DNA of 57,877 nucleotides, counting the filler, from Circinaria calcarea (Eukaryota): the NCBI GenBank assembly GCA_051942165.1. It is 2 parts of 2 records of this genome, joined end to end, with 100 filler letters (N's around TTAATTAATTAA, not from the genome) between each part and the next. Parts side by side here need not be neighbours in the genome. Positions count along the whole stretch, not along the records: positions 29,096 to 57,877 come from JAVECS010000051.1; 1 more part is not named here. One strand, given 5' to 3'. The notes beneath the pieces are model-generated. The model had not been told where the DNA came from, ran no database searches, and worked only from the letters and a program-made list of their open reading frames with translations. A program made the position numbers and the translations under genes. Shown in pieces: positions 1-57,877 of this stretch. Numbering within the stretch: position 1 is the first letter of the stretch; every line of letters begins with the position of its first letter.

Positions 1-802
1 AGGTCCATGGAAATGCGGGCATCCAGGGTTCCGAGCCAGACAGCGTCGATGTCGGGGACTTGGGTGAGGATGGCGTCGAGGTTGTAAATGGCTTCGAGGG
101 TCTCGATTTGGATCATGATGGCGGCTTGCTCGTTGAGGTTCTGGTGGATGGTTTTGGTAGCGTCGAAGCAGGTGTCTGTGAGGCCGGGGATGAGGCGGAA
201 GGGGGGAGCGGAGCGGGTGCCGCGTTGCTTGCGGCCGAATTTGGCGGCTGACACGACGTGTTGGGCTTCGGCTACGGTTTCAACTTGGGGTATGACGATA
301 CTGGCGCCGGCGTCGAGCGCGAAGCCGATGGCGGCGTGATCATGGCCGGGGACGCTACGAAGGTTAATAGGGAGGGGGGTGAATGGAGTGCCTCAGAGGT
401 CAGGTTGGGACCGAGGGCCTCGGAGGTGAATGAGGCTGGAAGGCTTACCGGACAAAGGGAATACTTCTGCCTTCGCTCATGAATATGATTTCGTGAACCA
501 TCTGAAAGGAATTCTCAGCAGAGCTAAAGCAATGGAGGGTATGTGAGTTATCAAAGTACCGTAGTCATGGTTTCGGTGTTACACGATGAATGCTCCCAAT
601 CGACCCAGACAGTATCATAGCCCATCGGTGCTAATAGCCTGGCAGTTGGGACAGTACTCAAACCGAGATAGAGACCGATGAGAGGTGGGATCTTGCCTGC
701 ATTCGCATCGCGAAGAGCTTGACGGGCCCGGTGGGGTTGGAAGAGAGAAGGTGCTCGGTAGGCTATCATGCCTTCTCCAGTATTGGCGGATTTGAATTCC
801 AT
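1..802 (-). CDS. HpcH/HpaI aldolase / citrate-lyase-like family protein (3' end runs off the window; at least 2 introns)
   Basis: Exon 1 (802-561) MEFKSANT...[20 protein letters not shown]; exon 2 (~501-449) [18 protein letters not shown]; exon 3 [26 protein letters not shown]...[20 protein letters not shown]...[14 protein letters not shown]. The DxEH, LDAGA and QIET motifs are typical of HpcH aldolases; GT..AG introns are visible. Confidence 0.85.
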
Positions 803-3160
803 GGTGGCTTGATGATGGGAAGAAGCTGTATAGGTTCGAGTGGATGATTTGGGATGAGGTTACCGAGGACGAGTGGAGGTTGGAATAGCGTGTGAAGCAT
901 CCAAAGGAGAGACGGCGCTCCTTGGGTTATAAAGGCCCGTGAGCAATGTTTTGGGCAAACTTGGAGGGATTAATAATTCACAGTGAAATATAATCACACT
1001 CGCTTAATCCTTCCCGACGGAGCTGAGAAAGTTCCAACACACCCGGCGGGTCACTCTCGATCAGCTGTGGCAAAGACCTGACTCGTGGCTGGCAGGATGA
1101 GTGAACAAGATGGCAGGCGGAGGTCTTACAACAGTAGGAGAAGCTCTCGGTATCTACACATATAGTATTCAGCTTACGTAGAAGAGACCATGACACGGGG
1201 AGCGTTACTAAGCACCGAGGGGACTGATGTTGCATTTTGCCTTACCGATAGAGAATGGCTTCGAAAGGATTCCATACATCCCAGCGCCAACTGGGGAGTG
1301 GCTGAATTGACAGGTCGGGATATACGACAAGAGTGGGGAAACGAAAAGAGGATGTTTGATAAGACATCCCCTGCGGCCAACCAGGCGGCCAATTGCATTC
1401 CGAATGAGCCAGCCAGTCGCCTTTCGTCGACAACAACCCAGCCCGGGCTCAAATTGCACGGATCAAAATACTCTCCTTGGCGGTCATCTGTATTTCGCAG
1501 TGGTTGGAACCGGGGATAGGTGACTATCCGATTCGGAAATAAGGGTTTAAATCCGGAAATCAGCAGTCGGTCTGACAATGAGCAGCCCTGGACTTGGCTC
1601 CCAGCATCGACTCCACTCCAGATACTTAAACCGTACATGGTTTCCTCTGTCGATCTTGGTAGAGTACTTCGATTGGAGTAGATGTCGTTCCATGCTAACG
1701 GTGTAGGCAAAACCTTGTACTACCAAATGCAGTAAGTTGCACGATAGGGTAAGCTGACAGTAACCCCTAACAACTCCCCCCTGGTTGCGCCATATGCAAT
1801 ATGCCATGTGCTTCGATAACTCATCCAACTCTCGGAGGGATTAAGTTTGCAAGGTCCGTTCCGGTAAGGGCTTTCCATGTGTCGATTTGACTTGATTTCC
1901 AAGCGGAGCTCACGGACCTGAAGGAACACTCGGCCAAGCACTAAGCCGAGTTCTGACAGCTTACTTACGCCCACTTCTACAGAGGCCGAGCACAACATTG
2001 TTTGAGTTTCGCGGGTTGGTCTAGCTTACCACGTCGTCATGTCTTTGGTAAAGTATCATAGCGGGAAAGGAACGTTCAATTGCCATAGGCGAGGGATCAT
2101 GGCGTTCGTTATATCCGTGGTGGCGGTGATGTGTAGTGTCTACAGCTGACCCGAGCTGACCAAGACATCTTGCGTGGTTGCGCTTTGTTTCCGGAGCATA
2201 ACACACAGCCCCCGGAGTATGGCCTATTGATTGGTGTGGAGAATCGAGCAGTATTGAGCATGGAGGATGGGGATGAAGAAGCCCGGGTGCCGGGATAGAG
2301 GATGGAGACGAGCTGAGCAGAGTACTGAACATCCGTACTTCCATTGCCAAGGTAGAACTATAGGATGTTATGAATTCGGTATCTGGCTTTGTCTGTGAGT
2401 GGTATCTGAGCACTATCGTGCTAGAAAGCATACTGGCTTGGACCCCAAGCAAATAAAACATCCAAATACTGCATGTCAACATTCACTCGCATCTTTCTTC
2501 TAACATATCGATAGCCCCTCCCGACCGATCCCTCCATACATACCGCGGCGGAAAGTTCTTATCACGGAATTGTGGGTGTTCCAACTGTGCCGGGTGCGGC
2601 GTCGGTCGGAGCATAATCAATCTGGTACGCCACAAGGCCGAAGCGAACTATCTATTCGTCATCGCGAAGCCCCACGGTTTACAAAGATAAGAAGCTCGAG
2701 CTACCCAGTGACTTCACTCGACATAGGTTGGTCGGGTGCCGTAGCGGGAGATGGAGCCTGCAGGTCGATAGGGTTTCTCTTGGATCCTACGTCGGCGTGC
2801 AAAGAAAAGGGTTAGCCGTGAAGGTAGATTATGGTATTGGCGGGAGGAATTTTGGAGGATATCTAATAGTGGATGAGGGTCTAGGTTGGTCGCTCAGGTA
2901 GATATTAGCTAGGCAATGGTACTTAAAGGATCTTGAGGGGCATTTAGATTAGGCGGCCAGGGACAGAATTCACGAGTCGCTAACGTAGGTATAAACGCAT
3001 TTGCCGCTGTGGGTGCAGTTGGCGCGGACGTCCATGTTGACGTCAACGTTGACGTTGAAAAAGTGAAAGGTAAGCCAGCGACCTTGAGGCATTTTCATTC
3101 CTCGATGCTTCCAGAAGCTCCAGAGACAACATCCAATCACCCCCCTTCCAAAAGTCCACC

Positions 3161-5484
3161 CTACACTCCCTTCCCACCCCAGAGCATCTCCCACCCCACA
3201 CTGCCTTCCCTACCCTCCCTCTGTCCCATCTCCTCGACCGCCTTTACGAGATCGTAGCAAATTTCCTCGGACACAACACTGTCCTTTTTGTACGCCTGAT
3301 GCCCTCCTACGAAACTCCGGATCCACTTTGCACCGGTCCATAGCTGACCACTCGCTCTTTTCCTGATCAAGTCGAGGTATCTAGCTAAATCGCATCTAGT
3401 TTCGACGTCGACGTTTACACTATCGAGGTAGGATTCGACAAGGGGTATGAGGCCAGGGAAGCCGTCAACTTCATTGTGTTGCCCATTGATGACCTCATTG
3501 ATGGTCATGAGAGTGTACTCGTCCTCTACAGGACCAGAAGGCGTGGGCGGTCGAGACGGCTGTACAGAGGTAGCGGTGGTACCGGAAGTGCCGTTGACTT
3601 TAACTGGGCGAGGAGGGAATGGATCTTTCCGAAAGTAGAATCTCTGCTCTACAGCCGCATCCCTAGCGTGCGCCACCTCCATGTTCTTTGTCGTCAGCGG
3701 GATAGGAATGTAGAAGTTGAGATCGAAGCTTAGGATCGCTCTGGTGACGAGGACGATGAAGATGGAGAAAGCTGCATTCTCAAAATCCGTGATTTGAATT
3801 TCCATAGGGCGGAACTCGACACGCCAGCCGATGTCATTATCGGCGGGAGGAGGTTTGAAGCGCATGTGCTGCCAGTTCGTTGATTGAAGGTTTTCGAAGT
3901 GATCGGTCTTGGTGAGGTCGAGGTACTGGAGGTCCTCGGCGAAGACTACAATTGGGTCGCGGATAAAGAGGTGAGCAAAGTGTGTTGCAAGGAGATCATC
4001 CATTCCCCCATCCATCAGACGCTGTTTGATTTCTTGGTCTACCACGAGGTCTGGATCAAGATATTCTTTTCGTAGCCTTGGATCTTGTGATATGTACGTA
4101 GAGTTCGAGGCATATCTAGATTTTGGTATTCGCCATCGATCGTGTTTAAGGGGCTGCAATAACTTTAGCCTTTGATACATAGTCTTGCCCCTTCTTAATG
4201 TTACCTTCTCCCCTAGTTCTTCCAACGTACGATCGTCTACTGCCCTGCTAATCTGATTCCACCGCACGTCCGTGTCTGCGAGAAACCCTTTATAGATGGG
4301 TGTGGCGGCAGTCAAGGCAAGCATTATTGGACCGAGTGGGCTCAATTGATCATACAATTTTCTGCCTTCGGTGATGTTTTTTGCCTGGAAAGTAATCTGT
4401 AGACAGCAGCTGCCCATGCCAAATGCCATTGCATCCATATAGATGTGATCGTCTTTCGCTGCGCCATTTCGTACATCATCGTCTTCCGGCCATTCATGCA
4501 GATCATAATTGACTGTGGGATCTCTAAAAGGCGTTGGTGTATTATCATCCCGAAATATGGGAACGTTAATCTCGACTTTACGACCACGCCTCGCGCGAAT
4601 ATTAGCAGCTAGCGTCGGAAAACGAATATGCGGATTTGCAATTTCGTCAGGTAGGAACTGCGACCGGAGCTTGTCACCAGATGGTGGGAAGAAGGGGCAT
4701 ATGTAGTCATCCTTGGTACCGAGGCGGGGAAACGTCGTCAGAGTAATAGGATATTCGTTGGGATACATATGATCTTTTGCAATGACCCGTCTTTGGATTC
4801 AGTCGGTTAGTTAGATACTCCCTAGTATGTGATGAGATTGACCAACCGTCGTCTCATATTCGGCTCCACGTCTAATAAGTCCTTGAACCCAATTCCCCAC
4901 GGCTTTCCGGGAGTAGCTTCTAGCATGAACCGCCCAAACTCTGGGTGAAAGACTGGTAGGGTGTCATTACTTCTGTCTCAATTTAGTCCAGCGAATGAAG
5001 CACAGCAGAGAACTGTTTTCTACCTCTCAACATTTTGGAGATCCGGTACGCAACCCCCCTGTTTGCGCAAGCTCTCGTCGTTGGCAAGTGCTTCGAGAAT
5101 ATCTGCTTGCCGCAGAGACAGCTGGACTTTACGGCGATCGTCGTCGATAACGACCACAAGATACTCGATCTAACCCGAGAACGTCAATCGCGGTCTAGCC
5201 AGGCTTCGTGTTGCTCCCCTACCTCGTCTCCCCATAGTAAGACGTCTCTTTCCTTGACTTTGGCTCGCTGCCAGATTGCGAGCAGTTGCTAGGCAGGCGA
5301 TAAGTATAGCCATCAAATTTTAGGCCATTGCTTCGACCTCCTACCTCAATACCCCACTTCCGAACCTGGTCTGCGTTTTTCTTCGCTTCTGCCCATTCCA
5401 GCGGCGTTCCTACCGCACTAGGGGAATTGCTGTATCAGCGCAGCCAGGCTAAAGGGTATATGGAGAACCATACAGAAGACCCAT
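3161..5484 (-). CDS. GSH1: Glutamate-cysteine ligase catalytic subunit (gamma-glutamylcysteine synthetase), multi-exon
   Basis: ATG at 5484 gives MGLL, then AVGTPLEWAEAKKNADQVRKWGIE, LLWGDE, VFHPEFGRFMLEATPGKPWG, IYMDAMAFGMGSCCLQITFQ, HFENLQSTNWQHMRFKPPP and IGWRVEFRPMEIQITDFENAAF, all hallmark eukaryotic GCL motifs. The ORF track reads through a 51-nt in-frame intron at 4154-4204. Confidence 0.96.
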
Positions 5485-6765
5485 AGCCCTCTAGGTTCGG
5501 CGACTCTAGGCGTACGTCTCGAACAGGCGGCTGATGGCAGTTGGTAAGTACTGGGCCGTCCTCCTGATGTCCGCTATCAACCGGGCTGACGTGTAACCCT
5601 GGCTAATGCGCCGTGTAATGTCCTGGCTGGTATAACATGTTTTCCTTCTATCACAAGTAACAACAAGCTGGAACAGCAGTGATAGCTATTGCGATTCCTA
5701 GAGGAATGACGGCTAGTAGTAATTAATGTAGTTCGTTAGGAGTTTCAGGGTAACCTCGAAACTCTCCCAGACTAATTCACGTCAGCCGGGGTCAATGTTC
5801 GAGTGTACAAGAGCCTCGAAGGTCGATAGATTGGAAGATTGTTGCAAACAGGGCTTGCTGGTAGACATCTTGGATCATACTGATAAACATTAATAATCCA
5901 AAATTTCGTTCTGATGACGAGTATGCCTAGCGTCGGCCTCGTTCCGTGGAGGTTTTAACCCCTGGTAGTAACAGACAGGGGGCTTTCTCTAACGACGTCT
6001 CTCTGCATGCTCAGCCTATATAAATATCCATAGCTTCTACTTGTAGCATATCTTCTGATCACAGTTGGTATAAATAGAAGCGCCTGAATCAAGGCCTATA
6101 TGCTGTTCACATGTCTGATAGATCCCTATCAATGGCTAGCAATAACAATGCTATATGGGTGGAAAAAACATTAGAGTAATTTTATCCAAGTATTCCTTGT
6201 ATGAATTATCATTCATAGGGATGAATTCCGAATACACCACGGAAGATCGTCGTTCTCATATCCCATATCTTACTGATGCCTTCCTTCGCTCCAGAATTCC
6301 TATCAACCTTGTATGGATTATAGAATTTATTCCAACGCATAAACTCATCTCATCGGTCTAGACCATTGACAAAGCCATCTGAAGGTGATTTCTAATTTTC
6401 TGTTCTTAGCTCGAGCATTTTTGTTTGGGTGGCCATTTCGTCAAGACGTGAGCTTGTACAACTTCTTACCTTTGTTACTCGTCCCAAGAGGCGACACTAT
6501 TCGAGAGATTCCTCATATACTTTCTACCAAATAACTAGGCAATTTCTCAATTATGGCTCTGTAATATGCAGTACATGTGAATTCCTCGTCATAGTCGTTG
6601 GACAAGGGTATTTTCGTCATGGAAATTATCTACCAATGTCAGATTCTATCGTAAGTATAGCACCAAATTCGTATGTTCTAAAAATAAGACACTATAACGA
6701 ATGTATTTCTTCTACTTTTCAATGTTTTATCACGAGGCTTTTGGTAGACAGAATGGCTTTTTGAA

Positions 6766-7403
6766 TCACGAATATATGAAACTCCTCTGCACCAACTTAC
6801 TTTCATCCCTTTCAGCCACCAGGTCGACGATATGCTTGTTGACAAAGTACTTGTCCAACTGCTCTCTCGATAGATATTTGCTGCCCCTGTGCAACTCAAT
6901 GCATCTCTTTTCTACCGTTCCACACATACACGGAAATGGTCTCGAGCCCGCCCACTTCATTGATAGATAGAAAAACGTTAACTCATCCCCGACCTCGAGG
7001 TCCCTGTCTCGTGCGACGCAAACCTCCGCTGCCGCACTGTTGGGGTAGTGGCTCTGAGCGTCTGGCGGATAAAATTCTAGCTCAACTGTAGGGGCGCACG
7101 AGTGATTCATGTAGACGAGCCCGGAGTTGAACTCTGCATGATCTGTTCTACTGATTTGGAGAGACGACCATGTTGCCTCCGGCGCAGCATAATAGGGAGT
7201 AACGTAGTACAGATGAGAGCCTCGAGGGCGGGCGACGCGTGAATTTACCGAGGTCTGGCCGTAAGGGGTGATGCAGTATTCTATGATTTCCTGTAAGTTG
7301 TTTTGCGTGAGGGGAAATGAGGGAGCAACGGGCTCCGCTAGGGTTATTGGATCGGGAAGAAGTGTGCCAGTCGTGCACTGCGGTCGAAGGCTGCTGCAGA
7401 CAT
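6766..7403 (-). pseudogene. Small fungal SET/post-SET domain protein, probably disrupted
   Basis: SLQISRTDHAEFNSGLVYMNHSCAP...DLEVGDELTFFYLSMKW...PFPCMCG contains the SET NHSC and ELxFxY motifs plus a post-SET CxCG. The frame stays open up to ~7400, but the good-context ATG (cacacaATG, 7403-7401) is out of frame with it. The usual FFYPSTEW is degraded to FFYLSMKW. Confidence 0.65.
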
Positions 7404-8826
7404 TGTGTGAAGGATATAGGGTGCTCCGCTATGCTCCTAAGGTATAGGCAAAGACGCTGTCGAGAATGGGTAACGGGGGCCTGAATAGTGAAGAATCAAG
7501 GGGTATAGGGCATGAACTGACTGCTACAGTATAGTGCACATATAGAGGGGGTATCAGGACGGTTTCCAGTATCGTATTCCTAACTGCTCTGCTGCTCTGC
7601 TGCGTGCTATCTCCATGAAAGTGTGTATGTTTTTAGGAGTCCTCCATGCCTACCTACCCATTCCATATGCGCGCCCAGCCACTAGTTGCCTTGGCTCCAC
7701 CACAATTGTTGTAAGCTTTTCTGACTTTGCTTAAGTAGGAGACACGGTGGGCGTGATATCCAGATGTGATTCAAGTAACATAAAAGCAGTGGAAGGCTGG
7801 AAGCGCGAATAATGAAAATTTTATGGTAGAACGACCTACATATATACGTGAAGAATAGCGTGACTGTAAGCAGGAGATATCTCTGCAGAAAATCTTCTTA
7901 TGCTGAGAAGAAAAGAAGGTATGGGTTGATCAGGCCGGAAACACCAACCTTCTAGGTACAAGTATTAGCTCTCAGCGTGGGGACGAATGAGATAATGTTT
8001 CCAACGGCTAAAGTATTATGACGTTTCGCCATTAAAGGGATGCTAATAGAATCAAACACGTTTTTCGGGCTTATTAGCAGATTCAGGCAGTGCTACTGAG
8101 GTCGCTCCTCATGAGACTGAACCAGTGCTTGAAACCTTTGCGAGGCAAGCTCCATCAGCGTGGCCCCTAATCAGCTCAGAAAGAATGGCTGTAGAATAGT
8201 GGTTATTTGCAGACTGCCGTGCCGTACGTCCGAAGTCTACTGCAGGAGGCTGCAAATATTGCGGACAGTACTAAAAATTAGGTCAATGCGTACTGGCCGG
8301 AGCCGGCTCGATATACCCGACCATCCAGACCTAAACACCACGACCAGTATATCGTATACAAAGCTCACAGCGACACAAGGGCTGCTCGTAATGGTGACGA
8401 AAAGACTGTTCCAGGTAAAAGGGTTTGGATGTGATATTAATATGTTGAAATCAACCTCGATGGACTACCTTTTTCATGTGCATGGAAGCTCATTTTGGGA
8501 AAATGATCGACGACCGGGCCCATGGCCTAATAAATAGACCGTGCAAACATGCATGATTTGCTTGGCTGCTGATTTGACCGCAGAAGGTTTAAATACAGGC
8601 GGTAAGTAGGAACCCGGTGTAGAGTCGCATAACATGGTGTGCCTTACTACCCCTATTACCACTGGGACCCACAAGGCCCGCGCACTAACCTTGCACCAAA
8701 TGATCAAATAAGTGCTTTGCCACAGGCGTGAAAAGGGTTGTTTCCTGTTCTACCCTGACTTTGCGTTTTGAACAATTTGGAGAAGATTAAAAAATCGAAA
8801 AAAATCGCTGGCTTTGTTTATACAAG

Positions 8827-10536
8827 ATGATTTTAGCCCAGTGTATAACGAGGCCCTACTATACATATAGCAAGGAACCCATTTCTCTCTCTTTCCGCTC
8901 GTCCAAAGCGTTTACTGTTTTTGTGGTGTTATATGCAGTGTTCACGGTGAGTGGTTAGAAACCACTTTGATAATCCATCTTTCTAATCACATCTTTGTTG
9001 TTATTATACCTGTTATGCCATTTTCTTTGCATGAACAAGTGGGCGTACCAGACACTATCAGTAGGTGCACTTCAAACGGTTTTCGGCTTTGCTTATTTTA
9101 CCAGTCCAATATTGGGTGTCGGTCCTTCTTGCAGTTTACGGTTGCAGTGAGTTTTGCAATATCACACAAATAACGCTCTATGGAGAATATTATACCTATT
9201 TCTACGCCGTTACCACAGCTTTCTGGGGTGGTATACACATCGCAATCCCTTACGAAGAGTACCATTCCTTCTTGCCTTGCTAGTTCTAGCTGGCGCTACC
9301 ATCATAATATGGTTTGCTTCAAAAATTGCCCTCCAAGTCGTGGGACCTGTACTTCAAGGTTTCGCAGCCGCTATTATTTGGATAACAGGTTTGGCGATGA
9401 TTGCCGATACGGCGAGGAAGGAGGATGTTGGGCAGTACCTCAGTTACCTGGGTATGGCAATGATACTAGGCACGTAAGTAGATCCGGCGGTCTTTGTGCA
9501 TGGCTTCAGAGGAGATTGTCGCGGTACTAATACCCTTAGGCTGACTGGGCCACTGCTTGGAGGCGTTGTATTTGCTAAAGCTGGCTATGAAGCCATCTTT
9601 GGAATGACGCTTGGGTTGATTGGCGTAGATATACTGCTTCGTTTCGCCATGATGGAGAGAAAAATTGCCATGAAATAGACGCAAAAAGCTGGTTCAGAGA
9701 ACATGGTATATCCTGAGAGAGAAGAAAATGTCGAAAAAGCGCACGCCGAGGTCGAACTGATTACAGAAACGAATTATGCTGAAAATGCTGAGGAGGACGG
9801 AGAACATCGGCTCCCGACAATAATCCAAAAACGGTCACCATCAGAAAACACTCTAGCGCTTTCGAGGCCATATGGACGTGTCCGACTGCCTGCTGTTTTG
9901 ACTCTCCTCTTATTGCGGAGGCTGCTATCTGCTCTGTGGGGAGCGCTCGTTGAAGAGGCAATTTTCAGTGGCCTGGAAACTGTTTTGCCTCTGCAAACGC
10001 AGGCTACTTTCTGCTGGGACTCCCTAGGTGGTGGTCTTATTTTCCTCCCCCTCACCGTCACCGCATTTCTCGGGCCTGCTGTTGGATGGCTCTCTGAAAA
10101 ATACGGACCGCGTTGGCCAACACTTGTTGGATTCCTACTTCTGTGCCCCTTTCTCGCGCTTCTTCGGTTAATCGACCACAACACGCTTAATCAGAAGGTG
10201 CTATTGTGCACTTTGCTGACATTTGTCGGTTGCTGTTTTACATTGACCCTAGATCCGCTAATGGCCGAAATCGCCTACGTAGTAGAGCAAAAAGCAAAGG
10301 ACGACCCGGTAATGTACGGCTCTGCCAGTAAAGCGTACGCCCAGGCATTTGCCTTGTTTAGTATGGCGTTCAGTGTGGGCAATACAGTCGGCCCATTATG
10401 CGCAGGACTGGTAAGAGACGCTGCTAGCTGGGGAACGATGAGCTGGGCACTGGGCCACTTGGGCGGCTTGACTGCAGTATCGACATTTCTGTGGTGTGTT
10501 GGATGGATTTTCAAACGAGACGTCAGATGGCGGTAA
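8827..10536 (+). pseudogene. MFS transporter (vesicular amine transporter-like fungal family) with an in-frame stop and a probable frameshift
   Basis: Exon 1 M...FRSSKAFTVFVVLYAVFT followed by gtgagt; later RRVPFLLALLVLAGAT, GLAMIADT, GPLLGGVVFAKAGY and AYAQAFALFSMAFSVGNTVGP. ORFs 9496-9678 and 9703-10536 share one frame and are split by TAG at 9676-9678 (ERKIAMK*, likely W). Intron phases around 9148-9219 do not match. Confidence 0.75.
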
Positions 10537-11698
10537 GAAAAGAATATACCTGCAGAAGCACCCAACAACGCACGGTCAGCTTGAGATATGTGTCGGACCA
10601 TGAGCAACATACAGGTGTAGTGGGTTACATTGCACGAGATCTATCTATGCCATGGGGTTATTAGGACAGTATGTATAGGAAAATACGAGAAATAGCACAT
10701 GGAAAGCCACATATATTTCGGCCAAAGGGAAAAAAATCCACACAATAGATATCATGATGAGCTTCTCTGGCTTTGCCTCAGAATGAGAACACGGTGGACG
10801 TGAAATCCAAAAATATAACTCAAGGCAGTAAGAAGCATCAGAAAACTGGAAAACGCGAAATAATAGAATTTATAGGGGTAAAACGGCGCACATATATGCG
10901 TACAAAATGGCTTATTAAGCGAGAGCTATTCCCGCATACAATCTTGTCATGTCGTGGAGCCAAAAATGGGCGGGGATGAATTAATCCGGCTGGATATAAA
11001 ACCTTTAGGGTAGGTAACGTATAGAAAGAGGTGGTCAGCTCCATACTATAGGCTCTCGGGTTTGGGGACGAATAAGACAACGGCTTTAACTTAGAAGAAC
11101 TACTATCTAGATCAGCCAAGGCGTTATAACATCTCGTGCAAATAAAAGAATTCACGTTATTTCGGGAGTCACATCAAGAGTCTGAAAAACCATGTGCCTG
11201 CCATGATCCTTTCATTTCTCTAACTATGTAGAAGACCGCACAAGGTCTAGCTGAAGCTACATTGGCAAAACTCCTGCCTAACCCTCAGCTATTGCAATTA
11301 CCTAATGTCTTTCTCCAAAGCTCCATCATAAAGAGTCTAGCTCTGTTCTCCGTTCCTGCAGCCGCTCAAACCACCATTCCATTCTGTTAACTTTGCAGAG
11401 ATCGAATAAGAAAGCCACCAGGCTAATAACCCAGATGCAACAGTCGTGCTATCCAGGACGCTCACAATAATTCGCAAGCCATAAAGTCAGTCTCAGCAAG
11501 CTGTTGCTGATCCATGAGATGTAGTAATGTGTGCATTAGACATTTGATTCTGTAAGGACTGACGTGCATATGTTAGTAAGGAAGGTTGTTTCATCAGAGC
11601 CATAAGGTTCCGGTCGAGCCACCCGGAAACTGAGTAATCCAAAGTAATCCAACCCAATGGTAAGTAGGCGCGCAATTTCTGACAGGATTCAATCGAAG

Positions 11699-13420
11699 CT
11701 AAAACATCGAGCTCTTTCGCTTCTCGGCATTCGTCAACACTAGAAGGGGTGCCTTGCGCCACTCATTGTCATCTTTGGAATCCTCAAGCTTGACTTCTAC
11801 CAGTCTCCCCCCTGTGCTAGTGCCCTCCTCACTGCTGAGACTGGTCGCGGTGAATTGACTATCTACCGAGTTCCTTTCCCGTGAACGCTCTTTGAGCTCT
11901 TTTCGCTCCGATCCGATAGCTCCATTCGCAGTCGGGCGGAAGCTCCCGATACTAGGTTCGCCTGAGAGGCTGGCACTTCCACTGCCGATGCTGTCGGAAT
12001 CCGTATCGGAGGAGGCAGAGAAAGTAATTTCGCTCTCGCTAGCCGGAGTTAAACTCTCGACACTGTCCATTGACCCATTCCCACGAGATGCAGTCCGACG
12101 TTCCAATCCAGCGCGAACGAGATTATGCACAGCACGACGGCGTTGCCGAGTTGCAAAATTCTTACTTCCCTCGAATTTGGTTGTTGGCTTAGCTATGAGT
12201 TCTTCCAACGACGGAGGTCCACGGGGCTGACGAATAGGATGCTCGCCAGCACGTCCTTGGCCAGGACCAAAAGTACCTGTCAAAGGTGTTTGGGGAAAAC
12301 CGGCGGACTTGAGCCCTGCGGTTTTTGGTCCGTCAGAAACACTCGCAGAAACAAAATTGACGTTGTTGGCAAGTGAAAGTGCTTTGCGATGTCCAGGACG
12401 GAAGGCATTAGCGGAAGGCGGTGGGAGGGGATTCATGTCTGCTTGCGGAGGCGAAGGGGCCGTCTTCGGAGGGGTACCGCTCCGATAAGCATTGAGAGTC
12501 GGTGACTCTGGAGGCGGAGATACTTGAGCCCGGAAAGTCGGCGTTGGTGGCGGAGGTGAGTGACTCAGTTCGGAACTCGAGAATGCAGGTGGCGAAGTGG
12601 ACTGGGTCATTTGGGAGTTGCGGTCGAAAAAGTAATTGACCTGACGTGTCATAGGATTGTACACAGTGTAAACACCTGGTTGATTGGGCACAGCCTGCAC
12701 AACCGGTTGGACGCCCTGCTGAAGCTGCTGATTGTAAAAGCCCACGTTTGGAGTCATGGCCATTTGCCCATATTGTTGCTGCTGAGCTATTCCGCTACCC
12801 AGATTCATGTCCTGGAACTGTTGAGTCGCAGCAGCAGCAGCTGTAACATTGATAAGCTGCTGTTGAAGTTCCATCTGCTGGCGAGCAAGATATTGGTTGG
12901 TTCGGACAAGCTCATCGTAAATATTCTGATCCATCTGCGTACTTCCCTGTCCATGTCCAATCTGGATGCCCGGTGGGGCAAGTACCTGCTCTGGAAGCGA
13001 ATACATCTGATTCATACCATTCCCACCGTAACGATTCTGATAAGCATTCGAAAAGGTCGCACCTGTAGCTGTTTGTGGCATTCCTCTTGGAGTGTAGGAG
13101 TTCTGCGCATCCGCATAGCGACTTCCATCGAGACCGGTACGTTGATCATGCTCGAGCTGTGTTGGTGGGGCAGAGGTTGGAAAGGTCGGTGACTTCGGTG
13201 CAGTTCTCAACCCAGCGAGAAGATGAGATCGGCTTGTCCTAGGCTGGGCCGGTTTATTTTCGTCAATGGTTGAGATCTTGGACGGCGGAGCAAAACTCAA
13301 ACGCTTGATATTGGACCCTTTCCCACGGGAGGCAAAGCCGGAGCTTGGAAGTCCGAGGCCACCATTGAAGGCGTTCTGGTTGTATGTCATCTGAGCTAGG
13401 CCGCCGGCGTCAAAGCTCAT
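11699..13420 (-). CDS. Intronless hypothetical protein, 573 aa, low complexity (Q/N-rich middle, P/S-rich, PIRQPRGPP motif)
   Basis: Single long ORF with good ATG context and conserved-looking islands: RTSRSHLLAGLRTAPK, PIRQPRGPPSLEEL...SKNFATRQRRRAV and a terminal LVLTNAEKRKS. Confidence 0.85.
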   Translation of the reverse strand: MSFDAGGLAQMTYNQNAFNGGLGLPSSGFASRGKGSNIKRLSFAPPSKISTIDENKPAQPRTSRSHLLAGLRTAPKSPTFPTSAPPTQLEHDQRTGLDGSRYADAQNSYTPRGMPQTATGATFSNAYQNRYGGNGMNQMYSLPEQVLAPPGIQIGHGQGSTQMDQNIYDELVRTNQYLARQQMELQQQLINVTAAAAATQQFQDMNLGSGIAQQQQYGQMAMTPNVGFYNQQLQQGVQPVVQAVPNQPGVYTVYNPMTRQVNYFFDRNSQMTQSTSPPAFSSSELSHSPPPPTPTFRAQVSPPPESPTLNAYRSGTPPKTAPSPPQADMNPLPPPSANAFRPGHRKALSLANNVNFVSASVSDGPKTAGLKSAGFPQTPLTGTFGPGQGRAGEHPIRQPRGPPSLEELIAKPTTKFEGSKNFATRQRRRAVHNLVRAGLERRTASRGNGSMDSVESLTPASESEITFSASSDTDSDSIGSGSASLSGEPSIGSFRPTANGAIGSERKELKERSRERNSVDSQFTATSLSSEEGTSTGGRLVEVKLEDSKDDNEWRKAPLLVLTNAEKRKSSMF

Positions 13421-15474
13421 CTTGACCTAAGTCGTTCGTGGAGGATTTAGGAGAGTTTGAGTGTAGTAGGGCTTCACGTCTTTGGTGTAAAGCCGCTTTC
13501 TGGCTGATGAGGTACAGCAATGTACAAATCGTGGGTATCAGGCGTTCGATCGAACACCACGATCAAGGTGCTGATGATGTAATCTGATCGATGAGAGTGA
13601 GTGGTGGTTTGGGAGAAATATAGGACGTGACGGCTAGGTGAAGTGTTGAGATCAGGTGAACTTTTGTGACTGAGATGCCTCCGTAGTAAGATCGGTCCTC
13701 AAGAGCTTCAACGTATGCAGAAGCAAGACTTGTTCCTCTCTATGTTTCACAACAAAAGGATCGATTAGATTCGGTGGTACCGAAGCATGAAGGTGGGAGA
13801 GAGGGAGGCAGCTCACCTTGAGTATTAAATGCTCGATGATGTGTGAATGATGAATTATTTGACGCGAAATGGAAGTGAATTAGAAGTAGGCGCGATGCCC
13901 TGGCGTTGGATGGACAATGGGAAAAGTAGTATTATCTCCGCACAAGGTGGAAGGCGCACGGGAAAGATCGCTGGAAGGGCTCTGAAATTGCACTGCAATC
14001 CACGAGCAGAGTCTATGGGTAAACCGGATATGGATTGATATCCAGGGCGCAATGATTAATAGGACAAAATGTCGCCGTCTTAATCCGCTAGAGTGGTCCT
14101 CCTACCGATACACACGACGATGAGAATGGCGACAGGGAAAAGGAAGGGCAGTGGGATGGTAAAGTACAATTATGGTGGGAGGGAGAAGAGACGGCCGTGA
14201 GGACGGAGGAGTAGGAGGAGAGGCAAGAATGTTTTAGGGGGCGTGTCCACTGTCCGGTTGGACTTTGGCTCTGGGCTCAGGGCTCAGGGCTGCAGCAGCA
14301 ACAGATTTCACGCGCTCTGATTGGACTCGCCTGGCCTAATGCTACAGTGGCAGGGGCGACTTGGAGATAGTGGGCTTTTGTCGCCCACGCATTCAATCAA
14401 AGTGGGACTTTCGTAGGACTCGATCAGTAGGACCTGGTTGATGCGGCACTTTGGTCCTACTAATAACTCTATCAAGCCTGTCATCTTTGCCAATTACAGG
14501 GCTCATATTCCTGGCGTGCGGAGCCGTATTGCTTGCATCCCACACCTCCGAATCACTGAACCGGCACCTTCTCTTCGCTGATTCGGTCTCCCGTCCATCT
14601 ATCCTTGGCCCCGCAAGTTCTCGAAGAAGGGCCGGTCGGGCAACTCGTGGATACTGGACTGGCGGTGAAGCATCTTTTCGGCCAATGGATAGGCTCGACC
14701 CTCAAGGCCATCGACGTGAACTTGAGGGCTCTCCCAAATGCGTGGATGCTCCAGCGTTCGAGGTCTAGGCGATCGGCAGGGGAGCAAGCCATGACTTGTT
14801 GGTACGGCGCTTACCCAGATCTTTCGATCAGAGCCACCAATCCGAGGACCATGCCTCCTTGGTGGCTTTCCCTCCTCTTTAGCATTCACGCGGGGTGACT
14901 TGACTATTCTCGCCAAGATGCACTTGTGACAATAACGTGGGCGTCTAGCAACCAGTCAAGCCATGCTGCTCAAAGTCGGCCGGGTACTTCAGCCATGCTA
15001 CCCGCGCTCCACGGCATCAGAAGCCGAAGTGGATGTTCGCAAGCTCGTGGAATAATCGCCACCTCGGCAGGAGCATGTTGAAGATATTCATGGATCGATC
15101 TGCAGGAGCTGATTTAGGAGTTGCGACAACGCTAGCAGCCGCGTTCGACCTGAAACGCCGGCATCAAGCAGTACCCATCGACGATCAAATCATCATGCAG
15201 TACTGCGGTACGGGTACCGCCTCATTCAGCAGTCAACCCCGGGTCACTCGAGTACTACTGCTTCTGCCCCACACAAGATTTGGTGGCTTGTCGACGGCCG
15301 TCTTTCAGAGGGCAGTAGGAGTTAGGAGTAAGAAATACGAAAAGATGACTTTATATTCAATCCCTGAAAAAGCGGTGTTACCAGAACGTGATAAAGCTGA
15401 TGATGGATAGAGACTACCTATATAAACTACAACTAATCGGACAATCAAGCTAACCAAAGCGACGATAACCCATC

Positions 15475-17426
15475 CTATGCAATCCAGAACCAAATCTTTT
15501 CGAAGATGTTTCGGGGAATTTGGTCAGGCCATTGCGAGTCGGCGGCATCCATCGCGGCCTTGCCAGTGTAAATGTCCGCCTCCTCCGGCTTGACCCACTT
15601 CGTACGCTTAAAGATCTTCCAGAACCCAAACAAGGAGAAGAAGATTGGAATTGAGATATAAGACGTGATGAAGCCGTTGACACTAAAAGGGCTAAAGACA
15701 TAGAATCCATTGAAAACGATGATGATGCTGAAGAAGATCAACGCTCCCCAAGCGAGGTATGGCTGGAAAGGGGACCTGAAAACCAAGGTTTTACGATCAA
15801 CGCCCTGCGCTTTGAGTGCCTTATGGAACTGGATGTAAGCGATACAAATGCTGCACCAGGTGAAAAGACTGGAAGCGCTTATCAGACTCTGGAACCATTG
15901 GAAGACGACGTTGGATCCACTGGAGCAACTCAGATATGTCAAGAGCGATATCGTCGCAGTTATCAAGACAGCCCAATAGGGTACGCCTCTGGAAAGATAT
16001 TAATAAGGGTGTTTGTTGACGGTAGCATCTCATGACTTACTTCTTCGAGCACTTCAAGAAGACTTTTGGTGCTTGTCCATTTTGTGCCAAAGCATACATG
16101 TACCGACTTCCGACGTAAAGGAACGAATTGGCCGACGAACTCGCCGAGGTTAAGATGACGGCATTGATGACGGAGGGCAGGCCTTTAATTCCGGCTCGGT
16201 CGATTGCAATCACCCATGGAGACTGAGCCGCGCCCTTGGAACCGGCCTCCTGAGCGCTGAGAAGGTTTCTGTCGTTGTAAGGAACTAGGACGCCAATGGC
16301 AAGAGATCCCAGAACATAGAAGAACAAGATACGCCAGAAAACACGGCGAACAGCCTTGGGAATGTTCTTTCTGGGGTTCTCGGCTTCACCGGCAGCCACA
16401 GCCACGGTTTCCACACCCCCATAGGAGAACGTAGCATTGACCAAAGTGGAGAAGAAACCTAGGAATCGTCCAGTGTTTGGATCGTTACTGTAGAACAGAT
16501 TCATAGCTCCGGGATTTTTCCAGTACCGGAATCCAAGGCGATCGCGATTTGGCCCTCCACCGAGGTCAAGGATGAAGGCGAGGAGTAAGAGTCCAACAAT
16601 AGTAATGATCTTGATACCCGCGAAGCAGAATTCGGCTTCACCGTAGATGGCAACCGCAACCAAATTTAGGAGAAGAATGAGTACAATAACTAGTGTAATC
16701 CAAGCAGCCACGTTGATGCCCTCGGCCCCTCTCCAATACTGTATGACAATTGCCGCGGCCGAAATCTCGGCGCAAAGGGTGATGGCAGAATTGTACCAAG
16801 TCTGGAAAGGGTTAGGAATTTTGGGGGCCCAAGAGATGTAAAGCAGAGACTTACATTCCAACCGACTGCGAAACCCATGGCTCCATCGACATAACGTGCA
16901 CAAAATTGAGGGATTGCTCCAGGTAGCGGAAGCCAGGTGGCCATTTCACCGAGGGATTGCATCTATCGATCGAAAAAAATTAGTACGATTAATCTTGGAA
17001 GAACTACTACTAGTCGCGGATCCGGTTGCGACCTTAACGTACCATGGCATAGATCGCACAGCCAGTAAGCGTGTAGCCGAGCAAAAGACTGAGAGGGCCA
17101 GCTTGTGTTAGGGCTTTCCCGATACCCAAGAAAAGTCCAGTACCAATCGTTCCGCCAAGAGCAATGAACTGGATGTGGCGGGACTTGAGCCTGGATCATC
17201 CTATCAGCCTCTATAACTACTTGAAAGCGTGTGCGTTGAGATTTACTTACCCACGAGAGACATAGCCGTACTCTTCAGCAGAACCAATATCACCATAAAT
17301 GTCGGCGGCCTCGCCCATCCGGAGTCCCTTGTTCTCAACGAGGTCGTGGATTTTGTCGTTTTTGTACGGAGGGACCTCGCTACCGGATCCCTCCTTATCC
17401 TCGCTGTATTGGGATTGTTTCTCCAT
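15475..17426 (-). CDS. Amino-acid permease (YAT/APC family, proline-permease-like), multi-exon
   Basis: MEKQSQYSED...YGYVSRG, LKSRHIQFIALGGTIGTGLFLGIG, LGEMATWLPLPGAIPQFCARYVD, YGEAEF, DRLGFRYWKNPG, GEAENPRKNIPKAVRRVFWRILFFY, FRSPFQPY; canonical GT-AG introns. Confidence 0.95.
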
Positions 17427-17569
17427 TTTGAGGTCGAAGATGTCCCTCGATCAAGCTTGATACTATGATCGCATCCAAAATCCCCACGGATGCCGGACGA
17501 AGAGAAAACCAGAGAGGTTGGCCCAAGTGGAAGGAAAGGGACGGAACTGGTGCCAGGAAAGCAAGGGAA

Positions 17570-18295
17570 CCGAAGATAACCAAATCTACGGTAAGGTTGG
17601 TCACGGGGTACTGTCTCGGAGTAGGCCTTAAGATGACAACATGACAACCAAACGTTTCTTTGATGGAACCACCGAGATCATATATAAGGTCCGCGAAGCT
17701 TTTAGCTTCGAGCAGCTGAGATCAAGATGACAAGACGGGTCGGCGCCGAATGCATCCAATCCACCTTACCCTGATAATCGGGATAAATTCCTGAGCGGAA
17801 TGGTCAGTTCGCTTAAGGGCCGATGCAGATAAGCAGCCAATGGAGCGGTGGAAGTGGTTACGCAACGATATAATCCTTGAGCCTTCGTGCCTTTGAATCT
17901 CCTTGGCGCGCAGTCCACCAGAACGGTAATTAGCGGGCGGCGATTATTGGGGCGTGGGCCAAGCAGCACTAGACGCCGAACCACTCGTATCTTTTCATTT
18001 CAAATCAGTTTGAGATAACAATCTGCCCAACCAAGCCCTGATCCGGGAAAACCGGCGACGAGTATCTTCGCCACTGTCCGACTGCAAAATACTCGATGCC
18101 GATATGGTCGTCCATGGGGCAATCCGTTGAAGTTTCAGTGATCTGCAGTAAATTATACCGGTTTCCCCAATATACAGTAATGGCGTTAGAAAGGCAATGG
18201 CCATGCGGCGAACCCATGTCAAAAGGCAGGAATGGTTAGATGTGAGCCGCGTGACTTGAGTTACCGGGAAGGATTCACGAATCACCCTTATCGGG
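17570..18295. promoter_or_regulatory. Cluster of GATA (HGATAR-like) sites upstream of the amino-acid permease; possible AreA/NIT2 nitrogen control
   Basis: GATAA/TTATC cores at about 17575, 17773, 17782, 17828, 18014 and 18288, including a closely spaced pair (ctGATAAtcggGATAAa). Confidence 0.4.
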
Positions 18296-20166
18296 GACAA
18301 AGTCCAGAAAGGCAGTTAAGGAGCGCAAGTCCCCGTCTTAAATCCCTGCAATGTGCGCTGGACTCCTACAGGCCGGAGAGCCCAAGCTTCGGGTGAGCCT
18401 AACCAAACACCTTTAAGACGAGCCTGGCCCTGTTAGCGAAGAGGCAGATCCGTCGACGCTTTTTTGTTGTTCTCCCCAGGATGTGGACATCCAAACGCTT
18501 CTCTGCCGGTGGGGGATCGCATATGCTGCCTCCTCTTGCGACTGTTAATAAGTAGTCGAGAGCATCTGCGGAGCAGTTTCACATCGTCGTATCATTAATG
18601 GTAATGATCTAAATCCTCTGAAAGTGGGCTTACAGAGTTGAACTCCTTATCGTCGCCTCCATAACCTAGCGCTTCTAAGCCACTCGTCATTGCGGATCGG
18701 ACTGAGGAAGCCGGGCATATTCCCCTCATGGGCGTGATGAATACCACCCTTCCGCATCTAAACACCTCACGTCGGGCCTAATTCCTCGATATCAATTCAC
18801 GCAGTTCGCCTGTTGCTTGCGGTCTTCCCGAAATCCATCCTAGCGTGGAGCAGGGATGCTGCTGACTCCCTTCTAGAACAACTCAAATACTACTCCATAC
18901 GGAGTACACCACCTCCACTGAGCTTTCCGCTTAGTGGGGTACGGTAGGCTTTCGACAGAGAACTAGAAACTTGGCTTGGATAAGTCTGGACCTCACCGAG
19001 GTCCGATCTTCCCGGAAAGCGTCGGCAGAACCACTTCAATGCTCAAATAACTCGGTGGTGATAATCATCCGTCTTTGGCACTGATTGCATCTTGGCACGC
19101 GTCTTCCGATGGAATTCTAGATGGCGAAGAAGAATTGCTTCTGCTAGGAACATGATGATTTGAGTCATCGGGTGAGAGCACATTATGTCTATTCCAATTG
19201 TTACTCTGAACTAGACTTTGACCTCGTATGATCAAATTATTGATGATCCCATGTTTGATTTTCCCTCCCCCGATGTTCTTGAGTCCTCTTGAGTCCTACA
19301 AACATCTCATTATTCTATACCACAAGGGAATGCTGGGAAGGACCGAGCATGCGATTGAGGGGAACGATTAGGACTGCCTTTCTTGTTTGCTTTTTACTTG
19401 GGCCGGGAGTCCGAATGCAAAGCAAGGGATGAAAATACAAGGCCCTTTCCCTATTATCCTGCACGATTCCGTTCTTGATTTGGAATATTGAAGCTAGTCG
19501 TGTTCACGTAAACATGCTGACAAGCAATACCTGGTGCCACGAGACTATCCTCAACTGATGTCTACCGATTTGCGGTGAATCTGTCCTCCACGCTTTTATT
19601 CACGTAAGCATCGATTGGTCAACGCAATTGCAAACAATGTAACAATAGATCGGACCTCAGGTCCGTGGCGCTAGGGCAATTAATCAACGAGAATAAATCT
19701 TCAGCGTCATATATCCTCCTAGAAAATGTCACAGGATGATTACATTGACCAAGAGCTGACCCATGCTACTATTAGGCTCAGTTGGAAGCTCTTCGTCCAT
19801 ACATGAAGCTAGATCTGTACTCTATATACTGGGGTGGCGGAAGCTTTGTTTTCGAAGGAGCAGATTGCTATGCAAAGCCTAGGGCCATTGTATCTACAAC
19901 ACTCGTGGATATCCCGGGCCGACTGAACGACGTAGATACAGTACTAAGTTGTATGTAGCATCTTAGCACTATGCCCTATACATTTGTTTAATAGATATCG
20001 GCGTTCATTCACTTGTCGCCGACCACGATTTATTGTGGAGCTTGCTTTTGCATTAAGCGAGTTGACGCACACAAAAGGAACTCGAAGCTGTGACTCAACA
20101 AATGTTTAAAGAACAGTCCATACCTAGTTGTCCACGCACGTTCGACTGCAGGGCAGAGCTATTAAA

Positions 20167-21276
20167 ATGGTAAGTCGAGATTGTATACTACTGTCCCTGT
20201 GCTACAGATCTTAAACGAAGATGGTGGCATAAGTAGAGTCCTTGCAAGCTGCTTCGGAGGTTCTGAAGTGTTAATTGCTGACTCGAGGTTCTTGGACAGC
20301 CTTTCACAAAGCTGGTTAAGAATAGCGCGTACTATAGGTGAGTATGATTTCTGAGTAATCTTCTCTATACTCAAGGGTCCTTGGATACTAATACATCCCT
20401 CCCAACAGTCGCTATCAAACCAAATACAAGCGTCGTAGGGCTGGTAAGACCGACTACTACGCCCGCAAGCGTCTCATCACCCAGGCGAAGAACAAGTACA
20501 ATGCCCCAAAGTACCGTCTCGTTGTCCGCTTTACAAACCGAGACGTTATCTGTCAGATTGTCACATCCGAAATCACCGGTGATAAGGTCTTTTGCGCTGC
20601 CTATTCTCACGAGTTGAAGCGCTACGGTATAAAGCATGGACTCACCAACTGGGCCGCAGCGTATGCTACCGGTCTGCTCATTGCTCGTCGGGCATTGCAG
20701 AAACTTGGCTTGAATGAGCACTTTTCGGGCGTGGAGGAAGCGGATGGAGAATATAAGTTGACCGAGGCTGCGGAGGTTGATGGGGAGGACCGTCGGCCAT
20801 TCAAGTGCTATCTTGATGTTGGGCTTGCTCGAACTTCGACTGGTTGCAGAGTATTTGGTGCGATGAAGGGGGCTTCAGATGGTGGAATCCTTATCCCCCA
20901 CTCGGAGAACCGCTTCCCCGGCTACGACATCGAAACGAAAGAGCTAGACGCTGAGACCCTCCGCAAGTACATCTTCGGTGGACACGTTGCGGAGTATATG
21001 GAAACTTTGGCCGACGATGACGAGGAACGCTACAAGTCACAGTTCCAGGGCTACCTCGACGACGACATCGAAGCAGAGGGTTTGGAGGAGCTTTATCAGG
21101 AAGCCCACAAGGCGATTCGCGAGGATCCTTTCAAGAAGGATGACGAGGAGGGCGAGAAGAAGTCGAAAGAGGAGTACAAGGCCGAGTCTCTCAAATACAG
21201 GAAGGGCAAGATGAGTTACGAGGAAAAGCGTGAGCGTGTCAAGGCTAAGATTGAGGCGCTGAAGTCTTCTGCGTGA
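20167..21276 (+). CDS. RPL5: 60S ribosomal protein L5 (uL18); first coding exon is the ATG alone
   Basis: ATG followed by gtaagt (20167-20169); exon 2 [13 protein letters not shown]; exon 3 [43 protein letters not shown]...[18 protein letters not shown]...[11 protein letters not shown]...GASDGG. Confidence 0.98.
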
Positions 21277-21776
21277 GAGGGATGATCCAAAAGGAAGCAA
21301 AGATATTGGACTTCCACTTATGCATCTTGATGAGTCGCAAGTATCCGAAAAAGGTTCTACCCCAGCTTACCAATAACTTAGAGCTCTTTCCCTAGAGAGC
21401 ATTGTTGCTTGTCAAATGTTTACTGATGCTCACATATTACCACACCATCATGTGCCTCAAGTCCCAAAGTAGAGTCGATGCGCCATTGGTTTCCCTTTCT
21501 GTCAGCAGGCTTACGCTTTTGTAAATCTCCGACCGTCAGTCACAGCATAAATACTTAGAATTAGTTGTACATTGTGATGAATAATTTCTTAATTACCTGA
21601 TCTTGGGTAGCAATGCTAGCCATGGTGTGAACCCCGCGTAAGCCTCACGAACGGGAGAGATAAAGTCCTTTCGAATGTTCATTCCTTCCAACCTTACAGC
21701 CCTTGAAATCTTACGTGCACGGTCTTGATATGTCGCTATCCTGATTGGAAGCCGAGGACCGGAGGACGACAGAGCC

Positions 21777-24700
21777 ATGGAGGGTGTTCATGGAGTAGAC
21801 GTTAGTTGGTTGCATCACTCGCACAAGGGTAAGTCCTTGCTCAGCTGCACCGTTCACCATATATGATCCGGTGGACGACATCGCAAAGCCCTGTTTTAAT
21901 CCACACCATGTTGTAGACAGATCTGCTGATCACAATCGTGTACGTAGACCGACGTCCCCACAAACTCTCACCGTCTGCTTCGAACGGTTCGACAGTACCA
22001 GCTGCCCGAGATGGGACACTACGGTCTGCAAAACTCAATGATGGTGAGAGCCCGGATCAGGCCTCTTCGAAGGCAAATGGGGCCTCCGCTTCTCAAGATC
22101 ATAACCATTTCCATAAACCGCATCTGCTGAGCCGTCCAAGCTCAGAGAAACTTGGCCCTACCACGGCGCACCCTTTACCCAAAAGTCCCCAAGACCCCAA
22201 AGCAAGCGTACCATCTTCCCCAAGGAGGCGAACGTCTTGGATTTCCAGTATCAGTTCTAAGTTTACGTCATCCGAGAATCAGTCAGCTGCTACACCCCAA
22301 TCTGCGTCAAGCCCTACCGCCAAACCATTAGCAAGCCCCAAACCAGAGCCAAGTCCAACTGGTGCGGCGTCTCCGTCCGAGTCTAAAGATACAAAACATC
22401 CGGAAGCACCTACACCACAGCCCCCTCAGTCCCCCAAATCCGGGCAAGGTTCCTTTATACAAAATGCATTTCGACGATTGTCTTCATCCAGCGGTACGGT
22501 CACCTTGGGAAGGGCGACAGGCAGTGGAAGTATCTGTCAGCGAAAGGTGATGAATATAGATCCATACCGAGCACGATGTCAGATTGAGGATCTCCAACCA
22601 GCAAAGTTAAGGCGTGTCGCATTTTGTGTGGATGTCGAGATTGCAAGCGCGGCTAAATACGTATACGATGATGATGACGACTCTTCAGAAGTGCTTCCCC
22701 CACCTGACCGCCGACCCAATCTTACGCAACTCGAGAATCAAGCTGAGGCGAGAAAGCAGAAAGATAAGAAGGTGAAGGAGAGAGGCGAGGGCGAGGCTCT
22801 GAAATATCCACAGCTTTTGACAGACGAGAAGGAGACAAAGGGCAATCTTAAGGAAACCAAGGAGGGACTAGCGTCATATTCAAACGTCCAAGGCTCAAGA
22901 GTCGACAAGGTTGAAGGTACAGAAAATAAGGACTCCTCCCGGAAAAGGGAGAAAAAGAAGCGATCCGAGGAGGAGAGAAAGGAAAGAAAAGAACGCAGAA
23001 AGCGAGAAGCCGTCGAAAATGGCAGTATTCCTATCGAGCGTTCCAAGGATGATAGTAGCGCAGGAGACTCGTCGTCGCCCAGAGCCTCAACTCCATCCAA
23101 GCCGCAAGATCGACCCACAACAGATCCTGTAAGGATCTATCGTAGATGCTGTCAACTTCGAGAAACACCGATCCTGAGACGCATCACCGAGCAGCTTTCT
23201 TCAAGCGACCCGATGTCGCCTGGCACAATCTTGTGCCTCGACCTTTCAAATTATTGGATGCAACTTCCTGACTTGATCACTTTAGGAGATTACCTAGCTG
23301 TCGTACCCGTCAGGAAGCTAATTTTGGAGAATTGCGGATTGACTGATGAAGCTGTACGAGTCGTCCTTGCCGGTCTACTTGCCGCAAAAACTCCAGATCA
23401 AGCCAGGCATAACAAGCATATAGCCAAGAAGGCGATTGAGCACCAACAAGGCGCAACCGAGAGGCTCGGCGTGATTGAAAAACTATCGCTCAAGAACAAT
23501 CCGAGGCTTGGTAGAGATGGCTGGAGACATATAGGGCTTTTTATCCATATGTCACGATCACTCAAAGCTATAGACCTTTCTATGATACCATTTCCACGAC
23601 CAATAACCTCCTCCAATAGTCGCGGCTCACCGATCAGGTCGCCAGGTACCCCAAAGGCCGCTCCTGACACATCCATGCTTTTCCAAAGAGCACTGGGCAC
23701 ACGGCCTGCGGGTTCTCGTCTGGAGGAACTCGTTATGGCCGAATGCGGTCTAGATTCTGATGACATTGAAAGGATAGTAGACGGCGTCATCCAATGTGGC
23801 TCGACTAGACTAGGGCTTGCAAACAACAACATAACGCAAGACGGCCTTCAACATGTGGTCCGATACGTACGGATGGGGAAATGTGAGGGACTTGATTTAG
23901 GTGGAAATGATTTGTCAAACGATCTGCATATCTTGGCAGATGCGCTGGGCAACAAGAATGCGCTATACGCCTTGAGTCTGGCAGATTGCACTCTCTCTGC
24001 CTCATCACTCAAACCACTTTTCCCCGCTCTTGTCTGCCTCCCAAACTTCCGCTTTATCGACCTCTCTCATAACCGGAACCTGTTCTCTACGCAGCCAAAC
24101 GCACTTGGTCTTCTTCGGAGATACCTACCTCAGATGCCTGTGTTGAAAAGAGTACACCTTGCAGATGTAGATCTATCATCCGAGCATGCGATTGCTTTGG
24201 CGGAAGTCTTACCAGAAAGCCCTAGTCTCGCACACTTGAATATATTAGAGAACCCTCAGCTAACCGCATTGGCTTCAGCAAAGGACGAGGCTAGCCAAGA
24301 AGAGGCTTGCGCATTGTATGCATCTCTGATGGCTGCGGTTCGCGTGTCGAATTCTATTGTTTGTATCGATGTTGATGTGCCAAGTCCAGACTCCAGTGAA
24401 ATAGTCAAGGCCATGGCAAAGCAGGTCGTTGCGTATTCATTGAGGAATATGGAGCGAGGTCCAGTAGCTGAAGCTTATGCATCGGCGGCTGCTTCCATTG
24501 CTGATCCTCATGGCGGAGAGAAATACGTCAATGTTCCAGATGTGCTGTTGCACCTCGTTGGTCATGTAGATGGCTTTCCAGAAAACGATGACAGTGATGA
24601 GCCAGCACCAGATGAAGATTACATTGTTGGTGGCACGGGTCTCGTGAAGGCACTCGGAGTTTGCCTTGGTAATAAGGCGATTGACTACAGAAGATCTTCC

Positions 24701-25589
24701 AAGGATATAACACCTTCAGAAAGCGGTACGATAACCCCAAAACATACCCTGCAAGGCGGGGAGATGACAAAAGGGAAAGCTAAAGAGATGTCTAAACACT
24801 TACTGGGGAGCGCAAGGACAATCCGTCTACGGCTGTCCCCGGCACTTGTTCGTGAAGCGCAAAATGGTAATGATATGGGTTACAGTAAGTCTATCACTTC
24901 ACGTAGAGGGTTTCCGCGCTGATTTAGGTCAAGGACGTCTGCAATTCTTGGATTCCACGCTTGAGCGAATGATACAGCGGTTTGAAGATGAATACCCTGA
25001 ATGTCGTACAGAGCCGCCTAAAACCTTGGTTACCCCAGATGGAACACTCTCGGATTCCGGTAGCTTACCATCGCCTTTGACTAATCCATTTGATCCCAAT
25101 GAAGAGGATCTAAATAGCAATTCAATCGTTGGGGATGCAACAATTCCGAGTGAAGACGAAGACGGGCCTGTTAAAGTCCCAATCTCGCGTCATAACTCGG
25201 ATGTTTCTCTTGCATCACGTCACTTATCCCAGGAAGAAGGTCGAATGCATCGCTTCGGGCAACAAATTCGCCGAAATATCCTGAAGCCTCAAACGCAAGA
25301 CTACGCGCATGGCCGGACCGGTGGAGAGGTAGAGGCAATACATCTTCAGCGCTTGCGTGAGAAACTAGAGGCATTGGACGGACATGAGATCAAGGACAAG
25401 GTCGATAGAATGGGCCCTGATGCCGTCCTGAAGGAGATAGGGGCAACGGCCGAGGAGCTGTTGCTGCTGGAGAAAGAAGATCCGGAAGCCTTTGAAAAGT
25501 TCAAGGAGTCTCATTTGATTGCACAGCGTAACTTGGTCTCTGGTGTAACGGACCAGGAGGCGCTGGTAAGTCCTAATAGTGAGATCTGA
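21777..25589 (+). CDS. MHP1: Mhp1-like leucine-rich-repeat (RNI-like) protein with RVxF PP1-docking motif
   Basis: Exon 1 MEGVHGVDVSWLHHSHK followed by gtaagt; Ser/Pro-rich N-terminus, LRRVAFCVDVEIA, RPTTDPVRIYRRCCQLRETPIL, multiple LRRs (LILENCGLTDE, LGLANNNIT, LDLGGNDL, LSLADCTL, IDLSHNRNL); final exon RLQFLDSTLERMIQRFEDEYPECR...SRHNSDVSLASR..EEGRMHRFGQ. Confidence 0.85.
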
Positions 25590-26484
25590 CGATTTTCGTG
25601 CGACACGATAACGATGTACTCTGACCAGAGAGGCTTCCGCAAAATGGCGGTATGCAGCTGTGGGTGCTTCACCGTTGTAGGTGCTTGAGGGCTGTGACCT
25701 TTTCCATGAACATTGGGTGATGTGGACGTCCGATTCCAGCGCGGCGATCTGGCGTGTTGCTTTATATTTGTGGCTTGTTTCCCTACATGCATTGTAACAC
25801 TGATCAATGATCATTCGCAGCTCTCTTACTTTTCTGGCATGAAGTGCTACTCACAAAAGCCGTGTTATTGGAAACCTGATTTGCAGATGGCTAAGGCAAA
25901 ATCTACTACCGAGTCGAAGCACCATAGAGCGGTATCTCTCCGGTTGTAGGTTGAAAAGACGTTCAATCGGATTTGAATCGATGATATTAGGTCCGCATTA
26001 CCCTTTCCTATTGGCTTGTTCCACGTTAAAGGTTACCTCCTGGGTCCCGACATATTCCCAATACGCACCTGTCCTTTTTCGTTTTGGACGGCATAGTAAT
26101 CATGGACAGACTTGTAGACTTGTTGACAGCGCAAAGGTATCGCCAACATGCATGGAGCGGTAAGTCTACGCCGGGCGCTTGCAGCCAAATGTCACCTCGC
26201 CTCGTGGGCACTGACCTCGAACTATTCATGTGCCTGGAGGAGCATGCAAAGCCAACCGGCTGCTCTGTACTCATGTAAAGTTTGCCGTGTACAATGCGCA
26301 CCGAGAAGACTCAATGTAACTCTCGCTTGGAAGTTGCAAATGGCCTCGGGCTCTTCATGCCCTAAGCTTAATTTACCGAGATCATTCACCTCGTACTCTA
26401 CACCGTAGTAGTGATCCTCAATTTTAACCGCGAATCTCATTATTTGCATACCTCGGAGGACCAGCATCACGTAAAAGATTATCG

Positions 26485-28225
26485 ATGGCCACGGCTACGG
26501 CTACGGCTACAGCATTTACTAGGGCATCTTCGAAATCTCCTCGACCCATAGCAACGACCTTGGAGGACAGCGGGCAAGCACGCCTGCAGAAGCGAGACCT
26601 GACAGACTGTGACGGCCAGGGTACATGTAAGGAACACGTTCAAGGCTTGTCTTCTTCCTGTACTGATATCCCTCCTCTAGTCACATGTGATATTGGGACT
26701 TGCTATACCGGGCTTGATGGCTTCATTGGATGTTGTTCTGTGTTCGTCTCTCCTACTTGAAAGTCGATGGAGTTGGCGGGATCGAGAAATGTGCTAACAA
26801 TAAGGTCTATGTTCGGGATAGATCGAGCTGCGCAGCAAGAACAAAGTGCATTCCGTACGATCCCTCTTCGAGTCCTCCAAGTTGCGATCCAGATACTGGG
26901 GGCTGTCTCGCGTGGTGTGTATCCCCCTTTGCCCTCTTCTGCCTGTTCCCCGAAGCTTATGCCAATCTCTCCATGCACTATCATCCAACTTTCAAACTAA
27001 CATTCTTAGTCGCTCGAACGCTCCCGGTTGCCAGAAGATAACCAACATCGTCGAAAACCAGTATATCATATACTGCGCCGCGGACAACGCGGTGTACACG
27101 TACTCATATCACAATCTTGTCACCACCGGTTCCACCGCGGGTCTCCCAGGAGTCTCCGCTTCCACCACATCGAGTTCGACCTCTTCCCAACAGTCGTCAT
27201 CCTCAAGTTCGATAGCCACTAGCTTGTCATTCACCTCGGCAACATCCTCCTCATCTGCAACCACGAACCCAGCTCCATCTCATAGCCTCCCCACCGGCAC
27301 AATTGCCGCCATCGTTATCGGCTCCGTCCTCGGCTCAACGATTTTTCTTCTACTTTTGTATTTCTGCTTTCTCCGGCCTTACTTAGCTCGTAAGAGAAAG
27401 GACGTTCCACATGGCACTCTCGGTGGTGCTGCTCTGCCTCCTCCGAGCCCACGCCCCACGAAATCAAAATCTAGTCTATGGAGAACCTCAAATTCCAAAC
27501 CCCCAAGAAATATCAATACCGCCTACGCCACAACCAACCGAGCACGCGACCAAAGCGAACCAGGAGAAATGGGCATGCTGCACAGCACCGAAGCCGAGGC
27601 TATGTCGGCACGCATTAGCGAGCCATGGAGTCCAGCAAGCGTAACGTCCAGTGCAGAGCTGGACGGCGTAGCGCTCATGCACGGCCGCCGTGATCCGGAT
27701 GACAACTATCTCAACGGGCGGGGCGGCCTAGGGATCCTGCCCGGAACCCCGACAGCCCGATACATTTTGGAAGCAGAAGACACGTCCTTACCATCCCAAA
27801 TTCCCTCGCATTCCCACTCGCCACCAAGAATCCCGGCGCAGCATTTCTCCCTCACTGCAGGAGCACCCTATCAACCGGGCAATCCACACGAATCCATGCA
27901 ATCCAATCCCGTCTCCGAGTCCTCATGGTTAGATCCCGAGAACAGTCACGAGGGCGCGAGAGTAACGCCCACAAGTCCGGTGAGTGCGGGAAGTGGAAGC
28001 GGGAATAGGTGGGCGGAGGGAGGAGGTGGGATGTCTGCACGGGGTAGTTGGAAGGGCTATTTGAGTCCCGAGATGGCGATGGCGGGTGGGTGGAGGGGAG
28101 AAGAGGAGGGCTTGGATGAGGCGGATGAGGAGTTGGCGCGAGCGGAGTTGGAGGACAACGGTGGGGATGATGGTGGGCAAGGGACAGAAAAAGGGAAGGG
28201 AAAGGGGAAAGAGCGGGAGGGGTGA
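26485..28225 (+). CDS. Single-pass membrane protein with Cys-rich N-terminal region, Ser/Thr stalk and one TM helix (Mid2/Wsc-like sensor architecture), multi-exon
   Basis: Cys-rich exons (CDGQGTC...CDIGTC...GCCS; CAARTKC...CDPDTGGCLA), S/T-rich tract (STTSSSTSSQQSSSSSS), TM IAAIVIGSVLGSTIFLLLLYFCFL followed by a basic stop-transfer ARKRK and a disordered tail. Confidence 0.7.
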
Positions 28226-28862
28226 GAGCTCAGCAAGGGGCGTCTGCGAAGGAGGAGAACATATGCGTGAGTTGGGATATGAAACAAATAGTTAGGAAGC
28301 AGCACCAAAAACCCCCGGCTTACCAAAGGGCCGAAAGACGGCCCCCATTCTTTCCTCTAGAGGAATTTTACAGAATTAACAGAATTTGAAAGGAAAACAA
28401 AGGCCCGATGGAAATAGCTTATGCATTATGAATGTCACGTCGGGGCTACAGGGTACCGGGTAAGGTACCCACATCCCCGACCTATTGGTTCCCGGTGCGG
28501 TGCCCTTTTTCTCTTTCTTATTTTTTGAAGGAAAAGGGGAAGGGGTGTTTTCGGAAGTTTCTCCACATCCACCTGCCAAGGCAAAAGTCATCAACAAACA
28601 TCCCAAGTCCCCTTAGGTCCCCTTAGGTCCCTAAGATCCCCAAGATCCTAAAGAACAGGATGGGGGGGCGCCTTTAAAAAGTCCCGGGGAAAATTTTTTA
28701 AAAAGCTTTTTACTTGGGCGAGTTATTCAGATCCAAACCCCGCCTCGGTTTTTCGGGGAAAAGGGAAAAAGGGAAGGGGAAATTGTCGTAGAGGCAAGGC
28801 AAGGCAAGAAGAGGTAGGGCAGGGTACGGTAGGGTGCACGGTTTCTTGTGGGATCCTTGGGT

Positions 28863-28890
28863 TGCCATGTGCCATGTGCCATGTGCCATA
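28863..28890. repeat. Short tandem repeat (TGCCATG)x~4 in a repeat-rich, low-quality contig end
   Basis: tgccatgtgccatgtgccatgtgccata; nearby (gtccccttag)x2 at ~28607 and (AGGGT)n directly before the gap. Confidence 0.8.
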
Positions 28891-28995
28891 TCGACACACT
28901 TTGTGATTGTGAACAACTTTGAGAGTTGAGAAGATTGGAAATTTTGATATTTTTGAGATTTGAGACTGACTTGGAAGTATAGGGTAGGGTAGGGG

Positions 28996-29095
28996 NNNNN
29001 NNNNNNNNNNNNNNNNNNNNNNNNNNNNNNNNNNNNNNNTTAATTAATTAANNNNNNNNNNNNNNNNNNNNNNNNNNNNNNNNNNNNNNNNNNNN
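28996..29095. other. Artificial contig spacer: 44 N + TTAATTAATTAA + 44 N (stops in all six frames)
   Basis: Exactly 100 bp and symmetric, with the six-frame-stop 12-mer at 29040-29051. Confidence 0.97.
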
Positions 29096-29108
29096 CTCCC
29101 TAGCTTCT

Positions 29109-29936
29109 CTACCTTCCCATCCACCCTCCGCCAACCGTCACCACCTCCCCACTCACATACCCACTTCCCGCGCCCGCCAAAAACACCACCACAGCCTGGA
29201 AATCCTCCGGTCTTCCCCACCGTCCCGCGGGGATCCTCTTCAAAATGCTCTCGGCGCGCTTCTCGTCTTCCATGAAGGCGGTATTCATGTCGTGGCAACG
29301 TAGCTGGGGGCGATGCCGCCTTTCGAGGAGAGCACGGAGGCGATGTTGATGATGGAGCCGCGGCGTTTGGGTACAGGGGAGTTGGGAGACGGAGAAGGCG
29401 GTAAGGCTTTGGAAAGCATGTGCGCGCCAACGTCACGGCAGAGCGTGAAAGCGACGGTAAGGTTGACCTGGAGGACATCGTTTCCAGTCGGCGTCGGGAA
29501 ACTGGTGGGAGAGATGGCGGCGCTGTATGCCGCCGCAGTTGAGGAGGATGTCGATGGTATGGCCGTCTGCGAGGATGGAGGGGACGAGGGCGGCGATCGA
29601 GGGTTGGTGGGAGAGGTCGGCGGTGTAGATGATGGCTTTGCGGCCGAGGGATTCGATGGTAGTTTTGGTGCCGGTGTTGGTGGTGGATCTCGACTGGGTG
29701 GGTAGCTTAGCTTGGGATAATTTGATCCCGGTGATTCTATCTGGAGTAAGAGGTTCTGGGGTTCCCGAGGATTTTATACGTGAATGTATTGATTCGGTGA
29801 ACCCACCTGAACGAGCAGTATATCAGTCCCGGCCTCGGCGAGGGCATTTGCCATTTGCTTGGCCTATTCCTCGTGTCCCACCCGTCACCAAGGCGGTCTA
29901 TCCCTCGAGAGAGAACATTTCCTGGAAGAAGGCCAT
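29109..29936 (-). pseudogene. Short-chain dehydrogenase (KduD / 2-deoxy-D-gluconate 3-dehydrogenase-like) pseudogene
   Basis: MAFFQEMFSLEG*TALVTGGTRGIG (TAG at 29900-29898), [26 protein letters not shown] directly followed by [12 protein letters not shown] (catalytic YxxxK segment and following helix missing), [30 protein letters not shown]. Confidence 0.88.
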
Positions 29937-30578
29937 CAGGGAGTTGTCGCTGACTGTTGCAGGACAGAGGGTGATTATATTTAATAAAATTATCGGTCTC
30001 CCTGAAGGGATCTAGGGGAAGGAAAATAAGGCCGAGTGTTTACAGCGAAGGCTCATAACGGTTCTGACGTGCAAATCGACCATCAAATCTGAGTATAGTG
30101 ATAAATCAATCTGAAATCTATTCAAACATAGAGTAAACAGTAACAATCTCTTCAGGCGAAAGATGGGGCCGCTCAATTCAATTTCTCTGCTGCGGTACAG
30201 GTCAATGCTATTATTTGTTTACAGACTTACGGAGTATCGAACCGACTATTGAGTAAATCGCTACTCTCCGGGGGGTTGCCCTACCCGCACTAAGCTATTC
30301 AGCCGGTAGCGCCGGGAGGGATTTGCGGGGTAATAAGACTCGACCCGGATTATCGCGTGCGGCTATCTAATTAGCCAATTCATTCCGTACGCTCAAAGTC
30401 TCGTGTTTAGCCAAAGAAGAGAATCCACTTTGGGAATACACGTGGCGCATGACTCCAACATGTTGGCCAGGGCCGCATGAAGGGGAATTCGAAAACCGCC
30501 ACCCGAGAGCAGTGCAGCATCGATCTTTCCCTCTTGGCCAGTACCAAGTTTCATACCTCCCTATAGTCTGTCGTCGGT

Positions 30579-31715
30579 ATGAGCTCGTCAAGTTCTGTAC
30601 AGGCTTTAGTCCTCCATAGGCCCGAGGACCTTAGAATAGTGAATTTCTATCACGATTCCTTCTCGGTTTGCCTGCTAAGTTGACAGGATTGACAAGGAAA
30701 CTCGACATTTGCCTTCGCCAGGGTCAGGACAGCTCCAAACATCTATCCGGTCAACGGGACTATGTGGCTCAGATCTGCATTACTACAACCACGGCCGTAA
30801 TGGCGATATCATCCTTCGTGAGCCATTGACGCTAGGTCATGACTCAGCTGGTGTGGTCATAGCTGTAGGTGCCAACGTCAAGGGATTCGAGATAGGAGAC
30901 AAGGTTGCTCTGGAGGTTGGACTCCCATACGAAAGATGCGAACTCTGTGCAAGTAATCGCTACAATCTCTGTAGAAGCATAAGATTTCGAAGCTCGGCCA
31001 AAGCATTTCCTCACTTCCAAGGGACACTACAGGAAAGGATTAATCATCCAGCGAAATGGTGCTACAAGCTGCCCGATTCCGTATCGCTGGATCTTGGAGC
31101 AATATTGGAGCCGCTGAGTGTTGCAATTCATGCTAGTAGGCGATCCAGATGCGAGTTGATGCGACAGTCGTGGTTTTCGGGGCAGGTGCCGTAGGGTTAC
31201 TATGTGCTTATATGGCACGCCAAGCAAAAGCGCGGACGGTCGTTGTTCCAATGAAGTGTGGGCAAACAACCGAGGAGAAGCTGGAGATCGACGTTGGCCA
31301 GATAAAGTGCAGTTCCGATGGAGCTATTGGCGAAGCGGACCTGGTATTCGAATGCACAGGCGCCGAGTCCTGCGTGCAGGCTGGTAATTATGCTACAAAG
31401 CCTGGGGGCCGACTGATGCTCGTTGGTATGGGAGTACCAGTACAGACGCTTCCCATATCTGCTGCTGCTCTCGGCGAAGTTGACATTTGCGGTGTTTTCA
31501 GATACGCCAATACCTACCAGGATGGGGTTGCCTTGGTTAGCGGGAAGAAAGGTGGTGTCCCAAGCTTAGAGACTCTGGTTACTCATCGGTTTCGAGGACT
31601 AGAGAATGCGACAGAAGCGTTCAGGATGGCAGGGAGGACAATGGACGATGCAGGTAACTCGGTAATAAAGGTGGTTATCGAGATGGTTGGAGGCGAAGAG
31701 AGGGATAAACCTTGA
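30579..31715 (+). pseudogene. Zinc-dependent sorbitol/xylitol dehydrogenase (MDR family) pseudogene
   Basis: MSSSSSVQALVLHRPEDLRI, intron, STGLCGSDLHYYNHGRNGD...LGHDSAG (GHE to GHD), GLPYERCELC (structural-Zn Cys to Tyr), frameshift near 31150, VFGAGAVGLL, internal deletions in the NAD-binding domain, VFECTG, GVFRYANTY, VTHRF. Confidence 0.88.
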
Positions 31716-32616
31716 TATAGGAGGGTTCCTTGTGCCAAATACTCGTCATGTCTATGCAAACGCCCAATAAATATGATCAAGTCTACAAAATGATGATACA
31801 CCGAACACAGCTTGACACCATTGCAGTTTGCTCTGTTAAATCCAAACTCGCAGCGGTCTAGGTAGGTTCAACAAACTCCATCCCAGATATCGCCTTTCCA
31901 TGGATTGTCTTCTGGATCTTGGTACTCCGTAGGTTCAGCCCGAAAAGCTACCGGTCTCCGGCATACGCCGGTCACATCACTTGACCTCAGCCTTGTAACT
32001 CTTGCCTCGTACTGCATGCCCAGGTGAAAGTTGACATCCAAGTCACTCGATTCTTCTTGAGAATTCTGACGGGAAAGTCATTGTGGCTCATGAACAGATA
32101 CATGCGCCATGGCAGAACCAGAGCAACTCAAGTCTGGAGATCTTCCAGGAAGGGAAAGTTCTCGGCTAAAATCAGTTGCCTACATATCGTCTTCGACTCT
32201 AATTGACTCGGGGGGCTTAGTGGGTCGTACGGATTATGTCTTTAACTGTTGCTTTGGGTGGGAAAGAACATGCTCCCACATATAAATATATAAATTGTTC
32301 GCAATCGTACCTCTCCAGCAAATCCACAGCTACCGTTCGTTGGTGCAATTAGGTGAATAATAGTTGTATGTTGGTCGATAGCCCCATTTCTCAAATTGCC
32401 TTTTGCGTTCTTCGAGGTTTTGCTGACCTGTTGGCTTTTCACGTGGCGGTATGAATTTTGGTTCCGCCAATTGGTCAGAGGCTAAAACTACACATCTCAA
32501 GACCTGGGTAGGGCGATTATTGCTATTTTCTGGAATTGGGAAGAAGGAAATATCTAATATGCCACCGGTCCTTGATCTTAGAGTTAATCTATCCACGAAG
32601 TGCAGTCTTGTCACAT

Positions 32617-33709
32617 ATTGCCTCTCGGAAGCTCCAAATCGCCTGTGCTGGCTTAGGCCGTATGGGAGCTCGACATGCCCTTCATTTCCAAAACCGGACA
32701 CCTCGAGCCCAGCTTGTTGCAGCCTTCACACTGGATGAGAATGAAATACAATGGGCAAGGCAGCATCTTGAAGGAGCGATGTTATATACAGACTACGACG
32801 AGATGTTGAAGCACCCTGGTTTACAGGCTGTGGTCATTGCTACGGTTACAACGGTACATGCCGAACAGGCCATCAAGGCAATGAAAGTCGATAAGCACGT
32901 CCTGTGCGAGAAAGCCTTTGCCTACAAGCATTGAAGTGGTATGTGGCCATTTTCACAGCACAGTGCTATACTGAAATTACCAAGTCACAATCGGTGGTCG
33001 ACGCAGCCAAGTTGCATCCTCACCTCAAAGTAATGTGCGGATTCTCTCGTCGGTTTGATAAATCCTATCGGGATGCATGGAATCGAATGGACTCGGGAGC
33101 GATTGGCCGAGCCTCGGTTTTCCAGTCCAAGACGTGTGATAAGTTGGATCCCTCGGGCTTTTTCGTTGAGTATACCAAATTGTCCGGAGGTATTTTTGGG
33201 GATTGCAACGTTCACGACATTGACCTTGCGTTGTGGTTCTTTGGTCAAGACAGTATAGTCAAAAGCGTTTCTGCTGTTGGCATAACTGCTGTCCAACCGG
33301 AGTTACGGAAATACAAGGATGTGGACAATGGCGTTGGGGTGGAAAGCTTGCATATTTTTACTGCTCCCGAATGATGGCTGCTAGTCAGCACGACATGACC
33401 GAAATAATCGGGACTGAGGGCAAACTTACTGCCAATGCAAATCCACAGAGCTCACTGGTGGATATGTATGAACCGAATGGAATCCGGAGAGAGATCCCTC
33501 AGAACTACTACGGACGGTTCGAGCAAGCTTTTGTTACGGAAGCTAACAAATTCACCGCAGCTTGCTTGGATGATACCAAGTTCCCACTCAAGCTTACGGG
33601 GGCAGTCCAGGCAGTAAAGATAGGGTGTGCCGTGCAAGAAAGTCTCAATTCGGGCTTGAAGATAAACTCTGATGAAACCGGCAGGCGCCTGGAGAAGGCG
33701 AGCTTATAG
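32617..33709 (+). pseudogene. Gfo/Idh/MocA oxidoreductase (myo-inositol dehydrogenase-like) pseudogene
   Basis: (I)ASRKLQIACAGLGRMGARHA with ATT at 32617 where ATG is expected; KHVLCEK with a frameshift at ~32910; KVMCGFSRRFD; SGGIFGDCNVHDIDL; short deletion/frameshift at ~33335 (DNGVG to GKLAYFYCSRMMA); YYGRFEQAFVTEAN. Confidence 0.85.
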
Positions 33710-34187
33710 GAATTCCTAGGACCGGACATGTATTATACTTTAGTCACCTAGATATAACAGGTGAAGTTTGAAGCTCCCACAACTTGCTCTTTCCGCAGAG
33801 TGCATTGATTCAATAACTGCATTCTCATCACTCTTTGGCCTTAAGCAAGGTCATTAAACATGTCCCAATTGCACCTCATCCGTTTTAGGAAAAGGCAACC
33901 CATTGATGTTAGCAGTCCATACCTGTAGGGCGTAGTGCCGGCATCGAGAAGGGCCGTGGGTAGCGGACCAGTTCGTGCTATGAATGGTTCCGCACACCGA
34001 GCCCTTCTCAGGAGACTTCGATACCTCACGTCAGCGGGCACCGGAATACACAGAGAAATCGCGCGGAAAAAGATTTTGTCAGTCTATCGCATAGCACTTC
34101 TCAGGCAATGAGCAGTATCGGCCAATCATAAAGGGACAGTTGCATTTGCCAATCATGTGGAACGCGAGGAGCAAGTATCTTGCCAAT

Positions 34188-36058
34188 ATGGGCATAGGCT
34201 TGGAGAAGCCAGATGCCGGTTTGCGGAGTCTTGACCACTGCAGGTTGTCCGCATTATCCTATCAGCAATGGTCGATTAACATGCTATTGCAGACAAACAA
34301 AGGTTGCCCCAATGGCGCTACTCGCCTCGTCAGAGACTCATTGTCTTCATCCGCTGGGAGACGCCTTACCTTGCGTGGCTGCAAGCCAAAATCCGATCTC
34401 CCGCCCTAGATTCATACTTCGCCTTCACCGCTAACCTTGGAACACATACCTTTTTCATGATTGTCCTACCAATCCTCTTCTGGTGCGGATATACAAGCTT
34501 GGGTCGAGGGTACGGTTCCATAAGGTGCCTTGACGCCTTGAGGAGCTAATATTGATGATAGAATGGTACATATTCTGGCGTCGGGGGTGATTTTTAGCGG
34601 CTTCCTGAAAGACCTATTTTGTCTACCTCGTCCGCTCTCTCCACCTCTCCAGCGAATTACCATGTCTGGTTCTGCCGCGTTGGAATATGGCTTCCCTTCC
34701 ACACATTCTACCAATGCGGTGTCTGTGGCAGTCTATGCTCTTTTTACTCTCCGCTCGCCAGCCTCAACAGTGCATCCAACCGCGAAACTTGTGTTGGAGC
34801 TTCTATCGTACAGTTACGCCACTTCGATCGTGCTCGGTAGGCTATATTGCGGAATGCATGGCTTCCTCGATGTGTTAATCGGCATTATTCTCGGAGCTGC
34901 AATTTCGGCAGTTGAGTGTCTCTATGGAGAACAGTTCGACGCCTTTATATACGAAGGGTCTTTTACAGCAATCTCCATCGTTATATTAAGTGTGCTAGTC
35001 CTGGTTCGTATCCATCCAGAACCTGCAGATGATTGTCCATGCTTTGATGATAGCGTTGCTTTTGCTGGTGTCATGTGTGGAGTCGAGTTAGGAAATTGGC
35101 ATTTCGCACAGAGTACATTTTCGTGGGATAAACCCGTTCCAGCGACAGTCCCTTTCAATCTCGAGGTCTTAGGTTGGCCAAAGACGATAGCTCGGATAAT
35201 TATTGGCGTTATGATAATTTTTGCTTGGAGAGGTGTCATGAAACCAGCCTTGCTTAGAAGCCTGCCTCCTGTATTTCGCATCGTCGAAAGGCTAGGACTC
35301 AGCTTGCCACGACGGTTCTTCATGCAAGCTTCGTGAGTTACTGGTTGCAAGAATGTTGCTTCAGTGTACTAATCTTTGCGTCCAGGCAATACAAAGAGGT
35401 ACCTGGACATATCAAGGTTGACAACGTGATACCGTCCGTATTCGAGATTCCAAGCATGTTGTCTGCAATTCGCCATCCCCGACGCAATCGTGCAGTTTCT
35501 GTTGGACCGCAATCTGCAGCTGATGCTTATGAAACACTAGCATTCCGGCAAAAGCGCCGTAGAGAGAGCACTTCTGGCGTTGTGTCGAGCCCTGTCGTTA
35601 CTCGCAAGGGCAAACATGAACGCGGTTCATCAGATTACTTTGGTATAATCGAACCGCAGGGTAAATCCAATGGATTGCTGGCACCCCGATCGCTTCCAAC
35701 ACCCGCGTCGTCGAGTACAAGTCTTTACGAAAGCATGCAAGATAGCTCACTTCGAGTTAATGGGCCACTCACGCCGGATAGTATGAATGAGCAGAACGAA
35801 ACTGTGAGGAGTGCCAGTCAAGATCAGAGGGAAAATGAGAAAGAGGACAGAGAAATATTCTCCCAACTTGAGAAGCCAAGGGTACGATATGATGTAGAGG
35901 TAATAACTAAGTTGATAGTATATACAGGTAGGCACTGCTGTTCTAGTTCGATCAACGTATGCTCACAGGGTCATATAGGCATAGGTTGGCTTGCGGTTGA
36001 GGTTAATCCCGTCCTGTTCCATCTCCTCGGTCTTGGTGTCGACAGGAGCTGTGCATAA
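34188..36058 (+). CDS. LCB3: PAP2-family sphingoid long-chain base phosphate phosphatase (alternative ATG at 34155)
   Basis: DAGLRSLDHYKQRLPQWRY, RSPALDSYFAFTANLGTHTFF, KDLFCLPRP (C1), EYGFPSTHS (C2), GRLYCGMHGFLD (C3), HPEPADDCPCFDDSVAF, KPRVRYDVEVITKLIVYTGIGW; four introns, the first apparently GC-AG. Confidence 0.93.
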
Positions 36059-36514
36059 GTTTAGAAAAGATTCAATCACGGTACTCGAACCATTTTGATC
36101 GGTACAAATCCTTGAGCGGACAGCTTTTCGTCCGCGAACTTCGTCCGAGTACGTTTAGAACAACCGACCTGGTATGCCTAGGCCTGGTTACCCTTGGTAC
36201 TCACGCAACAGCCTGATGCGAATAGAGTCTTTTTAAAGCTTTTTCCGATCTCATCATAGGCAGAAAGAACAATGGGCATATTCGCTGATTGTGGTTTCTG
36301 CAAGTCGCTGTGTGTTGCGTGGCGTCGGTAATCACAGGAGCTGCCATTAACCTCAGCGCCTCTAACCATTTGTGGCACGAACAACGCGCTTCAAATTTCA
36401 ACATTATATACGTGCTTTGCCTTTAAGCACTTCAAACACCGATTTCTAGCACGGATCGAAATTGTGAAGAGTAATTCACTTTAACCAGACATCACATCCA
36501 GCCCTTATGCCTCC

Positions 36515-37230
36515 ATGTCGGTCATTGTGATTTCTCTGGTGTACGACAACGTCAGTCATAGATGAAGTGCATATACCGCCATCAATACACTATTCTGGGC
36601 GAATCCGTTTGTTGACCGAGGCAAGCTGTGGAGCTGGGATGAAGCAGAGCAGCGTTGCAATGGGCTGCAAGCAGAGATTGACGACTTTCATGCCGATGTT
36701 CTGAAAAAGTCAATTAGGAAGAGAATGTCTTATCACCCTTACGCCTTACGGGCACTGGTTCAAGACTTTTGCAGGCGCTATGGTTACGGTGATTAGGTAA
36801 GCGGGCTGCTGGCCTCTACGTGACGTTATAACAGCTAATCAAGAAGGTACTTTTATCCCAACTACAATGGTGTCGAATCTCGGCTTCCTGAATTTCGAAG
36901 CCTGGCTCGGAAGATCTCTTTCATTGGGACTCTTGACGTGCGTCACTTTGATCACAGCAATCTACGGCTGAGTGGATGCGAGGCATTGCATGAGCTGCTT
37001 TAACGTAGGATGGTTGATCAAAACCTGTTTCTTGTTATTGATGAATACCTTAAATAGGAAAGGTGGATCTATTACGATGAGCAGATGAGTCCTTGTCATG
37101 TTGATGAGGTTGCAAATATAACCATCACATGGAAAAACAAGTCAACCATACCAAATTCCAAGGACTATTCGCATAGGGAATAGTGGTCGCCTTCGGAATG
37201 GGATGAGGCTTGCATGGAAATTTAACCTGC
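36515..37230 (+). pseudogene. Possible remnant of an unidentified protein-coding gene
   Basis: Protein-like stretches (AINTLFWANPFVDRGKLWSWDEAEQRCNGLQAEIDDFHADVLKKSIRKR; FYPNYNGVESRLPEFRSLARKISFIGTLDVRHFDHSNL...) separated by a gtaagc...ctaat...ag intron-like segment and interrupted by in-frame stops. Confidence 0.35.
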
Positions 37231-37529
37231 TAGAAGATATGGTTCGAGGGTACCGGAGAGGGGCTTTCGATCCTGACTTCGTGGTGGATAAGAGGCTGGG
37301 AGGGGAGACTCGGGCTCATTAGGACATGACGGAGATGTTGTTTTCCCGTTGCTCCGTCATGCTCTCTCGGTGTTCCCTCGATCAGCGCTGCCAGTGGTCC
37401 CTAGACTGAGATTGGCTTGCCAGTCCAGTCCAGTCCGGACTGCCAAGGCGTATGTAAACATACCCCAGTAAGCTCAAACAAACAAACAAACATACAGTGT
37501 ATTTGAAGCCCTCCTTTGCTAACAACCTT

Positions 37530-37930
37530 CTATTTGATATAACTGCTCCATTGTGCCAACATCCAGACCAAACTCCCTATGGCCGTACATCCAGACAGCA
37601 GTAATCCCTTCCCAGCCCTCATTGTGCCAAAAATCAGCCATTCGCTGGAAAAGTGGGCGAGAGCAATGACATAAGTCCATAGCGCAAGCGTGTACCAGTC
37701 CCCGTTGTTGATCCGGTACGCCGCGTATATCCGGATAATCCCCGCTAAAAAATGTCCAGGTCCCAAAAAGCCGTGCTGCAAGAGGGGTGACTTGATTTGT
37801 GGAGGTGGCGGCAGGGCCATTGTACATCCGCTGGGTGTAGTTTGACGGGCGGAGTAACTTTGAAGGGGGAGAAGGTATATTACGCAGAATGCCCAGCTAC
37901 CAATTAAATTGCTCTGGACGATTTTCAACG
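37530..37930 (-). CDS. ERG28: Erg28 sterol C-4 demethylase complex scaffold (5' part garbled; apparent frameshift in a homopolymer)
   Basis: YTQRMYNGP...QVTPLAARLFGTWTF, then (L)AGIIRIYAAYRINNGDWYTLALWTYVIALAHFSSEWLIFGT...SLVWMLAQWSSYIK*. The ARLFGTWT, RIYAAY and HFSSEWLIFGT motifs are diagnostic. The frame switch falls in an A6 run at ~37747. Confidence 0.88.
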
Positions 37931-38119
37931 GGATTCCGTGTGTATAAAGGGATTTAGGTTACTGCGCTTATTTTCAAGCACATTCCAACAACGGGCACTT
38001 CCCATTCATTGACTTCACTCATTCCGTTATGGTAGTATTTAGAAAAAATTGTGATATATAAATGCGAAAGAATTCTAGTGTTTCGCAGCCCGAATTTTTG
38101 CACAAGCGATTATCTCGTC

Positions 38120-38412
38120 GTCATATGATCTCCCGTTTTCAACTGGAACCCTTTTTTGAATTTTTTTAAAACGTACCTTTCCCGCCCCCTGCTCCCGCGG
38201 TATACCCATATGTTCAATACGATATAACTATTGCGCATGTAAACCGATTTTTGGCAAAAAGAGTCTAATTTGTTTTTTTTATCGCTGATTTAAGCGCTTC
38301 AAACTGAGCTCTCATTTGTAAAAAAAAAAAAAAAGGCACGCAGTATTGGTGAGTGCATCCAAACTACAAGCGTAAAGAGGTTGGGGGTCCGGGTTTGAAG
38401 TTTCTCACGTGA
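38120..38412. promoter_or_regulatory. Candidate SREBP-type elements in the ERG28/ERG26 bidirectional promoter
   Basis: GTCATATGAT at 38120-38129 and the palindromic E-box TCACGTGA at 38405-38412; the region is low quality. Confidence 0.35.
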
Positions 38413-38877
38413 TCTCAGTTTTCGCTTAGGACCCTTTTTTTTGGATCTTGGCACTTATTGTTTTTTAAAAATTCTAACTTTTTACGATTTGACCCGAAAC
38501 CTTAGCGGGTATGACTAAGAAAATTTGGTAAATTTGGGTATTGCTCCAGACTTTCCGCTACTATGAGAATACCACATCGGTGATATGCTATGGGTCAAGG
38601 TTTGATTTGACGCAAAGAATTCAATTGGTGCGTGCCCTGCCACGAAGATTGCACATACTCTTCTGTTTCGCAGCCTCGTCCTTTGACCAAAATCTGGATT
38701 ACTGGCTGACTTGGTATGACTTCCCAGATATCTCCTGAAACTGCTTCCGCACGTATTCTGATAACCTAACCAAGAAGACGACCCCAAATTCCCACTCTCA
38801 ACCTAGCCGACTCTGAAACACCTCTCGCCCCAATTGTTTCGAAGGTGACCTCCATTCGGGGAACTCGAGTTGCCATC

Positions 38878-39972
38878 ATGAGTTCAGAGCTTGGCTCCGT
38901 CCTTGTTATCGGCGGTTGCGGCTTCCTGGGCCATCATATCGTCTCGCAACTTTTGGGAAACAACGCCAAGGTCTCGGTGCTCGACCTCCGGACCACCCGT
39001 AATCGCATTCCGTCGGTGTCTTACTACGATGGAGACATCACCTCTGCCGCATCGGTTCAGTCCGTCCTCGAGAACGTCAAACCTCAGGTCATTATTCATA
39101 CAGCATCTCCTGTTGGAACCTCAGGAGACGCCGCTCTCTATTATAAGGTCAACGTTGAAGGCACACGGAATCTACTGGAATGTGCTGGCAAGTTCGGGGT
39201 TGTAAAGGCATTTGTCTACACATCCAGCGCCTCTGTTGTTGATGATTCTGTTAGCGATCTCATGGATGCCGATGAACGCTTACCGATCCTAAGAAGCCCA
39301 CAGCCGACGAAAGCCTACTCACTCACCAAGGGTATCGCTGAGGAGATTGTCTTGGCCGCCAACCGCAAGTACGACAGCATGTTAACGGTCGCGATACGCC
39401 CAGCCGGCATCTTCGGAGAGGGGGATAATCAAATGTTGCCAGGAATGCTGAATGCCTATGAGACAGGCAAGACCAAGTTTCAGCTGGGAGATAACACGAA
39501 CCTTTTCGACTTCTCGTATGTGGGAAACGTGGCGCACGCGCACATACTTGCTGCAAGGGAGCTGATACGAGTCTCCACGAGATCGGCACCTCTTCCAGCT
39601 CACAAAGTTGTAGAAGGTGAAGCGTTTTTCGTTACGAATGATGAACCCTACCGCTTCTGGGACTTCACGCGTGCTGTCTGGCGCGCTGCAGGGGACAAGA
39701 CCAAGCCTGAGGCTGTATGGGTCATGCCAAAGCATTTGGGTTTAGTCCTTGCCACCATGATAGAATGGTTGTTCTGGCTGTTTACGTTTGGAAGAAAGGA
39801 GCCAAGTTTAACGAGGGAGAAGGTCAAGTTTAGCTGCATGAACAGGACCTTCCGCATTGACAAGATCAAAAGTAGGCTGGGTTATAAACCTCTCATCAAC
39901 ACGAGCGAGGCTGTCAAGAGGAGTGTGCAATGGTTTGAAATGGAGAAGTTGAAAGACAAAAAGGCGAAATGA
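38878..39972 (+). CDS. ERG26: Sterol-4-alpha-carboxylate 3-dehydrogenase (decarboxylating), Erg26/NSDHL, intronless
   Basis: MSSELGSVLVIGGCGFLGHHIV, IHTASP, VNVEGTRNLLE, FVYTSSASVV, catalytic YSLTK, IRPAGIFGEGD, FQLGDNTNLFDFSYVGNVAHAHILAA, GEAFFVTNDEP..FWDF, LGYKP. Confidence 0.95.
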   Translation: MSSELGSVLVIGGCGFLGHHIVSQLLGNNAKVSVLDLRTTRNRIPSVSYYDGDITSAASVQSVLENVKPQVIIHTASPVGTSGDAALYYKVNVEGTRNLLECAGKFGVVKAFVYTSSASVVDDSVSDLMDADERLPILRSPQPTKAYSLTKGIAEEIVLAANRKYDSMLTVAIRPAGIFGEGDNQMLPGMLNAYETGKTKFQLGDNTNLFDFSYVGNVAHAHILAARELIRVSTRSAPLPAHKVVEGEAFFVTNDEPYRFWDFTRAVWRAAGDKTKPEAVWVMPKHLGLVLATMIEWLFWLFTFGRKEPSLTREKVKFSCMNRTFRIDKIKSRLGYKPLINTSEAVKRSVQWFEMEKLKDKKAK

Positions 39973-40302
39973 AAATAATTGTCCCAAGTAGCGGACAAAA
40001 GGACCATATTTCGTAGAAAGCGTTTGTCAGTACCTGACACCCGTCAATATCAGAGTCTGCTAGCGATCATCCCCGTGGAGTTCACTCACCGGAGGGGGTG
40101 AAAAGCTCGAGGCATTCCACATACTAAGAACCTCTCGTTGAAACCTTTGGACATCCCACGGATGTTTTTATGGAGATGTGTCAATTAGACATTGAATCGC
40201 ATCGAACTATGGAGGTGATCAGGCACACAGTTTCATATCATGTATATCGATACTTCCACGTACGTTCTCAGATTCAGGCCTGGATTGAACAGTATATAGA
40301 AG

Positions 40303-40495
40303 TCCTGTCATAGAAGGCTTGCCGTGCCATTTTTCTTACTCGGCTCATTCCAAAATAACTTGCGGTGTGCGACTAACGCACCTTTTCATGGCAGAAGTGG
40401 GGTATCGGATAAATACCTACCTTTTTCCCCTTGCGCCAGTACGCCTTTGTAGATCTTATGCGAGTGCGGTGAGCTAGGCACAGCAAGGAAGAGAA
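40303..40495 (+). repeat. Non-coding module A, copy 1 (direct repeat of 45522-45719)
   Basis: Shared blocks include gtgccattttt, ttccaaaat, cgactaacgc, tttcatggcaga, gggtatcggataaatacct, ttttccccttgcgcc, atgcgagtg and ggaagagaa; roughly 75-80% identity by eye. Confidence 0.9.
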
Positions 40496-40500
40496 TCTCT

Positions 40501-40855
40501 ATTATGGTCGATCACGCCCATGGTCGATAGCGATTATTGGCCTTTGAGGTATCGAGCCTTGCCGCGTAAAGTAGCCTATGCCCGATTCTGCTTGCTCTAT
40601 TATCAAGCCTGCGTAGATTGGTAAAACGCATTAGCCAAGCCGATCTTCCACATTTAGCTTAACTACTGTCGTAAAGTCAAATGCGGATACCCTTGCCTGC
40701 ATATGTGACTTGACTACCTAGCCCCACAGTTGGGTGTCGATACCTCCGTAGCAATCGAAACAAGGAGGAGATATGGGTTCGACTCCCGTTAGCGCTACTT
40801 TACGGAGTAGGTGGTTGGTGGTTCCCCTTTTCTTGTACCGCTAGTTGCCGCTCGG
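40501..40855 (+). repeat. Non-coding module B, copy 1 (inverted repeat of 45176-45514)
   Basis: Shared with the reverse complement of 45176-45514: atggtcgat, tatcgagccttgccgc, ctctattatcaagcctgcg, agccgatcttccac, ggatacccttgcc, tgcatatgtgacttgacta, tagccccaca-ttgggtgtcgatacct, ccgctagttgccgctcgg. Confidence 0.9.
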
Positions 40856-41563
40856 CTTGTTTGGCCGGATATGTAAATGCCGGGCAACACACTGTACCCT
40901 CAGGCTTGTCACTTATCTGCCTCGAATTCCCTCGTCCATCCACGTCATCCACATCCATCTTATTGTTCCAGGCACAGTACCATGCTGTTAAGTGGCTTAG
41001 TATATTTCCCCCACTCAGAGAAGGCTACTGCGGCTTATGGGTTTTGGCGCTGCTATTCTAATCTCAATCTCAATCTGCTTGTCTTTCAACTTCTATTGGT
41101 CATGACTCCCCAACATCCTGTCATTTGATTCCCGAAACTTTGACGCACCGGCAACCACCCCAAGTGTGTGTGCACAGATAGTAGACAGAGATTCCTCGAA
41201 GAACCATTCACCCGTGTGCTTCCATCTCGAGTCTTTACCGCTTGCTCCTTGCATTTTCAGCCTTTCTACCGATCTTTGTGGATCAGTGTTCATTGATTTG
41301 CAGTGAAGCCATGGCACAGCAGCAGTATTACTCTATCCGAGCCAACACATGCGTAGCATGTATTGGCCGCCGTCAGCCGTAATAGTACAGTAGATGCCTG
41401 ATTGCCCCACCAAGTATGTCGCTTACGAAAGAAGGTGTTGGAGTTTTGAAAATACCATCTTCTCTGCTGAGACACATCCTTCGTCCTTCCTACCATTCGA
41501 TCCCTCCTGAGGTCTCTGCTAGGAATATTGAGCAGAGTATTTTTATTATTGCTTATTCAGAAG

Positions 41564-42240
41564 ATGATGACAATGATTGAAGCTATCTATATTTTCTTGG
41601 TCACTTATAATTACATCGTACTTGCTGCTATCGGCATCATATTCACTCTCCTTATGATTTGGTTTGATAGACGAGTTGGAGCTCTTCCAGTACCTCCGGT
41701 TTGTAAATCTCACCTGGGCCCACATCAAGTTATTTATTCTAACATTATTAAATCAGACTAATGCTATGATACCGAGTCTCTCTGCTTCACGTCCAGGTCG
41801 ATGGATAGAAAACATTAAATACCTTTTCGAGGGCACCGAGAAGATACTCTAGAGTTACGTGAGTTCCTGGTGAAGGAGCAATTGAATCGCATCAAGACTC
41901 ATCCATCCTTTGCAGAGACCTGGAGAGCCTTATGTCGTTGCAACCCCAGAGAATTATTGCATCCTTGTCTCATCCAAGAAACATATGGTACAGCTTGGTA
42001 AAACGCCCGAGCTATCGCAGCGCGCAGCTTATGTTGATGTTAGTCCGAGAAAGAAGCCTACACATCGCCGTTCCCTGCTAATGACGGATTAACAGGTTCT
42101 CGGTTGGAGTAAACAGTTATTCAACTTGAGAATCCTAGGATAGAAGAGCAAACTACAGCAACCCGTGGGCTTCAAGCTCTAGTTCCCCAAATGAGGAGGT
42201 ATTATGCTTCATATATTATGAAATTGTTGGAAGGCATAGG
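41564..42240 (+). pseudogene. Truncated cytochrome P450 (N-terminal remnant, same broad class as the P450 at 46049-48258)
   Basis: N-terminal anchor MMTMIEAIYIFLV...IGIIFTLLMIWFDRR; RWIENIKYLFEGTEKIL*SY (in-frame TAG); RPGEPYVVATPENYCILVSSKKHMVQL...LSQRAAYVD. No K-helix or heme motif follows before the MFS gene. Confidence 0.7.
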
Positions 42241-42849
42241 GCTTACAGAGTCATGTGTTATCTACGGGTAATACACGGTCCATGCTCAAAACTCTCTACA
42301 CACTTCATGAAAGCGTTTTCTTCGTAGCATAGTTAGTTTAGTTATATACACACTCGGGTAGCAATACATGCAACTATACATGCTGCTGCCCATCAGAAAT
42401 TCTGGTGTATCTTCTAATAAACTACGACTTTAAACTTGCAGACGAAAATGCCTCCCTGAGATACAAATGGCGTTATTTCGGCTCCCGCGAGAGGGAATTC
42501 ATTTTCTTTTCCGCAAAAAGGTTCAGAAGGCTTAGAAGCAGTGAGGAGTAATTCGCTGTTATAGCGGTTTCACTTTAGATAATCGTATTCATTACCGCCT
42601 AATTCCATAGTGTTTATGGGTAATGTATAACCCAATGCGTTTATAAATAAATTTACGGTTCGGGTTGAATATTCAGGCACGATATGTGTAACGCCTGGTA
42701 GGGTGGCTGAGAATCTAGCACTGTCCAGAAGTATAAGCTACAGGGCACAGCCAAGGCTTCCCGGACCCCAACTTGCCGCCCATATGCTCTAGCATACCTC
42801 CCTTGCAACCTTTGCTTTTTCCTGCCCCGGCCACTTTGGGTTGCAACGG

Positions 42850-44562
42850 CTAGTCTATGCGGAAGCGCTTATGCTTTCGAATACGCTCTCCATATCGGAC
42901 TAGCAGAAAGGGGACCGGAATGAGAGCTACGGCAATGAAGCCAAGCAAAGAATTTCCCCAGCCAAGGCCCAACTTGTCATACATGGGAAGGCCAGCGAGT
43001 GGAATTAGAGCACCGACAATTGCTCGCCAGATAGCATTTGCCGCAAGTGCTGATGCAGCATGCTGAGTGAAAGCATCGACTAAATAGGCTTGTATGGCTG
43101 CCTATGACAGATATAACCAGTTAGCCGACCCTTTCCACGCTGATAAGTTAAAAAGGTCAATAATCAACGAGCAATATCAAACTAGCCACGGAAATTCCGC
43201 AAATGCTTACAAAAAACGTCATGATGCCCACCCCTACAAAGGAGGTACCTAAAATAGGCACGAGCCAGAAGACATGCTTCTCAGCTGTCCAGCCGTAAAT
43301 GAAAAGACCGACGGGGATGCAGAATCCGCCAGGTATCATAATCGTCAAACGGTATTCAGGCTTCATTTCCTCTTGATTGGCCTTGGCCCTTTTCAGCCGA
43401 CGGTCGGAAATGAGGCCGAACGCGGTCACACCAATGATCATTCCTATCCCTACACCCAAAAAGGTCAAGCCCACAAGGCTCGGTGAAAAGCCATAACCGA
43501 CCTCGAAAACGGTGGTAAGTGTTGTGAAAAGGAGGTATAAGTAGCCGTAGACGATTGCTGATAAAGTTGCGAGGAGAGATATAATGGGGGAAAACAAGAG
43601 CATTTTAAAAGGACGAATAATGGCATGCTGCAGGGCGTTGCGCCACGAGAGGTTCGAAGCAAGCTTGGAGCGGAGGCTCGGCTTGTTCAGCTGCTTACGT
43701 AGGCGGGCAGTTTTATGCTCCAAGAGCGCGACGGAGTAGGTTTCACGTACAGTGAAAGGATAGATTACCGTGATTGTGCTGGACTTGTACGGTTAGTCTG
43801 TGCACATAACGAATAGGAGGACTGGACTTTACCGCCATAGCGAGCACCCAAAAGACCCATCGCCACCCCTCGGCCGCTGACAGGAATCCGCCCATCACTG
43901 GTCCAATGATAGGGCCCAGTAGCGGACAAATGGACCATATTGCGATGGCTTTGCCGCGTTCTTCCTGCACGAAAAGATCACTGATTGTACCTCCGCCTAA
44001 GGCAATTACGGCTGACCCTGCAATGCCCTGAAGCAGCCGGAAGCCGATCAACATATCAAGGCTAGAGCTAACAGCGCAAGCCACTGTGAAAACAACGAAA
44101 AGGGCATTAGTACTATTGTACAAGGGCGAACGGCCATAGAGCTCTGTAAAGTCAGTATTAGCGATAGTTATCGCCCGGCCGGACAGGCGTACCTGAAAGC
44201 GGTGCAATAACCATAGGGCCGGCAGCGTTTCCAAGAACGTATACAGATACTACAAATGAGGCGAGCGCTGGGCTGGTGGATCCGAACTCGGTCATGAGCC
44301 GGGGCACGCCGGGAGCGAACATTGAGGAGGCAAGTGATCTATCATTTTTATCAATATATCGACAGTGAGTATGTGATGTTGAGTCCTATACATACGTGAT
44401 TAATGTCATGGCTGCAAGGCTCGCGATCAGGAGCCATTTTTTCCTCGGCTTCCAGTTGAGCGCTATCTCTGGGTCTAAAGGGCCGTTGAAATCCACAATA
44501 TCGAGATCGGGAACCTCCAATGCGTTTAGACAAGCAAGCGCAGCCTTTCTATCACACCGCAT
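42850..44562 (-). CDS. MFS drug:H+ antiporter (DHA1 family), multi-exon; start uncertain
   Basis: DIVDFNGPLDPEIALNWKPRKKW, SLASSMFAPGVP, ELYGRSPLY, FRLLQGIAGS, GGGTISDLFVQEERGKA, GPIIGPVMGGFL..GWRWVFW, RETY, RPFKMLLFSPI, KPEYRL, YLVDAFTQHAASALAAN, LGLGWGNSLLGF. Confidence 0.9.
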
Positions 44563-45175
44563 GATGTTTCTGTACTGTATCTATGTCGGAGACTGTGTTA
44601 TAAGATTATTGAAGGAAATAGTCTTCTTGACATCAATTTATGAGTCTGGTAGAGAATTTTTCCTACTTTCCCAGATCATCTGGGCCTTCGAACGGTTGCA
44701 ATAGTGCCTTGATTGCTAAGATAAGCGTAATTATTAATAACGCAAGCCCTCACACAGCTTGATCGAAATATTCTAGAAGAGAAGGTAGCGAGCTGTCGAG
44801 TCAGAGGAGCAAGAGTATCCAAAGGCATATGCCGGGAGCAGCGATGAGGGCCAAAAAACTGGTGAGCGGGCTGAGGGCTTCCCAGAGCTTCGGAGCAGAC
44901 ATCACGCCTCCGATCGAGACCCTCGTGGACACAGAAGCGAGAAGTACAGAGTAAGACAAACCTTATCAGCGTAAGGAATAGCGGCAGAGGGACGAACCGT
45001 CTCCGCGCTGGTTTACCACTTGCACAGCGCCGATTTGAATCCTCTCTTGATGACATTGGGCGCTTTCCAGTTATTTGAGACTCAGCCGCAGCGGAAACCT
45101 CCGTGTTAATGGAAGATATCCCTGTGGGAGGAAGTGGGGCTAATAACGCAATGCCATGGGAGATCGGGGAAAGAT

Positions 45176-45514
45176 CCGAGCGGCAACTAGCGGCAGCTAC
45201 GGAGTTAATAATCAAGGTATCGACACCCAATTGTGGGGCTAGTCAAGTCACATATGCAGCTACTGGCAAGGGTATCCACTTTTGAACTTTACTACGCGGT
45301 GTGGTAGTAAAGCTCAACGTGGAAGATCGGCTGGGCTAATGCTTTTTATTAATCTATCTATCATGACCCCCACTCAACCTAGCCAAGGCTAATATTGTCC
45401 CTCAGCCGCAGGCTTGATAATAGAGTAAATAGAGCGGGCATTACATCATGCGGCAAGGCTCGATATTCGAAAGGGCCGGTACCGCTATCGGTCATACGCG
45501 TCATCGACCATGAT
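45176..45514 (-). repeat. Non-coding module B, copy 2 (inverted relative to 40501-40855)
   Basis: The reverse complement aligns block by block to 40501-40855, with indels. Confidence 0.9.
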
Positions 45515-45521
45515 GGACAAC

Positions 45522-45719
45522 TCCTGTGATAGGAGGTTGCTGTGCCATTTTTCCTACTTAGCTTATTCCAAAATGGCTTGTGGCGTACGACTAACGCTCC
45601 TTTCATGGCAGAGGTAGGGTATCGGATAAATACCTCACACCCTTTTCCCCTTGCGCCCCTAGATAGTGCTCCTTTGGATCTCATGCGAGTGTGGTGAGCA
45701 AGCACAGCAGGGAAGAGAA
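45522..45719 (+). repeat. Non-coding module A, copy 2 (same orientation as 40303-40495)
   Basis: tcctgtgataggaggttgctgtgccattttt...gggtatcggataaatacct...gcacagcagggaagagaa. Confidence 0.9.
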
Positions 45720-46048
45720 AGTTCGGAGTAGAGGCTAGACCGTGAGTATGCAAAACCCTACACGCATAGCATCACCTGCAGGCACTCCAGGCGGCCAGGT
45801 CATGGGATCATGGGATTACTAAATTACTGTGTGCATGGCGCGACTTCGATCAGGTGGAAGGCCATTTGAGTATGGATCGACTTGTATCCTCCCTAAACGG
45901 GATAATTTGAAAAGAATTACAAGTGCTACGCAATTTTCATTTGGGAAACATAGTCTTATCAAAATTCTACTATGCTAGATCGAATGACAACTTGCTGACT
46001 GCTGTTTCAGCTCTAACAGGGATAAGCTAAAGCAAAGAGTGTTGAGTT

Positions 46049-48258
46049 TTACGATGAAGGATTTCGTTCACGGACAAGAATTGCCAGCCGAGGATGCGGG
46101 ACGCATGCAATTCCCCAGTTGAGAGTTGACGGCGCTTTTGAGTGGGCAATTTTGAAATCGTAATGAGTAACAAAGTGCGCAACAACCATTTTAGCCACCA
46201 TCGACACGTAGAATCTGGCTGGACTATGTAAAAAAGTAAGCTGAAGTAACAGCCAACGGCATATGAATGTTCCATAACACTCAGTAATATGGCGATTTTA
46301 GCTCGAGGACTTACCAAGCTTGCTTTACTATCCCCCAATAGGGAAACGTCCAGCTAGGATGTGAAAGTCTGCATGTAGAAGCTGGCGTGGCACCGTTCCT
46401 TTGGTCCACAAACCGAAAGCCCTGAAAGCTGAGCGGATCCGCATAGTATGCTGGATCTTGCATGATATCTTTTTGAGGAATGCAAATCCAGTTTCCAGAT
46501 GGAACATATGCGCCGTCGGAGAAATTAAATGACGATACAACTTTATGAGGCATGCTCACTATGCGCAGGTTAAATAGTGCTGCAATCCCGGAAGGTAACC
46601 AGGGCTAGAGAAGTCTTACCGATAGTAATAGGGTGAAGACGAGCGACCTCCTTCAAAAAACTATCAAGATACGGCATATCTTCGTTGTTGATATCGTGGT
46701 TATTCTCTGAGGAACGCTCTACCTCTTGGCGTAAAGGTTCAACATATTCAGGATGCATACAAAGTCGATAGAGGGCGAATGTGAGCAACTGCGAGTTTAT
46801 CAATGCATAGACAGCATAGACGATTAGAGAATAGCTAACATACAACTGGCAACTGATGGGTGGAAGCAAATAGGATAGCAAGAACATGTCGACTTAAAGC
46901 AGGCACTGTTGCCTTTCTTGAACGATCGATAGACCATTGGACGCAATTGATCTGAGCATATATAAGCACATCCTTATAGCAACCAAAAACAAGACTAACT
47001 GGCTTATTTGCAGCTGACCTCGGATTTTGGATCAAGTATTCGATTTCTTTAGTAATAAGGCCAGATAAGTTATTCATACAACCACCTGACTGCATAATAG
47101 CCATGCCAATCAACCTAAACCTGACTGTGAGCGTCTAAGTAGAATGGTAATCCATACCGGCCTTACGGTTTAAAAGCACTTAGAACGCCGGGGACAAATC
47201 GAAGGATTTCTTCTGCAATAGTGGCGTTGCGTAGATAGTGCATCAGTGAATCGATGAATTTCGGATCACCAGCTAGAAAGAGTCAGACTCGGAATTCCCA
47301 GTGATAATCGCAAAACGTACACAAGTCTGCTCCCACAATGACAAGACTATTGAGTCTCGCAGATAGTTTATACATCGCATAGTACGCAGAAATTTTGGTC
47401 CAACCTAATCTATAAGTTAAAGCAAGTCCTGCTCAAGTATAGGTCGAATCGAGAATAGTTCACATACCATTGACTACTTTCTTGCCCTGCATCTCGGTGA
47501 GAAATGCTTCTTCCATTCTTGTTCGTAATAAGGGTTGAAGTATAGGAAGATGAGATCTTAGATTAGATTTGAAAATGACCTGAGATAAATTTAAATTGCC
47601 CTGGATATCACCAGCGGGCATCCCGCCATAAAGCTCATTCGGCGGGAATAACTAGAAACAAATAAATGTAAGAAGCTTGAAAAGAAATCGGCGGTTTGAT
47701 AGCACCAACCTCGTGAACTGCACCTTGGAGAGACACATCATAGATGGAAGCATGATTGAATTCTTCGATGTGTTTGCTAGATGAGACGCACACGTGGAAC
47801 TTGTCTCTTGTCGGAATCGCCCATAGGTTTCCCTTAGCCTAGACCATAAGCTTTTTGTTTGTAACCTTCTACTTCGGCTATCTGGACATACTCTTGTATA
47901 AGCACTAGATACCAGCCTTTCGGCAAAGAACAAATGCAGAAAGCCAGTACACCATCGCCCAAGAATGGTAGACATCCCAATAATCTGGATATTTTGCTAT
48001 AGGTGATGCAGTCAGGATCCTGGCTCCCAGAACTTGGGCTGGGTTTCTTACCGGGGAAAGGAGCACCATCCTGTAAGCCGTCTTCACCTCCCATGCTATA
48101 AACGGTATGAGAAGCCAATACCAATGCCACCATTGCAGTAGTAATAAAACAAAACTCAGTGCTTGGGTGTCCTTCGGCTTGTAGCCATGGTCTGGGTGGC
48201 GATACTGTTTCCCAACAGAGAGAGAACTACAGTTTGAGAAAGGCGGAGACTCAAACAT
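46049..48258 (-). CDS. Cytochrome P450 of the intron-rich secondary-metabolism class (ent-kaurene-oxidase/terpenoid-oxidase-like); alternative ATG at 48288
   Basis: TM anchor LSFVLLLLQWWHWYWLLIPF; WAIPTRDKFHVCVSS; LRSHLPILQP; I-helix LAILFASTHQLP; LYRLCMHPEYVEPLRQE; K-helix LDSFLKEVARLHP; DPLSFQGFRF; heme loop WGIVKQACPARFYV across an intron. About nine GT-AG introns; the exons checked have consistent phases. Confidence 0.88.
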
Positions 48259-49701
48259 AATGCAATAACAATACACAGAGAACTTCATACGGAAAAGTGG
48301 GAGAGTAAGACACAAGCCCAAAACAAGTATCTTCCCCAGAAGATATTGAAAAGAGTCAGAATGATTTCATAGGCTGAAAGTCAATAGCCTTAACGTAGCC
48401 GAATCGAGATTAATTCCGCGAAGCACAGCCCGAGATGGACCCCCAACTCACAATTCTCCAGGTTTAGAAACGAGTTAGCTTTTGCAATAGATAAGCGTTA
48501 CTTGGGTTTTGCGGCGCTCACGGCCTATCAGCAATTATTTGCCATTCGTCGTGCGGCTGAGGTGTACTGCGGTAACTAATATGCTGATCTCCTTATGCGC
48601 TGATATGCTGGACGAATAAAACGCCATACATCACAGCTACGTTGGGGGCCTAATGGTGCCCACCTTAGCAGCATCACCACCACCATTAAGTCCTGAACTG
48701 GAGGCGCCTAGCGGCAGGAAAGACCCACTCATAGTGGTCGGAGACTGCTACATTATCTCACATATGCTGGTCACCCTTCTCAGGAGGGAATCGGTGAACA
48801 GAGCTTGCAGGGCCTCTAAGATGGAGCTATTATCATGCGGTTGATTGGCATAATATGGTACACCTATCAGAGTAAGTCTCAGCTACGCTTTTAGTGGTGG
48901 AGTCATTCCGCACCTCCATAACTTCGTCAGGTTGCCGTTATGTCTATCCGGTTGCCTCTTTCATGCCTTCCTCATTGAGTTGTGAGGTTTAATACCACTG
49001 CTCATACCTTTCCGACACCTACCTGTAGTGTGATGGCCTACAAGGCCACCCCTACTCCGTAGTGCAGCCAATACCGTGTGCACTAACAGTTCCCAGTGTA
49101 GTGCGCTGCCAAGCCCAGTTCTCGGTGCAGTGCGGAGGGCACTGCACTGCACTGCCAGTCCAGTTTAGAGGGTGTCGTACGGCCACGAGCCATTTGCCCG
49201 CCCCCACTGTAACCCCGGAGCCGTAATCGAGGCAATATACCCCTGTTTAGCGAGATTGCAATGCAGTTCGGGAACCATAACACTGTCAGGATATGCCCCG
49301 CAGACCATTGCCATATAACCTGCTATAGTAAGTGATCGTGCATGCGTGTACACCATTTTGGCGTAGCCGTAGTAGCTTCACCCACTATTACTAAGCTATG
49401 ACAAACACGGTACCAATAATAATGCGGAGGGCCACTGTCAAGCTAGTGCAGCTTCGAGGCCCATGCGAAAGGGCGCGATTTTAGTTTCCGGACACAAGCT
49501 TCTCGCTAAGCGCTTCCTGTGTCCGGAGACTTCAGACGCATTCTTTGTACTCCGTACTGCAGCGCACTAAACCGCTGCGAGCACAGTAGGCGCTAGTACT
49601 ATTAGCGCCTGTTGAAGATGATATTCGCAATAAACATTAAGCATTTACTCAAGTTTGATTTTTCTTATTGAAAAACTGATAGAGCAAGGAGTTATTTCGC
49701 T

Positions 49702-51401
49702 ATGGAGAAAAGCATAATAAACACGGTGGTTGTTACGCTCGTGGCAGTAATAGGTGCCACGACCTTATTCCTGGTGAGGCGTCTTCGAGTTCCTCGATTT
49801 CCAAATGAGCCGCCTTATATTTCTTCGATGGTCCCATACATTGGGCATGCTCTCGGACTATTTCGACACAAAATGTCATACTATAGTAAAATCAAGTATG
49901 TACATATCTTCCTTGCTTCGATAGGTTACAAAAAGGGTTACAGCTCGAGGATTGCCGTTTATTTATTAAGACCGAGACTATGTGTGTATCTTGCCGCTAA
50001 TCTAGAAGTGCCGTCTCAGTGTACACCGATTGCCAATCTACACCCTCACCATGCCGGGTGGTAAGATATACGTTGTGAACTCGCCCGACCTGGCGGTAGC
50101 GGTGCAGCGCCATCCGAAAACCCTTTCTTTCTGGTACCTAGAGGCACTGTTTGGGCAGCGTCTAGCTGCACTAAGCAAAGAAGCCGGCACCAAGCTTATG
50201 ACAAATGTGCAAGGCGAAGAAGGCGAGATCAGTCTCTTCCTGGACGGGATCAAGTTCTTGGCAAAGATCCTGAAACCAGGTGAGGGCCTCGATCACATGA
50301 ACCGCGTCGCACTTCAGAGTATCGCTGCATCGCTGGCCAAGTTCGAAGGCGATGGAAGCAGCAGAGTGGACTTGTGGGAGTGGATCCGCCACGAAGTTAC
50401 CATGGCGACGACGGAGAGTACGTATGGCAGAATGAACCCCTACAGGCAGGAAGAGGTGGAGACAGCATTCTGGCAGGTCGTGGAAATCCTATATCCTAGT
50501 ATTGTGTGCTAACAATGCTAGGCAACTCTCCGAGTATGCGTCTTTACTCCTTCTCGGAGCTATGCCAAGTATCTTTGCTAGAAAAGGTTACCTAGGTCGC
50601 GATAAGGTCACTGCTGCATTTGAGAGATACTTCGAGCTTCAAGGCTATGAGAATGCTTCTCCAATGACAAAGGGCCGTCATGAGATTATGCGAAAGCACG
50701 GTATCTCTGTTAAGGATATGGCGCGCTTCGAAGGTGTACAGGGAGTCACGATACTTTCCAATACTGTACCCTCCGCATTCTGGACGTTGTATCACGTTTT
50801 TTCAAGACCGTCGGTGCTCCAAAGCGTTCGAGAGGAAGCCTATACAATGCTAAGTGTCAGAGAAGAACAAGGTATAACAATACGGACACTCAACATCGAC
50901 AACATCAGGGAAATCCCCGTGTTTGCCTCGCTCATACAAGAAGCGCTTCGTCACCAAGCCCTGGGTGCGGGCACTCGGATGGTGATGGAGGATGTTCTGC
51001 TAGACAGCCACTACCTACTAAAGAAAGGCTCTTTTCTAATGATGCCCAATGCAATATTCCATTTTGATGAATCTACGTGGGGTCCGACTGTGGAACAGTT
51101 TGACGCTAAACGATTCATCAAATCCAAGTCAAGCGGGAAAGTTCATTCTGGCGCATTCCGGGCCTTTGGAGGTGGCGCTAACCTTTGCCCTGGGAGGTTC
51201 TTTGCCGTGACAGAAATCTTATCAATGGTCGCAATGTTCGCATTGAGATATGACCTCACTCCTGCCTCTGGCGAGTGGGTTGCTCCTAGACCAGATCTAG
51301 CAAATATGTCCTTTATAGTCAACCCTCCAAAAGACAAGATAGCTGTCACCGTAAACCCTAGGAAGGGATGGGAGCATGGTCTGTGGGCATTTGAACTTTG
51401 A
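49702..51401 (+). CDS. Cytochrome P450, CYP7/CYP8-like (sterol 7-alpha-hydroxylase-like) fungal clade; 2 introns
   Basis: TM anchor, EPPYISSMVPYIGHALGL, LPIYTLTMPGGKIYVVNSP, YGRMNPY, I-helix ILSNTVPSAFW (Asn-Thr as in CYP7/8), EALR, FDAKRF, heme FGGGANLCPGRFFA. Confidence 0.92.
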
Positions 51402-51609
51402 AAAGGGAATACAGAGTAAGAGGAGCCAGTGATTGGCTTAACAATGTCCACTAAATATGGAATAAGGATCAGTTTAGAACATTTCGCGTCTATTTTTGAT
51501 AATGCTTCTTTTTCGTCTCTCGTATTGTAAATTGGCTATACCATATTCAAATAAAATCCAAATTCAGTCCCGAGCCCAGATCAGCATGCGTCGTCTACAC
51601 GCAATTTAA

Positions 51610-53156
51610 TCAACTTTGCCATATTCTATGTGTCAGATGGATTTGATCGTCCTTCACCGGCTCTGCCTTTCCCCTCTCTATATAAGTTTTCACGGTGTGT
51701 GTTTGGCCCAAATTATGCTGTGATTGCATTGATGCAAAGTCGGCATTAATACGGTATACTTGGGACGGCTCGATGCTATGCATATTAACCTCGGAGCCGA
51801 CTTTCCCAAGTTCGACGTCTGACTGAAAGCGGCTGAAGGACTTGTTGTTCCGAGTCATTATGCTGCGCAAATCGCTCCATCGCGAATAGAGTTTGGATTT
51901 CAGCGTCTGGTAGATCGGAAGATGATGTTGGACCACCTTCGAGAAAGAGGGTATGCATGACACGATTACTCCGACGTACATTTCCACGAGTCTACAACCT
52001 TGTTAGCGGACTGAATGGCTATAGAAACATTGTGAGATACCTACGCTAAAAGTATAACGTTAAGACTGGCCCATGTTGTATCATCGGTCGAATTATCGAC
52101 GACTCGGTAATAAATACTGAGGAGGGAGGCAACGCAGGCGCTATGTGACCGTCTTTAGTAGTAGTTAGAAGGAAGGAGGGCTTACTATCATACAGTAAAC
52201 CGGTCAAAAAGATCAATATGATCCCGATCTTACGTCGCTTCGGCATCTGCAGTTGCCAAATAGCCCTAATGGGCAAAATTAAAAGATAGATGTCGGTGAC
52301 AAACCCCACGGAAGCTATAGGAATTGAGAGCCCATATTGTGCATTATGTTCCTGCACACTGAAAAGGTGCTCTAGCCATGTTTCCCCGGATCTGGGGGTT
52401 GTAAGTATGAACATGGCAATGCTGGCGGCAACGTAAAATGCACTCGTGAACGTGCCGCCAATATAAATACAGATTCTCATCCATCTCAGTGGGCGAAACA
52501 GTTGAAAGTACATAATGTAGAAAGTGAGCTTGGCGGCAAGAAGAGTTGGCCCGGGCAGCGCAGAACTCAGGAAAGCTTGTGACTGTACTAAAGTTAGTTA
52601 TGCTTCCATTGCAGCAAGCGTGTGAACCCACAATTATGAAGCCTTTACCCAATATAGTAGCAAGTGTTACGTCCCATTGGTGCTTTCCCAACCCATTTTT
52701 TACTCCTATTGCAGGATTTAGCAGGCGCTCACAAGTTAAGATTTGAAAGGAGCCAGATGACTCACCCCATATCTCGACCCCCAAATATGCCGTAGCACCC
52801 ATCTATTAAAGGCTCTATCAAAAAGGGTTCCGGTGGCATCTATTAGGAGGAGGTCTGGTGATGAACTCACAACTGCAAGGGAGCAAGTCACTGTTACTGC
52901 CTTTAGCGTGATAATACCATCCGAGGAGAAGTCAAATTAACTTACGATCATCCCAAGCCAGTTTTCGAATGATGAAAAGCCTAGAATACATTCTGACTGA
53001 ATAGAAGAGTAACATGAGGCCCCATAAGATGGAGCCCACAATGTGTATGAGATACCCTCGGTCTTCTGGATTGGTGAAATTGGAGACTACTCCTGGCGGT
53101 GGCTTCAAGGCAGGAATCATGCCCCATAGTGCTGGCGGAGGAAGTGACGTTGACAT
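51610..53156 (-). CDS. PTH11-like fungal rhodopsin-domain integral membrane protein (no CFEM), multi-exon
   Basis: PALKPPPGVVSNFTNPE, VRMYSRLFIIRKLAWDD, GLGKHQWDV, AKLTFYIMYFQLFRP, VTDIYLLILPIRAIWQLQMPKRRKIGIILIFLTG, VEMYVGVIVSCIPSF. Confidence 0.9.
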
Positions 53157-54165
53157 GATGGAAGATGTTCAGATCTTAAAGGCCAAGTGGTCAGGATGTG
53201 ATGAAAGCAACAGGGGGGAAATGAGAAAGACGTGAGTAGGCCACTGCGTGAGCAAGTGATCAGGTCACCCGGGAGAAACACCGAGGACTTCGGGCGAGTG
53301 TAACGCAAAGAACAGCCGGAAAACATTCATGAGAGATATAGAAGCCAAGAAGGCGGAGCCCCCTTCGTCGTACAACAATGGAGGCTGAGGTTAAAGGCTT
53401 GTGCCAGTGTTTCGGCTTGAGCGGACAGGATCTGCTGAGAGGAGCAGCTGTGAAAGGGGACGCGGAATCCGCAGTTGACAGTGCGCCATGCATGCAAGCT
53501 TTCTGTGCGAGAATGGCGTGGCAGAAGGATGCTTAGTACCAAAGCCCACTCGATATCGGGGAATAACATCTCCAAGAGGGGTTGCGCCATTTACCCAGGA
53601 GCTGGGGTCCTCAATCCTCACGTACATGCCAGTTGCAGCAGCCGATCCGAGTCAGGCATCGAATAGTTCTAGTTCTACAGAGTATGCGGGAGCCGAAACA
53701 GAAGAGGCACGGTCACTGCTGCATGACTATTTCACCCACAGCCAAAGAACTAGTCCCGCCTTAGTGCTTACTTACAAGTCGGTAGAATTCACTTTCAAGG
53801 TACCTCAGCTGTGCCCGACAGGCCCCCACCCAGTCTACCATACGGAGTGTTGTAGCCTGACTAACGCAATTCAGTTAGAATATTTGAGCCAAATGGTAGC
53901 TCTTGCCGCCAAGTCGAATTTACTACCACTTTGTAGTATCTGACGTTGTACAAGTACTGCTTCTTCAGCTGCCGAAGAGATGCCTTTTCGCCTTTTTAGC
54001 CCCTTGTGCTTGTTACTAGCTGGCTGGGCTCGGCCTTTTACCTCCCCGTCTTGTGCTCCCAGCTCAGCCTTTTCAAATTGTCAGATTCTTCTTTGGATTA
54101 CCATTGACCTCCTTCTGATACCCGTGGCCTGATTGTCTATCTCCACGCAAAGAAACGATCATGAA

Positions 54166-55251
54166 ATGGAAGACCACCTCGGCATTGTCCTGGTGATTGG
54201 TGGGTGCGGCTGTGTCGGCTTTCACGTCGTCAAAGCATTGCTCGAAGAACCATCTTGCTCCTCTATCCATGTCTTCTCTCGCAACCCATATCATAATCGT
54301 CTCCCAGGCGTACAGTATCACGCCGGGAGCCTTACTTCCTTCGAAGACATACGCTCCCTCTTCGAAACCATTCACCCGACCGTCGTTTTCCATGTCGCCT
54401 CTCCACTCTCGTCCGGTAACGATGCCAATAACAAACTCTTCTATGATACGAACGTGCAAGGCACCAAGTACCTACTGGATCGGGCCGGCAATACTCCAAG
54501 CGTCAAGGCCTTTGTTTACACATCCTCCTCAAGTGTCGCTCAGGAGCCTTACAACTTCATCACAGAGGCCACCCCACTAATTTCATGCAAATCTGGCTTC
54601 AATTACTACTCGGCAACTAAAGCGTTGGCTGACGAGTGCGTCCTGAAAGCTAACAATCCAGCGGGTGGCTTCCGCACTGCCTGTCTTCGCATCTGCACCG
54701 TCTACGGCGAGCGGGACAATCAACTGATTCCGGGTACACTCAAGGCGCTCCGAGACGGGCGGCAACATAACCAGATCGGAAGCAACACTCATCTGTTTGA
54801 TTTCGTCTCTGCTACCAATGCCGCAACAGCCCATGTACTAGCCGCCAAGGCCATACTACGAGGCTTCCACGACCCCCAATCACCAAAGGTCGATGGCGAG
54901 GCTTTCTTCATTACCGACGGTAAGCCCGTCTTCTTCTGGGACTTCTCCCGCAAGGTTTGGAGCGCAGCAGGAGACCGAACACCCGCAAAGGCAGTCAAGA
55001 TAATTCCTGCCTGGTTTGTACTCGGTCTTGCGATCACGGTGGAGTGGATTTATTGGGTATTTACCTTTGGGCAAAGGACGCCGAAATTTCTGCGTAGCCA
55101 CACGATCCGATGGGTGACATCACAGCGCACATTTTCGATAGAGAAGGCGAAGCAACGGTTGGATTATAGGCCTGTTGACGACATGGATGAGAGTATCATC
55201 AAAGGTGTTGAATGGTGCTTAAAAGAAACACAAACGTCGAAAAAGTACTAG
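54166..55251 (+). CDS. Second Erg26-like 3-beta-hydroxysteroid dehydrogenase/decarboxylase paralog, intronless
   Basis: MEDHLGIVLVIGGCGCVGFHVV, FHVASP, TNVQGTKYLLD, KAFVYTSSSSV, catalytic YSATK, VYGERDNQLIPG, QIGSNTHLFDFVSATNAATAHVLAA, KVDGEAFFITDGKPVFFWDF, WIYWVFTFG. Collinear with 38878-39972 but clearly diverged. Confidence 0.92.
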   Translation: MEDHLGIVLVIGGCGCVGFHVVKALLEEPSCSSIHVFSRNPYHNRLPGVQYHAGSLTSFEDIRSLFETIHPTVVFHVASPLSSGNDANNKLFYDTNVQGTKYLLDRAGNTPSVKAFVYTSSSSVAQEPYNFITEATPLISCKSGFNYYSATKALADECVLKANNPAGGFRTACLRICTVYGERDNQLIPGTLKALRDGRQHNQIGSNTHLFDFVSATNAATAHVLAAKAILRGFHDPQSPKVDGEAFFITDGKPVFFWDFSRKVWSAAGDRTPAKAVKIIPAWFVLGLAITVEWIYWVFTFGQRTPKFLRSHTIRWVTSQRTFSIEKAKQRLDYRPVDDMDESIIKGVEWCLKETQTSKKY

Positions 55252-55466
55252 AATTATAGTAAAGACCTGCATTACTTTAGAGAAATATATCAAAATTGAA
55301 AATAATAATTACATATAAATACTTTTGAAAAAACGAGGGAAACTAGATTTAACCCCTTATATGCAGTGGTTTTCCAAGAATATTGTGGGTAAAACAATTT
55401 GTGACATAATTTATTCCGCGTAATTTTCTGGTCTCAATAGAGAATACTAATTCCTCAGTTATTGAC

Positions 55467-56981
55467 ATGTCGTTATTTAGCATCTGCATCATTGTGCCCA
55501 AACCTTCAGTGAATTCGGTGAAGAAAGCCCTAGAGGCGCAAAGGAAGTTAGACAAAGCGCGAAAGATTGAAAGTATCAGCAACGCAGAGTGTTTACTTGA
55601 ATATGTCACCGAAACTGGTTACCGGTACGATGGCAGAGGGTTCCTTGTGCGCACAACGGAGACCGTCAAAGTTACAGATGAGAGTACTGCCCAAGCGATG
55701 CTTGACTCCGAGAGAGACTCCCTAGCAAGAAAGCTAGGGATTGAGCTGTATGCTCCAATGGTCAGCTTCGCCGTCTACCCCTGGGAATTGGATTCGACAC
55801 TATCTGCACTACCAGGGTGGGATACGCCCGCAAAAGGCCGCTTGGCTCAGTTAATCACCCACTGGCTCCTCGATCTCCCATCCGAACTCCGTTCCTCCCT
55901 TCCAACTCCCGTCACCCAGCTTGTCTCCATATTGCCAGCCTCTTATACCATCTACCCGCCGCTTCTCCTCCTTCCCCCACCCGCCTTCACCCGTCCGCCC
56001 TGGCCCAAGCTGCTAGACACGATTCTGAAGCCCTACCTCCTAGCTCTCTACCTCCTCCTCTGCCAAACCCTCCACGTCACGCACATCGCCCGCAACGCAC
56101 CCATCCCCCTCCTCTCCACATCCACCGAAGCAAACCCTTCCCCCAACATCCTCCGTGCGCCAATTGCTCTCACCCGTCTCCACGGCGACTTCGGACCCCC
56201 AGGTCTTCTACCCTCCCCGTCCGCCTTCACAGCCGCCTTCTGGGTCTCCACACGCCAGCACTCCATCTACCAGACCTGGGCCCCCCTCTACACCATGTTT
56301 TCGCGCGGCAACATCTCCGAGAAGGCGCGGATCTTAGCCATGCCGGAGCTCAGTACCGAGAGGCTAGGCTATGAGCCCGCCGAAAGCAGTGCCGTGGATC
56401 TGTATGCCGGAATCGGTTATTTTGCGTTTTGCTATGCGAAAAGGGGGGTGGGAAGGGTGTTCTGCTGGGAGATTAGCGGGTGGAGTGTTGAGGGGTTGAG
56501 GCGGGGAGCGGAGGGGAATGGGTGGAGAATAAGGATGGTTGAAGGGGAAGAGAGATGCGAGGGCAGCCGGGAGAAGTTGGTAGTGTTTGCGGAGGATAAT
56601 CGGAGGGCAGGTGAGAGGATGAGGAGCATGAGAGGGAGGATCCCGCCCGTCCGACATGTGAACTGCGGGTTCCTGCCGAGTTCGGAGGGGAGCTGGGAGA
56701 CGGCGGTTGATGTTTTAGATCCAGTGGAGGGAGGATGGGTTCATGCACATGAGAATATTGCGATTGAGGATATTGAAGCAAGACGGGACCAAATCGTGAA
56801 GCTTTTTGAAAGATTATTGATAGAGCACGGGGCCAAGCCACACCGAACGGTGGAATGCCAGCATCTGGAGAAGGTCAAATCATACGCGCCAGGCGTCATG
56901 CACTGTGTGTTGGATATCTATATCGGGCCCGCCCTCCAGTCCACCAGGTCTACTGTAACCACGCCCAAACCAGGAAGCTGA
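55467..56981 (+). CDS. TYW2: tRNA wybutosine-synthesizing protein 2 (Trm12/Tyw2 aminocarboxypropyl transferase)
   Basis: YTIYPPLLLLP, VTHIARNAPI, NILRAP, FWVSTRQHSIYQTWAPLYTMFSRGNISEKARIL, AVDLYAGIGYFAFCY, CWEISGWSVEGLRRGA, RHVNCGFLPSS, HAHEN, VKSYAPGVMHCVLDI. Confidence 0.93.
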   Translation: MSLFSICIIVPKPSVNSVKKALEAQRKLDKARKIESISNAECLLEYVTETGYRYDGRGFLVRTTETVKVTDESTAQAMLDSERDSLARKLGIELYAPMVSFAVYPWELDSTLSALPGWDTPAKGRLAQLITHWLLDLPSELRSSLPTPVTQLVSILPASYTIYPPLLLLPPPAFTRPPWPKLLDTILKPYLLALYLLLCQTLHVTHIARNAPIPLLSTSTEANPSPNILRAPIALTRLHGDFGPPGLLPSPSAFTAAFWVSTRQHSIYQTWAPLYTMFSRGNISEKARILAMPELSTERLGYEPAESSAVDLYAGIGYFAFCYAKRGVGRVFCWEISGWSVEGLRRGAEGNGWRIRMVEGEERCEGSREKLVVFAEDNRRAGERMRSMRGRIPPVRHVNCGFLPSSEGSWETAVDVLDPVEGGWVHAHENIAIEDIEARRDQIVKLFERLLIEHGAKPHRTVECQHLEKVKSYAPGVMHCVLDIYIGPALQSTRSTVTTPKPGS

Positions 56982-57115
56982 TGTACAGTACCGAGAATGT
57001 CAACGGATGATACCGGTCGAAATCCTGTCCCGCATGTTCCCAAAACCCGACCCAACAAAGAACACTTGCGATAAAGTAAGGAGTACGAGAATGATGACGT
57101 CGCTCGTCTGGTTCT

Positions 57116-57877
57116 CTAGTGCCGCCGAAACTTCTGGGGGATGTTCTCTTCGACTACCTGTCTCTTTTCCAGCTCTTCCAGGTGCTCGGCGGCTGCTTCT
57201 TCCCGGTCATGCTTGGCGAAGTGGGCGATGTCTTCCGGGTGGTTGAGGTCTTCTTCCCGGGTATCTATCCAAGAACAAATATGAGCATATATATCCGGTC
57301 TGGTTGAGGAGAAACCCACTCTCATCGTGAAACTTCTCAAAATGATGAATCTCGTACTCGTACTCGTCGTCTCCGTGATGGCCTGGTCCCAACTAAACCC
57401 CCAGAAATGTCAGCGCTTGCGACCATGGTCGTTTTGTCTAAGTGCATTCCCTCCCAGTCCTCATTCCTCTAATCCATCCCCTCCCTGCCCTCTTTCCCAC
57501 CTCGGACCAAAACTCACCCCGAAATCCGGTAAGACCACTCCCTTCGCCACCCTATCCATCCACTCCGCCCTCTCCACGACTCCATTGTGGTCCGTATCGA
57601 ACAGCTTAAACACCCCCCTGGTGACCTCCTCCCTCTTTTCTTTGCTCACGTCCTTGGTGCTCTCATCCTCGAGCCCGTACATGCGCCGGACCTCGTTCGG
57701 CGTCCAGCCACCGTCGGAATCGAAATCGTGCAGCGTGAAGAAGGAGGAGGGGTCGAAGTTGCCGATGTGATGTTCTTCGGCCATGTGGCGCGTTGGCCAG
57801 TCGGCGGATGGGGAAATGGGAATTTGGTCGTGGTGAGAGCCGGAGTGGGCGAGGGTGAGGAGGGGGAGGGCGAGGAG
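57116..57877 (-). CDS. SSP120: Ssp120-like EF-hand secretory-pathway protein (start codon outside the window)
   Basis: Signal-peptide tail LLALPLLTLAH, DWPTRHMAEEHHIGNFDPSSFFTLHDFDSDGGW, EF-hand DTDHNGVVERAEW, LPDFG, GPGHHGDDEYEYEIHHFEKFHDE, EEDLNHPEDIAHFAKHD, NIPQKFRRH*. Confidence 0.92.

Follow-up and report, generated by a model that had tools for sequence, protein, structure and literature searches.

Which of the genes gathered around ERG26 in this genome work together, and on what would they act? We analyzed a stretch of 57,877 nucleotides, filler included, from the lichen fungus Circinaria calcarea (GCA_051942165.1), hereafter called the window, in which an ERG28–ERG26 pair is followed by P450 sequences, a transporter gene, a PTH11-like gene, and a second ERG26-like gene. 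The initial annotation read this block as a backbone-less sterol-tailoring cluster built between two ERG26 paralogs. A conserved unit does exist, but ERG28, ERG26, and the MFS transporter are not members of it (Table 1).

Results

Four intact genes in a patchwork interval

The working unit consists of the four intact genes at 46049–55251 and is smaller than the block first proposed. P450-A and a CYP7/8-type P450 (CYP-B) are transcribed divergently, CYP-B converges on the PTH11-like gene, and the latter diverges from a 3β-HSD-like SDR of predicted NADP type (SDR-b). Spliced models and Pfam searches bore out the divergent P450 pair, the PTH11-like gene, and the second ERG26-like SDR as first described. 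The DHA1-type MFS gene was likewise found intact, and the block is flanked, as had been stated, by LCB3-like and TYW2-like genes, with a further flanking gene that we take to be SSP120. In line with the initial annotation, no large PKS, NRPS, or cyclase ORF appeared in the window ORF lists, which were inspected by eye and, for 22 chosen ORFs, with Pfam. An Rfam search over 36000–57877 gave 0 matches, an NCBIfam search returned only bacterial models below the cut-off, and the ESM Atlas returned the same family labels again. No promoter motif common to the cassette copies was found, and the Upc2-type box, which we take to be TCGTATA, is absent from the window's two divergent promoters.

Table 1. 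Features of the ERG26–TYW2 region, with positions counted from the first nucleotide of the window
Feature	Position	Strand	Description
ERG28 pseudogene	37530–37867	−	Second copy (paralog) of ERG28, with its 5′ end missing and 3 frameshifts
Dispersed repeat	38123–38464		Upstream of the ERG28 pseudogene
ERG26	38878–39972	+	Asp-type (NAD), intact, 364 aa, PF01073 1e-64
Scrambled remnants	39974–40774	.	MFS piece of 40 bp; direct and inverted copies of 45215–45719
P450 remnant	40005–40294	−	Fragment of P450a from the C411 cassette, inverted, with stop
P450 pseudogene	41564–42614	+	1.35-kb internal deletion, stop, 170-bp dispersed repeat
Dispersed repeat	42225–42396		Inside the P450 pseudogene; >30 copies in the G000 assembly
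DHA1-type MFS transporter	42850–44562	−	Intact, 482 aa
P450-A (cassette gene 1)	46049–48258	−	Intact, 541 aa, 10 introns
CYP-B (cassette gene 2)	49702–51401	+	Intact, 508 aa, 2 introns
PTH11-like (cassette gene 3)	51610–53156	−	Intact, 402 aa, 6 introns, PF20684 8e-17
SDR-b (cassette gene 4)	54166–55251	+	Intact, 361 aa, PF01073 5e-44
TYW2-like methyltransferase	55467–56981	+	PF02475 weak, NF047824 3e-8; right flank of the variable interval

The same assembly contains a second copy of the interval (C411). In both copies, the slot next to ERG26 is filled by a P450/SDR cassette, and the one on C411 is a different two-P450/SDR/PTH11 cassette. The remnants to the left of the window's cassette are the decayed rest of this other cassette, which is still intact on C411. 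A single P450 remnant had been annotated; it is real, but there are two, each with a stop. The larger (41564–42614) shares 89–90% DNA identity with C411 8337–9366 and 10751–10969 and is what is left of P450b of the alternative cassette. ERG26 is 90% identical to the C411 copy (dN/dS 0.39), and the TYW2-like region shows 88% DNA identity to C411. The MFS gene is locus-specific, with only a 5′ stub in C411 and no ortholog in the 24 loci examined.

The ERG28–ERG26 pair stands only in part. ERG26, with human NSDHL as its best PDB match, is intact and forms the flank of the insertion site, outside the cassette, but ERG28 is a pseudogene. Compared with its intact sister copy on contig C5100 of G000, it has lost the first ~30 codons and carries three frameshifts, and in C2181 and C411 the gene is split by a transposon. 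Together, the three frameshifts and the lost 5′ end rule out that the break is a sequencing error. Another intact ERG28 lies on contig C56 among housekeeping genes, and the window's paralog is 53% identical to it.

Hence, the interval is a patchwork in which an old and portable four-gene cassette here fills a slot of variable content, with ERG26/MFS on one side and TYW2 on the other. We hold this structural half of our explanation with high confidence. Idiomorphic (allelic) secondary-metabolite loci are known in Aspergillus fumigatus. As in those, two related copies of one interval (C51 and C411) differ in the cluster that lies between the flanks; unlike those, the two alternatives are both backbone-less with the same parts list, and C411 may be allelic to C51, paralogous to it, or from a second genotype. 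Our literature search yielded no lichen case of idiomorphic cluster loci.

The cassette in other fungi

Two unrelated metagenome contigs (L022 and L028) carry all four genes, their order and orientation unchanged, at 49–74% identity and with introns kept; synonymous sites are saturated or nearly so. PTH11–SDR neighbors also occur in L024 and L031/L032. Locus tags of CYP-B and SDR-b are adjacent in Hymenoscyphus albidus (12077/12078) and H. fraxineus (13346/13347) and three apart in Xylographa vitiligo (002349/002352), and matches to both proteins fall on contigs of equal sizes (44866, 43716, 6817, and 40526). In L023, which matches L022 at 99% identity in the region of the SDR, that gene stands without its three partners. 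Since the cassette is conserved across fungi, its orthologs are not scattered, and these putative tailoring genes form a physical cluster conserved across species. A description of the four-gene cassette was not found in a literature search confined largely to openly accessible journals.

Among the 24 loci, of which only three cassette-clade loci have long flanks, none contained ERG28, LCB3, TYW2, SSP120, a second ERG26-like gene, or an MFS ortholog. With no ERG26, ERG28, LCB3, or TYW2 beside the cassette at any of these loci, the ERG26 site is simply its location here. In L022 and L028, no backbone ORF was found within 10 kb to either side of the SDR; of this, the part beyond P450-A is shorter than 1 kb in L022 and shorter than 3 kb in L028.

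Related modules occur elsewhere in G000. One on C353 combines a CYP7-like P450, PTH11, and a paralog of sterol C24-methyltransferase; one on C146 places CYP7-like/PTH11 next to an aromatic amino-acid lyase and a methyltransferase. Other CYP7-like/PTH11 modules adjoin O-methyltransferases and FAD oxidases, and these and the C146 neighbors mean that CYP7-like genes here are not sterol-specific by context. Besides the cassettes of C51 and C411, about ten P450/PTH11 modules were seen in this assembly, which is in 5512 contigs, so that long-range context is short.

Comparison of SDR-b with ERG26

SDR-b is an ERG26-like extended SDR in which the Gly-rich motif, the Ser, and YxxxK are all kept. Strand 2 is followed by Ser38-Arg39, the NADP(H) type under the coenzyme rule for the residue after this strand (PMC2792337). 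Ser-Arg is found in 117 of 118 homologs, and ERG26 and NSDHL have Asp at that place. The protein is 73% identical to its best ortholog and 41% to the window's ERG26, and in the tree its Ser-Arg clade (support 98) is separate from the Asp-type ERG26 group (support 99). Lacking the NAD-specifying Asp and not grouping with Erg26, SDR-b does not qualify as an Erg26/NSDHL enzyme; its sequence places it in an old Ser-Arg subfamily, predicted to be NADP-type. The separate clades rule out local duplication of ERG26 as its origin. With SDR-b in this clade and no ERG26 beside the cassette in the loci examined, the notion of a unit built between two ERG26 paralogs is not supported. The sole PDB match of SDR-b at 1e-15 was the sterol enzyme NSDHL; a fold search placed sugar-nucleotide SDRs on top, with NSDHL absent among the matches listed.

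The P450s and the PTH11-like protein

By sequence, CYP-B matches CYP8B1 and CYP7A1 best in the PDB, and the I-helix Asn lines up in these comparisons. In a fold search with the ortholog from H. albidus (49% identical), CYP7A1 ranked first, followed by CYP8A1 and CYP51. The I-helix Asn and the nearest folds (CYP7A1/8A1/8B1) place it in the CYP7/8 structural clan, and it is at this level that the CYP7/8-like label given initially is upheld. P450 families are usually delimited at about 40% identity to a named member, and CYP-B, at 17–20% identity to human CYP7/8 enzymes, falls outside the CYP7 and CYP8 families proper. The Trp preceding the I-helix Asn in CYP7/8 is not conserved, and the clan is not sterol-only, as it includes prostacyclin synthase (CYP8A1). 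Intron 2 of CYP-B has a GC donor at 50473, which is GT in the orthologs.

The spliced model of P450-A is free of stops and frameshifts and contains ExxR and the heme Cys. It is 70% identical to the L022 copy and 59% to that of L028, with all 10 introns kept, and 68% identical to Xylographa soralifera MMC17_004984. We take it to be of the intron-rich LovA/CYP503/CYP512-like type. Its best PDB match is CYP3A4 (4e-13); a protein word search with one exon gave no match, and an HMMER library search gave few named matches and no named characterized relative.

The PTH11-like protein is of the fungal-rhodopsin 7TM type and contains the class 14 domain (PF20684); a CFEM domain was not seen, and a crude hydropathy scan gave five segments above threshold, not seven. 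It is 58% identical to the L022 copy and 51% to the L028 copy. The cassette copies form one group versus eight other G000 copies (support 0.92), and the PTH11 gene has been inherited along with the cassette rather than picked at random. G000 holds 165 PTH11-like matches, which lie near P450s of all kinds and occur on 19 of 84 P450 contigs. They also occur on two of eight MFS contigs, a control in which only nine of 291 candidates were scored. One such gene adjoins a diterpene-cyclase-like ORF on C55.

Discussion

The demethoxyviridin (vid) and viridiol (vir) clusters (PMC5943271; PMC8254937) resemble the cassette in being backbone-less and in combining a CYP7-annotated P450 (vidE/vir8) with an SDR (vidM/vir5); their enzymes work on steroids. 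The vid cluster has no core gene; vidE is described as “25-hydroxycholesterol 7-alpha-hydroxylase” and vidM as “C-3 sterol dehydrogenase,” acting from 3-keto to 3-OH (PMC5943271). The Hymenoscyphus ortholog of vidM, vir5, is annotated as NADP-dependent. However, vid/vir comprises 17 to 19 genes, with six P450s, a BVMO, and an esterase, compared with three enzymes in the cassette, and its gene tables contain no 7TM gene, whereas the cassette has a PTH11-like one. The cassette is not the vir cluster itself, nor are its genes orthologs of the Hymenoscyphus vir genes: vir spans HYFRA_8107–8123 and HYALB_10866–10882, the cassette pair is HYFRA_13346/47 and HYALB_12077/78, and the different HYFRA tag ranges make these separate loci. 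The helvolic acid (hel) cluster (PMC5696383) also has P450s and an SDR, the latter working at C3/C4 of a tetracyclic triterpene, but includes an oxidosqualene cyclase, acetyltransferases, and a KSTD, and the cassette is without a cyclase; HelC was assayed with NAD+ (PMC5696383). With the Erg26/NSDHL–Erg28 complex, SDR-b shares the family, YxxxK, and Ser, and the window also holds an Asp-type Erg26. It differs in having Ser-Arg instead of Asp and in its separate clade, and the neighboring ERG28 is a pseudogene. Neither ERG25 nor ERG27 was seen in the window.

In our preferred reading, to which we give an even chance, the cassette is a backbone-less module that would oxidize a sterol or triterpenoid and set its C3 redox state, like VidE/VidM. 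That the substrate is a sterol or triterpenoid at all is slightly favored. Lacking a backbone enzyme, the cassette would draw such a compound from primary metabolism. The CYP7/8-type enzyme would hydroxylate the ring system and P450-A may contribute a second oxidation; SDR-b would use NADP(H) to pass between the 3-keto and 3-hydroxy states, which is the part that VidM plays in demethoxyviridin formation, and, unlike Erg26, would not decarboxylate C4. Most likely, the 7TM protein inherited with these enzymes senses the input or product of this chemistry. The C353 module, with its sterol-methyltransferase paralog, speaks for this reading. Against it stand the low identity of CYP-B to human CYP7/8 and its lack of the Trp, the fold ranking of SDR-b, the neighbors of the C146 and similar modules, the solitary SDR of L023, the want of a characterized P450-A relative in our searches, and a chemistry review of the Ostropomycetidae that gives only four common sterols.

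It is possible, though the less probable view, that the same genes serve in tailoring or detoxification of a lipophilic compound other than a sterol, be it an aromatic, an oxylipin, a terpenoid, or a product of the partner, with PTH11 as a generic passenger in accessory regions. The number of PTH11-like genes in G000 and their frequency near P450s, the lyase in the C146 module, and the presence in the same clan of CYP8A1, which is not a sterol enzyme, are all consistent with this, as is the report that 4.2% of Pth11-like genes lie in PKS/NRPS clusters (PMC12842992). Against it, the nearest solved relatives by sequence of both the CYP7-type P450 and the SDR are sterol enzymes, the P450/SDR pair has a steroid precedent in vidE/vidM, and the PTH11 copy is co-inherited.

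The sterol reading could be carried further, in that the three enzymes would make an oxidized sterol that the Pth11-like receptor senses, amounting to a fungal steroid-hormone-like signal kit. We consider this unlikely. Under it, swappable cassettes (C51 versus C411, and about ten more modules) would be alternative chemical dialects. For Pth11-like genes in clusters, the cluster products have been suggested as possible ligands (PMC12842992). Those cases are mostly PKS/NRPS clusters; here, the setting is backbone-less and a receptor ortholog accompanies three enzymes across fungal classes.

It is improbable that the cassette is a satellite finishing the product of a distant backbone cluster (e.g., of a hopane/lanostane cyclase or a PKS), since it travels as a self-contained unit from one locus and class to another and has no backbone ORF near the SDR in L022/L028, even if the fragmented assembly limits long-range context and terpene clusters are numerous in lichen genomes, according to a preprint (bioRxiv 10.64898/2026.06.16.732702). 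Least probable of all is that the whole block from ERG28 to the second ERG26-like gene is one cluster tapping the C4-demethylation complex and exporting through the MFS. A second ERG28 paralog does adjoin ERG26, both copies have a P450/SDR cassette beside ERG26, and the window's MFS gene is intact. However, ERG28 is broken, none of the flanking genes accompanies the cassette in the 24 loci, and SDR-b, which is without the Asp that specifies NAD, does not stem from a recent duplication of ERG26.

The cassette preferred here as a sterol- or triterpenoid-oxidizing module is a small, intact, cross-class gene unit that backbone-centered cluster finders would not call. Its value is that of a testable lead. 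Judging from the Ser-Arg subfamily, many lichen-genome genes that carry an ERG26 annotation are probably tailoring enzymes of the NADP type. Most fungal GPCRs are without a known ligand (PMC12161586), and Pth11-like genes make up the largest class in lichen fungi of the genus Peltigera (bioRxiv). From lichen fungi to Helotiales, the receptor has stayed beside the same set of three enzymes and so offers a direct candidate ligand pathway, and, if the receptor does sense the oxidized sterol, each cassette would give an orphan receptor such a pathway.

Gene content of the window block

Three genes of the block, P450-A, the CYP7/8-type P450 CYP-B, and a PTH11-like gene, required spliced models, which were derived from a frameshift-aware alignment or put together from the coordinates of their exons. 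Together with SDR-b, a second ERG26-like SDR, they form a four-gene cassette, and all four genes, as well as MFS and the Asp-type ERG26, are present and open from start to stop. The CYP-B model requires a GC donor at 50473, which is GT in both orthologs (loci L022 and L028). ERG28, previously taken as a cluster gene, lacks about 30 codons at its start and carries three frameshifts when compared with the intact sister copy (C5100); a second intact ERG28, more distant (53%), lies amid housekeeping genes on C56. A P450 remnant had been described between ERG26 and MFS; the gap in fact holds two, along with repeats and rearranged copies of sequence from close by.

Features of the window and of the second copy of the interval (the window joins contig C50 and then contig C51, and subtracting 29095 from window positions gives positions in C51; the assembly, G000, comprises 31.5 Mb in 5512 contigs)
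Feature	Position	Strand	State
ERG26	38878-39972	+	open reading frame, start through stop
MFS	44562-42850	-	open reading frame, start through stop
P450-A	48258-46049	-	open reading frame, start through stop (spliced model)
CYP-B, CYP7/8-type P450	49702-51401	+	open reading frame, start through stop (spliced model)
PTH11-like gene	53156-51610	-	open reading frame, start through stop (spliced model)
SDR-b, second ERG26-like SDR	54166-55251	+	open reading frame, start through stop
Alternative cassette: P450a, Ser-Arg SDR, P450b, PTH11-like	G000:C411:3700-13856 (L010, L011)		apparently intact

Two dispersed repeats of the assembly, at 42225-42396 (more than 30 copies, 74-89% identity) and 38123-38464, lie in or beside dead genes. 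The divergent P450-A/CYP-B promoter contains short repeated GCACTGCA/TGCAGTGC motifs (49040-49220), which were not found in the matching L022 or L028 promoters. Positions 29300-33700 hold what we take to be sugar-catabolism genes (SDR, sorbitol-dehydrogenase-like, and inositol-dehydrogenase-like); the sorbitol-dehydrogenase-like gene lies in pieces in different frames here and is more complete in C2270, a 91-93% copy.

Conservation of the cassette in other genomes

Scanning metagenome contigs with an SDR-b alignment yielded 24 loci, two of which (L022 and L028) carry the complete cassette in the same order and orientation. Identities for P450-A, CYP-B, PTH11, and SDR-b are 70, 66, 58, and 74% in L022 and 59, 49, 51, and 60% in L028; all introns (10 + 2 + 6) are retained in both, and synonymous sites are saturated or nearly so in the five pairs measured. 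L025 and L026 are near-copies of L028 (99%), and in L024 and L031/L032 PTH11 adjoins the SDR before the contig sequence ends. L042 has a more distant SDR and both P450 types in a different order, L027, L029, and L030 have less than 1 kb of upstream sequence, and in the remaining 12 loci the SDR is distant and the cassette absent. Around the SDR, L023 matches L022 at 99% identity, but over 10 kb of AT-rich DNA it has none of the other three genes, a presence/absence polymorphism in which only the SDR is kept. In L022 (1000-11100), the cassette is an island of normal GC, and the SDR-side DNA is AT-rich (19-24% GC).

CYP-B and SDR-b are adjacent by locus tag in Hymenoscyphus albidus and H. fraxineus, which implies that in these fungi PTH11 lies at another place, is absent, or has escaped annotation; the two are three tags apart in Xylographa vitiligo, and the two families have matches on same-size contigs in four further cases. 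Physical clustering is therefore kept across species, for four genes in L022/L028 and for the pair in Hymenoscyphus. ERG28, LCB3, TYW2, SSP120, a second ERG26-like gene, and an MFS ortholog occur at none of the 24 loci, of which, within the cassette clade, only L022, L023, and L028 have long flanks. In L028, the cassette has two flanking genes (2-797 and 12406-14584), one transferase-like (weak PF02458) and one a DHA2-type MFS, which could be local add-ons.

An alternative cassette in the second copy

The ERG26-to-TYW2 interval occurs a second time in the assembly, on contig C411, where most of the shared DNA is 86-90% identical to the window (dS 0.13 and 0.21). C411 shares ERG26, the 5' part of MFS, and DNA as far as window position 45811, after which the gene set differs, and its cassette has no DNA similarity to that of the window. 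Its SDR is of the Ser-Arg type (49% to SDR-b), its PTH11-like gene is 45% identical to the window's, and all four genes aligned without stop or frameshift, the P450 models being based on 32-35% references. Both P450 remnants in the window are pieces of C411 P450a and P450b. The window cassette thus occupies a slot that, in the sister copy, carries an alternative cassette. C411 may represent an allelic copy, a paralog, or another genotype within the MAG: window positions 29.7-38 kb likewise have 91-94% copies in the assembly, and positions 9-28.9 kb have none. A DDE transposon, presumably Pogo/Fot1-like, interrupts the second-copy ERG28 and joins C411 (1-131) to C2181 (1-2100, L015).

Properties of SDR-b and the two P450s

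In SDR-b and 117 of 118 homologs, strand 2 is followed by Ser-Arg, and in ERG26 and human NSDHL by Asp. By the rule linking this residue to the coenzyme, as given in the accessible part of PMC2792337, SDR-b is predicted to be NADP(H)-dependent. In a 137-row tree (quick search, midpoint-rooted, several long branches), the cassette SDRs fall within one 28-row clade (SH-aLRT 98), separate from the Asp-type group (99). At least six further ERG26-like matches occur in the assembly (C670, C4933, C1477, C4103, C3884, and C3951); among three full-length ones checked, two are Ser-Arg and one (C670) is Asp.

A PDB sequence search with CYP-B gave CYP8B1 and CYP7A1 as best matches, with the I-helix Asn aligned. 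For the modelled H. albidus ortholog (pLDDT 86), the nearest fold was CYP7A1, followed by prostacyclin synthase, CYP8B1, and CYP51, at just 16-22% identity. Sequence searches with P450-A revealed no close relative among solved structures or named characterised proteins; we assume that it resembles LovA/CYP503/CYP512-type terpenoid oxidases.

PTH11-like genes and P450s

The cassette PTH11 copies form one group relative to eight other copies in the assembly. PTH11-like genes occur on 19 of 84 P450-bearing contigs, about fivefold the 3.9 expected for contigs of comparable length rank, and on 2 of 113 kinase contigs, where 6.3 were expected (P450 versus kinase, Fisher p 2e-6); all lists, here and below, are lower bounds from the part of the candidates scored. 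For CYP7-like P450 contigs, the count is 6/13 excluding the window's contig, or 7/13 including a PTH11 seen later on C428. The linkage may reflect accessory regions in general, since the accessory control (PTH11 on 2 of 8 MFS contigs) is too thin.

Small modules pairing a PTH11-like gene with P450s, MFS, methyltransferases, or an SDR recur on C240, C255, C146, C276, C353, C428, C971, C977, C144, and C1477 (L046-L058, L063, L067-68, L014), with no backbone ORF seen in the fetched stretches. The 12-kb C353 module (L056, L057:829-2314), comprising a P450, a PTH11-like gene, an MFS, a CYP7-like P450, and an ERG6-like sterol C24-methyltransferase paralog, ranks above the window as a sterol-tailoring candidate. 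C146 (L050, L051) has an aromatic amino-acid lyase, a methyltransferase, two CYP7-like P450s, an MFS, and a PTH11-like gene.

According to the portions available, 4.2% of Pth11-like genes sit in backbone clusters, whose products have been suggested as ligands (PMC12842992); most fungal GPCRs have no known ligand, and lichens have an expanded set of Pth11-like genes, with induction in the cortex/photobiont layer (PMC12161586; Peltigera preprint).

Discussion

The cassette is a real, intact, cross-class set of four genes without a backbone gene. No description of it turned up in the paper listings searched, the available parts of PMC12422058 and PMC12113121 containing nothing specific. A sterol or triterpenoid is our best single guess for the substrate, held at even confidence; a non-sterol substrate is a possible but rather unlikely reading. 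That a remote backbone supplies the core is improbable. The originally proposed unit, from ERG28 to the second ERG26-like gene and framed by two ERG26 paralogs with MFS, is very improbable, given the absence of these neighbors at the 24 SDR loci and the broken ERG28.

Among related systems, the helvolic acid cluster differs in having its own cyclase, and its HelC used NAD+ in assay (PMC5696383, in part). The sections available of PMC5943271 describe a 19-gene demethoxyviridin cluster including vidE, a homolog of which is annotated as 25-hydroxycholesterol 7-alpha-hydroxylase, and vidM, a C-3 sterol dehydrogenase forming 3-OH compounds. The homologous Hymenoscyphus vir cluster (HYFRA_8107-8123) is not detected by antiSMASH, and its vir5 (vidM) is annotated as NADP-dependent (PMC8254937, in part); its position rules it out as the cassette. 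By analogy, the cassette may act as VidE and VidM do in the demethoxyviridin pathway.

Follow-up and report, generated by a model that had tools for sequence, protein, structure and literature searches.

The ERG26-like gene at positions 54166..55251 (+ strand) of the window, referred to here as copy 2, is the last gene of a conserved four-gene cassette and encodes a paralog of Erg26 in which a Ser-Arg pair replaces the Asp residue that selects NAD. In ascomycetes, lichen fungi among them, copy 2 travels with two P450 genes and a gene for a receptor-like membrane protein. Judged from its sequence and by analogy with VidM of the demethoxyviridin (vid) cluster, copy 2 would be an NADP(H)-dependent steroid 3-oxidoreductase that works like VidM and tailors a sterol from the cell's own pathway within this cassette, a reading to which we assign a probability of about 50%. 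The window, by which is meant the whole stretch of 57,877 nucleotides analysed, is made up of two contigs, at 1-28995 and 29096-57877, with N between them, and both of its ERG26-type genes lie on the second of these, C51. Proteins identical to genes of this assembly (P0083 and P0241) bear the NCBI label Circinaria calcarea, which is a lichen fungus, and are marked there as metagenome-assembled.

An old paralog of housekeeping ERG26

Housekeeping ERG26 (copy 1) occupies 38878..39972 (+) as a single open frame of 364 amino acids, and copy 2, located 14 kb downstream of it, is a single intronless frame of 361 amino acids. An earlier sequence-only reading had described both genes as intronless, about 360 amino acids long, in the same orientation and in possession of the GxxGxxG motif, the TSS serine and YxxxK, all of which is borne out by the translations. 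Both proteins match the Pfam 3Beta_HSD family (219 bits for copy 1 and 151 bits for copy 2), and they are 40% identical to each other across 367 columns. The predicted model of copy 2 (pLDDT 91.5) matches extended short-chain dehydrogenases/reductases (SDRs) in a fold search, generic ones only, while NSDHL alone among solved structures matches copy 2 at E <= 1e-15. The assembly holds 11 matches to the ERG26 family, 7 of them near full length, so the description of copy 2 as a second copy was right about the existence of an extra homolog but understated the number. Four of the assembly's paralogs are of the Ser-Arg type (copy 2 and genes on contigs C411, C1477 and C4933), and one, on C670, is of the Asp type. 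The C670 paralog shows 30 departures at columns conserved in canonical Erg26, and its long branch lies close to the canonical clade.

The best relatives of copy 1 are named erg26 proteins. Those of copy 2 are 72-73% identical to it and come from Xylographa and other sources, followed at 54-64% by proteins from Hymenoscyphus, Botrytis and Cladonia; relatives at 60-74% occur in Lecanoromycetes and Leotiomycetes. In a tree of 244 sequences under a midpoint root, copy 1 groups with the named erg26 proteins and copy 2 falls on the opposite side with a support of 1.0, though the sampling (the top matches of both searches of at least 300 amino acids plus five assembly sequences) favours such a split. 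The canonical clade still holds together in a wider tree of 182 sequences, assembled from a thinned version of the old set and the 120 of 145 new representatives that passed a length criterion, and then put through a coverage filter. Outside the canonical clade the Ser-Arg and Asp states are mixed, which indicates a labile cofactor switch and a root that is not fixed; rooting on two distant Ser-Arg sequences places the canonical clade within the paralogs. By its sequence, copy 2 is an old Erg26 paralog that lies outside the housekeeping Erg26 clade. A recent tandem duplication of copy 1 is ruled out by the 40% identity, the absence of a nucleotide self-match and the separate branch.

The three segments that the earlier reading singled out as differing between the copies (GGCGCVG versus GGCGFLG, a second segment, and LRICTVYGE versus IRPAGIFGE) read as it stated. 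These differences are traits of the subclade, however, and not private to copy 2, since GGCGCVG recurs in close relatives.

Cofactor site and conserved residues

The key change had gone unremarked in the sequence-only reading. At the end of strand 2, Asp is present in all 122 canonical sequences, and human NSDHL likewise has Asp in this column. On the paralog side the column holds Ser in 121 of 122 sequences and the adjacent position holds Arg in all 122, the pair being Ser38-Arg39 in copy 2. The corresponding residue in yeast, Asp37, is reported to set the specificity for NAD+ versus NADP+ (PMC4633953), and an Asp-to-Ser change paired with Arg switched preference from NAD to NADP in two engineered dehydrogenases (bioRxiv 10.1101/2021.05.05.440912). 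Given this substitution, copy 2 probably uses NADP(H), and use of NADP(H) would in turn suggest that it acts as a reductase.

Of the 125 columns that canonical Erg26 conserves, 36 are changed in copy 2, more than in any of 118 canonical sequences, and several of these changes adjoin the catalytic serine. Copy 1 departs at 4 of the same columns, which is ordinary in that 51 of the 118 canonical sequences have as many; there is accordingly no sign of resistance having arisen in copy 1. Arg321 of copy 2 aligns with an Arg found in 120 of 122 canonical sequences, its probable equivalence to yeast Arg315, the residue that binds the 4-alpha-carboxylate, being judged from spacing, and this C-terminal Arg is kept in 17 of the 21 members of the copy 2 subclade. 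Retention of this candidate carboxylate-binding residue means that a 4-carboxy substrate, and with it NADP+-driven C4 decarboxylation, is conceivable for copy 2.

These residues bear on two other accounts of copy 2. In one, copy 2 is a tailoring reductase which acts on a non-steroid, either another terpenoid or a polyketide made elsewhere. The 36 altered positions, several of them by the catalytic serine, are compatible with such a change of substrate, and one Atlas cluster among the top matches bears the name 'ketoreductase' only. We consider a non-steroid substrate quite unlikely nonetheless, as NSDHL is the only solved relative at the threshold given above, the C-terminal Arg persists in most of the subclade, and the family of the neighbouring P450b is closest to sterol P450s.

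In the other account, raised by the sequence-only reading, the cassette product is an inhibitor of Erg26 and copy 2 is an insensitive stand-in. An extra homolog of an essential gene does lie inside a cluster with the housekeeping copy retained, the catalytic residues and the candidate carboxylate-binding Arg are kept, and an inhibitor derived from a sterol would need no backbone gene. A natural inhibitor of Erg26, FR171456, is a 4-carboxy steroid mimic to which single changes confer resistance (PMC4633953). The loss of the NAD-selecting Asp, the low identity to copy 1 and a number of departures that exceeds that of every canonical sequence fit a changed reaction better. In addition, four Ser-Arg paralogs occur in the one assembly, an ERG26-like gene is missing from most sister cassettes (see below), and no backbone gene was seen in the pieces scanned. 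A resistant stand-in should keep the housekeeping reaction and hence the conserved cofactor and substrate residues. Since copy 2 has apparently changed its cofactor, we regard self-resistance as very unlikely.

Synonymous sites are saturated between copy 2 and its relative at metagenomic locus L018 (dN 0.19), and for that reason no dN/dS value is given for copy 2 itself; omega between the relatives at loci L024 and L027 is 0.16-0.22. Copy 1 has peculiarities of its own. Residue 122 is Asp in copy 1 and in its twin on C411, whereas His occupies this position in 115 of 122 canonical sequences, and omega between copy 1 and this twin is 0.39-0.50, which is high for an essential gene.

Organization of the cassette and its surroundings

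The cassette consists of two head-to-head gene pairs, P450a(-) with P450b(+) and a PTH11-like gene(-) with copy 2(+). The order on C51 is ERG28(-), ERG26 copy 1(+), a P450 remnant, a P450 pseudogene, a gene for a transporter of the MFS type(-), P450a, P450b, the PTH11-like gene, copy 2 and a TRM12-like gene. The sequence-only reading had placed an extra Erg26 inside a cluster, which is correct for copy 2; copy 1 lies outside the cassette, next to its divergent partner ERG28 at the left edge.

P450a (46049..48288, - strand) matches the Pfam P450 family on two exons, is conserved at loci L018 and L024, and has an uncertain start codon. Ten GT-AG introns with matching phases were read by eye, the last of which splits the codon of the heme cysteine, and the gene appears intact. 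P450b (49702..51401, + strand) has three exons and spans the full length of a 509-amino-acid relative. The donor of P450b intron 2 (50474-50522) is GC, whereas that of L018, L022 and L024 is GT, and this may be either a rare intron or damage. A database protein, P0241, is spliced differently at this intron and lacks the first exon. Human CYP7A1 and CYP8B1 are the only solved structures that match the P450b relative P0274 at E <= 1e-12, and the match to CYP7A1 is distant (E 1e-17). P450s of the CYP7A1 type accept other substrates too. The third gene (51610..53156, - strand) encodes a PTH11-like membrane protein with a fungal rhodopsin domain (PF20684); it is a multi-exon gene read by eye, and it is 55-62% identical to the genes at the same place in L018, L022, L024, L027 and L028. 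For P450a and the PTH11-like gene, intactness was judged from the by-eye reading together with homology.

Among the flanking genes, the partial ERG28 gene lies at 37530..37958 (-; PF03694). The right flank gene at 55467..56981 (+) has no Pfam match and is probably TRM12/TYW2-like. The MFS transporter gene (42850..44563, - strand, identified by Pfam, ends approximate) is outside the conserved four-gene core and has no ortholog beside relatives of the cassette. Between ERG28 and ERG26, at 38120-38570, lies a dispersed element with at least a dozen copies in the assembly at 66-89% identity. Farther to the left, at 29044-33709, genes of the short-chain dehydrogenase, sorbitol-dehydrogenase-like and Gfo/Idh/MocA types stand in a row, the first two with apparent frame breaks, and they are possibly a decaying group for sugar or polyol catabolism.

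No polyketide synthase (PKS), NRPS or cyclase was seen in the ORF lists, in 27 chosen pieces of the window searched with Pfam, or among the long ORFs of L018 and L024. Likewise, no Baeyer-Villiger monooxygenase, esterase, glyoxalase or Bet v1 gene was found between ERG26 and the right flank or in L018 and L024. Shared promoter words were not clearly above shuffles in the two spacers: one spacer gave 10 seven-letter words (shuffle maximum 9) and one eight-letter word (shuffle maximum 1), and the other gave nothing.

Conservation of the cassette in other genomes

A metagenome scan yielded 24 loci, of which 10 have a gene 54-74% identical to copy 2; two of these (L023 and L025) have too little upstream DNA to be informative, and the other eight represent four distinct sequence types. 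Seven of the 8 loci with at least 1.1 kb upstream have a PTH11-like gene head to head, and 3 of the 4 that reach 4.8 kb or more have P450b. The complete set of four genes, in the order and orientation of the window, occurs in 2 of the 3 loci with 10 kb, namely L018, where the copy 2 relative is 74% identical, and L024, where it is 60% identical; the flanks of both are unrelated to those of the window. The miss at every step is L019, where the ERG26-like gene of L018 recurs at 99% identity within DNA that has a GC content of about 23-31% and lacks long ORFs. There the ERG26-like gene stands alone (L019:9536-11621), either as a stranded copy of 2.1 kb or after loss of the cassette. At L024 a gene of the dihydroxy-acid dehydratase family (15562-17564) lies 4.5 kb downstream of the cassette, past an MFS gene.

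As judged from locus tags only, relatives of P450b and copy 2 are next to each other in Hymenoscyphus albidus and H. fraxineus, while Xylographa vitiligo has them three tags apart. Among the 14 more distant loci none has a PTH11-like match; both P450 types occur at L038, in a different order, a weak P450 match at L033, and an unrelated P450 7 kb off at L037. The sequence-only reading had considered that copy 2 might belong to an ancient, widespread clade unlinked to these P450s elsewhere. The clade is indeed ancient and widespread, but elsewhere it is linked to these P450s. Neither ERG28 nor a TRM12-like gene accompanies the relatives of copy 2 at any of the 24 loci, which indicates that the closeness of copy 2 to housekeeping ERG26 is local to the lineage of the window.

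This synteny largely refutes the view that copy 2 is a backup Erg26 isoenzyme with incidental neighbours. Rhodopsin-domain and P450 genes are common in the assembly (165 PF20684 matches and 101 P450 matches), Aspergillus oryzae is reported to have both Erg26A and Erg26B (PMC12016551), and L019 shows that the gene can occur without the cassette. Incidental neighbours are nevertheless scarcely tenable when the same four genes recur, at 60% and 74% identity, in one order and orientation between unrelated flanks, and when the neighbouring genes are nearest relatives instead of random members of their families.

Related cassettes within the assembly

The exon of the cassette PTH11-like gene has 60 matches in the assembly, and the first and third non-self matches adjoin the ERG26-like paralogs of C411 and C1477. 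In a rhodopsin-domain family with 165 matches in the assembly, mere adjacency means little, and it is the match of nearest relatives that counts. A P450 lies within 5 kb of 7 of the 10 best PTH11-like paralogs versus 3 of 20 other rhodopsin-domain genes (Fisher p = 0.005), a comparison in which the paralogs are not independent, the controls were hand-picked from long contigs, the distances were worked by hand, and 3 of 20 is a lower bound because 92 of 273 candidates were scored. The ten paralogs are the 12 best non-self matches minus two on short contigs, C4456 (1.6 kb) and C4391; C977, which was picked for its P450, is uncounted. The nearest paralogs on C21, C240, C276, C255, C146 and C971 (L051-L059) adjoin P450s of the same two types. 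Additional genes beside PTH11-like paralogs are a sulfotransferase on C21, an FAD oxidase on C971, and MFS transporters on C146 and C977. These sister cassettes are mostly without an ERG26-like gene. On C1477 (L013) a third Ser-Arg ERG26-like gene adjoins two tandem rhodopsin-domain genes, and no P450 was found on this 6.8 kb contig.

The accessory genes recall phases I, II and III of detoxification. It is possible, though improbable, that the PTH11-like protein detects a steroid or terpenoid from outside the cell, which the P450s and copy 2 then modify and the transporter exports; the absence of a backbone gene from the pieces scanned would fit this arrangement as well. The MFS gene of the window, however, is not conserved alongside the cassette, and the demethoxyviridin cluster illustrates that steroid biosynthesis without a clustered cyclase is normal (PMC5943271).

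A second version of the locus

The locus from ERG26 to the TRM12-like gene exists in another version on contig C411 (L011, L012). Compared with window positions 37854-56051, C411 shares ERG26 at 86% DNA identity and the TRM12-like gene at 88%. Between these flanks C411 has a P450d(+), a different ERG26-like gene(-) about 50% identical to copy 2, a P450c(+) and another PTH11-like gene, 46% identical. The cassette of the window is entirely missing from C411, and of the MFS gene only the 5' end survives. In the window, the alternative cassette is reduced to wreckage, comprising an inverted 290-base P450d remnant (40005..40294, - strand; 89% identical to C411:5099-5388, within the P450d gene) and a P450c pseudogene (41557..42551, + strand) from which about 1.35 kb, including the heme-ligand region, is deleted at 42194/42195. 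The two versions thus show reciprocal losses. Parts of a segment of 400-500 bases occur twice in the window, at 40300-40745 and 45215-45719, about 80% alike and partly direct, partly inverted; this repeat may be a trace of the rearrangement by which the alternative cassette was broken.

The start of C411 overlaps C2181 by 131 identical bases, and C2181 carries a 94% identical twin of the side with ERG28. The match is continued by C2270, and C5100 provides 750 bases of a third version. Three other stretches, a small sample, have no twin elsewhere in the assembly, which disfavours a genome-wide duplication or a second whole genome. C51 and C411 are either diverged haplotypes of two genotypes that have lost opposite cassettes or the products of a segmental duplication.

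A more speculative scheme, which we consider a long shot, would join these observations into a unit that both makes and senses a steroid signal. The P450s and the NADP(H)-dependent Erg26 paralog would make an oxidised sterol for which the PTH11-like protein is the receptor, and two non-orthologous versions would alternate at ERG28-ERG26 in the manner of idiomorphs, giving genotypes with different signals.

Proposed function of the cassette

In the VidM-like reading that we prefer, the two P450s would act as oxidases on a sterol or triterpenoid that the ergosterol pathway of the cell itself supplies. Copy 2 would then set the oxidation state at C3 with NADP(H), most likely by reducing a 3-ketone as VidM does; alternatively, it could carry out the NADP+-driven decarboxylation at C4 after oxidation by the P450s. 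The PTH11-like protein may sense or regulate the product. The assignment to steroids draws on family membership and the distant match to CYP7A1. Of the two roles offered by the sequence-only reading, that of a recruited tailoring enzyme gains support from the switch at the cofactor site and from the conserved linkage to the same two P450s.

Recruited Erg26-like enzymes such as VidM, extra Erg26 genes and PTH11-like genes in clusters are already known. A description of the four-gene cassette was not found in the open-access literature searched. The cassette is defined here as a small conserved unit, and its four genes are few enough for joint expression. The PTH11-like proteins form a very large family with few known ligands, and since a putative receptor is encoded head to head with its modifying enzymes in two fungal classes, the cassette opens a direct route for seeking a ligand. 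For genome mining, a clustered ERG26-like gene with a Ser-Arg cofactor site should be read as a tailoring enzyme before it is taken as a resistance marker.

Comparison with known systems

Copy 2 resembles canonical Erg26 in its fold, the GxxGxxG, TSS and YxxxK motifs, the C-terminal Arg, its length and 89 of 124 conserved columns. It differs in having Ser-Arg for Asp, in lying on a separate branch, in the occurrence of several paralogs per genome and in the linkage to P450 and PTH11-like genes. Removal of a C4 methyl by a P450 and an SDR, HelB1 and HelC, in helvolic acid biosynthesis is a possible model for the chemistry of the P450s and copy 2, but the helvolic acid cluster has its own oxidosqualene cyclase and HelC was assayed with NAD+ (PMC5696383). 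With regard to the receptor-like gene, 4.2% of PTH11-like genes are reported to lie in predicted clusters, whose products have been suggested as ligands (PMC12842992). Those clustered receptors are mostly near PKS or NRPS-like genes (PMC12842992), whereas neither was seen among the pieces scanned around the cassette, which would probably escape cluster prediction that relies on backbone genes.

The closest parallel is the demethoxyviridin cluster, which was found by its P450s and whose 19 tabulated genes include no cyclase (PMC5943271). As in the cassette, which combines several P450s and redox enzymes without a backbone synthase among the pieces scanned, an Erg26-type gene has been recruited among P450s (PMC5943271). 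VidM is annotated as a C-3 sterol dehydrogenase/C-4 decarboxylase and favours the 3-OH form, its loss leaving the 3-keto form, and one of the vid P450s is annotated as a sterol 7-alpha-hydroxylase (PMC5943271), which may be compared with the match of the P450b relative to CYP7A1. The cassette has 4 genes versus 19, the furanosteroid genes of vid were not seen in it, and its PTH11-like gene is absent from the vid table (PMC5943271). In Hymenoscyphus the locus tags of the viridiol cluster differ by thousands from those of the cassette, which is a different cluster (PMC8254937). The cassette would work like a tailoring module of the vid type and is not a member of the vid family.
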